Assembly: GCA_963749155.1 (NCBI GenBank)
Contig: CAVVLO010000002.1
Span: 512,001-576,000 of the forward strand
DNA: 64,000 nucleotides
Origin: an uncultured Armatimonadia bacterium
GTDB taxonomy: Bacteria; Armatimonadota; Zipacnadia; CAVVLO01
Direction: 5' to 3'
Shown: piece by piece, positions 1-64,000 of the stretch
Numbering within the stretch: position 1 is the stretch's first letter
Layout: each line of letters begins with the position of its first letter
The notes under the pieces: generated by a model
Databases searched by the model: none
Told to the model about the DNA's origin: nothing
Seen by the model: only the letters and a program-made list of their open reading frames with translations
Position numbers and translations under genes: made by a program

Positions 1-133
1 CCAGTTCGCGTGGCAGGGGGGTAGTCGGATCAAGCAAGGGCCTTCCACCAAAAGCCGCATGACCTGAGCCGGCAAGCAACACCAGGGCAAGACAGAGTAA
101 TAATCCCAAATAATGAGGAGCAGTTGAATCCAT
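1..133 (-). CDS. N-terminus of a secreted protein (partial, runs off window)
   Basis: ATG at 133-131 preceded by AAGGAGG; translates MDSTAPHYLGLLLCLALVLLAGSGHAAFGG..., a signal-peptide-like start. Not in the ORF track because it is truncated. Confidence 0.6.
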   Translation of the reverse strand, partial: MDSTAPHYLGLLLCLALVLLAGSGHAAFGGRPLLDPTTPLPREL

Positions 134-160
134 TTAGGTCAGGTGCCTCCTTGAGCCGCC

Positions 161-349
161 TCAGCTTTCTGGAGTCGGCGGTTCGAACGGTCTAGGCGGC
201 TCGGGAGCCTCTTCAGGCTCCAGGTTAATGACTTTCAACCTGGCGAGCATGTTTTTTATGTCTGTGGCTCCCCGGATCGCCACATATATAGTTACTGTCG
301 AATACCAGACCAGCACCGCTGCAGTAAGCAACCACCAGAAAGGCGCCAT
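161..349 (-). CDS. Small single-pass membrane protein downstream of the SSS transporter
   Basis: ATG 1 nt after the symporter stop (TAAgATG); MAPFWWLLTAAVLVWYSTVTIYVAIRG hydrophobic helix. Small membrane partners often accompany SSS genes. Confidence 0.65.
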   Translation of the reverse strand: MAPFWWLLTAAVLVWYSTVTIYVAIRGATDIKNMLARLKVINLEPEEAPEPPRPFEPPTPES

Positions 350-350
350 C

Positions 351-1845
351 TTACGCAACCCCCTCGATTGGCTCTTCTTTAACGAATAGAAGCTTCAGAT
401 AGGAGCCGATAACCATCCCAAGAGCCGCCGCGACGAAACTCGCAATGCCCGAATAATAGGGCCCTATGCTCTTGGCCAGTTCTTCTGTTGCCGGGATTTG
501 TTCCATGGCCAGATAGGCGACGGGGAATATAAAGCCCAGCAGGATAGCCGCTCCTGCGCCCCAGCTATTGGCCCTCTTCCAGTAGCAACAGGCGACAAGC
601 AGCACTGACATACTGGAGAGGTAGATGGCCCCTGTGACACTGATATAGCTCCAGAGGTCACCTTTCAATTCGTACCACAGGCCATAGAAAAGCAGGAAGA
701 CCCCTATCAAGGCCACGATTGTGCGATTGACCATCAGGCCAAACTTCTCGGTCCAGGCTTTACGACGCCTGAAAGGGGCCAGGATGTCGTTGTAGATGAC
801 ACTCGCCCAGGTCAGCATATAGGAGGAGTCGGTTAACATATCCGCTGCCAGCATCGCTGCAACAAGCAAACCCATCAGGCCAGCCGGCACGTAGAGGGCA
901 AGGAATTTCGGCATCGCTGTCAGCGTGTTGTCGCCGACCACTTCAGGAGCGAGCAACGCAAGCGCGGCAATACCCCAGATGCCCGGGATAAGGAAGCGCG
1001 CCACGAAGAAGAAACTTGTGCCCGAATACATCCGTTGGCCAGTTTTGGCATCTTTCGAGGCTAGGACGCGCGCTATCATTGTTTGCCAGGTCAGGCAAGC
1101 CGCCAGGTTGAGGATGCCATTGAAGACCACATATTCCCAGCCCATGTCGGGATTGACGAAGGGGTTGAACCCGCCTGCTCCCAGCTTGTCATCCACAGTC
1201 TGGACCAGAGTAGTCCAGCCTACGGTGGCAAGTGTCAGCCCAGTAACTGCAATCAGGCCGATGCTCATCACAATGAATTGCAGATAGTCAGTAACAAGCA
1301 CTGAAAGCATCCCGCCGAGGATGGTGTAGACCGCTACCAGTGCAAGCAGAGCGGTCATCATCCACTGCAAATAAGCGACATCCATCCCCGAGACGCCTAC
1401 AAGGAACTCGCCGCCCGTGCGCAGGAAGACGCCCATATTGAGCAGGCCGCCCAGCACGATGACCACCCCAGCCAGCCATCTGATACGCGAGCCAAAGCGC
1501 TCCTGGAAAAGCTCGGGGATGGTGATTACACCGGCCTCGCGCAGAGGCTTGATACAGAAGCCGGTCACTCCTACCACCAGCATCGCCAGCGCATACAATA
1601 TGCCAGGCGTTGCGCCAGCGAAGCCCTTGTCATAGCCATTTTGGGCCGCATACATACAAGTGACGATGCCGAACTCCGTAGCGGCCATCGAGGCGATACC
1701 GAGATAAAGGTTCATCTCCCGGCCCGCTACAAGATAGTGTTCGACCTTGCCCACGTACTTTGCGGACCGCCAGGCCAGCAATCATCACGACGATGAGATA
1801 GACCCCGATGATGCTGCCATCCAAAAGGTTGAAGTGACCAGTCAT
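351..1845 (-). CDS. Sodium:solute symporter (SSS) family protein; one frameshift near 1760
   Basis: About 13 TM helices with motifs YLVAGR, TIPELFQERFG and YTILGGMLSVLVTDYLQF. The first helix (MTGHFNLLDGSIIGVYLIV) lies in another frame, joined by an extra base in the TTT run at 1759-1761. Confidence 0.9.
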
Positions 1846-1910
1846 AGGCGTTGCCCCCGAGTGCTGGATTGGGCCAAGGTTCGACGCGCAAAATAAAGAG
1901 CCCTCTCCGG

Positions 1911-1939
1911 TTGACAAGCTTTCCACTTAGGCCCAAAAT
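1911..1939 (+). promoter_or_regulatory. Putative sigma70-type promoter for the 2062-7878 operon
   Basis: TTGACA (1911-1916), 17-nt spacer, CAAAAT (1934-1939) in the divergent intergenic region. Confidence 0.55.
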
Positions 1940-2061
1940 GCGCCGGATTGCTGGGTAAGGGGCAGGGAAAACCTCCCCTCTACAGAAACAGCATCGCATG
2001 GCGTGCCCCTTCAGCGCCGACTAGTGAACTGTCATATAAAAGGTAAGGAGCTGGATACAGA

Positions 2062-2859
2062 ATGAAGCTAGGAGCCAACTCGGTTCTCTTCGGCGGTCAC
2101 TCGATGGAAGACGCCTTCAAGTATACGGCGATGGCCGGCTACGATGGCATCGAATTGTCCGCAATCGGCGGTATGAGCGAGCATCTCGTACTTGACCGCT
2201 GGCAGGAACTTGCCCCAGACATCAAGCGGATGGCAGCCGAATACGGGCTGGCGCTGCACGCGATGGAACAGCCCTCTCGCGACCCTGCAATTATGGAGAC
2301 CGCCTTCCAGGCAGCCGTAGAGATAGGCATCCCCATCGTGAACTGCGGCCCAGGCGGCACCAAAGGGGACGATGCCAGTCTGCAGGAAGTCATAGACTCA
2401 CTGGGGAGCCTGGCCGATATGGCCAGCAAGTATGGGAAGGTCCTCTGTGTGAAGGCCCATGTCGGCGCTGCCCTCTGGAACACAGAAACGACCTTGCGCG
2501 TAATGCAGGCCATCCCCAATCCCAGCTTCGGTATCGATATGGATCCCTCGCACATCTACCGAGAGGGAGATAATCCCGTCGAAGCGATTGCTGCCGTCAT
2601 ATCGCGCGTCCAGCATGTGCATATCCGAGACTGCAAAGGGCGCCAGCAGAATCCAGGTGTTCCCGCGAACCAGGCAAATGGGCGCGGCGACATCGATTTG
2701 CTCGGTTATATCCGGGTGCTTCATGAAAACGGCTACACCGGGCCGCTGGACCTTGAGGTTATCGGCGCGAAGGAATGCACTCTGGAAGAATGTTGCATCA
2801 TAGCAGCGGAGTCGCGCGGTCATATGCAGGCTTGCCTGCAAGCTTGTGGTGCTCGCTAG
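2062..2859 (+). CDS. Sugar phosphate isomerase/epimerase (xylose-isomerase-like TIM barrel)
   Basis: GYDGIEL, DMDPSH, HVHIRD and GYTGPLDLEV motifs; TAAGGAG RBS. Confidence 0.85.
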   Translation: MKLGANSVLFGGHSMEDAFKYTAMAGYDGIELSAIGGMSEHLVLDRWQELAPDIKRMAAEYGLALHAMEQPSRDPAIMETAFQAAVEIGIPIVNCGPGGTKGDDASLQEVIDSLGSLADMASKYGKVLCVKAHVGAALWNTETTLRVMQAIPNPSFGIDMDPSHIYREGDNPVEAIAAVISRVQHVHIRDCKGRQQNPGVPANQANGRGDIDLLGYIRVLHENGYTGPLDLEVIGAKECTLEECCIIAAESRGHMQACLQACGAR

Positions 2860-2894
2860 TCAGACCGTTATATGCCCAAGGGAGGGCCTAAAAT

Positions 2895-4268
2895 ATGGGA
2901 AACTGTTGTGGCAAGAAACCAAATATCCTGCTCTTTGGGATGGACTCACTCCGGCGCGACCATATGGGTTGCTACGGCTATCAGTTCAACACCACGCCTC
3001 ACATTGGCGAGTTCGCCGAGTTTGGCACACTGTTCGAGAACAGCTTCAGCCCGCATGTTCCGACCACCCCTGGCTATTCGAATATGCTGACCGGGATGGA
3101 CTGTTTCGGGACCAATGTCGTGGCGCTGGGCCATCAGGGTGACCTGCGCGAAGGCGTAAGGACCTTGCCCGAAATTCTTCGCGAGCACGGCTACACAAGC
3201 AGTTGTGTAGGCTTCCGCAATGTCGCCTCGCGCGGCTTCGACACCTACCTCGAATTTGACGGGTGGGGCGCTGGCGGAGACGGCTACGCTCACAAGGCCG
3301 AGGGGCTCAACAAGACCGCCATCCCCGAGCTTGAGCGGCTGGCCGCCCAGGACCAACCCTGGTTGCTCTTCCTCAGGCATATGGACCCGCATACCCCCTA
3401 TCTGCCGCCCTCTCCCTTCGAGCGGATGTTTTACGGGGGCAATGAGCTGGACCCAGACAATCACTCGATGGAGCCGGTCTTCGATTTCAAGCCCTTCTGC
3501 GACTATTTCGCCTCGTGGATGCCCAAGGGCCTCACTGACAAAGACTATGAGATAGCCCAGTACGATGGCGCCGTCGCCTATATGGACGCCTGCATCCAGA
3601 ATATCCTCATCAAGCTGGAAGCTCTCGGCCTTATGGACGACACCATCGTGGTCTTCACCGCCGACCATGGCGAGACCCTGTATGACCACGAGTGCTGGTT
3701 CGACCATCACGGCACCTACGACTGCACTCTGGTCGTGCCAATGATCATCGTCTACCCGAGGAAGATGCCCGCAGGCGAGCGCGCCGATGGTTTCTGCCAG
3801 CTCAAGGACCTGGTGCCGACGTTGCTGGAGCTTGCCGAGATCGAGGTTGAGGACAAGTTCGACGGGCATAGCCTGCTGCCGATGGCCACTGGCGAAGTGC
3901 TGACCTACGAGACCGAGCTTTACATCACCGAGTGCACCTGGATGCGCAAGCACGGTTGGCGCACCCCCGAGTGGAAGCTGATTGTGGCGCTGGAGCCTGA
4001 CTTCCATTTCAAGCCCCCGGTAGAGCTATACAACTTGCTCGAAGATCCCGAGGAATACAACAACCTCGCTGACGAGTTGCCCGAGGTTGTCGCCTTCCTG
4101 AGGGGCCGCATGGAGGCTTTCATCGCGAAGCGCACCGCCGAGACTGGCCTGCCCAATCCGATGGAACACCAGAGCCACTGGAAGGGCTTCGCCAGCTCCC
4201 AGGAGGCCTACGACACGCTGCACATCGGCAACCCGGGTGAGGCTGCCAAGCTCCAGCGCAAAGACTAA
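2895..4268 (+). CDS. Sulfatase-like / alkaline-phosphatase-superfamily hydrolase A (non-canonical TTPGY motif)
   Basis: PNILLFGMDSLRRDH, MDPHTPY, YDGAVAYMD, ADHGE, ELYNLLEDPEEYNNLA. The CxPxR position reads PTTPGY. Confidence 0.85.
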   Translation: MGNCCGKKPNILLFGMDSLRRDHMGCYGYQFNTTPHIGEFAEFGTLFENSFSPHVPTTPGYSNMLTGMDCFGTNVVALGHQGDLREGVRTLPEILREHGYTSSCVGFRNVASRGFDTYLEFDGWGAGGDGYAHKAEGLNKTAIPELERLAAQDQPWLLFLRHMDPHTPYLPPSPFERMFYGGNELDPDNHSMEPVFDFKPFCDYFASWMPKGLTDKDYEIAQYDGAVAYMDACIQNILIKLEALGLMDDTIVVFTADHGETLYDHECWFDHHGTYDCTLVVPMIIVYPRKMPAGERADGFCQLKDLVPTLLELAEIEVEDKFDGHSLLPMATGEVLTYETELYITECTWMRKHGWRTPEWKLIVALEPDFHFKPPVELYNLLEDPEEYNNLADELPEVVAFLRGRMEAFIAKRTAETGLPNPMEHQSHWKGFASSQEAYDTLHIGNPGEAAKLQRKD

Positions 4269-4300
4269 GCGAATCAATTTTCCCTAAAGGAGAGTCTGAT

Positions 4301-5402
4301 ATGGCACTGAAAGTTGGGATAGTTGGGATGGGTGGCATCGGCAATCAGCATGCCGATTGCCATATGGCGGACGAGTTGTCCGAGCTCGTAGCGGTCTGCG
4401 ATGTGCAGAAAGACCGCGCCGACGCCGCAGCCGCGCGGGTAGGCGTTAAAGCCTATTACAGCCTGGCCGATATGCTGGCCAACGAAGAACTGGACGTCGT
4501 AGACGTGACCACCGGCGGTTACGAGAACGGCAGCTGGCACTTCGAGCCCACGATGGAGGCCCTGGCCGCCGGCAAGCAATGTGCTGTGCGAGAAGCCGCT
4601 GTCGAACGACATCGGCGAGGCTCGCGAGATGGTGCGGTTCGCCGCCGAGAAGAAGCTCTACCTCGGCTGCAACCTCAACCACTACTTCACCCCGACCGCC
4701 GCGCGCGCCAAGAAGTACATGGACGACGGCCTGATCGGCGAGGCGGTCTATCTGCTCTTCAAGATGGGCTTCGATGGCGGCGAGGAGACTTACGGGTTCA
4801 ACAACTCGCCGCGCTTCAACCAGCCCTACGCCACATGAAGGCCTTCCTGACGCATCCCTTCAGCGTGATGCGTTACCTCTGCGGCGACATCACCCATGTC
4901 CAGGCCTTCCCGACAAGCCCGGCTGTCCGCAAGAGCAAGGGCGACCTGCTGCTTTCCATCAACAGCGTCCACTGCAAGTTCGCCAGCGGCACAGTCGGCT
5001 ATCTGCTTAGCCAGCGCGGCGACGCGATGTGGGGTCTGGGCGGCTGGTGGAGCTGCGAAGTCGGCGGCAGCAAGGGCTCTTTCTGCATCGAGAACTGCAT
5101 CGAGAAGCTGACCTACTGGCCGGGCACCAAGCCCGGGCAGAAGACGGCCGCAGGAGCCGGAGAGTCCTCGATACTGGCATCAAGGACTTCGGCGCAGACC
5201 TTCCCCAGCCGGATCCACGCCTTCCTCGAGGACGTAACGGCCGGAGTGCATCCACGAGCACCTGCGCGCCAGCGGCCGGGATGCGCTCGCGACGCTGGAA
5301 TACATTTTCGCGGTCATCGAGTCTTATGAACTCGGAGGCCAGCTTGTGCGGCCGCATCCACTGCCGAATCTGCACGGCGATCCCGCTGTAGAACGTATCT
5401 AA
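4301..5402 (+). CDS. Gfo/Idh/MocA family oxidoreductase A; several frameshifts
   Basis: KVGIVGMGGIG Rossmann motif; VLCEKP in the next frame (~4580); C-terminus ...LPNLHGDPAVERI* at 5400-5402; AAGGAG RBS. Confidence 0.85.
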
Positions 5403-5432
5403 GTATCAGGCGACAAAGAAGGCGCATAACTA

Positions 5433-6439
5433 ATGGCATTAAGAGTGGCAGTCGTGGGGCTTGGCCCCATTGGCAACCTGCACTCCCGGATTTACAAAAG
5501 TGACAGCCTGGCCGAGTTGGTGGGGGTTTGCGACCGCATCCCCGAACGCGCTGACTCGGCCGCCGAGGCCTACGGGTTCCGGCTTTTACCGACGCCGAGA
5601 CGATGCTGACCGAGTTGAAGCCCGACGTCGTCAGCGTGGCGACCGGTGGCTTCGAGTATTCAAGCGACCACTATGAGCCGACCTTGCAGGCTTTTGCCGC
5701 CGGGGCACATGTCCTGTGCGAGAAGCCCATCTGCAACGACCTGGCGAAGGCCGCCGAGATGGTCGAAGCGGGCCGCAAGGCGGGCAAGTGTTTCGGCCTG
5801 GACTTCAACCATCGCTTCACACCCGCGGCCTATGCGGCGCACAAATGGGTGGAAGACGGCCTCCTCGGAGACCTGCTCTTCTGCAACATGGCGCTCTGGA
5901 TCGGCAAATTTGGCGAGTTCGAGACAGTCAACTATCACCTGAAGGCCCTCAATCCCCATTCGGTCAATATGATGATGTGGTATTGCGGGCCTATCGAGGC
6001 CGTGCAGTGCTTCGCCACCAAGGCGCCAGGTCGCAATATCTGGTCGTCGGCCTCTATCAACGTCCAGTTCAGCTCGGGCGTGGTCGGGCACCTGACCAGC
6101 AGCTATGACATCGCCCGCTCGCACGGGGTTGAGCGCTGCGAAGTCGCTGGCACAAAAGCGCGACTCATCGTAGACGATATGTGGAAGCAGTCGACCCTCT
6201 TCCCGGCAGGTTCGATGGAACAGCTTTCCTATGTGAATCCCGTCTTCGGCGGAGTGCGTGATTTCGATGATACCTTCCGCGAGCGTTTGCACTGTTTTCT
6301 CGCGCAGATCGCGAACGGCGCAAAACCTGAGGAAGTAGACGGCTCGGGCGCCGATGGGCTGGCAGCGCAGCGCGTAATCCACGCCGCCATTACCTCACTG
6401 GACGAAGGCAACCGCCTCGTCCGCGTTGCGGAAATCTGA
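5433..6439 (+). CDS. Gfo/Idh/MocA family oxidoreductase B; frameshift near 5575
   Basis: ATG 5433 gives MALRVAVVGLGPIGNLH, which joins the 5603-6439 ORF carrying HVLCEKP and FNHRF. Confidence 0.85.
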
Positions 6440-6465
6440 CCAATTCTCCTGGAAGGAGCAACCAA

Positions 6466-7878
6466 ATGGCCTCTGGCAAGAGACCCAACCTGGTGCTGCT
6501 GGGCATAGACACCCTGCGCGCCGATCATATGAGCCTCTATGGTTATGACCGGCTTACTACGCCGCATCTCGACGAGTTCGCCTCGCGCGGGGCGGTGTTC
6601 AACAATTGCTTCAGCCCTCATATCCCGACAACGCCGGGCTATACTTCGATGTTCACCGGGCTGGATGTCTTCGGGATGGACGTCGTGGCGCTACGCCACC
6701 AGGGTGGGCTGCCGACTCATTACAAGACGCTTGCCGAGATTCTGGGAGAAGCCGGCTACAATACTTCGTGCGTAGGATTCAGCGGCAATCCGGCCTCGCG
6801 CGGCTTCCAGAAGTATCTCGACTTCAGCGGGTGGGGCAGCTTTACCAGTGGGCGCAGTCCCAAGGGCGAAAACTTGAACGCCGTCACCCTCCCCGAGCTT
6901 GAGCGGCTTGCAGCAGAAGAAGAGCCTTTCTTTCTGTTCCTCAGGCATATGGACCCGCATGCCCCCTATCTGCCGCCAGCGCCTTTCGAGCGGCTCTTCT
7001 ATCAGGGGGACGAGTTTGATCCGGCTAACCACTCGCTGGATCCGGTGATGACCTTCAAGCCCTTCTGCGATTTCTTCGCGAGCTGGTTCCCGCCGCACTG
7101 CAAGGACAAGGACTACGTCATCGCGCAGTACGATGGGGCAATCGCCTATATGGATGCAACCATCGGCAGTCTTTTTACGAAGCTTGCCGCCCTGGGCCTC
7201 GAAGAGGACACTCTGGTAGTCATCACTTCCGACCATGGCGAGAACCTCTACGACCACGAGTGCTGGTTTGACCATCACGGCGCTTATGACACGACGATGC
7301 ATGTGCCACTGGCCTTCGTGTGGCCTGGGCAGATTCCAGACAGTCTCTATTTCGACCAGACCGTGCAGTTGAAGGACATCACGCCGACCATTCTCGACCT
7401 GTTCGGAATCGCTTCAGGCCAGACCCAGGATGGCCATAGCCTTGCGCCGCTATTTGAGGGAGAAGCGCGCCAGGCCGAACCTGAGTTCTACTTCACCGAG
7501 GCGACCTGGATGCGCAAACATGGCTGGCGGACGCCCGAGTGGCTGCTTATCCGCGCGCTGGAGCCGGATTTCCACTTCAAGCCGCCGGTGGAGCTATATC
7601 ACCTGCCGACCGACCCGGAGCAACTGGTTAACATCGCCGACCAGCAGCCCGATGTGGTGGCCTTCCTGACCGCCCGGATGGAAGCCCATATCGCCAGGCG
7701 CGAGCAGGAGACCGGGCGCACCAATCCTGTATATACCAACCTCAACTGGAATGGGCATGGCGGGCCTTTTGCAACTTCTGAAGACGCCTACAACACTATG
7801 CATATTGGCGACCCCGACACCGCGAGCAAGCTGCAGGCGCAGGAACTCCAGACCCAGCGCGGCGCCAAAGAGCTGTAA
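6466..7878 (+). CDS. Sulfatase-like hydrolase B (paralogue of 2895-4268)
   Basis: RPNLVLLGIDTLRADH, FSPHIPTTPGY, SDHGE; long blocks identical to copy A (YDHECWFDHHG, TWMRKHGWRTPEW). Confidence 0.85.
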   Translation: MASGKRPNLVLLGIDTLRADHMSLYGYDRLTTPHLDEFASRGAVFNNCFSPHIPTTPGYTSMFTGLDVFGMDVVALRHQGGLPTHYKTLAEILGEAGYNTSCVGFSGNPASRGFQKYLDFSGWGSFTSGRSPKGENLNAVTLPELERLAAEEEPFFLFLRHMDPHAPYLPPAPFERLFYQGDEFDPANHSLDPVMTFKPFCDFFASWFPPHCKDKDYVIAQYDGAIAYMDATIGSLFTKLAALGLEEDTLVVITSDHGENLYDHECWFDHHGAYDTTMHVPLAFVWPGQIPDSLYFDQTVQLKDITPTILDLFGIASGQTQDGHSLAPLFEGEARQAEPEFYFTEATWMRKHGWRTPEWLLIRALEPDFHFKPPVELYHLPTDPEQLVNIADQQPDVVAFLTARMEAHIARREQETGRTNPVYTNLNWNGHGGPFATSEDAYNTMHIGDPDTASKLQAQELQTQRGAKEL

Positions 7879-7901
7879 ATCGTACTAGTCCAACGCAGAC
7901 G

Positions 7902-7938
7902 AGAACGCCTCCCGGAGTTTCCGGGGGGCGTTTCTTTA
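7902..7938. terminator. Rho-independent terminator between convergent genes
   Basis: GC-rich stem-loop GAACGCCTCCCGGA-GTT-TCCGGGGGGCGTTTC followed by TTT. Confidence 0.75.
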
Positions 7939-7956
7939 TGGGGCAAGGGTTGTGAT

Positions 7957-9033
7957 TCAGGAATAGAGCCAGTCGAGGCCAATGCGCCTGATGCAGGCAT
8001 CCTGAAGCACTGCGCTATCGCGTCCACCACAGCAGTAAGCAAGCAGCACAGCCTCTTCAACGAAGTGGAGAGCCGTATAACAGAAGCCGCGCTCCGGGTC
8101 GTCCTCCAGCAGCTTTGCCTGGCCCCAGGTGCGCCCGTCATCCTGGCTGATTGCAGCAGCAAGCGGGGTGCGCTGCCAACTGGAAGGCTGGCGATCCATC
8201 GGATACGAGAGATCGTTCCATACTGCCAGCAGGTCGCCTGTCGAGGGGATACGCTTCACGCTCATAGGGGAGCAAGGAGCGGCAAAACGCGAGGGCAATG
8301 GGGCTGTCCAGGTATCACCGCCATCCTCGGAGAACAACTCGTATTGGAAACCTGCCTCGGTGCGACACCAGGCCCAGAGCCTGCCCTCTTTAAGTTCCAC
8401 TACGCCAGGCTCCTGCAGGCCAGAGGGGGTCTGACCTGGGAAGGCCCACCAGTCCTGCCCCTCGCGCCAGGTCCACCCGCCATCATCGGACAGGAAGAAG
8501 ACCGCGATACTGCGGAAATCCAGCGAATCATACAATCTGTCAGGATCGTTCACCAGTTTGGCGCGCAGTCGGTGATAGCCCGCCGGGGCGATTAGGCGAC
8601 CACTGGAAAGCTGCACCACTCGGTCATTATTTACTACGAAGTAGCCAGGCGTTGGCGTCGCCAAAATCGGCTTGCCCCAGGTCTTGCCCTCATCTCCCGA
8701 GACGCGCAGTCTCAGCCTGCAATCCAAAAGGCCGTTCTTGCGCAGATAGAAGAGCCCCAGTTTGCCATCAGACAGGCGCTCTAGAGAGACGCTCATCACG
8801 TTGCGACGCCCCTCGCCAGTTACAAGCACTCGGGGGCGACTGGACCAGGTGCGTCCGCCATCGTTGGACTCGATAGCGGCGATCTCGGCGCGCGCCTCAT
8901 CGGCCCAACTGTCCCCTGTGTAGCGCGACCAGGCGAACAGCAGGCGCCCGTCCGCAAGCGTTGCGAAGGCGCCCTCGGAGTTGCGCGGGTTGCCCTTACC
9001 GTGCGAGAGGTCCTTGACGATGTGGTTCTCCAT
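7957..9033 (-). CDS. BNR/Asp-box sialidase-family beta-propeller protein
   Basis: Five Asp-boxes (SNDGGRTW, SGDEGKTW, SDDGGWTW, SEDGGDTW, SQDDGRTW); RNSEG, LQEPGVVEL, RTPL. No signal peptide. Confidence 0.85.
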   Translation of the reverse strand: MENHIVKDLSHGKGNPRNSEGAFATLADGRLLFAWSRYTGDSWADEARAEIAAIESNDGGRTWSSRPRVLVTGEGRRNVMSVSLERLSDGKLGLFYLRKNGLLDCRLRLRVSGDEGKTWGKPILATPTPGYFVVNNDRVVQLSSGRLIAPAGYHRLRAKLVNDPDRLYDSLDFRSIAVFFLSDDGGWTWREGQDWWAFPGQTPSGLQEPGVVELKEGRLWAWCRTEAGFQYELFSEDGGDTWTAPLPSRFAAPCSPMSVKRIPSTGDLLAVWNDLSYPMDRQPSSWQRTPLAAAISQDDGRTWGQAKLLEDDPERGFCYTALHFVEEAVLLAYCCGGRDSAVLQDACIRRIGLDWLYS

Positions 9034-9045
9034 TGTTGCTACCCC

Positions 9046-12000
9046 CTACTCCGGATAGATTACCGCCAGGATGAACTGGTTCTGCCCCGTCACAGTCAGC
9101 ACCGACCTGGCCAGGAGGCGATTGTCCTGGCGCTCTGGAAGCACCCAAAGGCCCGTCCAGTCGCCGCCCTCTTCGCAGGTGAAAGCCCCTTGCTCTGCCT
9201 CCAGGTTGAACTGCACATACCCGTTGTCCAGCATCGCTTGCCGGCCAGGCAGCGGCGCCTCGCCGAAGTCACTGGGATCGACTTCGCTTGCCATCCAGGA
9301 GCAGCTTCGCCTTCGTATAGTCCACGAACCCGCCGGTGTGCATCCGCACGCCCAGCAGGCGGACTGACTTCAGCCCTGCCAGCGCCTGCGCGTCGGGCGC
9401 AGCCAACTCGGCGCCATATTCGATGCGGACTGGCACCTCATCGCGCACCAGCGCGGTGCGGGAGAGCTTCCAGCCAGGCGCCGGCTCGAAGCTCCACTCC
9501 AGCAGCACCCCCTCGGGCGTATGCCTGACCGAGACCAGCGTTGGAGCCGTAGTCGCCTCAAAGGTCCAATCAGGCCCTTCAATCTGGTCGGTTGCTGTGG
9601 TCAAGGTCTCGAACAGGTCGGGATGGTCGCCTGTATAGGCCCAGTTGACGTCCACCCCGTGGTTTACGCGAAACTGCGCCAGGATGACTGGCCCGCGCAT
9701 CACCATTACACAGCGCGCCGGCTGCTCAGGCCCACCATCGAGGCTGACCTGGCCCTCGGGCAGCGTGTCCCAGGCGTTGTCCAGCACCACCCGCAGGGGC
9801 AAGAGGAAGTCTGCCTCCACCCCATCGCCATGTTGCCAGCGGCGTTCCACCGTTGCATAACCATCGGCCTGGCTTACCGCCACCGGCTTGCCGTTTACCT
9901 TCGCGCTGACGAGGCCCGCCCAACTGGGCAACCGCAGCTTGACCGCGAACTCGCCGGCCTTCTCCGGGTCAATTCTCAGCTTCACCTGACCACTGGCGCG
10001 GCAGGTTGGCCTCGAGGCTGGCTTTCACCTGTTGCCCCGCGATGGGCAGAGTGACGCTGCTTGGCAGATAGTCGTTCACGTAGAGAGCCGTGGGGGAGGA
10101 CGCCCAGATATGCCTGGCTACTTCGTACAGTCCCTTGGTACCCCACCAGCCGCAGCAGAACCACCCATCGCCCCCGCGAACGGGCCCGGGCAGGCGATCC
10201 ATCGCGGTGAAGTTGCCATAATGATATTGGCTGTAGCGCAGGGCGTTCCAGTAGATATGCTCGGCCCGGTCGAAGAAACGTCCCTCGAGCGTGTTCTCGG
10301 CAAGCAGCAGCGACAGCATAAGCTCATCGGCGGTCTGGCAGGTCTCATCATGGGGGTCGGGCGTTCCCCCCGGGAAGGCTGTGCCGCGCCAGGGGATCTG
10401 CTCCAGCACGGCGCCGAAGCCCCAGGTGGCGCGATCCCAGACCCGGTCGCAGGCGGCGATGGCATCGTCGAGATAGCTCTTGTCGCCTGTTGCGGCGGCA
10501 AGCCAGACGAAGCCTCTGACCGTCGAGAGGTTAGCGTGGATATGCCAGCCCTCGTACTGCTGGCGCTCGGGGGGCAGGTCGCCATGGATCATCCAGGCCA
10601 CCCCGCCCCACTCGCGATTCAACTCGGCGATCTGTTTGGCTCTTTCAAGGAAGCGCGGCTCCTTGGTGCGCCACCAGAGCCACACCATCGCCTCGAGCGA
10701 ACCCTTACCCAGGTGGCCCACCGTTGCGCCTTCGCGGGAGAACTCTGCCCTCTCGCTGAAGTAGTTAGCCGCCCCCAGGTCGCCGTTGTCGAGGTAATAT
10801 TGATACCAGTCGGCGATGCCCTTGGCCGTCTCCAGCGCCTGCTCATCGCCGGTCAGGTCGTAGTATTCCATCAGCCCTGTGAAGACGGTCGATTGCCCCC
10901 AGATGAAGCCTGTGCGCACGGGGTCGCCGCCTACGAGAGAGCCGGGATACTTGCTCGTGAACTCCTGTTGGGCCCCCAGTGCATCTGCGGTCACTTTAAG
11001 GTCGAGGGCCACCTTCATCAGGCGGGAGAGCTTGCTGTAGGTGTCCAAATCGCGCCCGGCGGTCTCGTAGCCGCAGTCGGGCAGATGCCCGGCAACCAGT
11101 TGCTGGTCGCGCCCGTTGAAGGCCCACCTGTCCATATGGGTGCGGATACGCCCCTCCAGCTCGCCCTTGAGGGTCAGCTCCCAGGGGTCGGGTGGCTGAG
11201 GCCAGTCTCCAGCGTCAGCAAGCCTGACTGGCCTGGGTGGCAGAGCCGGTCGGGTAGATTCGGGCAAAGGCGGATAACCGATATGCCCCTTTCCATACTG
11301 CTCGTGTCCAGCCCCTACCCAGTAGAGGGGCGCCACGTCGTAGTCATCCCCCTGACGAACCAGGCGCGCGGGGTCGGCACTTGCGGCGTCTTCGGCACGG
11401 AAGACCCACACCTGATTGATCAGCGCGGTGTTATCGAAAAGTATGTTGGTATCGCTCGCCACGACCTCGAGCCAGCCGTCGCGGTTGAGGTCCTCGCGCC
11501 TGGTAGACACGCACGAAGGGGCGTTTGGGTCCCTGTGCATCGGTGGATTCGACCGCCACGTCGAAGTGATCCACAATCCGGCCATCGAGCACGACCTTCT
11601 GGACGCGCTTGCCAGGCTCAGTGTCGGCGTCATAGAAGCCAATTGCCACTGCGAACTTGCCGCCCCTGGGCACCGCAAAGTGGTAGCCGGCAGCCGCTCC
11701 TCCCCACCAGCCCATCATCGCCCAGGCGAAGCCGCTATCATAGCCCTCCGGCGGAGGCGCGCCGCGGGTGGGACTGCCTGTGCCGCGCGTATAGAAGTAG
11801 GTCCAGCCGTCCGGCCTGGCCAGCACCGGCGCCCGCTCGGCCTTCTCTCGCTGCGCAGCCGTGATCGGCTGGCCTGCCTTCACAAAATAGGGGGCCGGCT
11901 GGCTTGCGAGGTCGGGCACAGGCTGGGCCGACCCGATGAGGAACTCACTTGGCTTCAGCACCTGAGGTGTGAAACGGAATTCGTCCATATCGCCCGTGAA

Positions 12001-12642
12001 AGGTAGTTCTCCACCTGGATATGACCCGATAAAGAGATCGGTGTCGCTGGTCTGACCGAGGGCATCCCACACCGCTGAGGCGCGCAGATTGCCGTTAACA
12101 TAGGCCTTCACGCGCATCTTGCCCTCGCCGATAGCCTCATACGTCGCCGCGAGATGATACCAGACACCCGGCAGCGGCCCGCCGCTGGCCTGATCGAAAA
12201 GATAGATGAAAGGCCCGCCGTAGATGTTCGCCTGCACCGTGCCGTCGCGTTGGTAGATGAAATGCCAGTTGCCCGCGCCAGGCTTGCCCTTTGAGGCGAG
12301 GATCTGGCCCGGTGACCCCGCGAACCGCGCCCAGAACTCGACCGTGAAGTGTTCGTGCTCGCTCAGCTCGGGGGTAGAGGCGACCTGCAGCCAGCCCTTG
12401 CCGCCGAAGTGGAGGGCCGAATGGTTGGGCGCCTGATTCAGCGGCAGCAGCGCAAGGGGCACTTCCTCGATGAAAGTCGGTGGTTCTCCGTTCGCGACGG
12501 CGACTGGGACCCCGGCTTCCCCTGGGGTAGCTATGACCTGCTGGCCAGCGCTGCCCCCCTCGAACCGCCACCAGGCGGCAAAGCTCTGCGAAGCCAGCAA
12601 TATCAACAGGCCAAATACGGCCAAAATCAAGCGCAGGTCCAT
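9046..12642 (-). CDS. Secreted multidomain protein: LamG, malectin-like domain, GH127-like (beta-L-arabinofuranosidase family) catalytic and C-terminal domains; frameshifts near 11490, 9990, 9290
   Basis: GGAGG RBS then signal peptide MDLRLILAVFGLLILLASQSFA. LamG motifs FTVEFW, WYHLAATY, FTGDMDEFR. GH127 Zn/Cys motifs HDETC and WFCC; LRLPSWA...VNGK...ERRWQHGD middle domain. Four ORF-track pieces abut in order. Confidence 0.75.
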
Positions 12643-12661
12643 CGGAACCTCCCTGGTCTTT

Positions 12662-14080
12662 TCAAACGAAATCTGGATAACGCTGGGCAAGCGCGGTCAG
12701 CAACTGTTCGAAGCCTTGCGCGCGCGCGCTCAAGACCAGTTCCCGGAAGAAGGTCTCAGGAGGCAAGCTTGCGTCAGGCGCCTCACCTATACGCCACAGC
12801 TCTGCAGCCTGACGCATCGCGGCCGCGCCAACTCTCGGGTCGGCTTTCCCGTCAGGCCCCTTGATTGAGTTGATCGCCGAGCCTGCCAGGAACAACACAG
12901 GATTGCCTGCCAGGTGGCTTGCGACGTCCTCCAGATTATGGATGATGTTGCCCTGGTCCAGCCCGCCCGCGCGCGTCACCATCACAGGTTTGATGCCCTT
13001 GATTGGCCGCGTCAGCACCTCTTCCGACTTGCGCCACTCGAGTCCCTGAGGCCGCAGCAGCGGGTGACCAAGAGCCAGGGGCGCCGTCTGGCGGAAATCG
13101 ATGCCATCCAGCCGGGCCAGCAGGTCCAGCACCTCGCGCCAGATAGCCAGTGTGCGCGCGTCTATGCCGCCGTTGTGGCCGTAGATGACGGGGGGCTCGG
13201 GCAGGTGTTTCGTGTGGTCGCGCACCAGGCGAGTGGCCCCGCCTAAATATTGCTCCGAGAACATAACGCCCGTCGCGCCCGCTTCGAGCACCTCGTCCAG
13301 CACCGCAAGCAGCCTGTCCGGTGGCGCGGTGATGTGGGGGCAGAAGAGCAAACCGCGCCCCTCGCGCTCGGGCAGTGCCCTCTCGACGGCCTGTGCCGCA
13401 AGCCTCGCCCGCTGGCCTGCTGGGCTGTATGGCAGGTCGGGGAAGAGATTCTCGTCCTCCTTTACAAAGAGGAAAAGTGACTGCTGAGCAGCTGCCTCTA
13501 CAAGATCGGCAACCTCCTCTGGCGTGATGCCCGCTGTCGGCTTGAGGATAGTGCCAAAAGCAGGCTCTCCCGCCGGCCAGTTGGTGCGCTGAACTACACC
13601 ATGACAGCCATAGGCCGGCCCTGGGAAGCCCTCTATCACCGACTGCGGCAGGTTGAGGTCCAGCAGTTTTGCCTCCGCGAAATCCCAAAGCGCGAGGATG
13701 CCTGCTCCTGCCGCAATATGCAGCAGGTCGGTCGAATAATAAGTCCCATCGGCCCGCTCGAACTGCTTCACTGGGAAAGCTACCCGTACCAGCCCTACCT
13801 TGTGCTGGGTGTCCCAGGCGCGCACGCCGGCGACCCAGCCAGTGCACTGGGCGACCAGCGAGCCGGGCTCGGGGTGCTTGGTGGCAGAGGTCATATGGTA
13901 CGAGATGGCCTCTCCCGCCTCGGTCAGATTGCCATATCGGGCGCGGATGAAATAAGTTGCCACGATGGCGGTCTCATCTTCCGGCACGTTGGCCCAAAAA
14001 TCCGCCTCATCGTATACGCGCCGGCGCAGCTCCGCCTCGCGCTTGTCCAAATCAAGCTCAAATAGCTCCATATCATCCAT
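12662..14080 (-). CDS. RuBisCO-like protein (form IV, RLP)
   Basis: RuBisCO large-subunit landmarks FPGPAYG, GTILKP, FVKEDENL (KDDE equivalent), YGHNGG and AGG; several carboxylase residues are replaced. Confidence 0.85.
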   Translation of the reverse strand: MDDMELFELDLDKREAELRRRVYDEADFWANVPEDETAIVATYFIRARYGNLTEAGEAISYHMTSATKHPEPGSLVAQCTGWVAGVRAWDTQHKVGLVRVAFPVKQFERADGTYYSTDLLHIAAGAGILALWDFAEAKLLDLNLPQSVIEGFPGPAYGCHGVVQRTNWPAGEPAFGTILKPTAGITPEEVADLVEAAAQQSLFLFVKEDENLFPDLPYSPAGQRARLAAQAVERALPEREGRGLLFCPHITAPPDRLLAVLDEVLEAGATGVMFSEQYLGGATRLVRDHTKHLPEPPVIYGHNGGIDARTLAIWREVLDLLARLDGIDFRQTAPLALGHPLLRPQGLEWRKSEEVLTRPIKGIKPVMVTRAGGLDQGNIIHNLEDVASHLAGNPVLFLAGSAINSIKGPDGKADPRVGAAAMRQAAELWRIGEAPDASLPPETFFRELVLSARAQGFEQLLTALAQRYPDFV

Positions 14081-14104
14081 CTCGTAACCTCTTCCCCTCT
14101 ACGT

Positions 14105-14896
14105 TCAGGCTAACAGCAGATCGATTCCAAGCTCGTCCAGCACCACTTTTGCCTCTGGTGAAGGTGCAGCATCAGAGATCAGCACATCAACATCGGAAAG
14201 CGGGATGGTCCCATGCAGTGAGGACTTGTCAAATTTACCTGCATCGGCTACCAGCAGCACCTGCTCGGCACAGGCGATGGCAGCGCGTTTCATTGGCACT
14301 TCTTCCGCTGCGGACAGCGTCAGCGCCCTGCCCTGGAAATCAATTCCGGCGGTACCCAGTACCAGCTTGCGGCAGCGGAAACCGCGGATGGCCTCCTCCG
14401 CCTGATAACCCACCATCGAGTGAGTGTGTCGCAGGTACTGGCCTCCAATGAGGAACAGATTGATGCCAAGCGAACTCTTGAGCGCCTCGACTACTTCAAG
14501 AGAGTGCGTGACTACTGAGAGATGCCGCCGGTTGGCAATCTCCCTGGCGACCATCAGGGCGGTAGTGCCAGCGTCCAGATAGACGGTATCGCCTTCGTAG
14601 AGGAGCCTGGCCACTCTGCGGGCGATGCGTTGTTTGACCTCAAGGTGGTAGTTCATACGCAAGCTGAAGTCCAGCTCGGCGCCGACGGGCGCCTGGCGGG
14701 GATACGCGCCTCCGTGAGAGCGACGCAAAAGTCCTGCTCGCTCGAGCCTATCCAGGTCGCGCCTGATGGTGACCAGATTCACCTTCAGTTCTTCGCTCAG
14801 CTTTGACACATCTACGTAACCATCTGCCAGTAATAACTCGCAGATGCGATCGCGTCTTCTGATGCCACCTAGACCCCGGTTGCTCACTTGACTCAC
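14105..14896 (-). CDS. DeoR/GlpR family transcriptional regulator
   Basis: HTH VNLVTIRRDLDRLERAGLLRRSHGGA; sensor domain YLDAGTT, VVTHS, LVADAGKF. The start may be GTG 14887. Confidence 0.92.
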   Translation of the reverse strand: MSQVSNRGLGGIRRRDRICELLLADGYVDVSKLSEELKVNLVTIRRDLDRLERAGLLRRSHGGAYPRQAPVGAELDFSLRMNYHLEVKQRIARRVARLLYEGDTVYLDAGTTALMVAREIANRRHLSVVTHSLEVVEALKSSLGINLFLIGGQYLRHTHSMVGYQAEEAIRGFRCRKLVLGTAGIDFQGRALTLSAAEEVPMKRAAIACAEQVLLVADAGKFDKSSLHGTIPLSDVDVLISDAAPSPEAKVVLDELGIDLLLA

Positions 14897-14900
14897 CCGC

Positions 14901-14940
14901 GCACGAATTTCGCACCAATCGTGCAGGAATCCTGCACGAA
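14901..14940. promoter_or_regulatory. Candidate DeoR operator: four heptamers at 11-bp spacing containing a perfect palindrome
   Basis: GCACGAA (14901), GCACCAA (14912), GCAGGAA (14923), GCACGAA (14934); inverted repeat TCGTGCAGGA-A-TCCTGCACGA at 14919-14939. Confidence 0.7.
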
Positions 14941-14944
14941 CGAT

Positions 14945-14973
14945 AGTATATTCTGCTCGTTATCTTCTCTCAA
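14945..14973 (-). promoter_or_regulatory. Putative sigma70 promoter of the deoR-RLP operon
   Basis: Minus strand TTGAGA (14973-14968), 17-nt spacer, TATACT (14950-14945). The predicted start (~14938) falls inside the operator. Confidence 0.6.
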
Positions 14974-15010
14974 GCGGCAAGGCTACAAATTGACGGTGAA
15001 GGTGAGCAGG

Positions 15011-18000
15011 ATGCAACCAGGAGCACTTGTGCTTGTTCTGATTATGTTGTTGATGATTGCTGGTCTGGCTCGAAGTTCAGGGCAGGCGCCGATCCAGGAG
15101 GGCCTGGTGTTGTATCTTGATGCGGCATCTCAGGTCGCAAAAGGTGGGCCAGGCGCTGACAATTCTCTTTGGACAAATCTGGCTACCGGCAATCCAGGCG
15201 CCCTGGGCGATGCTGTGCTGAGGCGCGCAGGGGAAGGCCCAAAGGCCGGTTGGATAGGCACTGGCACAAGCTGGAATCCCTATGCCCTCAGGTTCGATGC
15301 GGCCACCCTCTGGGCAGAGGGCACTGGCGACTATACGGTCTTCCCAAATGTGACCCTCGAGGCCTGGGCCTTTGTCGAGGGAGCGGGCAACAACCTGAAA
15401 GCCGGCGCGCGCAACTGGCGCGGAGCGACTCTGGTCACCAGTGATTTTGGCCAGGGCGGGCTGGGATTGCTCATCTCACCCGAACGAAGCCAACCGGTGC
15501 TGCTCGGAGGCCGTCAGCATGTGCCGTCCGCGGTTTCGACGCCACTAAGGACCTGGCTCCATATCGTGCTTGCAATGACTGGAGATGAGGGGCGCCTGTA
15601 TGTGAACGGCGAACCCCAAGGCAGCGTTAATCTGCCGCGTTCGGCCTATAACGACCCTGCGCCGGGCTATCTGCTGGGCTGCGCGCGTCAGGCGAAGAAC
15701 GAGTATGTAGAGGCCGACGGGCTGGAGGGCGCCCTCGCCGTGGTGCGCGTCTACGACAGAGCACTGTCAGGCAAAGAAATCGCCCAGTGTTTTGCGGCCG
15801 AGTGCGCCCAGTTTGGAGTGGAGGCCGCCTCTGAAAAGCCGCCTGTCCTTGCCTCTCGACTGCCTTCCTTGCCAGGCCTTGCGCCCGCTGCGCCGGCTCG
15901 CGCGGTAAAGTGGGATTACTATGCGGAGCCACCTGCCGTAAGCGGCACCTGCCATACCCGACTACCCCGGCATCGCCCGTAACGCGCGCCAGGCTTTCGA
16001 TGGCTATCCTCAGCGGCTGGATCAGGCAGCTTCGAGCACCCACTGGGAGGCCGACCTCACCAAGGGCCCGGCTGTCGCGACCATCAACTACAAGCGGCAG
16101 GTGGCGATAACGCGCTTCGTGCATATCCCGATGTATCATCGCTGCTTTCGAGACGTGGATATCGAAACCAGTGAGGACGGCGAGACCTGGCGCCTCTTGC
16201 AACGCTTCGAGGGTCTTTCCCTCGAGCCCGCTCAGGTGCTGGGCATCGACAAGCCCGTCCTCTCGCGCTTCTACCGGCTGGTCGTGAAGGCGCTGACCAG
16301 TGGCACCCAGTTGATGACCCAAGAGATCGAGACCTGGTACGGCGCAACCCTCGGCAACGTGACCTCCATCGCGCCGCTTGTGCAGTCGGAAGCCGGCCAT
16401 ATCCAGGTGCGCATTGCAAGTAATGATGCGCCACTGGAAGGCGCCCGGGTGCGCCTCATCGCGCCAGCCGGGACACTGGAAGGCCCACTGGAAACTGCTC
16501 TCCCCTCCCTCAAAGCCGGCGGTATCGCAGTCGCAAACTTCGCGCTGACGCCGCTTGCCTGTGGCCCAGTAGCGCTGCAGGTTCAGTTATTGGCCGGTGA
16601 GGCAGTGATTGATGAGGAACCAGCCACCTTGCAGGTTGCGTCCAAGCTTGCCCTCTCTGGTGCGGACCTCTCCTGTGTTGTGGCTGAAGCCGGGCAGCAG
16701 GTGAAGCTCGCTGGCACGGTAACCAACGCAGGCACGACGCCTGCCCTCGTGGCGAAGGTAAAATGGCTCGGTAAGACCGCGAAACTCGGAGACTTGCCGC
16801 CTGGCGCGACGACTGACTTCTCACTGACTGCGACGGCAAAACCTGGCTTCGAGGCGGGGACCCTGGTCCTCAGAGCCGAAGGCCAGACGGAGACTGTTCT
16901 GTGCAAGCCGGTCCTCTGTGCGAAGGAAGCCAGCTTTGCCTTGATTACACCCACTGTCACCTCGGATTGGAAGCTTGCCGAGGGAGCAGTCCGTTTCGAG
17001 CTCTGGCGCGACGATGACACTCACGTCAACGGTTCTCTGCGATTGCTGACCGGCGGCCAGCAAGTGCCTCTGGTGCCCGTCGGGAAGGTCGACGGCGCGC
17101 CCGCGCTTGCGGCGCCGGTGCCCGGAGCGACGCTCTTGCTGCGCCTGGTCACCTCAGGCTACGACGTCTGCTGGCAAGCCCAACTCTTCCCAAGCGATCC
17201 TAATCCGACGACTCCGCCCATTTCTGACTTTGAACTACGCCTCTCCGTCGATAAACCGAAAGTGATGTTCCGTCCGCATATAGACTGGTACACCGTCGAG
17301 GAAGGCCCCAACTATCCGGCCCTTAGCAATGGGCACAACAGCGCCACCCGGATGCTGGCCGTCGAGACCGATTCGGGCACGTTATCTCTTGTGCCCGACA
17401 CCGACAATATGACCTGGGGCTTCTCCCCGGAAAACGAGCTGACCATCGCCTTCCACACGCCCCTGACCCCGCCCGATGCGCTGGGACGAGACCTCTGGGG
17501 GCCAATTGAGGAAAGCCCTCTGGCCTTCCTATTGCGCCTGCCACTCACTGCCGGCGACTGGTGGGAAGCCTATCGGTACGTAGTGAAGGATGTTTTCGCC
17601 TTCGAGCAACCGAGGCAGTGGGCGCTGCCTGTTACCCAGATGCAACTGCTGACGACGCGTTATTCGATGCGGCCAGAGGTGTGGAGCGAGAAGTACCGGA
17701 TGGTGCGCTCGCACCCAGGGATAGACTTCTTCTACAACTTCTACGGAGTCACCTACAACATCCCGGCTCTCTACGGCTGGTATCTGGTGACCGATGACTC
17801 TTCGGCGAAAGCTCTGGCGGAGCGCGAAGTCGAGTGGTTGCTAGAGTTGCAGGAGCAGGAAGGCCCCCTCGCCGGAGCCTGGTTCTCGATGTACTGCGTC
17901 GACCCGACTACCCCTAGCGGCCTCATCGGCCTCGACCAGGCCTGGAATCGCTGGTGCCTGCCGCATGCGACCGGCACGACGGTCAAGACATTGTTGTGGT

Positions 18001-19190
18001 ACTGGGAAGCCAGCGGCAAGCGCAACAGCGAGGTGTTCGCCGCCGCCGTGCGAGGGGCAGAATGGCTGCTTGCGACCCAGCGGCCGGATGGCGCGTGGAC
18101 GTATGCCTTCGACCTCGAAGGCAAGCCTGTCTCAGAGCAAAGCGGCGCGGGGCAAATTTGGTGCACCTGGGCGCTGTGGAAACTATGGGAATACACCGGC
18201 GAGGAGCGCTACAAGCTGGCTGCCCAGCGCAGCCGCGACGCCTTCAAGCGCGACTTTATGGACCAGCATCGCTATATGGGCTACTGGGAGGACGTCTCAG
18301 GCGCTGGGGGTAGTGTCGCGCGCAGTTGGGAGGCTTACGAGCCTGCCATCGCTTGCCTGGTGTTCGCCGAGATGGGCGATAACGACCTGGCGCTCTGGTG
18401 CGCCAAGGATGCCGCCACCTGGAGCTGGACTCGCGTCACCACTACGCGCCAGCCTGAGACCTCCCTCGGGGAGACTACCGAGCAGTCGCTGTGCGGGCCC
18501 TCTCAGGCGCAAAGCCCGATGACCGCGGTGGGGATGCAGCGTCTCTTCGAGCTGACCGGCGATCCGATCTGGCAGGATTTCGCCGGTGCGATGAAGGCAG
18601 TTAACTTCTCTGCCGATCCCGACCAGGCGTATGGGATGGTCGCCACCAGCGGTTGGGGCGACCCGCTGCACGGGGTTGCCAGTCCGCCCTACGAAAATTA
18701 CAAGCCCTTCATCACACCCAACAACAGTCTGGGCGATGAATACGGCCGGCAGGTATGGAACAACTGGTGCACCGACCAGTTCGCCTGGCTTGCGCTCGAA
18801 TGGCTGGTGCGAGAGGGTAATCTCCGCGCCCCGAATCACTTCTCACTGGACATCAATACCTACCGTGGGACGGTGCTTGGGCAGCCCGGACGCGTCCGGA
18901 TGCCCGAGGAGAAGTGCGATGTGACGCCGATCGACCACCTGGACATCAACTGGGTGGGGTACGAGAACGCCGATCATTACGTCCTGCTGGTGATTAACCA
19001 CAAGGAGCAGGTCACGGTGGCTGTCCGCCCGCATGAGGCGCATCTAGGTTGTTATTCGCGCCCGCCTCAAGTGGCAATCGGAGCAGGCCAGGAGTGGCAA
19101 GCAACCCCGACCGACCAGCGAGGGTTGCAGTATTTTGTGACTATCCCTATCGGACAGAACGCCTTGTTCGTGTGGGACAAAATCAAGTAG
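15011..19190 (+). CDS. Large secreted protein A: LamG, discoidin/F5-8-like, Ig/CARDB-like and helical (alpha/alpha)-barrel-like domains; frameshift region ~15950-16100
   Basis: Signal peptide MQPGALVLVLIMLLMIAGLARS; GLVLYLDAA...VRVYDRALS (LamG); ETSEDGETW (discoidin-like); WLLATQRPDGAW and LWEYTGEERY helical repeats. Collinear with paralogue B. Confidence 0.7.
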
Positions 19191-19203
19191 AGGAGAGCGA
19201 CTT

Positions 19204-19548
19204 ATGCAGATCGTCGAAAAGCCGTGGGGACGCGAGGTGTGGATCGCCCACACCGATAAATACGCCCTGAAAGAGATCACTGTGAACGAGGGGCATCGGT
19301 CCAGCCTGCAATATCACGTGAAGAAACACGAACACATCTACATCCTCAAGGGCAAGCTGCAAGTCGAGTGGGAGAACGAGGCCGGCGAGATGGAAATTCT
19401 GGTGCTGGGTCCCGGCGAGGTCATCGAGAACAAGCCTGGCCGCAAGCATCGCGTGACCGCGCTCGAGACAACAACAATGATAGAAGCCTCAACGCCCGAG
19501 CTGGATGACGTTGTCCGCGTGGCTGACGATTACCAGCGGGAGAACTAG
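19204..19548 (+). CDS. Cupin-domain protein (mannose-6-phosphate-isomerase-like)
   Basis: EKPWGRE, SSLQYHVKKHEHIYIL, HRVTA, EASTPELDDVVRVADDYQR; GAGGAG RBS. Confidence 0.85.
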   Translation: MQIVEKPWGREVWIAHTDKYALKEITVNEGHRSSLQYHVKKHEHIYILKGKLQVEWENEAGEMEILVLGPGEVIENKPGRKHRVTALETTTMIEASTPELDDVVRVADDYQREN

Positions 19549-19550
19549 CG

Positions 19551-20715
19551 ATGGGCGCCAAAGTGGTGTTGTTCGGCGCTGGCGCGACGGGTCGAGGTCA
19601 TGTTGGCCTGCTGGCCTGGCAGGCCGGCTGTGAGCTGGTTTTCGTCGAGCGCGACCCCGAGCTGGTGCGGCTGCTCTCCGAGACCGGCCGGTATGTGGTG
19701 CATTACACTGGGCGCAACGCCGTGCCGGACATCGAAGTGACCGGCTTCCGCGTGCTGCAAAGCGACCAGCGGCAACCCATCGCCGAGGAGATCGCAAGCG
19801 CCGATTTGGTGCTGACTTCTGTCATCGAGAAGAACCTGCCTGACGTCGCTCTGACCATCGCGCTGGCGGTGAAGATGTGCCGCCAGGCTGGACGCACCCA
19901 GCCGCTCAACTGCGTGGCCTGCGAGAATATGCCGGACAGCTCCTCCCAGCTTGGCGGCCACGTGCGCGCGCTGCTTGAAGAGGGGGACCTTGATTACTCT
20001 GAGCGCGTGTTCGCCTTCCCCGATTGTATGATCAGTCGGGTGGTGCCGAAGCCCGAACCAGACCCGCTGTTCATCACGACGGAGAACTACAACGAGTGGA
20101 CTGTCCGGGCCGAAGTTTTCAAAGGTCAAAAGCCTGAAGGCCTCGACGCAATGGAGCTGGTCACCAACCAGACCGCCCGTCTGGAGCGCAAGCTCTTCAT
20201 CCACAACGGAGGGCATGCCATCTGCGGCTATCTGGGCTGGCACCGAGGGCATCGCTATATCCACGAGGCAGTCGCGGATCCGGTCGTGCTGGCGGGGGTC
20301 GTCGGCGCACTGAACGAACTCGGCGACGTCATCCTGCGCAAGTGGCCTGAGTTTTCGCGCGAGGAGATTGATGCTTACAAAGCGGAACTGGGTGAGCGCG
20401 GCGCCAACCCAGCGATGAAGGATCCCGTAGCGCGCGTTGTGCGCGATCCGCTACGCAAGCTTGCGCCAGGCGACCGGTCTGCTTGGCCCGACGGCTCTGG
20501 CGGCGGAATACGGCTTGCCTCACGCCTACCTGGCCCAGGGCATCGCGGCGGTGCTACGGTACTTCTCCCCCGAGGATGAGCAGTCGGTCCGGCTGCGCGC
20601 CCTGCTTGCCGAGAAGCCACTTCCCACCGTGCTGGAAGAGGTCTGCGGCGTGCCATCGGAAAGCCCCCTCTCGGCTGAGATCGCGGCAGCCTATGAGGCC
20701 TTCAATCTGACCTAG
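19551..20715 (+). CDS. mtlD: Mannitol-1-phosphate 5-dehydrogenase-like (long-chain polyol dehydrogenase); frameshift near 20480
   Basis: FGAGATGRG, VACEN, DCMISRVVP, ERKLFIHNGGHA, DPVARVVRDPLRKL match the MtlD family. The substrate is not established. Confidence 0.75.
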
Positions 20716-20735
20716 CTGTGCCTGGAGTGGAAATA

Positions 20736-23700
20736 ATGGAAACCTGGCAGCCTCTGTTCTTTCTTGTTTGCCTGCTCGCACTGACCGCTGGCCTGGGATG
20801 GCCAGCCCCTGCCTCGGAAGGCCTGATTCTGCATCTCGACGCCGCCGCGCAGGTGGCAGCAGGGGGCCTTGGCCCGGAGAACAATGTCTGGACCAACCTG
20901 GCCGGCCAACCCGACTCGGTGGCGGGCTCGGTGCGACTACGGCATTTCGGAGAGAGCGTCCAATACGGCTGGGTTGGCGATGGCTCCCCTACCGCACCCT
21001 ATGCGCTGCGCTTCGATGGCAAGCAAACCTATGGCCAGGGGCCAGGCAATCTGGAGCTGCCCGAGCTTACCCTCGAAGCCTGGGCCAAGGTCGAGGGCCA
21101 CACCCTGCGGGCCGCGACGCTCATCGGTAACGACTTCGGGAAGGGGGGTATCTCGCTTCAAGTCGCCTCAGCCGCCGAGACAATCCAACTGCTACACGGA
21201 GTGACCTTTGCCCCGGTGGACGCCGAGGTCAGCCGGGGCGACTGGCATCAGGTGGTCGCCGTCATCAGTATGGACCAGGCGCTGTTCTATGTAGACGGCG
21301 CCTTTGCCTGCGCTCTGCCGCTTGACCAGAGAGCTCCAACCCGATCACCTCCCCGCCTTCGAGCTGGGCGGCGCGCACTTCCCGGAGCAGGATTATGCCG
21401 CCGCTGACGGCCTTATCGGCGAACTTGGGCTGGTGCGCGTCTACAATCGGTTGCTCTCACCCACTGAAGTAAAAGCTAACTTCGAGGCCGACCAGGCGCG
21501 GTTCGCCATCAGGTCACTGACCGAGCTTGGACCAGTTAGCTCGATGCCGATTCCCCAGGTACCTGGCGTCGCTACGGCACCTGTGCGATGCCTGAAGTGG
21601 GACTACTACTACAACCCGGTGCGCGTAGTCTCGAACGCAACCAATGCGCAGTGGGCCTTCAACGGCTATCCGGCCAAGGTGACCCATCCGGTCGAATTCA
21701 CCACCTGCACGGCGCCTGCGCCCACGTCCGACAAACCGGTCGAGCTGACCATCAACTATCGCAGGCCGGTCGCGCTAACGAAGTTCGTCCATTACTTCGA
21801 GGGCTGGCGTAACTGGGGCGCCTGGCGAGAGGTTGAAGTCTACACCAGTCCCGACCGGCTGGACTGGCAGCTACTTGAGAGCTTCACAGACCTGCCGCCG
21901 GACTTCCCCCAGGTGCTGGCCTTCGACCAGCCGCGCCTTGCCCAGTATTATAAGGTGGTAGTCAAGGCTCTCGCGCCCTCAACGCCTGGCTTCAACACAC
22001 AGGAACTGGAGGCCTGGTATGGGGCCTCGGTCACAACGGTCGAAGCAGGCCAACCCGTGCAGTCGGAGTCCTTCCGGCTGCGTGTGCGTCTCGCCAGCCC
22101 CGACGCGTCGCTGTCCGGCGCCACCATCAAGCTGATCGCGCCTGACGGCGCTCTCTCGGGCGCGCTGGAAGCGCCTGTGCCGACAATCGAGCCCGGCTCC
22201 TCGGCGCTCGCAAGCTTGACTGTCACGCCGCTCACCCAGGGCGAAGTGCCCCTCCGGCTGGAACTGTGGGCCGGTGGCTTCCTCATCGACCAGCGCCCCT
22301 ATACACTGCGGGTCGCGCCCAAACTGGTCTTCTCCTCAGTTACCCCCACAGGTGGTAGCCTGGTCGAAACTGGCTCTCAGGTGAAACTGACCGGCCAACT
22401 CACAAACGCTGGGGCGACCGCCGCCGAGGACGTCGAGGTGACCTGGCAGGGCAAGCGCATCGCGGCTTGGAACACTTGCCCCTGACGCTTCGGCAGACTT
22501 CGAGCTGAATCGCAACCGCCAAAGCGGGTTATACCGAAGGTGGATTGGTCGCCAAGAGCGCCGATGGCGCGACCACAACACTGCGCAGAGCGGTAATTGC
22601 CGCCAAAACCGATACTGTCGCGGTGCAGTGTCCCTCTGCCGACTGGCGTTGGAGCAATTCTGACAGAAGGACTTGCCTTCTCGGCGAGGCTGCAGGGGGC
22701 AGAGCCGCTTACCGGTGAACTGAGACTGCTCGTAGCCGGCGCACCGGTGGCGCTGACACCGGTGGGTGCTTCGCAGCTTGCGGCTCTGGTGCCGGGCGCA
22801 GTGCTGCTCCTATCTGCCCAGCCGGCGAGAGACGGGCGACCTGGCTCTCGACTGCCGCTTGATTCCCGATGACCCCACCCCCCTCGTGAGGCCCTGGGCA
22901 GTCTTTGACTTCCAGCTTGGCCTTGCCGATACGCAAGTCTGCTTCCGCCCCCACATCGACTGGTATACCGTCGAACACGGGCCAAACTTCAAACCTACAC
23001 TCAGCGCTGGCAACAGCCCGACCCGGATGCTGTGCCTGGCGACCGACGATGCGACGCTCTCGCTGGTGCCGGACTGCGACAACACTTACTGGGGCTTCAC
23101 CCCTGACAACAGGATGACGGCGAACTTCCAGGTGCCGCTCGGTCCACGCGATGCGCTGAACACTGGCCTCTGGCGTCCTGTGCTGGAGGCGCCAGACCAC
23201 TTCCGCCTGACACTGGCAGCGCGTCCGGGTGATTGGTGGGAGGCCTACCGGCACATCGTCGCCGACCTCTTCCAGTTTGAGCAGCCCAGGCAGTGGGCGA
23301 TGCCAATTAGCCAGATGCAACAACTGACTATCAAAGAACTGATGAGCGCCCAGGCCTGGAGCGAGCGCTGGCAAAACACGAAGGTGCTCTCGAGCGACGA
23401 CCTTTTCTGGCCCTTCTACAGCACCGCTTATGCCCTGCCGGCGCTCTATTCGTGGTACCTGGCGACCGATGACACTATCGCCCTGGACAAGTCGCACAAG
23501 GTGGTCGACTGGCTCCTCGCCGTCGAGCAGCAGGACGGCCCGATGGCAGGCGGGTGGAATACCAGCTATTGGGCTGAAGGCGATCCTCCCAGACTCGTCG
23601 GAGGTGACTTCATCCGCAACCGCTGGTTCATCCCTCATGGTACGGGCGCGGTCGTGAAGACCTTGATGTGGTACTGGAAAGCCAGTGGCGGGCAGGATGG

Positions 23701-24868
23701 TCGGGTGCTCGCGGCCGCAAGGCGAGGCGGAGAATGGTTATTGCGAACGATGAAGCCTGATGGCGGCTGGCCGTATGCCTTCGACAGCGAAGGCAACCGT
23801 ATCACCGACCAGTGCGGCGCCGGGCAGATCTGGTGTACCTGGGCCCTGTGGGAGCTATATCAGGCCACAGGCGATGAACGCTACCGCGATGCGGCGCTGA
23901 AGTCGAAAGACTACTTCCGCGACCGGTTTATGGCTGTCCACAGGTATGTCGGCTACTGGGAAGACACGGTCGGCATCAGCAAGCAACAGACCGAGAGCAT
24001 CGGCAGTTGGGAAGGCTATGAGCCGGCACTTGCCATCCTGGCCTTCTCCGAGATGGGCGATGAACAACTAGCCCTTGCCGCGGCCGAGGATGCCGCCGTC
24101 CACTCCTGGACGCGTGTCCCAAGCACGCGCACCTACGAGACTTCATATGGTCAGACGACCGAACAGGCCACCTGCGGGCCTTCTCAAGCCCAGTCGCCGC
24201 TGGTGGGAGTGGCCTTCCACGAAGCCTATATGCTGACCGGCGACCCGCTCTGGCACGCGCTTTCGGGCGCCGTGAAAGCCGTGAACTTCTGCGCCGACCC
24301 GGAGCAAAACTGGGGTATGGTCGCAACCAGCGGGTGGAATATCCCACTTGCAGGAGTCACTGGTCCGCCGTATGAGAACGTCCGCCCGAGCGTCACTCCC
24401 GATATGCAACGGGGCGACTACGGCCGCCAGCTCTGGACGGGCTGGTGTACCGACCAGTTCGCCTGGCTTGCTCTCGAATGGCTGGTCCGGGAGGCCAACA
24501 GCCGCGCGCCGGAGTATCTCTCCCTCGACCCAGTCACCTTCCGGGGCACCGTACTCGGGGCTCCGGGGCGAGTCAAATTGCCCGAATCGAAGTGTGACAT
24601 CACGAGTTTCGAGCACTACGACATCAACTGGGTCGGTTATCAGAACGACCTGCAATACGCGCTGTTGGTGATGAACCATAAAGAAGCCGTCCGCATCGCC
24701 GTGCGCCCACAGGAAGCCCATCTGGACGTCTACACCAAGCCGCCGAAGCTGCTGATTTCCGACCAGGGCAAATGGCGCGAAGTCGAGGCGCATAAGGACG
24801 GCATCCAGTATATCGTCGAAGTGCCCGCCGAAGGCAACGCGCTGTTCATCTGGGATCGTATCAAATAA
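20736..24868 (+). CDS. Large secreted protein B (paralogue of 15011-19190); frameshifts near 21330, 22460-22600, 22820
   Basis: Signal peptide; GLILHLDAA; shares FRPHIDWYTVE, GAGQIWCTWALW, CGPSQAQSP and WCTDQFAWLALEWLVRE with A; C-terminus NALFIWDRIK versus NALFVWDKIK. Confidence 0.7.
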
Positions 24869-24902
24869 CGGGCTCCGGCCCGAGTGCCAAGGAGGCACGA
24901 AG

Positions 24903-25743
24903 ATGAAGCTCGGATTCACGACTTATGGCAATCTGGCAATGCTAGACTTCGCAAAGCAGGAGGGCTTCGGCTGCCTGGAGTTCACCAGCCTGCCTGGCTA
25001 CCCCAATATGGATCTGGTCGCCGACCTGGCCGATCCGGGCGCGCTGGCCGACTTCAAGGGGCAGATTAGCGCCTCGGGCCTGGAGGTGCAGTCCATCATC
25101 ACCGCCGTCAACCCGATGGCCGTCGACGAGCACAAGACCTGGCTCGCTGGGCTGATCCAAGTCGCGGGCAAGCTGGGCATCCGTTATGTCTCGACTACCT
25201 CCGGTCAGAATCCGGCCCTCTCCCTCGACGATAATGTGAAGCTTTTCGGGCAGGTCTATCGCGAATTGGTCAAACTGGCCGACGACTCAGGCGTTGGTAT
25301 TGTGTTCGAGAACTGCCTGCACGGGTATCCGGCTCGGCCAAAACATCGCAGTCAACCCCGAGACTTGGGAGAAAGTCTTCAACGAGGTCGACTCGCCCAC
25401 CCTTGGCCTCGAGTTCGACCCTTCGCATCTGATGTTCCAGTTCATCGACCCGGTGGCAGCCGCCAGAGAGTTCGCAAGTCGTATCTACATCCTGCACGCG
25501 AAGGACACTGAGATACTCGAAGAAGAGCTTGCCTGGGGAGGCCTTTACTCGCTGAAGGGTTATTGGCGCTTCCGGCTGCCCGGTTACGGAGAGTGCGATT
25601 GGGCGGGGCTATTCCAGGTGCTGCGCGAGGCCAGCTTCGAGGGCAATGTGATCATCGAGCACGAGGATCCGGTCTTCCACGGGGAACTCTATGAGCAAGG
25701 GCTGCGCATCGGCAAACGTTTCCTGGAGCCCTTTGTCTGGTAG
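24903..25743 (+). CDS. Sugar phosphate isomerase/epimerase (TIM barrel); frameshift near 25335
   Basis: AAGGAGG RBS; IVFENC, LGLEFDPSHL, HAKD, FRLPGYG, VIIEHED. Confidence 0.85.
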
Positions 25744-25758
25744 CTGGGAGGATATTCT

Positions 25759-28056
25759 GTGCTGTTAAGACTGCTCGTGGGCGTGATGCTGATGGCCACT
25801 GCGCTTTGTGCTGCCACGCCGCAAGGCCCCAACCTGCTCGCGAATCCCGGCTTCGAAGAAGAAGGTGGCTGGCAGTCCTTTGGCAGCGGATTTTCCTTTG
25901 ACAATGCAGAACACCATTCTGGCCAGCGTTCGCTGCGCCTGACTGGCGAGAGCTTTGACGGCGCGCAGGGCGCAATGCAGCAACTCGTCTTCGAGACACC
26001 GCTTAAAGGACCGCTACTTGTTAGTGCATGGAGCAAGGCCGAGGGCGCCGAGGTCCAGCAGGACTATAACCTCTACCTCGATGTCATCTATACTGACGGA
26101 TCGCCCGACTGGGGCATCCGCGCCAACTTCGCCTCGGGCACCCACGACTGGGAAGAAGCGCGATTGGTCTTCTCGCCCGCTAAACCCATCGCCCGGATCG
26201 ATGTCCACGTGCTCTTCCGCCGCGCAACTGGCACGGTGTGGGTAGACGATGTCACCGTGGAACCGCTGCCCTTCGAGCTTGGCGAGGTGCAGTTTGCCAC
26301 AGACCTGGTGGAAACAGGGGGCCGTGCCAGCGTCCAGCTTGCCTGCACAGGCCCTGTAGACTGGCAGCTCGAGTTGCTGCAGGCTGGCGCAAGCCTTGGC
26401 CTTATCAAGGGCTCTGGGAAGCTGCTGCGTGGCACCTGGGAAAGATTAGAAGAAGGTCCTGCCAGACTCGAAGTGACTGCCACAGATCCCTTCTCAGGTC
26501 AGGCAGAACGCCTCTCTCGCGATTTTGAGATCGCTGCTCAAGGCTCGCCACTGCTCCTCTGGACCGCCTCAAGCTGCACCAACGTGACCGACGAGAGTCC
26601 TCCAGGCTCCGACCAGGCCCTCCGGCCGCAAGCGGCGCGCGGCGAGTGGGAAAGCGGCCAGGTCGTGGTTTGCTCAGGCCTTGGTCAGGTTGAAGTCTGG
26701 GGTCAGTGCTCGACTCTGAGAGGGCCAGATGGCGCGTTGATTGGCGATGCCGAGGTCTCTCTCAGGCGCGTAGCGCTTGTTGCAGGCCACCCCGATGCCT
26801 TGCTGCCAATGAAACCGATTCGACTCCAGCCCTGGCAACAGCAGGCCTTTTGGCTTTCCGTCCATGTGCCGGAAAGCACTCCCGCCGGCCTCTATGAAGG
26901 GCGCATAACCCTGTACAGCCGGCGCGAGGGAGGCTCTCTCTCCGGCACAACCGTGCCAGTCACCCTTGAGGTCTGGCGTGGCGCGCTGCCTCTCACCCCC
27001 AGCCTGCCTGCCGTGTTTGGCATCTCGGATAAAATGTTTTCCGACCGCTACGGCCTTACGGAAGGCTCCCCCGAGTGGGGCGCAGCCCTTGCTCGCTGGT
27101 GGCGTTTTCTGATGGACTACAGGATGGCCCCATATTTTTGTCGCTGGCAGTGGGACAGGCAGCCTCAACATTACTCCTATGCCGCGCCCTATCCCATCGG
27201 AGACGAACGGGCCGACGAGTTTCTCTCCGATCCACGCCTGACTGCAATCGCTGTCCCTTATCCCCTTGACGGCGACCTGGCCCAGCTTGCGCCGCGGCTT
27301 GCATATCTTAAGGCCAAGGGCTGGCTCGGACGCGCCTATCTCTACCCGTGGGACGAACCTCTCGAGCTTGCCCAGTATGAGCAAATCAAGGGCTGGGCGG
27401 CTGATGTCCATTCTCTTGCACCCGAGGCGCGCCTTCTTGTCACCTACTATGCAGGCCCTGGCCAGGGGCCCCATCAAGGCCAACTCGATGCGGTACCAGA
27501 CCTGTTCGGCGGGGCAGTGCAAGTATATGCGATGGGTCAGGGCTCCACAGGGGACAGCGACGATTACTGGCAGCAAATCAGCCCGAAGCTGAAGCCGGGG
27601 CAGGAATGGTGGCTCTATGTCTGTTGCGGGCCTGGTAACCCCTCGCCCAACCTGTTCATCACGCCAGATGGCTTCCAGAATCGCGCTGTGCTCTGGCGGC
27701 TATGGCGCGAGCAGGCTCAGGGGTTCCTCTACTGGGCGGTCAACAGTTACGGGGCCGACACCGCCGAGGGCAAGCTAGCCTTCAACCCGGGCCTTCCGGA
27801 TGGGGATGGCGTGCTGGTCTATCCGGGCGAAGCTTTCGGGGAAGAAGGTCCTGTCGCCTCGGTGCGCCTCGAACGCTGGCGAGACAGTGCCGAGGACTGG
27901 GAATATCTGCAACTGCTCGAAGCCCAGAGCGGTCGGCAAGCCACACTGGAGGCGCTCTCCAGAGTCTATCGCAGCTACAACTCGTATGCGACAGAGGGAC
28001 AACAGGTGGAGGACTGGCGGCGGGAGATGGCTCTCAGGCTGGGGTGGACAGATTAG
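25759..28056 (+). CDS. Secreted CBM4/9-like plus DUF4091 (GH123-like) glycoside hydrolase
   Basis: Signal peptide; NLLANPGFEE...VWVDDV (CBM-like); AARGEWESGQVV, YPWDEP, WLYVC, GFLYW, GDGVLVYPG, SVRLERWRDSAEDWEYL. Confidence 0.75.
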   Translation: MLLRLLVGVMLMATALCAATPQGPNLLANPGFEEEGGWQSFGSGFSFDNAEHHSGQRSLRLTGESFDGAQGAMQQLVFETPLKGPLLVSAWSKAEGAEVQQDYNLYLDVIYTDGSPDWGIRANFASGTHDWEEARLVFSPAKPIARIDVHVLFRRATGTVWVDDVTVEPLPFELGEVQFATDLVETGGRASVQLACTGPVDWQLELLQAGASLGLIKGSGKLLRGTWERLEEGPARLEVTATDPFSGQAERLSRDFEIAAQGSPLLLWTASSCTNVTDESPPGSDQALRPQAARGEWESGQVVVCSGLGQVEVWGQCSTLRGPDGALIGDAEVSLRRVALVAGHPDALLPMKPIRLQPWQQQAFWLSVHVPESTPAGLYEGRITLYSRREGGSLSGTTVPVTLEVWRGALPLTPSLPAVFGISDKMFSDRYGLTEGSPEWGAALARWWRFLMDYRMAPYFCRWQWDRQPQHYSYAAPYPIGDERADEFLSDPRLTAIAVPYPLDGDLAQLAPRLAYLKAKGWLGRAYLYPWDEPLELAQYEQIKGWAADVHSLAPEARLLVTYYAGPGQGPHQGQLDAVPDLFGGAVQVYAMGQGSTGDSDDYWQQISPKLKPGQEWWLYVCCGPGNPSPNLFITPDGFQNRAVLWRLWREQAQGFLYWAVNSYGADTAEGKLAFNPGLPDGDGVLVYPGEAFGEEGPVASVRLERWRDSAEDWEYLQLLEAQSGRQATLEALSRVYRSYNSYATEGQQVEDWRREMALRLGWTD

Positions 28057-28526
28057 AAGAGGCCCTTTTCCTCGTCCAGTGGAAGGAGTTGCTGCAGCGT
28101 TTCGCCAACTGGCAGGCGCGGTAGCAATTTGCTTTCCAGCTCTTCTACAACCCAATTCAAGGTGGCCAGCACCAGGCGGAGTTCTCGGGCAGTCAGATAG
28201 CGAAGGCCTGTCAGCACGGGGATGCGCAACACGCAGTCGCCTGTATCAGCCTCAATCCCCACACTGCCGAGTTTCAGGTTCGAGTTGAGTTCGAGCAGTT
28301 CTCGGATTACCCAATCTCTGCCTTCCAGCCTGGACTGGGAGATAAGCCCAGTGCGGAAATCAATCAGGGCGCCTTGCTCCTGGACAGAGGCGAGGAGCAG
28401 ATAGCGTTCACCGCGCACGCGAGCTACCAGTTGAATTTGCTGCCCTTTGTTACTGCGCGTATACGGCAGGTCGAAGGACTCTGCCAACCCGCACAAAGCC
28501 TCTAGCGCAGCTTCAGCCCCCGTCAC
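28053..28526 (-). CDS. YbjN-domain / type-III-chaperone-like protein
   Basis: RELLELNSNLKLGSVGIEADTGDCVLR motif. Likely GTG start at 28526 overlaps the end of the upstream paralogue; the start is uncertain. Confidence 0.55.
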   Translation of the reverse strand: MTGAEAALEALCGLAESFDLPYTRSNKGQQIQLVARVRGERYLLLASVQEQGALIDFRTGLISQSRLEGRDWVIRELLELNSNLKLGSVGIEADTGDCVLRIPVLTGLRYLTARELRLVLATLNWVVEELESKLLPRLPVGETLQQLLPLDEEKGLF

Positions 28527-29010
28527 TGGGGGGCTCCCCGGGAAGGTCATCCAGCACATCCCAGAAGGCATCGTCCAGCGACTTAACAGGCAGTTGGCCC
28601 ATCTCGGCCAACTGGCGCAGCCGGGCTCTGTACCGGAGGTGACAATTCGTTACTACGTTGAAAGCCAGCTCCAGTTGCCGAAGACAGAGTCCATCCTCGC
28701 CCAGCGGGAAGAATACCTCGAGGGTGACATCGCCTGTTTTGGGTTCATAGACAAAACGCCCCACGCCAAGTCGCGCGTTGAGTTCGAGCAGTTCACGGAA
28801 AAGCAGCACATCAGCCGAGGTGCCTTTTGCCGTGACGAAGTTGGGAACTCTGAAGACCGCCAGTTTTGCCTCGTCGAGAGCGGTGACATGCACATAGACA
28901 AGCTCGTGCTCCAGCACCAGCGGAACAAGCAGCCCGCTTCTTGAGCCTTCATACCAGTCCAGGCCCTGGTGATTAAGCATCAGCTTCAACTGTTGAAGGA
29001 TGGAAAGCAC
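28513..29010 (-). CDS. YbjN-domain protein
   Basis: RELLELNARLGVGRFVYEPKTGDVTLEVFFP motif; GGTGAGG before the GTG start. Confidence 0.6.
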   Translation of the reverse strand: MLSILQQLKLMLNHQGLDWYEGSRSGLLVPLVLEHELVYVHVTALDEAKLAVFRVPNFVTAKGTSADVLLFRELLELNARLGVGRFVYEPKTGDVTLEVFFPLGEDGLCLRQLELAFNVVTNCHLRYRARLRQLAEMGQLPVKSLDDAFWDVLDDLPGEPPSDGG

Positions 29011-29248
29011 CTGGCCTCACCTGCCTGAAGGAGTAATTCTATGGGGCGATGATTAGAAGATACCACAGCCTGTTCGTTCTGGAATCACCACCGCCAGATC
29101 CCATCGGCAAGCCTCTGCCGTCCTCTGTTGGAAACCCGATTGGCGCAGTAGAAGGCGCCCTCTGGATTTCCAGAGAGCGCCCTGGGTAAATCAGTCTGAC
29201 CTGCCGGCTTTGACTTTGCCGGAAGCGGTCGAAACAGGCTTGCCACAC

Positions 29249-30196
29249 CTACTTCGCTTTAGCCTCGAGCTTCTTGATAGTGTCCTTCAAAAACTGCACG
29301 AAGGGCGAAGTGTTGGCCGGGTCGAAGGGATTCATCATCTGCCCGCCAGAAGGCCCACCAGCACCACCAGGTCCGCCGGCGCCGCCGCCCATACCGCCAG
29401 GAGGCCCGCCCATACCGCCGCCAGGACCACCTGGACCACGGTTTCCACCCCCGGCCCCACCGGGGCCACCGGAGCCGCGATTGCCACCGCCAGGCCCACC
29501 AGGCCCGCCACCAAAACCACCAGGCGGCGGTTGCTGCATAGCGGTGAGCTGAGCCTCGGTAAGTGCGCCTTTCACACCGGCAAGCGCGGTCTTTACAGTC
29601 TGCTCGCCAGGCATACCGGCCTTGCGTAGCGGGGCTATCGCCGCCAGCACCTTCTTGGCCTGGGTTGCCGACAAGGGTTGCTTGCCTTCCGTTTCAAGTC
29701 GTCCTATCCCCCCCATTAGACCAAGCACCTGGAAGAACTCCATGGCGCCAGGCTGCATCTGAGGGGAGGGGCGCGACGCCCCACCGGAGGAGGGGACGGT
29801 ATTGGACGTCGCGCCACCGCCAGGCCCTGTGCCTCGCTGTTGACCGCCCGTCAGCGGCCTTCCCGAAGCTGGGCCACCAGTCCGGCCTGTTCCCTGGGAG
29901 GTTAATCCCGGACTGGTTTGAGCTACTCCCGGTGTGCCGCCGGGAGCTTGGCTGGGAGAGTTTGCGCCAGGAGCAGCAGGGCCGCCTTGACCGATGGGGG
30001 GCATCTGACCAGGCTCACCCTGGGAACCGCCAGGCTCTGCACCCTGCGCAAACTGATCTCCCTCCTGCCCGGGGGGGGGCAGAATCTCATATCTCACTGT
30101 GGGTACTTTTAGCCACAGAAAGCTGCCATAACCAAGTCCTGCAAGCAAAGCGAGAGTGACCAGGACCGTAGGCCACTTTCTCAACAGACCTCGCAT
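29249..30196 (-). CDS. Membrane-anchored Gly/Pro-rich protein, last gene of the exporter operon
   Basis: N-terminal TM helix; GGAGGA RBS; helical core LSATQAKKVL...LTEAQ flanked by low-complexity GGPGG tracts and ending MNPF. Confidence 0.7.
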   Translation of the reverse strand: MRGLLRKWPTVLVTLALLAGLGYGSFLWLKVPTVRYEILPPPGQEGDQFAQGAEPGGSQGEPGQMPPIGQGGPAAPGANSPSQAPGGTPGVAQTSPGLTSQGTGRTGGPASGRPLTGGQQRGTGPGGGATSNTVPSSGGASRPSPQMQPGAMEFFQVLGLMGGIGRLETEGKQPLSATQAKKVLAAIAPLRKAGMPGEQTVKTALAGVKGALTEAQLTAMQQPPPGGFGGGPGGPGGGNRGSGGPGGAGGGNRGPGGPGGGMGGPPGGMGGGAGGPGGAGGPSGGQMMNPFDPANTSPFVQFLKDTIKKLEAKAK

Positions 30197-30214
30197 ACTC
30201 CTCGTCCTCCTCTG

Positions 30215-31426
30215 TTACTCGTATCTCAACGCATCGATCGGATTCAGGCGCGAAGCCTGGCGGGCTGGGTAGTAGCCGAAGAAAACGCCCACGAAAGCCG
30301 CGAACCCAAAAGCGACCAGTATAGAGAGTGGAGAGACCGTCGCCTCCCACTGTGAAAACTTGCCCATAAAGAATGAGGCGATAACGCCAAGCACCACGCC
30401 TACAGAGCCCCCCGCCAGCGACAGCAGCAGCGCTTCCACCAGGAACTGAGCCCGGATATCTCGCCTGCGCGCCCCTATCGCGATACGGATGCCTATCTCA
30501 CGTGTCCGTTCTGTCACCGACACGAGCATTATGTTCATAATCCCTATGCCACCAACGATGAGCGACACACTGGCAATGCTAGCAAGCAGCAAGGTGAAGA
30601 CCCGGTTGGTCTCCTCGGCCATCTCGACGATGTCGGCCTGGCTGCGGATCATAAAAGCCTCGGCTGTCGGGTCGGTTATTTTATGCCGCTTGCGAAGCAG
30701 AGCGTCTACTTCTTCCTCTGCCTGGCTCATCTGGTCCATCGAGAGCCCCTGGACATCTATAGAGCGCACATACTGGGTGCCTATAAGGCGCTTCATTGCC
30801 GTGGTCACAGGAATGAAAACCTGATCGTCAGGATTCATCGGCCCCATAGCGCCTTTGGCTTTGGTCATCCCGACAATCTTGAATTCCAGTGCCCCAACCC
30901 GCATATATTCGCCGATTGGAGATTCGCCGCCAAACAAGGTCTCGGCGGTGTCAGGGCCGATGACAGCAACTTTACGTGACGATTCGGTCTCCACATCAGT
31001 GAACCAGCGCCCCTGGGCGATCTCCATATCCCGGATCGTCTCGTATTCGGGCGAGGTGCCAATGACCTGAGTATTGGTATTCTGGTTGCCATACTTGAGC
31101 TGCTCATTCGCTTGTACTTCTGGCGCGACTGCCTGGACCGAAGGACATTTGTCCGCTATTGCCTCAGCATCATCCAAAGTCAGAGTCTGACTACTGCCCA
31201 GGCTGCCTCTGACTGTGCCCGTCGACCGCCCTGCGAAGACGAACATCACATTGGTGCCCATCCGCTGGATGCGCTCCATCGTCTGAGCCTTCGCTCCGCG
31301 CGCTATGGCAAGCATCGTGATGACCGCCGCCACCCCGATGATGATGCCCAGCATGGTCAACGCAGCCCGAGGCTTGTTGGAAGCCAGGCTCTCCCACGCT
31401 GCCCGCATGCTTTCTCGTCGGTTCAT
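30215..31426 (-). CDS. ABC transporter permease, MacB/FtsX family
   Basis: [60 protein letters not shown]. Confidence 0.95.
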
Positions 31427-32151
31427 ATCCCTTCTCCCTGGGCATACACTGCGCGCGCGGCGCCATTACTTACCAGGTCATCGCCCTCAACCAGTCCATC
31501 TCGAAAGTGCACCACTCGCTGGGCATATTCCGCGATGTCAGCCTCGTGGGTGACCATCACGATGGTCTTGCCTTCCCGGTGAAGCTCTACAAAAAGGTCC
31601 ATTATCTCCTGGCTGGTGCGGGTATCCAGGTTGCCGGTCGGCTCGTCAGCCAGAATGACCGGCGGATCGTTTACCAGCGCTCTGGCGATGGCTACCCGCT
31701 GTTGCTGGCCCCCTGACAACTCGTTTGGCTTATGGTCCATCCGATCAACAAGGCCCACACGCAGCAAGGCAGCTCTTGCCAGGGCTTCCATATCGAGCTG
31801 TGCCGCTTGTTCGTTGTACATCAAGGGCAACATTACCTGTCTTATCGCCGTCCTGCGCGGTATCAGGTTGTAGGACTGGAACACAAAACCCAATTTCCGG
31901 TTGCGCAGCATCGCCAGTTCATCATCATCGAGCCCTGCCACTTCGCGCCCATCCAGCCTGTAAGAGCCTGATGTCGGAAGGTCCAGGCACCCGAGTACGT
32001 TCATGAAAGTAGATTTGCCCGAGCCCGAAGGACCCATTATCGCAATAAACTCGCCTGCCGAAATATCCAGACTGACGCCGCGCAGGGCTTCGACGATGAT
32101 ATCGCCCATCTGATATATCTTGTGGATGTGGTCTACTTGAATCATGCTCAT
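31423..32151 (-). CDS. ABC transporter ATP-binding protein, MacB/LolD family
   Basis: Walker [10 protein letters not shown], signature [23 protein letters not shown]. Confidence 0.95.
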
Positions 32152-32156
32152 AATCG

Positions 32157-34070
32157 TCAGAACGGCCTCATCCCCGGCGGTGGCCCTCCACCTCCGGGAC
32201 CGCCTCTGTTTCCAGATGAGCCTCCAGGCGCGCCTGGAGCGCCACCCATCCCACCACCCGAGCCATTTGCCGAGGCAGGATAAGTAGTTGCAATCTGCTC
32301 GCCTTCGTTCAAGCCACTTGTGATCTCGGAGAACTCTTCGCCTTCCAGCCCAACCTCAACCCGGCGAGGCAGCAGTTGGTCTTCCTGGATTACTGTCACC
32401 ATTGCCCGACCGGCGGTTGTCTTCACGGCTGTAGTCGGCACCACCAGCACATCGGTGCTGGCCGCCACCACGAAGTCGCAAGTCGCGTTCATACCAGGCC
32501 GCAGCGGCACGTTAATATTGCCAGTGTCCAGTTGCACGGTCACGGGAATAGTCGTTACGCTTTGTTCGGTAGTTGCGCCAGGGGCGATTTTGGTCACAAC
32601 CCCGGTGAGTTCGGCGTCGGCATAAGCGTCCAGAGTGACTTTTACCTGCTGCCCAACGGTGATCTGGGCGATGTCAGTCTCATCAATATCGGCCACCGCG
32701 AACATCTTGCTTGTGTCCGCAACATCCATCAGAGTGACGCCACTGCTGCCCCCGACCGAAGAACGCGCTCCAGCCACGACGGTGCCCTGGTCTACGTATT
32801 TGGTGATGACGATACCGTTGCAGGGCGCCATAATGGTCGTATAGCCAAGCTCGGTTTGAGCGTTGGTAACTGAAGCCTCTGACCGTCGCACCGAAGCTGA
32901 AGCTGAAGTGATATCTGCCTGCTTGATAGAGGTCTGATAGGACTCGCCGGAAGTGCGTTTAAGCTCTGCTTCAGCCTGTTTGAGAGAAGCCTCGGCGCTT
33001 GCTATATCCGCATCGGCCAGGGTATCCTGGGCGCGATTCGCCTGAGCAGAAGCCAATTCGGCTTCAGCCTGTTTGACCGAGGCTTCCGCTGCCACAACAT
33101 CCTGCCGGGCCACATCGTCCTTGGTGCGGTTTGCTTCTGCCGCGGCTAGTGAAGCCTTGGCCTGGTCTACCCGGGTCTTGGCGGCTATCAGGCTTTCCTG
33201 AGTCTCATCCTGGATGGTCGCCAGCTTCTTGGTTGCATTTGCAAGCTGAGCCTTCGTGTTGGCGAAACTCTGTTCGGCAACATCCACCTCACTGCGCGGC
33301 ACGAAACCCTTGGAAAAGAGTTCCTTCTGCCGGGCAAGCTGCTTCTCGGCCAGATCATAACTGGCTTTGGCCTGGTCATAAGAGGACTGTGCCGAGGCCA
33401 GTTGCTGGGGTACCAACGCCGAGGACAATTGCTTGTAGTCGGATTCGGCCGAAGCAAGAGAACTGCGGGCTTCCGAGATGCTTGTCGTCGTAAGCTGAGG
33501 TTGCAATTTCGCCTGTTGCTGAGCCTGGGTCAGCTTGGCCTTGGCCGAAGCGATTGCCTGGGTAGCTTTGGTTATGGAAGTCTCCGTCAGCGCCTTTTGC
33601 AGCTTGGCCTGCTCCTTGGCCTGGGCTAGCCGCACTTTGGCTGTCTCAACTGCCTGTTCGGAAGCAGTCAGGCTGGCCGGATGCTGAACCTGCTGTTGAG
33701 CCAGTGATTGCTGGGCCTGCGAGACTTTGGCTCTGGCAGCCTCGAGGTCAGCCTGAGACTGATCGAGCGCGCTTTGGGTGTCGGTTGGATCGATGCGCGC
33801 GATAACCTGGCCTGCTATGACTGAGTCACCTTCATCCACGCCCAGGTAGACCAGTTGTCCGCCTACGTTCGACTTAACTTCAACCGTGCGGAAAGGCTCG
33901 ATAATCGCGACTGCCGAGACAAAGGTCTCCACCGAGCCGCGTTCTACCTTGCTGGTCTCCACGCGCACGACGGGCACCTTGCTACGCCGCACCCAGCCAG
34001 TGATTCCGACGATAATAATGACCAGTAACAGGGCTATAATCAGCCCTTTGCGCTTGCGAATCAGTCCCAC
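32157..34070 (-). CDS. Periplasmic adaptor (MacA/HlyD-like) with very long coiled coil
   Basis: TM anchor; lipoyl halves VEVKS..GG...VDEGDSV and [30 protein letters not shown]. Confidence 0.9.
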
Positions 34071-35441
34071 GAGACCAACCCCTCTCTGCCCAGCACATAA
34101 TGCACTCTGGCCAGGGCGGTTAGATAATCATAATCGGCTTCTACGGCGTTGCTGCGGGCCGTAGTCAATTCTAGTTGCGCGTTTACCAAATCGAGCGGGA
34201 TGCCAAGGCCCTGCGCGTAGCGCGCATCCTGCGCGTCCAGATTGGCCTGGGCGGCCTCGACACTCAAGGCGCTCGCTTTGACGCGCTCTTGCGAGTTTGT
34301 CAAATCCAGCAGCGCCGACCGAAGCTCTGCAGTGATGTCTTTCGTAACTTGTTGCGCGCGCAGGTTGGCCTGGGAGAGCGACGCTTTGGCCTGATTCATA
34401 AGCGGCCTTGTTGGCCTTGCCATCGAATATGTCATACACAACAACCGCGGTGACATCGTAGTTATCGTCGTTGCTTCCACTTAGGGGGTTGTAATAATCT
34501 CCGGTCACATTGAGCTGGGCGCCTTTCTGGATTTTTGCCGTCTTGACCGATTGCTCAGCCGATCCAACACTGGCCTGGGCAGCCACCTGATCTGGACGCC
34601 TGCCAAGGGCTTCGGCAAGAGCTGGCTCGAAGAGCGGCGATTCCAGCAGCGCAGGCCGGGGTACTTCCTGAATGGCGAAGGTCGCCTCAGGGGTTAGGCC
34701 CATCGCCTGCTGCAGGTCTGTCGCTGCCAGAAACACGTCATTGCGGGCAGCCAGGTCACTGACCCGGGCGTTGGCAAGTTGGGCCCTGAGAGGCAGCGCG
34801 TCGACAGGGGCTGCATCGCCGGCCTGGATACGCCCCTCCACCAGCAGCAGTTGCCCTTCGGTATACCCTACCTGGGCTTCGGCCACCTGGGCCAGTTGCT
34901 GGGCTCTGAGCAACGCGAAATAGGAAGTCGTTACCTGGAAGATAGTTGCCTGACGCGTCCGCAGCAAATCTGCATCGGCCGCCTGGAGCGCATACTTGGC
35001 TGATTTGACACTGGCCTCTCGAAGGCCGTTATCCCAAAACAGGTGCGAAAGCGCCACCTGGTGAGAAGCTTTGTCTCGGTCCTGGGCACTGTGCTCGATA
35101 AGCATCCGGCTGCTTTGAACTGAAAGCTGGGGGTAATAGGCGCTCTTCTGGCGTATCTCGTTTGCTTTGGCGGAGGCAAGCGCCTGTTCGCCAATCAGTA
35201 TGTCTACCTGTTCGCCAAGCGCAATAGCGACACAGTCCGAAAGCGAAAGCGCCTCGGGCTGGATCTCGACTGCCTTGGCGAGGGCTGTATTCTGTGCAGG
35301 CTCAGTGGTTGCGTCCTCCTGGGCGTACCCTCCCAAAGCACCCCCAGCAAGATAAACAAGCACCGATAGCATCCAGCACACGGCAAGGCGATGCCTTGCA
35401 AGACCGAGCAGCATCACTCGACCTGTCCTGTGGACTGGCAT
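34061..35441 (-). CDS. TolC-family outer-membrane efflux protein; frameshift near 34395
   Basis: GGAGGAGGGA RBS; LSLSDCVAIAL, YYPQLS, VTTSYFALL, RRPD; C-terminus RYAQGLG..LDLVNAQ in the next frame. Confidence 0.85.
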
Positions 35442-35520
35442 TATGAATCCCTCCTCCCTGGTCAAACCGACGAAAAGACAGTTTACGAGGCTGTCCAAGA
35501 ATCAGAATACCTGCTTGTTC

Positions 35521-35536
35521 TGAAATTGGTATGAAA
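35521..35536. promoter_or_regulatory. Candidate OmpR/PhoB-type direct-repeat box upstream of the exporter operon
   Basis: TGAAA at 35521 and 35532 (11-bp period); the same arrangement occurs at 38527/38538. Confidence 0.5.
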
Positions 35537-35617
35537 AAACCTGTAGTTATGGGATGCATATGGTACAAGATAAAGTGAATAAGGTCACTTGTGGTCTGTC
35601 TGAGAAGGTGAGTTAAA

Positions 35618-36307
35618 TTGAGATTGCTTCTTATTGAAGATGACGAATTGATCCAGGAGGTCGTAAGTCGCGGGCTTGAGGAAGAACAAGGGTATGAGGT
35701 AGATACAGCCGGCGATGGGCCAACTGGGCTTCGGATGGCTCTTGATGAGGATTATGCGCTTATAATCCTCGATTTGATGCTGCCTGGTCTGGATGGACTG
35801 CGTATCTGCGAGGAAATCCGCAACCGGCGCATCTCTACGCCCATCCTGATGCTGACTGCTCGCGATGCCATCGGCGACAGGGTAAAAGGCCTGGAGACGG
35901 GGGCTGACGATTACTTGCCCAAGCCCTTCGACTTCCGCGAATTACGGGCCCGGGTGCATGCCTTGCTGCGTCGAGACAAGACCAACAAGGCTCGAGTGCT
36001 TCATATTGGGCCACTGGTTCTGGATACAGGCAATCACACTGTTATGCTCGGTGAAGAGGAGCTTGTATTGACTCCGCGCGAGTATTCGCTGCTTGAGGCA
36101 CTGTCGCTTAACGAAGGCCGCGTGATGACTCGCGATGCCATTATGTACCGAGTCTGGGGCAATTACGATGCTACGTCCAACACTGTGGATGTCTACATCC
36201 GGATGCTGCGCAAGAAACTGGAAGATGCAGGATTGCCAAAACTGATAAATACTGTCCACGGGCTTGGGTATATGCTTAAGGCTCCAAAACGGGGGGAGGA
36301 CGAGTGA
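35618..36307 (+). CDS. OmpR-family response regulator
   Basis: LLIEDD, LDLMLPGLDG, PILMLTARD, GADDYLPKPF, LTPREY, VDVYIRMLRKK, TVHGLGY; TTG start. Confidence 0.95.
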   Translation: MRLLLIEDDELIQEVVSRGLEEEQGYEVDTAGDGPTGLRMALDEDYALIILDLMLPGLDGLRICEEIRNRRISTPILMLTARDAIGDRVKGLETGADDYLPKPFDFRELRARVHALLRRDKTNKARVLHIGPLVLDTGNHTVMLGEEELVLTPREYSLLEALSLNEGRVMTRDAIMYRVWGNYDATSNTVDVYIRMLRKKLEDAGLPKLINTVHGLGYMLKAPKRGEDE

Positions 36308-37839
36308 GACTCAGCTCTGTGCGCCTCAGGCTGCTTGTCTGGAATATCGTGGTGCTCGCTGTGGTGCTCTCGGGCTTCCTTCTCGCGACGCATTTTGCCG
36401 TGCGCAGCTATCTGCTTGCGGGAGTGGACAGCAGGCTAAAAGTAATGGCTGAGCGCGTAGCAATGGGCGAGATGATGTTCGCGCGGGGGCCTTTTATGGC
36501 GCCGCCTCCGGGGGGCAATGCAGGACCGCCGCCACCGCCCCCTCCCTCTGATGAAGATGCTCCACCTCCTCCGGCAGGTAACGCGGGGCCTCCCCCCGCG
36601 GGTAACGCAGGACCACCGCCAGCGGGTACTGTGGGGCCACCTCCTCCAGGGCCACAACCGCGTTATATGGAAAGCCGGGTCAAGGCCTTTGATACCAAGT
36701 GCCAGCCCCTCGACAGACCCTGGTTCCCCAAAGAGGAGCCCTGGGATATGCCAGCCGCCCAGCAGGCCCTCAAAGGTATCGCCAGCTTCTCACGAGTGGT
36801 AGCTGACGAGATTCCCTTGCGCCTGTATACGATGGGCATCGTTTCTCGAAGTGAAACCATTGGCGTAGTGCAGGTCAGTATGCCCCTCGAAGAACTTGAG
36901 ATGCTTCTTGACAGCTTGACTTTTACCCTGCTGCTGTTGATGCCAGTTGGGCTGTTGCTGGCTGCCGCTGGTGGGCTATTCCTCACAAACCGCGCCCTGA
37001 AGCCTGTCGGCCAGATCGCCGAGGCGGCCGCGCAACTTAAGGCTGAAGACCTTTCTCAGCGCCTGCCTGTCTTTGGCCAGGATGAGTTTGCTCGTCTGGC
37101 CGCCACGATGAATGGGATGCTCGACAGGGTTGAGGAAGCCTTCAGCAGCCTGCAACGCTCCTATGAGCGCGAGCATCGCTTTACTGCAGACGCCTCGCAT
37201 GAGCTGCGCACCCCACTCACTGTCATAAAGGCCAATACCTCCAATGCGCTCAGTCGAAAGCTTGCCTCCGAGGATGACCGCAAGACTCTCGAAGCTATTG
37301 ATCACGCGGCAGATTCGATGCAGCGACTCGTCGAAGACCTGTTGCTGCTGGCGCGCTCGGAGGGCGAACCTTCCGATCTGAACAGGGAAGCAATTGCGCC
37401 TGCCGAGGTATTTGCCTCCGCCTTAAGTGCTGTGGGTGACCTTGAAGAGGGCCCCGAGGTGGAGGTGGTATTGGAATCAAAAGTGCCGGCCATATGGGGA
37501 GCCCCTGACCAGCTCGCGCGGCTTGTCGCCAATCTGATTGAAAACGCCTTGCGTCACACTGCCGCTGAGGGAAAAGTCGTCCTGTCTGCCCGGGCCGCTG
37601 AAGATATGGTCGAGATCACCCTCAGTGACACAGGCGAAGGGATTGCTCCCGAGCATCTGGCCCACCTGGGAGAGCGTTTTTATCGGGTCGAAGGTTCGCG
37701 TTCTCGCCGTCACGGGGGAGCGGGGCTTGGCCTGGCTATTTGCAAGAGCATCGTCGAAGCTCATAGCGGCACTCTCAAGCTGGAAAGCCAGCCCGGAGAA
37801 GGCACTACCGTCACTCTACTGCTTCCGAAAGCCGAGTAA
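36304..37839 (+). CDS. HAMP-domain sensor histidine kinase
   Basis: Two TM helices; HAMP DEFARLA; H-box ASHELRTPL; NLIENALRH, DTGEGI, GLGLAI. GTGA overlap with the regulator. Confidence 0.95.
   Translation: MRLSSVRLRLLVWNIVVLAVVLSGFLLATHFAVRSYLLAGVDSRLKVMAERVAMGEMMFARGPFMAPPPGGNAGPPPPPPPSDEDAPPPPAGNAGPPPAGNAGPPPAGTVGPPPPGPQPRYMESRVKAFDTKCQPLDRPWFPKEEPWDMPAAQQALKGIASFSRVVADEIPLRLYTMGIVSRSETIGVVQVSMPLEELEMLLDSLTFTLLLLMPVGLLLAAAGGLFLTNRALKPVGQIAEAAAQLKAEDLSQRLPVFGQDEFARLAATMNGMLDRVEEAFSSLQRSYEREHRFTADASHELRTPLTVIKANTSNALSRKLASEDDRKTLEAIDHAADSMQRLVEDLLLLARSEGEPSDLNREAIAPAEVFASALSAVGDLEEGPEVEVVLESKVPAIWGAPDQLARLVANLIENALRHTAAEGKVVLSARAAEDMVEITLSDTGEGIAPEHLAHLGERFYRVEGSRSRRHGGAGLGLAICKSIVEAHSGTLKLESQPGEGTTVTLLLPKAE
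36499..36660 (+). repeat. 24-bp degenerate coding repeats (PPPAGNAG) within the kinase sensor domain
   Basis: PPPGGNAG, a poly-Pro/SDEDA spacer, then PPPAGNAG PPPAGNAG PPPAGTVG PPPP. Confidence 0.8.
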
Positions 37840-37848
37840 TACGCGTCA

Positions 37849-37892
37849 TAAAAAGCCGGCAAGCTTCCCGAGGGAGGCCTGCCGGCTTTGTT
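37849..37892. terminator. Bidirectional rho-independent terminator
   Basis: AAAAAGCCGGCA...TGCCGGCTTTGTT inverted repeat between convergent genes. Confidence 0.8.
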
Positions 37893-37914
37893 AGTCTGTT
37901 TGACTGTCTAGAGC

Positions 37915-38428
37915 TCAGTACTGGCCGCCAAAGCCCTGGCCACCCTGACCGCCTTGACCGCCCTGACCACCCTGACCGCCTGGCTGGAAGCCCTGGGGCA
38001 TCTGGAACTGCTGCACGGGCAACTCGACATATCCGATGGGGCTGAGATCGCTGGCCGAATACTTGAGCAGCCTGCCACTCATCGCGACATAGACGCCATC
38101 GGCATCCACTGTGAAGGTAGCTCTGCCCATCATCCGCCCTTGCTGCTGCTCTCCGAGTGCCTGAGTCAGATCAACCTGGGCAATGACCTTGAGGTTGGTG
38201 TCGTACAGTTGCAGTGTCATGCCGGTCAGCACGTAGAGATTGCCGTTTTCGGCCTCCATCGTGGTACCGCCGCCGAACATCCCCATCCATTGCACCCATA
38301 CCGCCCATACTGCGACCACCTGGAAAACCCTGGCCCCCTGGGCCTTGCGCGTACACATACGCCGCGACAACGCTTAGCAAAGCAATAATCAGCAAGGCCA
38401 GCAACACAAACGAAGTCTTCTTGTTCAT
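37915..38428 (-). CDS. Small secreted Gly/Gln-rich protein; frameshift near 38285
   Basis: AGGAGG RBS; signal peptide MNKKTSFVLLALLIIALLSVVAAYVYA; joins the 37915-38370 ORF, which has two beta-rich repeats (NLYVLTG, GVYVAMSG) and a (GGQ)n tail. Confidence 0.65.
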
Positions 38429-38525
38429 AGAGTGCCTCCTGTCCCCTCCCAGGGACTCTCGCTCTTATTCAAGAGCAGCTAGTCGAATGTGAATCGGATC
38501 TTGATTTTCAGGTTACGCGCCATAT

Positions 38526-38544
38526 ATGAAATCCAAATGAAATC
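38526..38544. promoter_or_regulatory. Candidate OmpR/PhoB-type direct-repeat box upstream of the 38428 gene
   Basis: ATGAAATC-CAA-ATGAAATC, a perfect 8-mer repeat at 11-bp period in an AT-rich intergenic region. Confidence 0.55.
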
Positions 38545-38551
38545 GATATCT

Positions 38552-41500
38552 CTAAGGCGCTACCTTGAGAACTGCCGTGCGCCTTTCGCCGAACCAGGCT
38601 CTGCCTTTCGCCATCAGCTCGAACGAGACCATTGTCTCGCCAGTTGCAGCCGATATCAGCACGAATTCCTCCACCTGAGCGTCCTTCAGGAAAGGCGTTG
38701 TGGCTGTGATTGGCGCTGAAAACTCCAGCCCATAGTCAGCCCTGCCCGCCAGATACACACCGCCAGCGCCTTGTCCTTCGGGGGCAAGCCAGGTGGCCTC
38801 GCCGATATTCCCAAGCGATGCCCTGCAATAAACCGGCTGCCCTTCGACGACCTCCAGTGTTGCGCCCTGGGTCACCGGCCTCCACTCGCCTTCGCCGCTT
38901 CTTACCTCTAGCGAGTTGAATTCGCCATTAAGATAAATCGGCGGATTATGCCCGCTATAGGGTTTATTGCCCACGGCGGTTAGCGGGCAACTTGCGGAAT
39001 CCGTGCCCGTCCCAGCCGTCTTGACCTCTGGCCTTTCTCCTGCCTGGACGAGAGCAAGGTATTGTTCTGAATAGACGTCCCAGGCGTCGGGATAGTTCGC
39101 ATCCAAATCCAGCTCGATTGTCGCTGTCGCCGGCTCATGCACTACCGTATCGAACTGGGGGAGATACTCGTGCAGTATCTCGCAGACCGGCCGCTCCAAG
39201 CCGTCGGGCTCCAGCACCCCAAAATCACTGTTCTCCCCGAGCCTGAACCCGCCCGGCAACCACCAGGGGGCAGCACCGCGCGCTCCTGATTCGATAAACA
39301 TCTTGTAGAAAGCCTCGTGTTCGGCTTTCTGGTATGCCAGTTCTTCGGGCTTGAGGTCCACCTGGGTCTGTTTCCAGGCGTCCTGGAAGCCGTTGGCCGT
39401 GTAGCCGAACTCCATCCAGACGACAGGTTTCTCGCCTGAGAAATGGCGGAAATAAAGCGTAATCAAGCCGCCCTTGCGAATCTGCTCTGCGGGAGTTGGC
39501 ACCCCCCAGGCTTTCATCAGGCTGTAGCCTTCAGGATTCATAAAGTCCACGTGCTTGAGCACGCCCACCGAATGCGCGTGGGCGAAGGCCTGCCCCCAGG
39601 GGATACTGCAAGCGCCGAACCTGAAGGAGATGAGATGCCTGGGATCATATTCTGTAAGCGCGTTTACCATCTGCCCATAAGCCTGACTGTACCTATCGCT
39701 CCAGGCCCTGCGGAAAGCCGCTACCATCACATCCCACTCGCCATGACCTCGCACCTGTTCGAGCGTTGGCACGGGCAACCGGCCATCGGCTTCCACTTTG
39801 GGATCGAATCCCCAGTCGGCGATGGCGTTTTCGACAGAGCCGTATCTCTCGATCACCCAGTCGTTCCAGTTGCCCTGGAAGAACGCCAGGCCGCTGGGCA
39901 CCCCCCAGGCGCCCGAGATAGGCTCCCAGGCCAGCTCCCAGGTCATAATCGCCGGATGGTCCTTGAGGCCGGCTTTGGTGATGTAGTCCTTCACCCAGTC
40001 AGGATTTGCATTGGTGAGCGGCCAGGCGTTCGGCATAAAGAAGAAGACCTTCACCCCGTGGCGCTCGCACCGGTCCAGGAAGTCAGTCTGATCTCTATAT
40101 CCATTCGGATCGTCCAGATCAGCGGGTTGAAGAGCGAAGACTCCACTGATCGAATTGATGCCGATAGAGTTCATCCAGGCCAGGTCGCGCTCGATTATTT
40201 CCGGATCATACCCTTCGCGCGAATAGATATTGAGGTTGGGATAACCACCAACCCAACTCGGCCGGTAGTTGATTCCCTTGAAATACCAGGGCTTGCCTTT
40301 ATAGATAAAGTTGTCACCGACCACCTGCACAAAATCTTCGTCCGTTGGCGCGGCCCGGCGCTCCACAACCAGGTCGTGAGTGATGCGATCCGCGACCACC
40401 CCGCCTTCCAGCAGCGTCACTGTCACCTCGTAGTGGCCTGCCTTGTCAGGGGCGGCCTCGCGCCAGGAGGCAGAGGCTCTCTGGCCAGCCGGCAAGGTGA
40501 CATAGGTGGTCTCGCGCTTGGCTTCTGGCCCGAAGGCGCCGGTGGTTGTGTAGTCGAGAACGAAGGCAAGCTGTTTTGACTGCTTGCTCGCGTTGAGCGC
40601 AGTGGCGCCAAAAGTCAGTTCTTCACTTGGCTTTGCCGAGAAGAACTCCGCGCCGCCTTCCACGAGGAAGCTGCTCCCCGCCATCGCCTTCGCCGTGGAA
40701 AGCACCGCCTGCCTCAAGCCCAGTATTCGCGAAAGCGGCTTGCGGATCAGCCACGCCCAGATTCGCCCAATGGCGTTAGGGCTGGTCGCATCGCCAATCA
40801 TCAGCGAAAGTAGCGCTCCCCTGTGGAAGCCCTCCGAATCGCGCGCTTCGAGTAGCGGCACCCAGCGCCAGGACCGCTGCCGGTCAACGCCACGACCGCG
40901 CTCGCGCCATACCGGCGAGTAGGCTTTCTCCTGCCAGGCTACCTGGGAATCAGCGCGGAGTATCGCCTGCTCTGTGGCCGCGACAAAATTCTGGGGTGTC
41001 TTCAGTGCGAACAATTTGTACGAGGGGCACAGGATCTCAATCTCGGGCAGCGTGAAATCCAGATTTCTGCCTCCAGGATCTACGGCTGTCCCGACTTGCT
41101 TTAGCCAGATGCGATGCTGGCCAGGCTCGACTTTCTTGGTGTGACTGGTCGCAAGCCCGAAGGTGATGTCCTGCATATTCTCTGGACGGAAATGATCGCC
41201 CGCCTTGCCGCGCGCCGCGTTGGAATCCATCCAGTAGGGGAAGTCCTGCGGCCTCAAAGCATAGAAACGCCAGTCGGTGCCAAGCTCTACGGTGGCAATC
41301 CAGCGCGAGCCGTCTATCTCCTTACACTCAATCAGCATCTGACTGGTCGTCGCATCACCCTTTGCCCAGAAGGTAAGGAGACTTTTATCCTGGCCAAAGG
41401 AGCCGGTGATGTTGGCGAGGAACCCGTCCCAGGTGCTCTCGAAGCCCTGATACCCCGTATAGTCGAAGCTCAGCTCCCAGGCGTCCTCTCCCTCCGCAGG

Positions 41501-42601
41501 CGCCGGCTGGATGGTAGATTGCTGCTCCATAAACCGGGCTTGCCGGTGCCAGGAGTCCTGCTTCAAACTGACCGCTACTGGCTTCACATCGCCGAGTACC
41601 GCTTCGCCCAGCCTGTCAGGCCCAACCCATCCCTGCGAGGTCTGAGTTAGCAATTCCGTAAAGGCTGGTGCGCCGATTGCCAGCACCTTGCCTGCGCTTC
41701 TTAGTGCCCGTTTGACTGCGTCTCTGGCCTGGATTGGCGTTCTGCGCGCATCGGCCAGCACCAACAGGTCAATTTTGGACAGTGGCAGTGGCCCTTCCAT
41801 AAGTGAGGCCCAGGAGAGGCTCATCACCCCGAAGCCTTCGCGTTCGAGGGCGGGCTTCCACTGGGCGGCCAGCGTGCCCGCTTCATTGTCGATAATCGCC
41901 ACGGTGCCCGCGCGACCAGTTGGCACCTGCCAGTGGGAAGCCTCCTCCGGCAAAAGGCCTTCGATGCTGAAAGCGTCCACAGTACCCTCCAGTCCCGCCA
42001 CCATCAGGCCAGGCCGGCCTTGCTTGAGAGCGCGCTTTTCTCTCAACTGGTACACGCGTTGCCAATAGCCGCCTGTCTTTGGATCAGTTATGGTGCCAGT
42101 GATAGCCTCGGCGGATAACTCAATCGAAAGCTCGTAAGGGGTGTTCTCTTCCCAGGTGAAGGTGTCGCCTTTGTCCTCTCCCGCAAGCTGAGTCGAGGGC
42201 GAATTGGTCGCCAGTTGGGCCTGATGCACCCCATCGAGGCGTTCCAGCAGTTCGAAATACCGCTGCCCATCAGGGCCACTCACCAGCACAAGCTGCCACC
42301 AGTTGTTGGCGTCGAGATACAGAGTCAGTCCAGCATAGACATAGGTGCCCTTGAGCCGTTTTGTGATAGTCAGAGTTGTTTTGGCCGTAGCCTGCTCCAG
42401 GTCATCCATCCCAGGCAGCAGCATGGCGGGATCTACAGTAGAGAAGCGCATCGCACCCGCTTCGTGCGTCCAGCACCTGGGTCCAAGTCGCTCGTAGGGT
42501 TTCGACCCGGTGAAATCGTCACGCCACAGCTCAGCGGAAAACGCCAGATTTGCGGCTAGCAGCAACGCGACAAGCCAGGCGCCCAGCAGTAGTTTCTTCA
42601 T
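38552..42601 (-). CDS. Large secreted glycoside hydrolase: lectin-like, trimerisation-like and CBM11-like domains plus a clan GH-A (GH5/GH42-like) TIM barrel
   Basis: Signal peptide; LTFWAKGD (CBM-like); FKGINYRP, IERDLAWM, WELAWEP (acid/base position), KPVVWMEFG (nucleophile), WWLPGG, ENSDFG. Confidence 0.7.
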   Translation of the reverse strand: MKKLLLGAWLVALLLAANLAFSAELWRDDFTGSKPYERLGPRCWTHEAGAMRFSTVDPAMLLPGMDDLEQATAKTTLTITKRLKGTYVYAGLTLYLDANNWWQLVLVSGPDGQRYFELLERLDGVHQAQLATNSPSTQLAGEDKGDTFTWEENTPYELSIELSAEAITGTITDPKTGGYWQRVYQLREKRALKQGRPGLMVAGLEGTVDAFSIEGLLPEEASHWQVPTGRAGTVAIIDNEAGTLAAQWKPALEREGFGVMSLSWASLMEGPLPLSKIDLLVLADARRTPIQARDAVKRALRSAGKVLAIGAPAFTELLTQTSQGWVGPDRLGEAVLGDVKPVAVSLKQDSWHRQARFMEQQSTIQPAPAEGEDAWELSFDYTGYQGFESTWDGFLANITGSFGQDKSLLTFWAKGDATTSQMLIECKEIDGSRWIATVELGTDWRFYALRPQDFPYWMDSNAARGKAGDHFRPENMQDITFGLATSHTKKVEPGQHRIWLKQVGTAVDPGGRNLDFTLPEIEILCPSYKLFALKTPQNFVAATEQAILRADSQVAWQEKAYSPVWRERGRGVDRQRSWRWVPLLEARDSEGFHRGALLSLMIGDATSPNAIGRIWAWLIRKPLSRILGLRQAVLSTAKAMAGSSFLVEGGAEFFSAKPSEELTFGATALNASKQSKQLAFVLDYTTTGAFGPEAKRETTYVTLPAGQRASASWREAAPDKAGHYEVTVTLLEGGVVADRITHDLVVERRAAPTDEDFVQVVGDNFIYKGKPWYFKGINYRPSWVGGYPNLNIYSREGYDPEIIERDLAWMNSIGINSISGVFALQPADLDDPNGYRDQTDFLDRCERHGVKVFFFMPNAWPLTNANPDWVKDYITKAGLKDHPAIMTWELAWEPISGAWGVPSGLAFFQGNWNDWVIERYGSVENAIADWGFDPKVEADGRLPVPTLEQVRGHGEWDVMVAAFRRAWSDRYSQAYGQMVNALTEYDPRHLISFRFGACSIPWGQAFAHAHSVGVLKHVDFMNPEGYSLMKAWGVPTPAEQIRKGGLITLYFRHFSGEKPVVWMEFGYTANGFQDAWKQTQVDLKPEELAYQKAEHEAFYKMFIESGARGAAPWWLPGGFRLGENSDFGVLEPDGLERPVCEILHEYLPQFDTVVHEPATATIELDLDANYPDAWDVYSEQYLALVQAGERPEVKTAGTGTDSASCPLTAVGNKPYSGHNPPIYLNGEFNSLEVRSGEGEWRPVTQGATLEVVEGQPVYCRASLGNIGEATWLAPEGQGAGGVYLAGRADYGLEFSAPITATTPFLKDAQVEEFVLISAATGETMVSFELMAKGRAWFGERRTAVLKVAP

Positions 42602-42693
42602 AGGAAAGCCTCCGACGGTGAGCTTTGGAGAAGCTCACTCACGTCGAAGCACCTTCGAGACCAAGCCTCAGCTTCCTGCGTTGAACCTGCTGC

Positions 42694-45602
42694 TTAGGGC
42701 CGTCTTACCGCAAAGACGCGCGTCTCGAAGGCCTCCAGCTCAAACTGGAGGGTATCGGTCAGTTGCTCCGGCGCCTCTGGCACGAATAGCTCACGCGCCA
42801 GCAGTTTCTCCGGCAGGTGGACGACCTTCGGCCCCGCCTGCCAGGCGTGCAGAGCCACCAGCCCTCTGCCTGCGTATAGAGCATCGTCGGTGTCACTGTA
42901 GATGTGAACCCCTGCCAGCCGCGCCAGATTGCGAAGCAGCCCCGGCGGCAGTCCGGGCGAGGCGCTGTAGACCGATGTCCAGTCGCCCTCCTCGGCAACG
43001 GTCAGAGCCGGCTCGCCGTCCTCAAAGACACCCAGGACGCGCTTGGTCTCCGCCACCGAATACCTCGGCGAAGCGCCAACCTCGGCGCCATAGGCCTCTT
43101 TTGCCATCCCAAAAACGGGCTCTATATATTGCAGCCCCTTGCACAGGGGGTCGTCCGTCAGCATCACCCGGAAGGAACCTGTGCGCAGGCGCTTCACCTG
43201 CTGTCCTGTCAGTTCGCGCATACCAGCCAGGCTCTCTTCGACATCGCCCACCTCATCCACTGTGCCGAGGCCCGCGGCGTAGATGAATACGATCACCCGG
43301 CCTTCGGATTTCAACTTGTCAACGGCCAGACGCTCCTTCGGCGTCAGGTCGAAGGCATTCAACAGCACTGAGCAGCCGGGCGTCGGGCATCTGATCGATG
43401 TCTTCCAGCAGGTACAGCCCCACCGGCGCGCCGATGCGGTCGAGGGCTGCGACCTGCGCGGTCAGCGCCTTGAACCAGACATCTCCCTTACCGCCATCGG
43501 CCATCCTGAGAGCACTGCGCTCGCTCATAACCACCGCGATCTCGGGCTTCAAATCAAGTGGAGCAGGCCCTGTGACCGCTTCCTGGCCCAGGCGGTTCAT
43601 TTCGCCGAAAAGTGACAAGATAGTCGGGTCCGAGAACCAGCCATCCTGCATATCGAACCACCATTGACCCGCCCCGCGCGTCCTCACCGCCGCATATTCG
43701 CGCTTCAGCACGCCAAGCGTCTGCTGCATATCCGCACAGCGCCCAGTTGGATCCTGCTGCAGATGGGTGCGGATGTCCGACTCGTTCAGCCACAATTTTC
43801 CGTGCAGCTTTATCGAATCGGTCAACGACATAAAGGTCGAGGTACCGCCTGGCTGACGCCCGGAATACATCGCGGGCGCCGAGAGGAAGTCCACGTCCGG
43901 ACACTCCAGCACTTTGGCGAGGGCCAGATGCTGTGTCTCGGGTGCCAGCCCGCCATACTGGGGTGCATAACCATAGAAAAATCCCGCAAGCAGTTCTCCA
44001 TCGGAAGCCTGCTTTACCGCGCCAGCTATCCGGGTGATGGCCCGCGCAGCCGCCAGGGCGTAGGCCTCGTAGAAGTCTGTGACCTGCCTGTCCTCCTCGG
44101 GTCGCCAAAGCAGGCTGGCAGGGGCTTCCCTGCGCGCCCGCGTTGGAACCAGGGCGTCTTCGAAGGTCAGCCCAGGTTGGCCCCAGGCTAAGGCAAGCGC
44201 CGTGTTGGTGCCGTATTTCTGCTTGAGCCAGCTCTGGAAGAAGGCCGCAAAGGCCGGCGAGAAGTCTCCCCTGAGGCCATCCCACAATCCCCAGCTCTGC
44301 CACTCGGCCGAATAGCCCGTGCACAGGTGCAGCCCTACGACCCGGTCCGCGAAGGGGCTCCCCCGCAGCCAGGTGATGAAGCGCTCAAGGTCGCCGCTGA
44401 TGAGTTCGAGCCATTCCTCGGAAGCGAAGGACTGTGGCCCTACCGTGCCGTTATCGAACACGACGCGCTGGTCAGGATGCGCCGCAAGCCAAGCCGCGGG
44501 CGGTTCAAGCTGGATCCGCGGCAGTATGAGCGCCTCCGGATCGCGCCGAAGCACCTCTTCGAACAATTTGGTCGGTTCTCCAGCATCAAACTGCCCCACC
44601 TTCCCGTTGCCGATACCACAGCCGACGCTGTAGAGATGCGCCCCCTGGGCGGCAAATTCCCCATAATGGCCCGTATGCACGCCCAGAAAAGCGAAGGGGA
44701 ACACTGGCTTCCCGTTGAGGAAAAGTGTCGGTGTGCCCTGCCAGGGCAGCACTTCCGCCACGCATGGAGCTGGGATTGGCACAGGCCCGAAGTCCAAATC
44801 CGACACGGTAGCATCACCTGCTTCGCGGCCTTCCCACTGAAGGTCGCCGAGTTCAACTGAGAGCGTGTGCCTTCCCTCGGGCGAGTAGCGCTGAGGGGGT
44901 ATCTCGACTGCAACCTTCAGCAGAGAGCGCCCAGGAGTGTCACCTGGTTCGCTTTCCGGGCTGACTTGTTTGGACCAGATTACCTGGCCCTCGCGCCGGA
45001 GCGCGATCCAGCACTCTCCCTCCGCCTTTGAAGGCGCCTCGAAGGTGATTTGAGCTGGCCCGCCCTCACGTCCGGTGGGGGCTTCCACTTCCACCAGCCG
45101 CAACTCAGGCGCGCCGGTCGGCCGGTAATCTCTATCGGGCACGAAGAGGAAACAATCGCAGCCTGTGTTCCAGGAATCTGCCAGGTCTATCCGGAGTGTG
45201 ACAGAGCCTCCCTCGACCTCGCCAAGAGACTGCCAGCACCAGTTGTAGGCGAGCGGCTCAAGCGTGCCGGCCCAGAACTCGGCGCCGTTGACCCTCACCC
45301 GATAGCTGTAATGGCCGGGGTAGTGGCCGTTGTCGGTGCACCGCACCCAGAGGCGATAATGCCCAGCGGGCAGCTCGACGGTCTTCTCGGCGACCTGGTC
45401 GGCCAGGTTGCAACGCAGCCACTGCGCCGCCACTTGCCAGCGGTTCGTCCAGCACGTACCACCCGCCCGGACTGAAGCTCTCCGCCTCGACCAGCACCGA
45501 GCCGGAAGGAGGCTCGATGGTGAATACCCCCTCGGCGCAGGCCATCACCGGGAGCAGCAGCAGCGCGCAAGTAACCACCAGGCCAGCCAGTCTAGTCTTC
45601 AT
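42694..45602 (-). CDS. Secreted GH42-like beta-galactosidase-family protein; frameshifts near 45420 and 43370
   Basis: GGAGG RBS then MKTRLAGLVVTCALLLLPVMACA; PTLFLNGKP, QSFASEEW, GYSAEW, WLKQKYGT...LAWG, LHGKLWLNESDIRT, WWFDM; C-terminal LLRNLARLAGVHIY. Confidence 0.7.
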
Positions 45603-48502
45603 TAGTGCCTCCTGTCTGTTCAGCAAGCGCCTTCCTGCAGGCCTCGAGGTTGGTGCGGAAAGTCAAGGCATAAGGATGGACTCGGTTCAATGTATGCTCG
45701 ACAATACATAGCGCCCTTTCCCACAGGGGAAGCGCCTGGGCAACATCACCTCGGTTGTAGTATATGGATGCCAGATTGTGCAGACTAATAGCAGTGTCTG
45801 GATGGTAGTAGTCCAGATGCCTCTCCCGGATGGCTAGAGCCTGGGTCTCTAGCTCTAGAGCACGTTCGGTATTACCTACTAACTGATAGACGGTTGCGAG
45901 ATGACTGATGCTGGCGGCCGTATCAGGATGGTCCGCCCCCAGGCTCTGCATCCTGATCGCAAGTGCTCTCAGGTCGAGTGCCAGTGCTGTCTCGTAGTCC
46001 TTTTGCTGGATGTATATACTAGCAAGGTTGTTGAGACTATGGGCTAGCTCGGGATGCTGCGGCCCGAGCACGCTTTCTCTTATAACCAACGCTTGCTCAA
46101 ACAAGGCCAAGGCTTCCTGCAGTCGTCCCTTCGTATAAAGTATCGCGGCCATATTATTAATTTCTTTGGCCCTGTCGGTTGGCGCCAGTTCTGCTGCCCT
46201 AGCTCTGACCGCAAGCACCCTCTCCTGTATAGCCAGAGCTGCATCCGTTGCTCCCTGGGCTTGGTAGAGCACAGCCAGACCACCCAGACTTGTCATTGTT
46301 TCTGGATGGTCGCGACCCAGCACCTCCTCCCTGATAGCGAGTGCCTTCTCATAATAGGCATTGGCCTGATCATAGTCTCCCCGAGCGAAGTGCATTGTGG
46401 CTATGTTATGGAGTAGTGCTGCGATCTCCGGATGGCTCTCACCAAGCACTAACTCCATGCGGTGGATAGCCTCCCCGTAAAGTCTGGATGCCTCTGTATA
46501 CTCACCACATGTTTGTAATAACCTGCCTGCAAGATTCGCGCGACTCGCCGCTGCCCAGTAGTCAGACGTTCTTCTTGTTGCCTCCTCTGTGCTTCGGCCC
46601 GGCTCATACCTGCCCTCAAGGGGCTTCCAGTAAGCGAACCACTCGTGCGCGAGGCTTCTACTGTTGAACCACTCCATCACCTCAAGGCTCACGAGTTCGT
46701 CTCGCAGGGCTTCCCAGGCCTTGGCTTGTTCAAGTTGCCAGGGTCGCTCGGTTACGCGACGGTCGATGTCAGCAGTGAGGAAGTAGTCGGCCAGCTTCAG
46801 GTGGCGCTCGGGAGAGTCGCCATAAGTGCGCCTTCACGGCCTTCCAGAGGGTGCGGTGGGCGAAGTCCAGCAGCTCTCCACGTTGGACCAGGTAGGGCGC
46901 AAGGCTCCGGCGGACGCGCGCCCAGGCCAGGGCTGTTACCTCGCCGCCGACCAGCTCCAGCAGTTCGCGCTCAGAGAGGCCTGACCGGGAGGCCGCAAGC
47001 AGCGCCAGCCCCTCCGCCACGGGGAAGACGCCTGTGTGGTCGCCCTCTACCCGGTCCAGCACCTGCCCGAACAGGTCTTCCGTCGTGGCCGGCAAGCCGT
47101 TCGATGCGCCGTGTAAGCTCCTCGAAGCTGCCGAACAGGCGCAACTCCTCGAGCGCCACTTTGAGGTAGAGAGCGTTCTCCGTTGCCTCGTTCGCCAGCA
47201 GCGCCTCAAGCTGAGAGTCCGAGAGCTTCTTGCGATATTCCCATAAGAAATCAGTAACAAGCTGTTTCCGCTCCGGGGTGGTCAGTGGGGCAAGCAGAAG
47301 CTCCTCAGCCTGATGCCGGCGCAGTGCCTCCAGAGGCTTCTCCTTCCAGCGTCGAGGCGATGATCCGCACGCCAGCCGGCAGGAACTCCGGCAGCCACGC
47401 CAGCCCCAGCGCCCCACCGATATCCTCGAGCTGGTTGAGGCCATCGAGCACCAGCACGACCGGCCCCTTCGACTTGCTACCAGCCTCAATCAGCAGGTTC
47501 CGGAAGGCCTCCTCCAGCCCTTCGGGCTTGTCCGGAAGCTCGCTGAAGAGGCCAAGCTGACGCTTCAACTCCTCGCCAATCCGCCTCATCGTCTGGATAT
47601 GACTGGTCGAGGAAGGGCTTGCCCCTACGAAGTGCAGCACCACTTCGGCCTCTGGATGAGCCTCGCGATATTCCAGCGACCAGTCCGCAAGCAGCGCCGA
47701 CTTGCCGCTGCCAGCCGGGCCGGTCAGGGCCAGCGCGCGGTGGGTGTCCGACTCGACATACTGGGTGAGCTGGCGTTTCTCTTCAGCGCGTCCGACGAAG
47801 CCCGCCACCAACCGCGCGGCCTGGGCCTCGTGCAGTTCAATCTCCTCGGTCAGGGCATCCGGTGGCTCTGCGTCTTCGGGATACTCCTCCGAGATGGCAG
47901 CCCAGAGAGCCTCCAGCACCGCCTTGCCGAAGTCCTCCAGCCCGACGACCTGGCCCTCCCACCGGCAGGCATATTCTGTTACAGGAAGTTTCTCGTCCCG
48001 AAGCTGCTGCTTGAGTTTCGAGAGCTTCTCGGCAGCCTCCGGTGTTTCAGCCTGGTAATCAGCAGGTAACGGAGTCTTTGCCGACAGCTTGCGGAAGAAG
48101 AAGAACGCCCGGCCCGCCATTTCCGGGTCATTTAGCACCCCGTGGAGTATCTCCAGTTCTGTTACAGAGTGCCCTTTTCGGTCATCTACCCACGGAAACT
48201 CGATTACGGCCTCCTCCGGAAGTGTCTCCGGCACCCAGCCGTAGCGTTCCCCAAGCAGGCCGAGGAAGAAAGGCCGGCAGCGGTCTATCTCCTCGAGGCA
48301 AACGGCCAGCACCTTGCCCTGTTCGGCCTCTGCTTCGGTCACACCCCAGCGCAGGTCTACGTCGGTGAGGTAGAGCTCGCGTGCTGCACAGCGCTCGCGC
48401 AACTCCGGGAAGACGACACGCGCCAGCCAGTCCCGTCTCCGCGTGCATATCACGGAAGGTAGAGGAGACAAACACTCGCACGGTGCGCCAGGAACCGGCC
48501 AT
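45592..48502 (-). CDS. STAND NTPase: N-terminal DUF4062, NACHT/AAA-type NTPase and C-terminal TPR array (NPHP3/TEP1-like); frameshifts near 48435, 47335, 47090, 46830
   Basis: GGAGG RBS; VRVFVSSTFRDMHAE, DLRWGV, FLGLLGERYG, SVTELEI (DUF4062); FVGR, Walker A GPAGSGKS, Walker B VLVLDGLNQL, NALYL, SRSGLSEREL; about 7 TPRs of the LGxDHPxTAxSLxNLA type. Confidence 0.85.
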
Positions 48503-48676
48503 ACAGACCTCCAAACTGGGCGATGCTGATGGGGATACATACCAAGTTTCCTCTGACAGGACGTCTTTCCTGCAGCCAGCTCAAGCGGAACGGGCGAGCC
48601 CCTGTCGAACTGTCTGGCACTCAGCAGAAAGGGGGCCTCTGGTGTGACTGGTGATACGGAGTTAAACACAGGCCGG

Positions 48677-49764
48677 ATGACGCCGCGCGAAAGGGTAGTG
48701 ACAGCTCTGGCGCACCGGCAGCCCGACCGAGTGCCCTTCTCCTGGGGCTTTGGGCCGACCTCTGAGATGTGGCGGGAGCTGGAGCCCTACTGCGCCGGCC
48801 TCGGTCTCGACTGGGTGAGGCTCTTCCGCGCGGTTGAAGACGTGGACTACGCCAACCCAGCCTACATCGGGCCGCCGCCTGCCGAGGGCAGAGACCTCTG
48901 GGGCATCGGGTATGAGGCCCATTCTTACGGGACTGGCGCCTATTCGGAGTTCTCCCACTACCCGCTGGCAGGCGTCTCTACCTTAGCGGAAATCGAGGCT
49001 TATCCCTGGCCCGATCCCGAGGCTTACGACTATGAGCACCTGCGCGAACAAGTCCTGGGCGCCGACCCGGAGCGGTTACGCGCGAAGAAGAACAGTGGCT
49101 ACAACCCCTTCGAGATCTACTCCTGGATGACAGGCCTCGAGGAGACGCTAATCAACCTCGTGGCCCAGCCCGAAATCGTCGAGGCGGCGCTCGCCCGTAT
49201 CACTGGGTGATGGCCGCGCGTATGACGCGCACGCTCGAGGCTTGCGGTGATCTGATCGACCTCGTAATGCTGGCGGATGACCTGGGCGGACAGCAAGGGC
49301 TACTTGTTTCGCGGGAGAGATACCGAGAGCAGATCCAGCCCTTCCACCGAGCGCTTGCCGATATAGCCCACAGGCTTGCACCTCACGCCAAGGTGATGTA
49401 TCACAGCGATGGGGCGGTGTTCGAGGTGTTGCCCGACCTGATTGACGCGGGGATCGAGGTGCTGGAAGCCGTCCAGACCGACGCGGCGGGGATGGACCCC
49501 GTCGCACTGAAGCAGACTTACGGCGACCGGCTTTCCTTCCATGGCGGGATAGCTGTCCAGAGCCTGCTGCCGTATGGCGACGAGAAGACCGTCTTCGACG
49601 AGTGCCAGCGGCTGGTCGAAGTCTTCGGCGCAGGCGGCGGCTACATCGCGGCGCCCACCCATGCCATCCAGGTTGGCACCCCACCTGCCAATGTGCTCGC
49701 GATGCTGCGCGCCGTGCTGGGCGATGAGGACTACGAAGCCGCGCTCGATTTGGCGCGTATCTGA
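48677..49764 (+). CDS. Uroporphyrinogen decarboxylase (URO-D/MtaA-like) family protein; frameshift near 49207
   Basis: MTPRERVVTALAHRQPDRVP, YPWPDP, ADDLGGQ, YHSDG, SFHGGI, GGYIAAPTHAIQ. One missing G in GGG(G)TG would join the two ORFs. Confidence 0.85.
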
Positions 49765-49782
49765 GATATGAGGTGACTCCTG

Positions 49783-52083
49783 ATGCGTATTGCGGTACTG
49801 ACTCTGGTGCTTGCGTCTCTGACTTTCCTGCTGACTTGTGCTTCCCAGGCGGCTGAACTGTTGGCTGTGCAGGCAGGCTCACTCCGCATCAGCCTGAGCG
49901 ACACCGGGCGGATGACGAGCTTCTGGCTTGATATCGGCGAGCGAGAAATCCTTCCCGCAGGTCAGGTGCCGGCGTTGCTGACGCTGACAGTAGACGAACA
50001 AGCCTTGCTGCCCAGCGCGGCAAGCTGGGATGAGACCACTGAGACTATCCAACTCGACTATCCTGGGGGCGCCAAAGCTACGATAAAAATCCAGCAGAAA
50101 GCGACCCACGCTACCTTCACTTTGGAACGTCTCGAAGGCCCTGCCGTGAGTCGTGCCGAGTGGGGGCCCTTCCCCACCACACTCGGTGATTCAGTTGGAG
50201 AACTCGTCTGCGTGGCGCGCGATGAGACCGCCGCCATCGGCCTGCAGGGGCTGACCCTCCAGATCAATGCCGCCGCCTCGACAGCCGATTATGGAGAAGC
50301 CTGCCCTCATGGCAGCCGACTGGTCTCCTGGGCGCGCGAGCACGAAGGCGGAGTGCTTGGAGCGGCAATTGCGGTCTTCGGCTGCAAGGCGGAGGACGCC
50401 CTGGCCACAATCGGCGAAATCGAGATTGCCGAGGGGCTACCGCATCCAACTGTGGACGGTGTCTGGGGAAAGGTCTCTCCCGCCGCCAACGAGGCTTATC
50501 TCATCTGCCCTTATGGCGTTGGCACGATTGAGGAGACCGTCGCCCTGACAAGGAAACTGGGTTTCCGCGACCTTTACCACCCCGGCCCCTTCGAGACCTG
50601 GGGCCATTTTATACTGGGCAAGCACGAGTTTCCCGAGGGCGACGCCAGCCTGAAGTTGTGCTCGGAAATCGCTGCCAAATCAGGCGTGCGTATGGGAGTC
50701 CACACGCTGACAGCCTTCATCACCCCCAATGACCCCTATGTCAGCCCCAAGCCTGACCTGCGCCTGGCCCGGCTTGGCTCAAGTCGCCTTGCGGCTGATG
50801 TGGACGCTGCCGCGACCGAGTTGCCTGTCGAAGACTGGCGTCCCTTTGTCGTGAAACAATATTGGGGCTGGGACCAGAAGTTTGTAGTGCTGGGTGAGGA
50901 GATAATCAGCTATACCGGCGTGACCGAGGAGGCCCCCTATCGCCTGACAGGCTGCGCGCGGGGGCAGTTCGACACGACAACCTCGGCCCACTTGACGGGC
51001 GACGACCTGGGGGCGCTGGCCACGCACAACTATCACACTTTCTACCCAGGTATCGAAGGCGGGATGATCGAGGAGATGACCGACCGCCTCGTTCAGCTCG
51101 TTAACGACTGCAACCTGCATATGCTGTCTTTCGATGGGCTGGAAGGCTTGCTAGATTATGGCTGGGAAGGCGACTACACGCGCAACCTGTTCGTGTCGCG
51201 CTGCTTTGCCGGCTTCGACCACGAGGTCACGAGCGACGCGAGCAACCTGCTGCACTATCTTTGGCACATCCACACGCGGATGAACTGGGGCGAGCCATGG
51301 GGCAAGGCCTTGCGAGAGGGGATGCCCGAATATCGCCTGAACAACCAGGCCTTCTTCGAACGCAATCTCTTCCCGAAGATGATGGGCTGGTTCCTGTTCC
51401 AGCCTGCGGTGCCCGGGGTTGAAGCCACTCGCCTCGATGATATCGAATGGATGCTCTCCAAGGCCGCCGGGTTCGATGCTGGCTTCGCGCTGGTCAGCAC
51501 GCCAGGCGATTTCACGACCAATATGCAAGGCGATGCGGTAGCCAAGGCTATTGCCGAGTGGGAGAAGGCTCGCAACAGCGGCGCTTTCACGCAGGAACAG
51601 CGCGCCAGGCTCCGAGATGGCCGCAGTGACTGGCATCTCGAAGCTGCCGGAGAGGGCCATTGGAAGCTTTATCCGATGCTCTTCCCGCCTGCGCTGGCCT
51701 GCGGGGCGGCTAGTCCGATGGTCGAAGGCCAGGTGGAGAATCCCTATGAGGCTCAGCCACTGCAGTTCGTGATCCGCATCCTGCCCTCCGATAACCCGGA
51801 AGCCGCACTCGAGAACCCAATCCTCGAGATTGGTAACCAAAAACTAATCCTGCCAGTCCGCGTAACTCCGGACCGTTATATCAGAGGGGATGGCAAGGGT
51901 AACGCCGAGGTATGCGATTCCAACTGGCATGTGCTGGACACGGTGAGGATCGCCGGCGGCTGGCCCCTTGTGGCCTCTGGCACGAATACCGTGCGCCTCT
52001 CGTGTGAGCTTACTGGAGGCGCGCAGGTAACTTTTCGATTGCAGCTTGCCGGCCCGGCCGAGGCTGTCGTGGCACCCGACTAG
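49783..52083 (+). CDS. Secreted hypothetical protein, possibly a TIM-barrel glycoside hydrolase
   Basis: GAGGTG RBS; signal peptide; intact 766-aa ORF; MGVHTLT and LSFDGLEG barrel-like motifs. Family not recognised. Confidence 0.55.
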   Translation: MRIAVLTLVLASLTFLLTCASQAAELLAVQAGSLRISLSDTGRMTSFWLDIGEREILPAGQVPALLTLTVDEQALLPSAASWDETTETIQLDYPGGAKATIKIQQKATHATFTLERLEGPAVSRAEWGPFPTTLGDSVGELVCVARDETAAIGLQGLTLQINAAASTADYGEACPHGSRLVSWAREHEGGVLGAAIAVFGCKAEDALATIGEIEIAEGLPHPTVDGVWGKVSPAANEAYLICPYGVGTIEETVALTRKLGFRDLYHPGPFETWGHFILGKHEFPEGDASLKLCSEIAAKSGVRMGVHTLTAFITPNDPYVSPKPDLRLARLGSSRLAADVDAAATELPVEDWRPFVVKQYWGWDQKFVVLGEEIISYTGVTEEAPYRLTGCARGQFDTTTSAHLTGDDLGALATHNYHTFYPGIEGGMIEEMTDRLVQLVNDCNLHMLSFDGLEGLLDYGWEGDYTRNLFVSRCFAGFDHEVTSDASNLLHYLWHIHTRMNWGEPWGKALREGMPEYRLNNQAFFERNLFPKMMGWFLFQPAVPGVEATRLDDIEWMLSKAAGFDAGFALVSTPGDFTTNMQGDAVAKAIAEWEKARNSGAFTQEQRARLRDGRSDWHLEAAGEGHWKLYPMLFPPALACGAASPMVEGQVENPYEAQPLQFVIRILPSDNPEAALENPILEIGNQKLILPVRVTPDRYIRGDGKGNAEVCDSNWHVLDTVRIAGGWPLVASGTNTVRLSCELTGGAQVTFRLQLAGPAEAVVAPD

Positions 52084-53322
52084 GGCCGGCTGGAGTGCCA
52101 GTGGGCCAGACGTTCGAGGGCTCGGGCAGTGTCATCGAGTTCAGCCTGACCAAAATATTCTTTGACTGGCAGCATCACCCCTGTCGCCAGCACCTGTTCA
52201 GCGCCGGGGCAGCGAGTCTTGGTGTAGTCCACCGCCTTATAAGGATGACCGCCGCGCTCGAAGGCGCTGTGCTCAGTGAAGACGGGATAAGTATAGACAC
52301 ACTGGCCAATGTAATGGGCCGAAGCGGGGATGCCCTCGGCTACAAGCCCGGCGGCAAATTCGTCAGCGTCTACACGAAGAATCTCGGGCTCGATGCGCAG
52401 CATGTAGAACCACCAGGAAGGGTTGCAGCCAGGAGTTGGCAGCGGCGGAAGCACACCCTCAAGGCCTTCTAGCCGCTGGCTCAGTGCCTCGCACCAGGCG
52501 CGGCGTCGGGCGACGATATCCGCCAGCTTGCCGAGTTGCGCAAGCGCCACCGCGGCTTGTAGTTCTGTCATCCTGTAGTTGCCTGCCAGGAAGGTTGGAT
52601 TACGCATAGCGGCGCCTGGCTCCCGGTTGTAAGCCTTGTCCGTCGCCAGCCTGAGCTTGCGCGCCAGAGCCTCGTCCGAGGTCACCACGACTCCGCCATC
52701 GCCGCAGGAGATATGCTTGAACTCGTTAAGGCTGAAGCAACCGATCACCTTCGCGCGTGCCGACAGGCGCCCCCTCCCACTCGCAGCCCCAGGCCTGGGC
52801 ACAGTCCTCGACCAGTGCGATACCACGCTCATCGCATAGCTTCCCAAGGCTTGTAAGGTCGCAGGCATTGCCCCAGAGATGCACCGCCACAACGGCGCGG
52901 GTGCGCTGGGTCAGCACGGCTTCTACCGAGGCCGGCGTCATACAGTAAGTACGGTCGTCCACATCCGCGAACCTGGGTACAGCCCCCTGCCAGAGGATGG
53001 GAGTGAGGGTACCCATATCGGTAATTGGCGCCGTGACGACTTCATCGCCAGGCGAGATGCCAAGCGCCATCAGCGCCGCATGGAGGCTGGCCGTGCCGCT
53101 GCTGGTGGCGATTGCGTAAGGCCTTTCGAGCAGCCTGGCGACTTCGGCTTCCAGTTGATGCACGAACTTGCCCTGCGCGTAGAAGAGAGTATTCTGCGCG
53201 AGCGCCTCTCGCAGCAATTCCAGCTCTGCTTCCCCGTAACGCTGGCCAGAGGGGAAAGGCGCGGTGCGCACTGGAGTGCCGCCATAGAGAGCGGGCCGCT
53301 CAGAATCGGCTGATTTGCTCAT
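52080..53322 (-). CDS. DegT/DnrJ/EryC1/StrS PLP-dependent aminotransferase; frameshift near 52755
   Basis: SSGTASLH, GDEVV, VHLWG, LVEDCAQA, then FSLNEFKHISCGDGG (PLP lysine) and GNYRMTELQAAV in the next frame. Confidence 0.9.
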
Positions 53323-53411
53323 AATCTGACCTCTTCCTCAGGCAGGTATAACGCGACCTTTCCCCAATTGTAACTTGCAAGTGGTAGAAGCTGGTGCAAG
53401 GGGGCGGGCAG

Positions 53412-54279
53412 ATGATTATCGACGCGCATAATCATCCCGATTGGCATGGCCACGATCTGGAGAAGTTCGTCGCAAATATGGACCAATACGGCATCGCCAA
53501 GACCTGGCTGCTCTCCTGGGAATGCCCTCCTGACGAATACGACCCAGTCCATTATGGATTGCTTTCACCTGCTGGCTCATCAGGCTCTCCCTTGCCTTTC
53601 GACAGGTGCCTGTCCTATGTAGAACGGCAGCCTGACCGGTTTATCCTCGGCTATTGCCCTGACGTGCGCAGGCCTGATGCCATCGACCGGATGAGGGCCG
53701 CGGTGGACATCCACGGGGCGCGCGTCTGCGGCGAGCTCAAGCTCAGGATGATGTACGACAATCCCGACGCCCTGAGGTTTTTCCATTTCTGTGGCGAACG
53801 GGGCCTTCCCGTAACCTTGCATCTGGACTATGAATTCTCCACCGGTGTGACCTATCCGCGGCCAAGTTATTGGTATGGGGGCGGAATCGAGGCGCTTCGA
53901 GAGGGCTCTGAAAGCCTGCCCGGACACGATTTTCCTTGGTCACGCGCCAGGTTTCTGGGCGCATATCTCGGGCGATGGGAAACACGCCATGGAACCCTAT
54001 CCCACCGGCCCGGTCGTCCCAGGCGGCAAGGTGCCAGAGCTTATGCGTCGCTATCCCAATCTTTATGGCGACCTGTCGGCCGGTTCGGGGGCCAATGCGC
54101 TGAGGCGCGATCCTGATCATGCCAGGCGCTTCATACTCGAGTTCAGCGACCGCCTGCTTTATGGGCGCGACTACTTCGACAACGCCCTCCAGGAGTTGCT
54201 GGATTCACTTGACCTGCCGGCCGAGGTGCTCGGGAAGCTCTACTCTGGCAACGCTTTACGGTTGGTGCCCGTCACTTGA
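53412..54279 (+). CDS. Amidohydrolase family protein (Amidohydro_2); frameshift near 53900
   Basis: IIDAHNH, CGELK, LPVTLH, FLGHAPGFW, NLYGDLSAGSG, LLYGRD. Confidence 0.85.
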
Positions 54280-55223
54280 AGCCAGCACCGTTCTCAAAAA
54301 CCGCTCTCTCCAGGCTGCGAGGCTGGCGCTACGCGGTCACCAAGCTTGCCCATTATCGCTTCCACCGGTTCCTGTCAGAACACGGGTATTATGAGTACAG
54401 ATACCGGCGCAAGTACGGCCATCCGCCCAACTACGCCAATCCGCGGACGCTGAGCGAGAAGCTCGCCTGGATGCGCCTGTATGACCGCGACCCGCGGTAC
54501 GTCCAGCTCGTGGACAAGCTCGCAGTCCGTGACTATGTGCGCGAACGGGTTGGCGAAGAGGTGCTGGTGCCGCTGTATGGCGTGTGGGAGAAAGCCTCAG
54601 ACATCCAGCTCGATGAGCTGCCGGAGCGCTTTGTGCTCAAGTGCAACCATGAGTGCGGCTATGTGGTGCTGTGCAAGGACCGCGACCAGCTCGACTGGCC
54701 CTTTGTGCAGGCCCAGCTCGCGACGCGGCTGAAGATGAACTACTACTATCGCTATCTGGAATGGCCGTATCTCAACGTGACGCCGCGCATCCTGGCTGAG
54801 GAACTGCTGGAGGACGAGCAAGGCGGCGAACCCTTGGATTACAAGTTTAACTGCTTCGGGGGCGAGCCACTGTATCTTTACGCGGTGAAGAACCGTCACA
54901 GCAACCCTGTACGAGCCTACTATTCTCTCGACTGGGAGCTGATGCCCTTCATTAGCCCAGAGTTCATTGATGGACCGCCAAATCCCCCTCTGCCGCGTCC
55001 GGCCCTGCTCGAGGAGATGGTCGATATAGCAAAGAAGCTGTCCAATGGCCTGCGGTTCTGCCGCGTTGATCTCTATGAGGTCAAGGGGAGAATCTACTTC
55101 AGCGAAATTACCTTGATCAATGCTGCGGGCTTCCTGACCTTCACACCCGACAGTTATAACTACTCACTCGGCGACCGCATAAAGCTGCCCGAGGCGGCCA
55201 TTTCTCAGCGACTGGCCAGGTAG
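54276..55223 (+). CDS. TupA-like ATP-grasp amidoligase
   Basis: NPRTLSEKL, LVDKLAVRDYV, LPERFVLKCNH, ILAEELL, DYKFNCFGGEP, RVDLY, IYFSEIT. Confidence 0.88.
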   Translation: MKPAPFSKTALSRLRGWRYAVTKLAHYRFHRFLSEHGYYEYRYRRKYGHPPNYANPRTLSEKLAWMRLYDRDPRYVQLVDKLAVRDYVRERVGEEVLVPLYGVWEKASDIQLDELPERFVLKCNHECGYVVLCKDRDQLDWPFVQAQLATRLKMNYYYRYLEWPYLNVTPRILAEELLEDEQGGEPLDYKFNCFGGEPLYLYAVKNRHSNPVRAYYSLDWELMPFISPEFIDGPPNPPLPRPALLEEMVDIAKKLSNGLRFCRVDLYEVKGRIYFSEITLINAAGFLTFTPDSYNYSLGDRIKLPEAAISQRLAR

Positions 55224-58200
55224 TTCAGCATATTTGCGTACCAGCGCGCAGCGATCGGGTCGTGCGCAAGAGCCTCCTCTGAAAGCTCCGCCACCAGCAG
55301 AGTCCCCGCCCCGACCTGGGCCTCGAAACAGGTCACCCCATAGTGGTTCATCAGGTCTTGCGGTTTGGTCAGGTAGCCATGAGGAGCCACCGAATAAGCT
55401 AATATGCGCGCCTGGGCCTTCGGGTGCATCACATAGCAGCCCTTCGCCACATGGGGCACGACGCCCTCGGGTTGCTGGCACCAGGCGAGGTCCAGCGGGC
55501 CCAACTCCTCGAAGACCGGATGCTCTAGAACGTCCATATTAACGATCTCGACCTGCCTCGTTTTGTAGCTTGCCACAAGCTCAGGCAGCAGCTCTTGCAC
55601 CGCCGTGCCGCCGTTCAGCACCAGTGCCTTGCCGCCGGACTCAAGGAAACCTGCAAGCTCCTCAGGCGAGGCTGCCGCGATGCCCTCAGCGCCCCGGATG
55701 AGGCGCACGCCCTCCGCCTTGGGCGCTTCTGCCCATCGCCGGGTGGCGAGCACAAGGTCATACTCGTTGGTGGAGAGGACCTTGCCGGCGAGGAGCAGCT
55801 CCAGCTTCAGTGTCGCGTTCTCCTTTGGATGAGGGAGCTTCTCCGGCAGCTTCAAGGCAGAGGTCCACCCAGGTGTTGCCGTAATAAGGGGTATCGCCTA
55901 GCGGCGCGCTAACCTCGGCAAGTCGTTTGCCTTTTGAATCAAGCACTGAGCACCGCACTTCTGCCCCTGACAGCGTCCCGCGCGAGGTATCGTCGTGCAC
56001 CAGGCAGAGTCGCCCGGTAAGGGTATCTCCTGCGAAGAAGTGACGGCTTCCAAATTCGACACTCACCAGCAAGGGCTGCAAGGCGGTCTGCATCGCGCCA
56101 TAAGCTGCATAAGGCGCAATCCGATCGGCTTCGAAGCAATTCAAGAACCAGTTGTTGTTGGCGAAGTGAAGCAGCCCGCAGAGCTTGTTGCGCTCTCGCC
56201 TGCCAAGTTCCGCCAGTTCCTTCGAGAGGAAGGCGTGGCGGTCGAGGAAGAGCGAGACGTCGCGGTCTTCGTAGGCCCAGTCGCCGCACCAGGCCTGGGG
56301 CACATAGTGGTCGGTGATATATTTGCGCGTCGGATGGCCTGTGTCGTTGTTCGGATACCCCTGGCTGAACTCCTGGCTGATGGCGGGCCGCTCGCCTGTG
56401 AAGCGCGTCTCCAGCTTGCCGCCCCACAGGTCGAAGGCTGACACTGAATACCAGCCATAATAAATATGGATATCGTCCATATCGCCATCATCCCACCCGT
56501 TGGGAACGATCTCCTGCTCGTAAGTGGCAGCGTTTCGCACGTAGCCGGAGTCGGGCACGATTGGCCTTGAAGGGTCAAGCGCACGCATTGCTTCGATCAT
56601 CCCGCTTGCGATGTCCCACTTCTCGGCCCGGCGCGCCGGGTCGGGGTCGCGATACCAGTAGCTTTCATTGTTGAGCGTCCACATCAGGATACTCGGGTGG
56701 TTACGGTTGGCGCGGATGTAACCCAGCCAGTCGTCTTTCCAGGCCTCGACCAGATCGGGCGAGGGGACAGGGGTGGCATCTATCATCGTCCAGGGCCAGA
56801 TGCCCTCGAGGCTGACGCCAACGCCCTCCTCATCCGCGGCATCGAGCCAGGTGCGGGTGAAAGACGACCCGTGAGTGCGCGTAATCATTGTGTTGCCCTC
56901 ATGCATCAGCCTGAGGAAGGTATGGGCCAGCTCGCTGTCGTTAGGTTTGAGGCCACTGGGGCAGTGATTGGCGCCGCGTAGCCAGTACGGCTGGCCGTTG
57001 AGGTAGAGTCGGTTGCCGCGTACTTCAAAGGTGCGAAAACCTACCGGGAGGCTGACAGTATCCAGCAAGGAGTCATCTGCTCCAACCAGGTCCAGTTCCA
57101 TATCATAAAGGTTGGGTTGCTCCGGCGACCACAGCTTCGGCGCAAGATTCGAGGCGCCGATCGGTATGATCGTTTCGTTTCCCGGTGGAAGCACAACGCT
57201 TTGCCTGGCCTCGTAGAGCAGCTTGCCGCTAGCCCGTTCGGTAAGGCGGAGGGCCAGTTCTCCAGTAGTTGTCTCGGTGCGTGCATTGTCAAAGCGCACC
57301 TCTCCTGTCACTCCAGTGAGCGAGGGAGTTAGCTGTACCTCGGCGATGCGCGCTGGATCGGTCACTAGCAGTTCGACCGGCTGCCAGAGGCCCAGGTTCC
57401 GGTTATACATCCCGTGCGGCAGGCCTGAAACCATATCTCTGGTTATCTCGACCGTCACCGCGACGCCCAGCACTTCGCTTGTATCCTCTGCCCCCTTGTA
57501 ACTGCCATCGGAAACGAACACCGTGACGCAGTTGAGGCCGCCCGGCCTCAGCGCTTTGGACGCGTCCAGGTCGAAGGGGGAGAACATCCCCGTGTGGCCG
57601 CCCAGATAGACGCCGTTGAGCCACACCTGGCAGACGGCCGCGACCGCCTCGAAGTGCAGCACGCAGGCCTTCTCCGCATAACTGGCTGGAGCGCGGAACC
57701 ACTGCCTGTACCAGGCGGCGCTTGGTGCTCTGGACATCGAAAGTCAGCGCATCGCAGCGCGCCTGCTCCGACTGCTACCCAGTTGTCCGAGGTGCCCTGG
57801 CCGGGGCCGTAGATCCACCAGTAGGAGGGCTTTATGAAGTCTGGCACAGGCATCACATGCCAGCTCTCATCGCTGACGTCGGGCTCGTAGGGCTTCTGGT
57901 CCGCGGGTCGCTCGGATTCGGGCAGCAGCAACCACTGGCTTCCCAGGCTGGTGACGGTGCGGCCTGGACCTGCCTCCGGCAGCACCTCTGGGCGCCACTC
58001 GGCCCGCTGCCTGGCCCGGCGCTCGGACTTCCCGGTGATTGCAGCCTGCATCGCGGCAGCGAGGGCGTCGCGCTCTTTACTCTGCGCGTCCCACTGGCGG
58101 CTCACCTGTTGCCAGACCGCACCGACCGAGGCGCGCGGCTCAAGCGCCAGCCAGTTGGCTCCGCCACCGGATTGCCCATCGGGATGGGTGGACTTCAGAG

Positions 58201-59195
58201 TCAGGCGAAACTGTCCGTTTGTCACCGTCACTGGCCGCTTGAGCTTGTAATGTTGGCCACTTGGCAGCTCCAGGTTGAAACTGGGGGCTACCTCGTCGTG
58301 GATATAGGCTTCCTGGTGCGTGCCGTAGGAGGGGTCGCCCACCACCAGCGTCAGCAGGTAATCGCCGTTTGGGCAATCCAGCAGGAAGGTCGCCTGCTTG
58401 GTGCCATGTGCGACGGCTGCGATCGTGTCCAGGCGCGGGTCGGAGTCCACATGCCGCACCCGCATCATCGCCTCCATATCGGCCATCCAGCCGAAGCCAC
58501 GCTGCTTCGTGTAGACCTGCCCATCGCCTTTCAGATAGCCGTCCACCGTTGGCGTGGTCGTGGGCTGAAAATTCACCTTCAAGGCATCGGCTGAAAGCCT
58601 CGCCTGCTGATCTACTGCCAGGTCCGGACTACCGCTTACGCTTGCCGAATCGAACCAGCACTTGAAGGGCCCTCCTCCCAGCCCGATGAGGCCGGGGCCA
58701 AGGGGCTCGGAGTCCACGGCGCTGATGCGCGGCATCGCCTCCTCGTTCAACCAGACCCGTATCAGCCCACCCTCGGCCGTGATGCGCAGCGTGCAGGGTT
58801 GATTCGATTTCGGAGTAAAACCGAGTGGCTTCAGCGCAAGCAGGCGGTCCTTGCCGCCAGGGCTAAAGCGGAAGAGGAAGAGGTCATCACAGTTGTTGGC
58901 CCGCAGCGCCAGGGCATAATGGGTGTTATCGTCCGCATAACGGAACCTGACCCACGCCTCGCCGTCCTCTGACAGGCGCGCGCGGACGGTGAAGTCAAGG
59001 TCGCCAAACTGCTGCCCAGGCCACAGGGCGATTGGGCCGGTCAGCGCCAGGGCTCCGGAACTGACTTTAGCCTCTCCCCTGCGCGCAAGCTGCCAGGCGT
59101 CCAGGTCGGTGACGGGCAGACTCCTTAGCGAAAGCGCCACCAAACACCAGGCAGCCAAGCCAAATGACGCCCGGTAGCATAAGTCTGATTCTCAT
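55205..59195 (-). CDS. Large secreted GH2 glycoside hydrolase with N-terminal lectin-like/beta-sandwich domains; frameshifts near 59120, 57750, 55855
   Basis: ATG 59195 signal peptide; LHFEAV, VWLNG, GLWQPVEL, KLWSPEQPNLY, VGFRTFE, NRNHPSILMWTLNNE (acid/base), ISQEF (nucleophile). Confidence 0.85.
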
Positions 59196-59215
59196 AAGGA
59201 ACCTCTCTGGTCGAA

Positions 59216-61469
59216 CTAATCAACGGCAGCAGGCTCTGATTGCCCTGCCCCGTATTTTTTTCGCAGCGCCTCATACTTGGGCTGAGCGAGCGTAGCCGCC
59301 AGCCCATCATCTGGACAACTATATGTCTCAATCAGGCTGCTATCGAATTGCTTCAGCCTCTCGGCGGCCGCTTCGAGCTTCTCGAAGGTATAACGAGCCA
59401 GGTCCTGATTCTCCTGCTGCTCAAAGGCCACAAGGCAGGTCAACTGGTAGAGGAACTCCACCGTGGCCTCGGCATAGGCGAAGCGCTGTTCATCTTCCAG
59501 CAGCCTGGCTTTCTCGGTTGCCTCCTGACACTTGCCGAGGGCTTCATCGAGCGCTGTTCTGGCGCGCTCCAGCGAATCGAGTAGCTCCAGGAAATCCGGC
59601 CCGTCATTCTGGGCGGGATGGTATTCCTCATAGTGCATATGATCGAGTGGGAAAGGCGTCTGATCAGTATTGAGGCGCCTGGCAAGTGTCGCTTTTAGTG
59701 GCGTGATGGCAACTAGCGCACTTTCAAGTTCGGTATAGAAGCGCCTGGTCTCCACTGTCGTGGTCGGATAATACTGTGCGAAATATTCGTCCAGTACGCC
59801 AGGCACGTCAGCATGCGGCGCCCACAGCAACCGAGCTAGGAGATACTGGTTGAGCGTCCAGGTACCCCACTTGCTGGTCAGTGTATGCATATAGTGGAAG
59901 TGACGGGCGCCCTGCTCCCAGTACCAGGGGATATCCAGGGCCATGGTGCGCCAGTAGAGGGCTGGCAGCGACTTGTAGACACTGACATTGTAGTATTCTC
60001 CCAGGAAAAGACTGCCCTGCCAGGCGCCCCCGCTCGCGGGCGCCCAGCCCCTTGAAGGCGTCGGCATAGTGTTTGTTGAACTCGGTGCAGGTCGGATCGG
60101 CCAGCGCATGGGTGTAACAGCGCCCAATAGGATAGAAAGTCACCGAGCAATGTTCGTAATCGAAGTCAGCCGGAAGCGGCCTGGTCGGAGGTTGGCGAGT
60201 CTCGGTGTAAGCCAGCGTGCTGAAGGCGACCTCGCGCTGGAGCCGCCCATCCGCGCGCGCCTTTTGCACCCCCTGGTTTACCTGATAAAGCAGCAGGAGC
60301 AGCCGGTCGGTAGGGGTGCCCAGGCTACCGCACTGTTCACACTCGCACCACTTGCCGGCATCTTCCATCCAGAAGTTGACGATGTCGGCTTTGCTCCAGT
60401 CTCCCTTCGTCAGCCCTTCGACAAGGTTCTTTGTCAGCTCGGTTACGGCGTCTGGATTGGAAGTGCAGCAGTTGTCTCCCTGGTCGCCCTGGATTTTGTC
60501 GCTGCGCTTGCCCCCTCGCAGTCCATACCACTCGGGATGAGCCTCGAAGTAGGTCAGCTTGCCGTCTCCGTTCGTATCGCCCTGAGACTCGGGAGAAGGC
60601 TGGTAGGGCTCTGACGGTTTGGCGCCATCAGTTGCGGCCCCTGTACTGTAAGGATATTCAGCCTTTGGACCAAGATAACGCGTCTGGAGGTCGTGGGTGC
60701 CTATCGCAAGCTTCATCCCAAGCTTCTTAAGGAAGGGCACCTCCCTGTCCGCCGCAGTCCAGTAGTTCATCCTGTTACGCGCCATCCAGAGGAAGAAATC
60801 CCGGTTGCCTCGGTCTTCCCAGGCATAGAAACCCCGGGTGAGATAGCCAGGCTCTTCTGTCAGCTCGAGCGGTTGGGTCGGCAAGGCCTGTGGACGCGCC
60901 GGATAGACCGTGCCCTGCTCGCCTAGACCGAACCAGCGCATCCCCAGGAGCTCCAGATAACGATAGGCGCCATAAAGCGCGCCTTCGCGCCCGCCCCCCT
61001 CGATCAGGCAATAGGTCGCCTCGCCCCTCGAGAGCAGCTTGATGCGGTACGATTGGGCGCTCTTGAAGACCGGAGGCAAGGCATCTGGCTCATCCGCAAG
61101 CGCAAGCAAAGGATTAGAGGTGCGGCTGCCGATTACGATTACATAGCCCTCTTGAGGCAGTCGCTCAGGCCAGGCAAGCTCTAGCTCCTCTTTGGTCGTA
61201 GTGGAAGCAAGCGCCAGATAATGCGCCAGCTCGGTTGCGGCAAAGCACTCGGTACAGGCATCGTCGTCCGCCTGGTCGGCATCCCAGAAGTTGACTAGCG
61301 CTTCACTTTCCGCCGCGACCGCGATGCTCTCGAAGGGGCCAGGATTCGCGATAATCGTAATAGTCATAGGTCCTCCCACAGCCAGTGTGGCCATATTGCA
61401 GAGTCCAACTAGCGCCGCGCACAGCAGCAGGCTGAGTCCAGGCAGCTTTCTTCGTCTTTCCACAATCAC
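59216..61469 (-). CDS. Secreted DUF4838-domain protein with GH20/GH67-like N-terminal domain; frameshift near 60050
   Basis: FAATELAHYL, GALYGAYRYLELLGMRWF, WMARNRMN, HPEWYGL, CTSNPD, WCECEQC, LAY..T..PP, YLLARLLW. Confidence 0.75.
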
Positions 61470-63187
61470 TCAGCCTCACTAGTGGCAAGCTGTCTGATTT
61501 CGTCCTCATCAAGAGCCCGGTCATACAGTCTTACCTCGCGCAACTCGCCAGCGAAATAGTTTTCGGCGCCGAAGCCAATCAGCAGTGGCCGATTGTTTGA
61601 CAGGTCGTAGTCAGTCGGATTGAAAGCCTCCGAGCTGCTGACCAGCTTGCCATCCACATAAAGCAGCAGACGGCCGCCCTCTCGTATCGCAGCCAGGTGA
61701 TGCCACCTGGAGCCCAGGTCCTGTTCGTAAGCGATGACTTGCCCCGCCTGCCAGCAGAAAACTTTGCCTGCCTCATCTGCAGGCGCAGCTTCGGGCACCC
61801 CACTGGCGGTAGAGGTACCGCAGTAAAGCTTCCCCTCGAAGCTGGTCATAGAGGGTACTCTGCGCCAACTCGCGTGGACTTCGGGCGAGTAGTCAGGATT
61901 GTTCACCAGGCGTTTGACCAGAGTGGTGTGGTCGCCATCATAGCGCCAGACTTCTCCCTTGGGGATGACCCCGGCGTAAAGCTTGCCGTTGTAAACCACC
62001 AGGTCATTTATCTCATTGTTGTAGGAGGGCCTGTCCCCGCGCATCACCGTGTCGTCGAGGGCGCCTGTGTCGCCGCAAGCAGCCCAGTCCATATCGCCAT
62101 CGCGCCGCATCAGCCTGCCGCGCTCCCACGTGCCCGCCCACAGCTTGCCTTCGTAGACGGCGAAGGTATGGACCTGGCAGATGTCCACCGGGTTGAACTC
62201 GGCCACGATGTCCCAGGCCAGCTTGCCGGCATAGCGATGGATGAGACTGCTGGCTCCGCCATACAGCCTGTCCTGGAAGACCATCATCGAGAGCAGCTTG
62301 TAGTCAGGCGTCTGGCCGCAGGTAATCCACTTGCCGTCGTCTTCATAGCGATAGGTGAAGCCGGCATCATCCGAGGCGAACAAATCGTCTCCCAGCGAGG
62401 CCAGCGAAGTTATCCGCTTGCCAGGAGTATCGAGCCGGCAGTCATGCCAGTTGCCGTCTCCCTCATACCGATAAACACTGGGATGCCCGTAAGCCCCAAG
62501 GTTCCAGTAATTCCACGCGCCGGTCGCGGCATAAAGCTTGCCCTGATGGACGCACAGGCCCATAACCGAGGGGCACTCGAGATTATCGCCCACGCGCCCG
62601 CAGTCTACCCAGTCCTGCCCACCAGCATAACGGAAGACATGACAAGCCTGCTCTGGCTCCAGCGCGTCGGCGATGCCTGTATAAAGCTCCCCCTCGAAGA
62701 CAGTAAGGGTGCTGATAAGGGTATTCTCCGGCCAGGGCCTGCCGCAGTCTGCCCACTCGCCCTCGACTGCATTGTCAATCCCAAATTGAACATAACGAGC
62801 ATCGCTTACCGAAGAATAACCTGGCGAACTGGCCGAGATATGCAGGTTGAGCCCGCGCCTGGTCTGGGGGTCATATTTGTTTACAACATCGCCAGTGAAT
62901 CTCGCTCCGCCCTGGCACTTTACCCAGGCTGTCACAGCGAAATCTCCCTTGCCAAGCCGCAAGGTGGCACTCGCCGGCACCTCGATATAACTCCCAAGGC
63001 CATCGAACTGGGCGGCCCTGCCTTCTTTAAGCACGACGCCATGGTTTATCCCGTGATTCCCAAGTCCCGAATAATCAGCAGAGTCGCCCTCCAGCTTCCA
63101 GTAACCAACCAGTCCTGCATCGCCAGCCATACAGCTTCCTCCTAGCAGCACCAGTATCACCAGGACCACAAAGCTGATTGACCGCAT
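61466..63187 (-). CDS. Secreted LamG protein with an inserted beta-propeller
   Basis: GAGGAG RBS then MRSISFVV signal peptide; LVGYWKLEG...DFAVTAWVK (LamG N-half); repeats of the V(F/Y)EG(E/K)LY type; WHHLAAIR...LYVDG...EVRLYDRAL (LamG C-half). Confidence 0.75.
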   Translation of the reverse strand: MRSISFVVLVILVLLGGSCMAGDAGLVGYWKLEGDSADYSGLGNHGINHGVVLKEGRAAQFDGLGSYIEVPASATLRLGKGDFAVTAWVKCQGGARFTGDVVNKYDPQTRRGLNLHISASSPGYSSVSDARYVQFGIDNAVEGEWADCGRPWPENTLISTLTVFEGELYTGIADALEPEQACHVFRYAGGQDWVDCGRVGDNLECPSVMGLCVHQGKLYAATGAWNYWNLGAYGHPSVYRYEGDGNWHDCRLDTPGKRITSLASLGDDLFASDDAGFTYRYEDDGKWITCGQTPDYKLLSMMVFQDRLYGGASSLIHRYAGKLAWDIVAEFNPVDICQVHTFAVYEGKLWAGTWERGRLMRRDGDMDWAACGDTGALDDTVMRGDRPSYNNEINDLVVYNGKLYAGVIPKGEVWRYDGDHTTLVKRLVNNPDYSPEVHASWRRVPSMTSFEGKLYCGTSTASGVPEAAPADEAGKVFCWQAGQVIAYEQDLGSRWHHLAAIREGGRLLLYVDGKLVSSSEAFNPTDYDLSNNRPLLIGFGAENYFAGELREVRLYDRALDEDEIRQLATSEAE

Positions 63188-63427
63188 CCCAGTCTCCTCA
63201 TCCGCTAGTCCAGAGGTTTGGCTAGCGGGGAGAGCTTCTGCCCGCAAGAGGGCGCTTCCTGCGTTGAGTGCGAAATAAAAGCTGCCAGGCTGATTACAGG
63301 CTTCAAATCAGCGCCCGACTGCCCAAAGGGGAACCCAGCTTCCCGCGGCGAAGCTGTGCCAGTGGGAGAGGCCTGCAGTCTGGAGAGCTTTTGCCATCGG
63401 CATTCGGTTGTGGGAGACAAGGTCAGC

Positions 63428-64000
63428 ATGAATAATTTGGTCGGTGGTACTGCTTGGATTGGTGCTTCTGACCTGCCGCGCGGAGGCCGGGATGACAGGC
63501 TCGCAGGCGGCAGTAGGGGACGCCTTTGTGCAGAGCAACGCCGAGGGGCAGCAATGGAGCATCGGCACAGGAGCTGTGAGCCTGACCTTCGAGGCTGGTA
63601 ATAAGGGCCTGAGGCTGACCAGCTTCCGCAATCTGCTGACTAATCCAGTTACCGAATATGTGGCGCCAGAGACGGCCTCGGCGCCGTTCGCACTCGAAAG
63701 CAAGCCAGGGCCGTGGTTGGTCGCGCCACTCTGGAATAAGGCCCTTGCTCCTGGGGAGAGCACTGACCTCTCTGGATTGCGCCGTAGAGGTAAAGGCGGG
63801 CGACCTTATCGGCTTTGCCGCGGTTGCCCAGGCCGACGATGGCTACGCCACGGTGGACTGGCCGGTAAAGGTGGCCTACGCTGAGGGCGAGGTTTTCAGT
63901 TCGACCGATGATCTGGAGCAACCCGAGGGCGGGGTATGGCGGTATTTTATCCAGGCAACTGGGACAGGCTGCCTTGATCCCCTGGGCGAAATCGTGGACG
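63428..64000 (+). CDS. N-terminus of a secreted protein (partial, frameshifted), possibly glycoside-hydrolase related
   Basis: ATG 63428 after GGGAGA; hydrophobic VVLLGLVLLTC in a shifted frame; WSIGTGAV...LTSFRNLLT beta-sandwich-like start. Confidence 0.45.

Follow-up and report, generated by a model that had tools for sequence, protein, structure and literature searches.

Introduction

Carter et al. reportedly worked out, in 2018, the biochemistry of OiaX and OiaC, two RuBisCO-like proteins (RLPs) of D-apionate catabolism. The locus that we describe resembles this system in placing an RLP within a sugar or acid-sugar catabolic cluster, in the company of a dehydrogenase, an isomerase, a hydrolase and a kinase. 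It differs in that its RLP is distant from OiaX in sequence, and in that the kinase found around its relatives is of the PfkB type; a four-carbon acid-sugar kinase is absent from the recurrent RLP neighbours that were run against Pfam. With MtnW/YkrW, the 2,3-diketo-5-methylthiopentyl-1-phosphate enolase, the RLP has in common the RuBisCO fold, a predicted carbamate-Mg2+ triad and a K175-type base for enolisation. Scores set the two apart, and the MtnW-like protein of this genome is another RLP, on contig C1.

The Ashwell hexuronate route comprises the uronate isomerase UxaC, the mannitol-dehydrogenase-family reductases UxuB and UxaB, the PfkB kinase KdgK and an aldolase. A uronate-isomerase-like amidohydrolase, a mannitol-dehydrogenase-family enzyme, a PfkB kinase and an aldolase likewise recur around the RLP. 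Unlike that route, the system described here has no altronate or mannonate dehydratase, it contains an RLP and a cupin in addition, and its dehydrogenase scores as MtlD rather than as a uronate reductase.

Finally, the genes for the DeepYkr RLP, a 5-methylthioribulose-1-phosphate 1,3-isomerase, and for a cupin methylsulfurylase are adjacent in Rhodospirillum rubrum and Rhodopseudomonas palustris, according to PMC5893883. The likeness lies in the pairing of a non-carboxylating RLP with a small cupin, and in the enolisation of a mono-phosphorylated ketose, which we propose for the present RLP. Compared by gene context, the pair treated here travels instead with MtlD-like dehydrogenases, aldolases and uronate-isomerase-like proteins, not with MTA-salvage genes, and its cupin is like a phosphomannose isomerase (PMI). 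The PDB tables contain no solved structure labelled DeepYkr.

Organisation of the divergent locus

The window, a 64,000-nucleotide stretch of a contig from an uncultured Armatimonadia bacterium, was analysed by Pfam profile search of its ORFs; further family scores come from NCBIfam models read against their equivalog cut-offs. The resulting domain calls agree with the gene content and order given in the first-pass annotation of this DNA. On the reverse strand, a DeoR-family repressor gene (14105–14896) opens a leftward run. It is followed after 24 nt by the RLP gene (12662–14080; P0001, 472 aa) and, 19 nt further, by a gene for a LamG_3 and GH127-like protein (9046–12642; ~1197 aa when read through). 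The gene for a BNR_2 (sialidase-fold) protein (7957–9033; PF13088, 106.5 bits) comes last, after a gap of ~12 nt that is valid only if the broken GH127 frame is read through. The tight spacing claimed for this run thus stands, and the last two gaps make co-transcription of RLP, GH127-like and BNR genes likely.

In the GH127-like protein the LamG_3 match (PF13385, 80.4 bits) and two further ones are distributed over three ORFs. The latter, on separate broken ORFs, point to the catalytic and middle domains of GH127 (PF07944, 48.5 against 24.9; PF20736, 57.2 against 24.2). Its N-terminus resembles a signal peptide and the protein is predicted to be secreted; the BNR_2 protein is without one (N-terminus MENHIVKD, no hydrophobic leader).

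A divergent intergenic region of 114 bp (14897–15010), announced as ~115 bp, separates this run from the forward-strand genes, whose order is also as claimed. Giant A (15011–19190; 1392 aa read through) carries a LamG_3 domain on its first ORF (PF13385, 51.3 bits), past which its large remainder matches no Pfam family. It is predicted to be secreted, and its homologues measure 1227–1401 aa. Next comes a small cupin of the type II PMI kind (19204–19548; PF01050, 35 bits), whose match to TIGR01479 (37.9 bits) covers the C-terminal model positions 357–467. An oxidoreductase of the mannitol-1-phosphate 5-dehydrogenase (MtlD) family follows (19551–20715, end approximate; PF01232, 105.4 bits; PF08125, 75.9 bits). 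Its best model, NF002646, gives 220 bits against a cut-off of 368, so that only membership in the wider family holds; tagaturonate reductase scores 20.9 bits and uronate reductases 18–21 bits.

Giant B (20736–24868) is a paralogue of giant A, with 55% identity across 679 aa, and is also predicted to be secreted. Domains and a structure model (pLDDT 78, pTM 0.84) suggest a succession of LamG_3, β-sandwich, (α/α)6 barrel and β-sandwich. In Foldseek it finds AGE-type epimerases (TM by target 0.53–0.66) and the GH127 enzyme HypBA1 (E ~3e-7). The run continues with a xylose-isomerase-like (XI-like) TIM barrel (24903–25743; 279 aa read through), matched by PF01261 on two ORFs at profile positions 1–127 and 137–244. 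On the same strand, a GH123-like protein (25759–28056; PF13320, 74.2 bits) with a signal-peptide-like N-terminus, predicted to be secreted, is a local neighbour. Two sulfatases, another XI-like TIM barrel and one GFO oxidoreductase lie just upstream. The window contains no kinase.

The repressor has the N-terminal helix-turn-helix (PF08220, 51.8 bits) and the C-terminal sensor domain (PF00455, 153 bits) of the DeoR family, and reaches no equivalog cut-off (AgaR, 174.5 against 260). Orthologues with 51–56% identity sit directly upstream of the RLP in six loci (L003–L006, L095 and L097). A perfect 10+1+10 palindrome at 14919–14939, a candidate operator, is the sole exact copy in the 4.17-Mb genome, with none other within three mismatches; the upstream regions of the six orthologous DeoR genes yielded nothing similar. 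It is placed just downstream of the -10 element of a sigma-70-like match on the reverse strand (14945–14973; TTGAGA, 17 nt, TATACT; 10/12) that points to deoR. Alone, this promoter match is weak, because the 18.3 kb scanned hold two such sites against 2.9 expected by chance.

An RLP distinct from MtnW, OiaX and RuBisCO

The RLP belongs to the RuBisCO large-subunit superfamily, with its N-terminal α+β domain and C-terminal TIM barrel (PF00016, 40.8 bits against 30.1). Its AlphaFold model (pLDDT 83, pTM 0.85) retrieves RuBisCOs and RLPs in Foldseek with TM 0.67–0.74 over the whole chain, E ~1e-24 and 17–25% identity. Residues K180, K207, D209, E210, H302, N303, I306 and Q331 are invariant in 27 family members. 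In a profile alignment to type III RuBisCO they fall on the KPK, KDDE, HRA and H327 motifs, and the loop-6 lysine meets a gap.

The full catalytic set of RuBisCO, in spinach numbering, consists of K175, K177, K201, D203, E204, H294, R295, H298, H327 and K334. The RLP keeps the equivalents of K175, K201, D203, E204 and H294 (K180, K207, D209, E210 and H302). In place of K177, R295, H298, H327 and K334 it has T182, N303, I306, Q331 and a gap. With this incomplete set, and with scores of 76.8 against 497 for form III and 50.2 against 489 for form II, it is not a bona fide RuBisCO of forms I–III. Judging by these residues, it cannot carboxylate ribulose bisphosphate: those that would handle the second phosphate and CO2 are lost.

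The first-pass annotation had set its reading against an MtnW identity, and the RLP indeed falls outside that type (NF007095, 46.6 against 409; TIGR03332, 20.8 against 513.6). The OiaX model NF042437 gives 60.4 against 700, and identity to OiaX-annotated plasmid genes (H24, H30 and H35) is 24.6–26.1%; both assignments are ruled out by these NCBIfam scores. By sequence, the RLP is a member of a large uncharacterised clade. In its tree an Acidobacteriota clade in which DeoR is directly upstream forms its sister group (SH-aLRT 99), and cupin and MtlD contexts turn up at five or more separate points.

Partners conserved in related loci

We surveyed 160 related RLP loci, of which only 105 offer 5 kb of sequence on one side or both; the two locus collections overlap, with 154 of the 160 tree rows distinct. 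Neighbours include GFO/IDH/MocA oxidoreductases (73 loci), XI-like TIM barrels (49), α/β hydrolases (43), uronate-isomerase-like proteins (39), RPE-like proteins (36), PfkB kinases (29), MtlD-like dehydrogenases (22), cupins (19) and DeoR repressors (13), as well as class II and DeoC-type aldolases. The uronate-isomerase-like protein is an amidohydrolase (4i6v, 1.5e-24; BH0493, 5.7e-9). Where a cupin stands beside the RLP, its median identity is 69%; a close orthologue of the window's XI-like TIM barrel adjoins the RLP in only one locus. Cupin and MtlD-like genes occur in about one locus in eight, and a different operon, of seven genes, is the arrangement seen most often.

The relatives thus retain a sugar-catabolic neighbourhood, and of the genes expected to stay with the RLP the survey recovers DeoR, cupin and MtlD-like, not GH127. 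GH127, BNR, LamG giants and GH123 occur in none of the 160 loci, a count that rests on relatives outside the 63%–91% identity range. Only in this lineage, then, is the coupling to glycoside hydrolases observed, which makes it a local link.

In five of 41 genomes from the same class there is either the RLP or a relative at 34% identity; those five, and no others, also have the isomerase-like protein. Since these genomes are kin, two of the five even sharing a genus, the five-out-of-five co-occurrence overstates their independence. The cupin is found in four of the 41. In the window ~5 kb and the divergent region part it from the RLP; in the others 93–140 nt separate the two, and it adjoins the RLP in G006, G017 and G030. 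In G030, cupin, MtlD-like dehydrogenase, class II aldolase and isomerase-like protein form one run, divergent from the RLP. Elsewhere, then, the conserved RLP partners are a small cupin, an MtlD-type dehydrogenase and an isomerase-like protein, not glycoside hydrolases. In the window, cupin and MtlD-like genes stand outside the RLP operon, on the opposite arm, behind the 4.2-kb gene of a secreted protein. This genome also encodes a uronate-isomerase-like amidohydrolase and an aldolase together, on contig C5.

A proposed sugar-phosphate pathway

The RLP probably catalyses a step of sugar-phosphate breakdown that has yet to be described. The explanation that we find best, and reasonably probable, is a repressor-controlled divergent locus with an uncharacterised RLP, a PMI-type cupin and an MtlD-type dehydrogenase at its core. 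We infer a phosphorylated substrate, enolisation chemistry, an order of steps and a site for DeoR, as follows. The C5 amidohydrolase would prepare the substrate; the cupin would interconvert aldose and ketose phosphates, and the dehydrogenase polyol and ketose phosphates. The RLP would take a single phosphorylated keto-sugar or keto-acid-sugar as ligand and enolise it on a metal, through its carbamate/Mg2+ triad and K175-type base; this would lead to epimerisation, to the shift of a carbonyl or proton, or to some related rearrangement. The C5 aldolase would cleave the product. DeoR may recognise the unique palindrome that lies immediately past the leftward promoter, with a sugar phosphate as its effector.

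More tentatively, the clade's reaction may be new to the RuBisCO superfamily and act on a mono-phosphorylated hexulose or keto-uronate supplied by the cupin, MtlD-type and uronate-isomerase-like partners. It would then define a widespread, unrecognised route of sugar or uronate catabolism, wired in this lineage alone to a secreted, sulfatase-rich glycan-degrading cluster. If true, this route spans Acidobacteriota, Planctomycetota, Verrucomicrobiota, Chloroflexota and Armatimonadota.

We infer that the neighbouring secreted glycan enzymes may feed the RLP pathway. A stronger version has the secreted GH127-like, LamG and GH123 proteins set free some unusual and perhaps branched sugar or sugar acid, such as apiose or aceric acid, for RLP, dehydrogenase, cupin and isomerase to catabolise without phosphorylation; we hold it to be unlikely. 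It draws on the short gaps after the RLP, on signal peptides predicted for four neighbours, and on the sulfatases, XI-like TIM barrel and GFO oxidoreductase upstream. The same gene junctions are bridged in contigs of four other runs, though these, being 90–99% alike, represent the same lineage. Against it stand the empty count of glycoside hydrolases in related loci and the distance from OiaX. Unphosphorylated substrates, suggested in the first-pass annotation, also sit badly with partners of phosphate-sugar types: PfkB kinases (29/160), class II and DeoC-type aldolases, the MtlD-type dehydrogenase (220 bits, against 20.9 for tagaturonate reductase), the PMI-type cupin and DeoR. Nothing found points in particular to apionate, hamamelonate or aceric acid, the compounds that it had named.

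Interrupted reading frames

Frame breaks, which the earlier annotation leaves unmentioned, number at least seven in five genes within 18 kb. The GH127-like gene is in three ORF fragments (breaks near 11497, 9996 and 9286), giant A in two (near 15948), giant B in three (near 21295–21407 and 22462–22904), and the isomerase (25335) and MtlD-like genes in two each. For the last, tblastn with an intact 385-aa homologue returns two pieces in two frames, parted near 20446–20489.

Real mutations in a locus that is decaying in the organism, with a pathway that no longer works, would account for so many breaks at sites that are not homopolymers, while rpoB and dnaE are unbroken in the same genome. The long end branch of the RLP in its tree (1.04) fits such decay too, as do the X1 and X2 contigs spanning 9996 and 15948, which show no deletion there and agree with the window. 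We nonetheless consider it quite improbable. At all five sites tested (9286, 9996, 11497, 15948 and 25335) the break is one extra base, missing from at least one other run (at 25335, from the contigs of X1, X2 and X4), which looks like a consensus artefact. Removing these bases in silico restores ORFs as long as intact homologues: 403 to 890, 1123 and then 1197 aa for GH127, 323 to 1392 aa for giant A, and 202 to 279 aa for the isomerase. The RLP, DeoR, cupin and BNR genes are intact. A crude count gives 201 similar overlapping-frame junctions genome-wide, so the region is not exceptional.

The second RLP and sulfur salvage

It is very improbable that RLP and cupin are a version of the MTA-isoprenoid shunt, with the isomerase and methylsulfurylase functions that PMC5893883 documents for the adjacent genes of R. 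rubrum and R. palustris. An adjacent cupin does occur in the 19 loci and three class genomes, and the genome encodes an MtnA that passes its cut-off (449, with 279 required) beside an MTAP-like gene that stays below its own (238.7, with 274.85 required). These two genes, however, are ~420 kb away from the window. The neighbours that recur are sugar-phosphate enzymes, the window's cupin is of PMI type and in the other arm, and the shunt offers no role for the MtlD-like, aldolase, isomerase-like, GFO, XI-TIM, RPE-like and PfkB proteins. The second RLP of the genome, on contig C1, is far nearer to MtnW (337.5 against 409). It is flanked on one side by a class II aldolase-family gene and on the other by a PfkB kinase, the nearest PfkB relative (36% identity). 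This score and these neighbours make it a better candidate for sulfur salvage than the window RLP.

Gene content of the RLP locus

The 472-aa RuBisCO-like protein (RLP) belongs to an uncharacterised clade that probably acts on phosphorylated sugars. Its true partners here are the DeoR regulator, the cupin and the MtlD-like enzyme of the locus, plus an isomerase-like protein and an aldolase whose genes lie in another part of the genome. Only in this lineage does the RLP have the glycan enzymes as neighbours.

Pfam bore out the gene list of the first-pass annotation. The leftward arm (minus strand) holds the DeoR regulator (14105-14896), the RLP (12662-14080), a LamG_3 plus GH127-like protein and a BNR_2 protein (7957-9033). 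The rightward arm (plus strand) holds LamG_3 protein A (15011-19190), the cupin (19204-19548), the MtlD-like dehydrogenase, LamG_3 protein B (20736-24868), a xylose-isomerase-like (XI-like) TIM barrel and a GH123-like protein. The starts of the two arms are separated by 114 bp. Upstream of the locus lie two sulfatases, another XI-like TIM gene, a GFO oxidoreductase and a sodium:solute symporter. Signal-peptide-like N-termini are found in A, B, the GH127-like protein and GH123, and not in the BNR protein, RLP, cupin, dehydrogenase or isomerase.

The intergenic region contains a perfect 10+1+10 palindrome (14919-14939), a candidate operator. It occurs once in the genome, with no other copy within three mismatches. 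A 10-of-12 promoter match points toward deoR, its -10 element finishing six bases ahead of the palindrome; the promoter scan as a whole gave no more such sites than chance would. In six loci an orthologous DeoR gene (51-56% identity) immediately precedes the RLP gene, and the sequence upstream of these six DeoR genes contains no perfect inverted repeat whose arms reach 8 nt.

Proteins A and B (about 1390 aa each) combine LamG_3 with an (alpha/alpha)6 barrel, a large part of each being without any Pfam family. They are paralogues, 55% identical across 679 residues. The last 700 residues of B, in a predicted model (pLDDT 78), form a beta-sandwich, an (alpha/alpha)6 barrel and a second beta-sandwich, for which Foldseek returned AGE-type epimerases and the GH127 enzyme HypBA1. 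We found 25 homologues, some labelled Armatimonadota and Pirellulaceae; A and B may represent an undescribed carbohydrate-active family. An assignment of A to DUF5695 was set aside as a lead only, since the ESM Atlas clusters reached 0.84, below the 0.9 level, and Pfam gave no confirmation.

Fold and active-site residues of the RLP

The RLP matches PF00016 weakly (40.8 bits) and falls far below the cut-off of every NCBIfam model, among them those for form III (76.8 against 497), OiaX (60.4 against 700), form II (50.2 against 489) and MtnW (46.6 against 409). Its best solved relative is 4nas by sequence (5.9e-15) and 8dht by profile (7.1e-25). The predicted model (pLDDT 83, pTM 0.85) shows the full large-subunit fold, equally close to type III RuBisCOs and to Photo, NonPhoto and MtnW-type RLPs (TM 0.67-0.74, 17-25% identity).

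Among 27 family members, more than 100 columns are invariant, and the motifs GTILKPTAG, KEDEN, YGHN, RQT and AGGLDQGN vary little or not at all. In the alignment to type III RuBisCO, the residues that we take to be equivalent to K175, K201, D203, E204 and H294 (spinach numbering) are retained; the positions of K177, R295, H298 and H327 carry T, N, I and Q, and the alignment has a gap at the loop-6 lysine. Such a residue set argues for enolisation assisted by a metal rather than for carboxylation. With R295 and H327 lost, the substrate may carry a single phosphate. No fused form appeared among longer proteins (827-2360 aa) at E ≤ 1e-20, which is weak evidence.

Extent of the clade

The clade is large: a word-based protein search yielded 1585 proteins at E ≤ 1e-5 among 8000 candidates scored. 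The top relative is 91% identical and the others at most 63%. The 50%-identity library gave 40 representatives at E ≤ 1e-30, of which only five are full-length at 40-51% identity, so the clade is compact. By record titles it spans at least eight phyla (Acidobacteriota, Planctomycetota, Verrucomicrobiota, Chloroflexota, Armatimonadota, Poribacteria, Hydrogenedentota, Actinomycetota, Bacteroidota). Matches occurred in 297 plasmid records, none at 80% query cover and, among the matches listed, at no more than 32.6% identity.

To our knowledge, the known RLP reactions are few: methionine or MTA salvage, and the catabolism of apionate and tetronate-type acid sugars. The clade matches no known RLP type. 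We rate a new reaction as likelier than either an apionate pathway, which the first-pass annotation had raised, or an MTA shunt. Such a reaction would widen the chemistry of the RuBisCO fold and fill a gap in how carbon use is annotated for abundant bacteria of soil and freshwater, most of them uncultured. No description of the clade was found in the open-access literature, including passages of PMC13454268, PMC7325909 and PMC5893883; subscription papers lay outside the search.

Conserved neighbourhoods

We compared 80 genome and 80 metagenome loci (a few records are common to both sets) by tblastn at E ≤ 1e-10 and coverage of at least 0.4, using as queries the window proteins and representatives of recurrent neighbour clusters. 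Clusters cl7 and cl8 were dropped because their ORFs run antisense to the GFO and RLP genes. Among these 160 loci, only 105 of which have a flank of at least 5 kb on one side or more, we found GFO/IDH/MocA in 73, an XI-like TIM in 49, an alpha/beta hydrolase in 43, a 447-aa isomerase-like protein in 39, an RPE-like epimerase in 36 and a PfkB kinase in 29. MtlD-like enzymes (22), cupins (19), DeoR (13), E1 alpha (13), SIS (12), class II aldolases (8) and DeoC-type aldolases (5) follow. DeoR, cupin and MtlD-like neighbours recur; GH127 pieces do not (0/160), and neither do BNR, A, B or GH123 (0/160). The proposed coupling of the RLP to glycoside hydrolases is therefore local only. We also sought this link through relatives between 63% and 91% identity, but none exist in the protein search, genome contigs or metagenome contigs. 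The glycan enzymes may still feed the RLP pathway.

The 447-aa protein matches the amidohydrolase 4i6v (1.5e-24) and the uronate isomerase BH0493 (5.7e-9). Three contexts were distinguished. Context A is a single operon of RLP, GFO, XI-TIM, hydrolase, RPE-like epimerase, PfkB and isomerase-like protein. Context B comprises the isomerase-like protein, class II aldolase, DeoR, RLP, SIS, E1 alpha, E1 beta and E2. Context C joins RLP, cupin and MtlD-like enzyme, sometimes with an MFS transporter, an IolE-like TIM, a DeoC-type aldolase, PfkB or the isomerase-like protein. An RLP and cupin pair is also reported for R. rubrum in PMC5893883. All three contexts share the RLP and the uronate-isomerase-like protein, which provides a concrete set of partner enzymes for finding the substrate.

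The SIS isomerase and pyruvate-dehydrogenase-like E1 alpha, E1 beta and E2 genes lie 3' of RLPs at L186:8001-13211 (same-class genome G018) and at loci L003-L008, behind RLPs of the clade and of its sister group (~31% identity). Gene order here hints that a thiamine-dependent enzyme cleaves what the RLP makes.

The window's two XI-like TIM genes were considered as orthologues of the TIM gene adjoining the RLP in cupin-type loci; at only 24-32% identity, they were dropped as conserved partners.

Phylogeny and same-class genomes

A quick maximum-likelihood tree was built with 160 rows: 158 loci, the window RLP and the genome's second RLP (two loci with stops or short matches were left out). In it the window's RLP is sister (SH-aLRT 99) to a clade of 11 Acidobacteriota rows that show context B with DeoR. 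Both are nested in a 22-row clade (SH-aLRT 100) that includes nine context-C rows. Context C requires at least five changes on the tree, and the end branch of the window RLP is long (1.04).

Among the genomes compared, we found no kin of the window's genome nearer than class. The RLP occurs in 5 of 41 genomes of the class, with 53% identity in G017, 52% in G030 and 34% in G006 and G018. The isomerase-like protein (E ≤ 1e-40) is present in exactly these five of the 41, which are related rather than independent, two belonging to one genus. The cupin (E ≤ 1e-20) is found in four of the five; its distance to the RLP is 93-140 nt in G006, G017 and G030. In G030, one run of cupin, MtlD-like enzyme, class II aldolase and isomerase-like protein diverges from the RLP. 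RLP-like, cupin and MtlD-like genes are consecutive in G006, and in G018 the RLP-like gene comes with SIS, E1 alpha, E1 beta and E2; both contexts therefore hold also for the sister group (~31-34% identity).

Related genes elsewhere in the genome

On contig C5 of the window's genome, the gene for the isomerase-like protein, which shares 55% identity with the cluster representative, adjoins that of a DeoC-type aldolase. This pair with a DeoC/LacD-type aldolase spans G000:C5:245782-248186 (locus L090:7780-10186); the best NCBIfam models for the aldolase are ADH synthase and class I FBA, both below cut-offs.

A second RLP of 447 aa (PF00016, 180 bits) is encoded on contig C1 (G000:C1:436177-439354, locus L089:8177-11354) and is MtnW-like (337.5 against a cut-off of 409). 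Its two flanking genes, one of the class II aldolase/epimerase family and the other for a ribokinase-like PfkB, make it a candidate RLP for the salvage of sulfur or deoxy sugars. MtnA (449 against 279) is encoded about 420 kb away from the window, with an MTAP-like gene (238.7 against 274.85) as its neighbour (G000:C2:91040-92828). The organism can probably make methylthioribulose 1-phosphate.

Interrupted reading frames

In the window as given, the GH127-like gene is split into three ORF pieces, A into two, B into three, and the isomerase and MtlD-like genes into two each; intact homologues of A and B are single proteins of 1227-1401 aa. In contigs from four other sequencing runs, which are 90-99% alike, a single base is missing at 9286, 9996, 11497, 15948 and 25335, sites taken from the differences listed in a comparison that has nine further indels; several small differences also occur within 22462-22904. 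Scripted removal of the bases restores ORFs of 1197 aa for GH127 (ending about 12 nt ahead of the BNR gene), 1392 aa for A and 279 aa for the isomerase.

The breaks are probable consensus errors. Counting against simple error, contigs of X1 and X2, two of the other runs, that cover 9996 and 15948 retain the base there, none of the sites is a homopolymer, and rpoB and dnaE have intact frames; the breaks could be real lesions. A crude count gave 201 similar junctions genome-wide. In the window, further overlapping same-strand ORF pairs in different frames occur at 4301-6439, 42697-45544 and 55208-59191, so one-base indels may be scattered through the assembly beyond the RLP locus. One such pair is a GFO/IDH/MocA gene broken in two.
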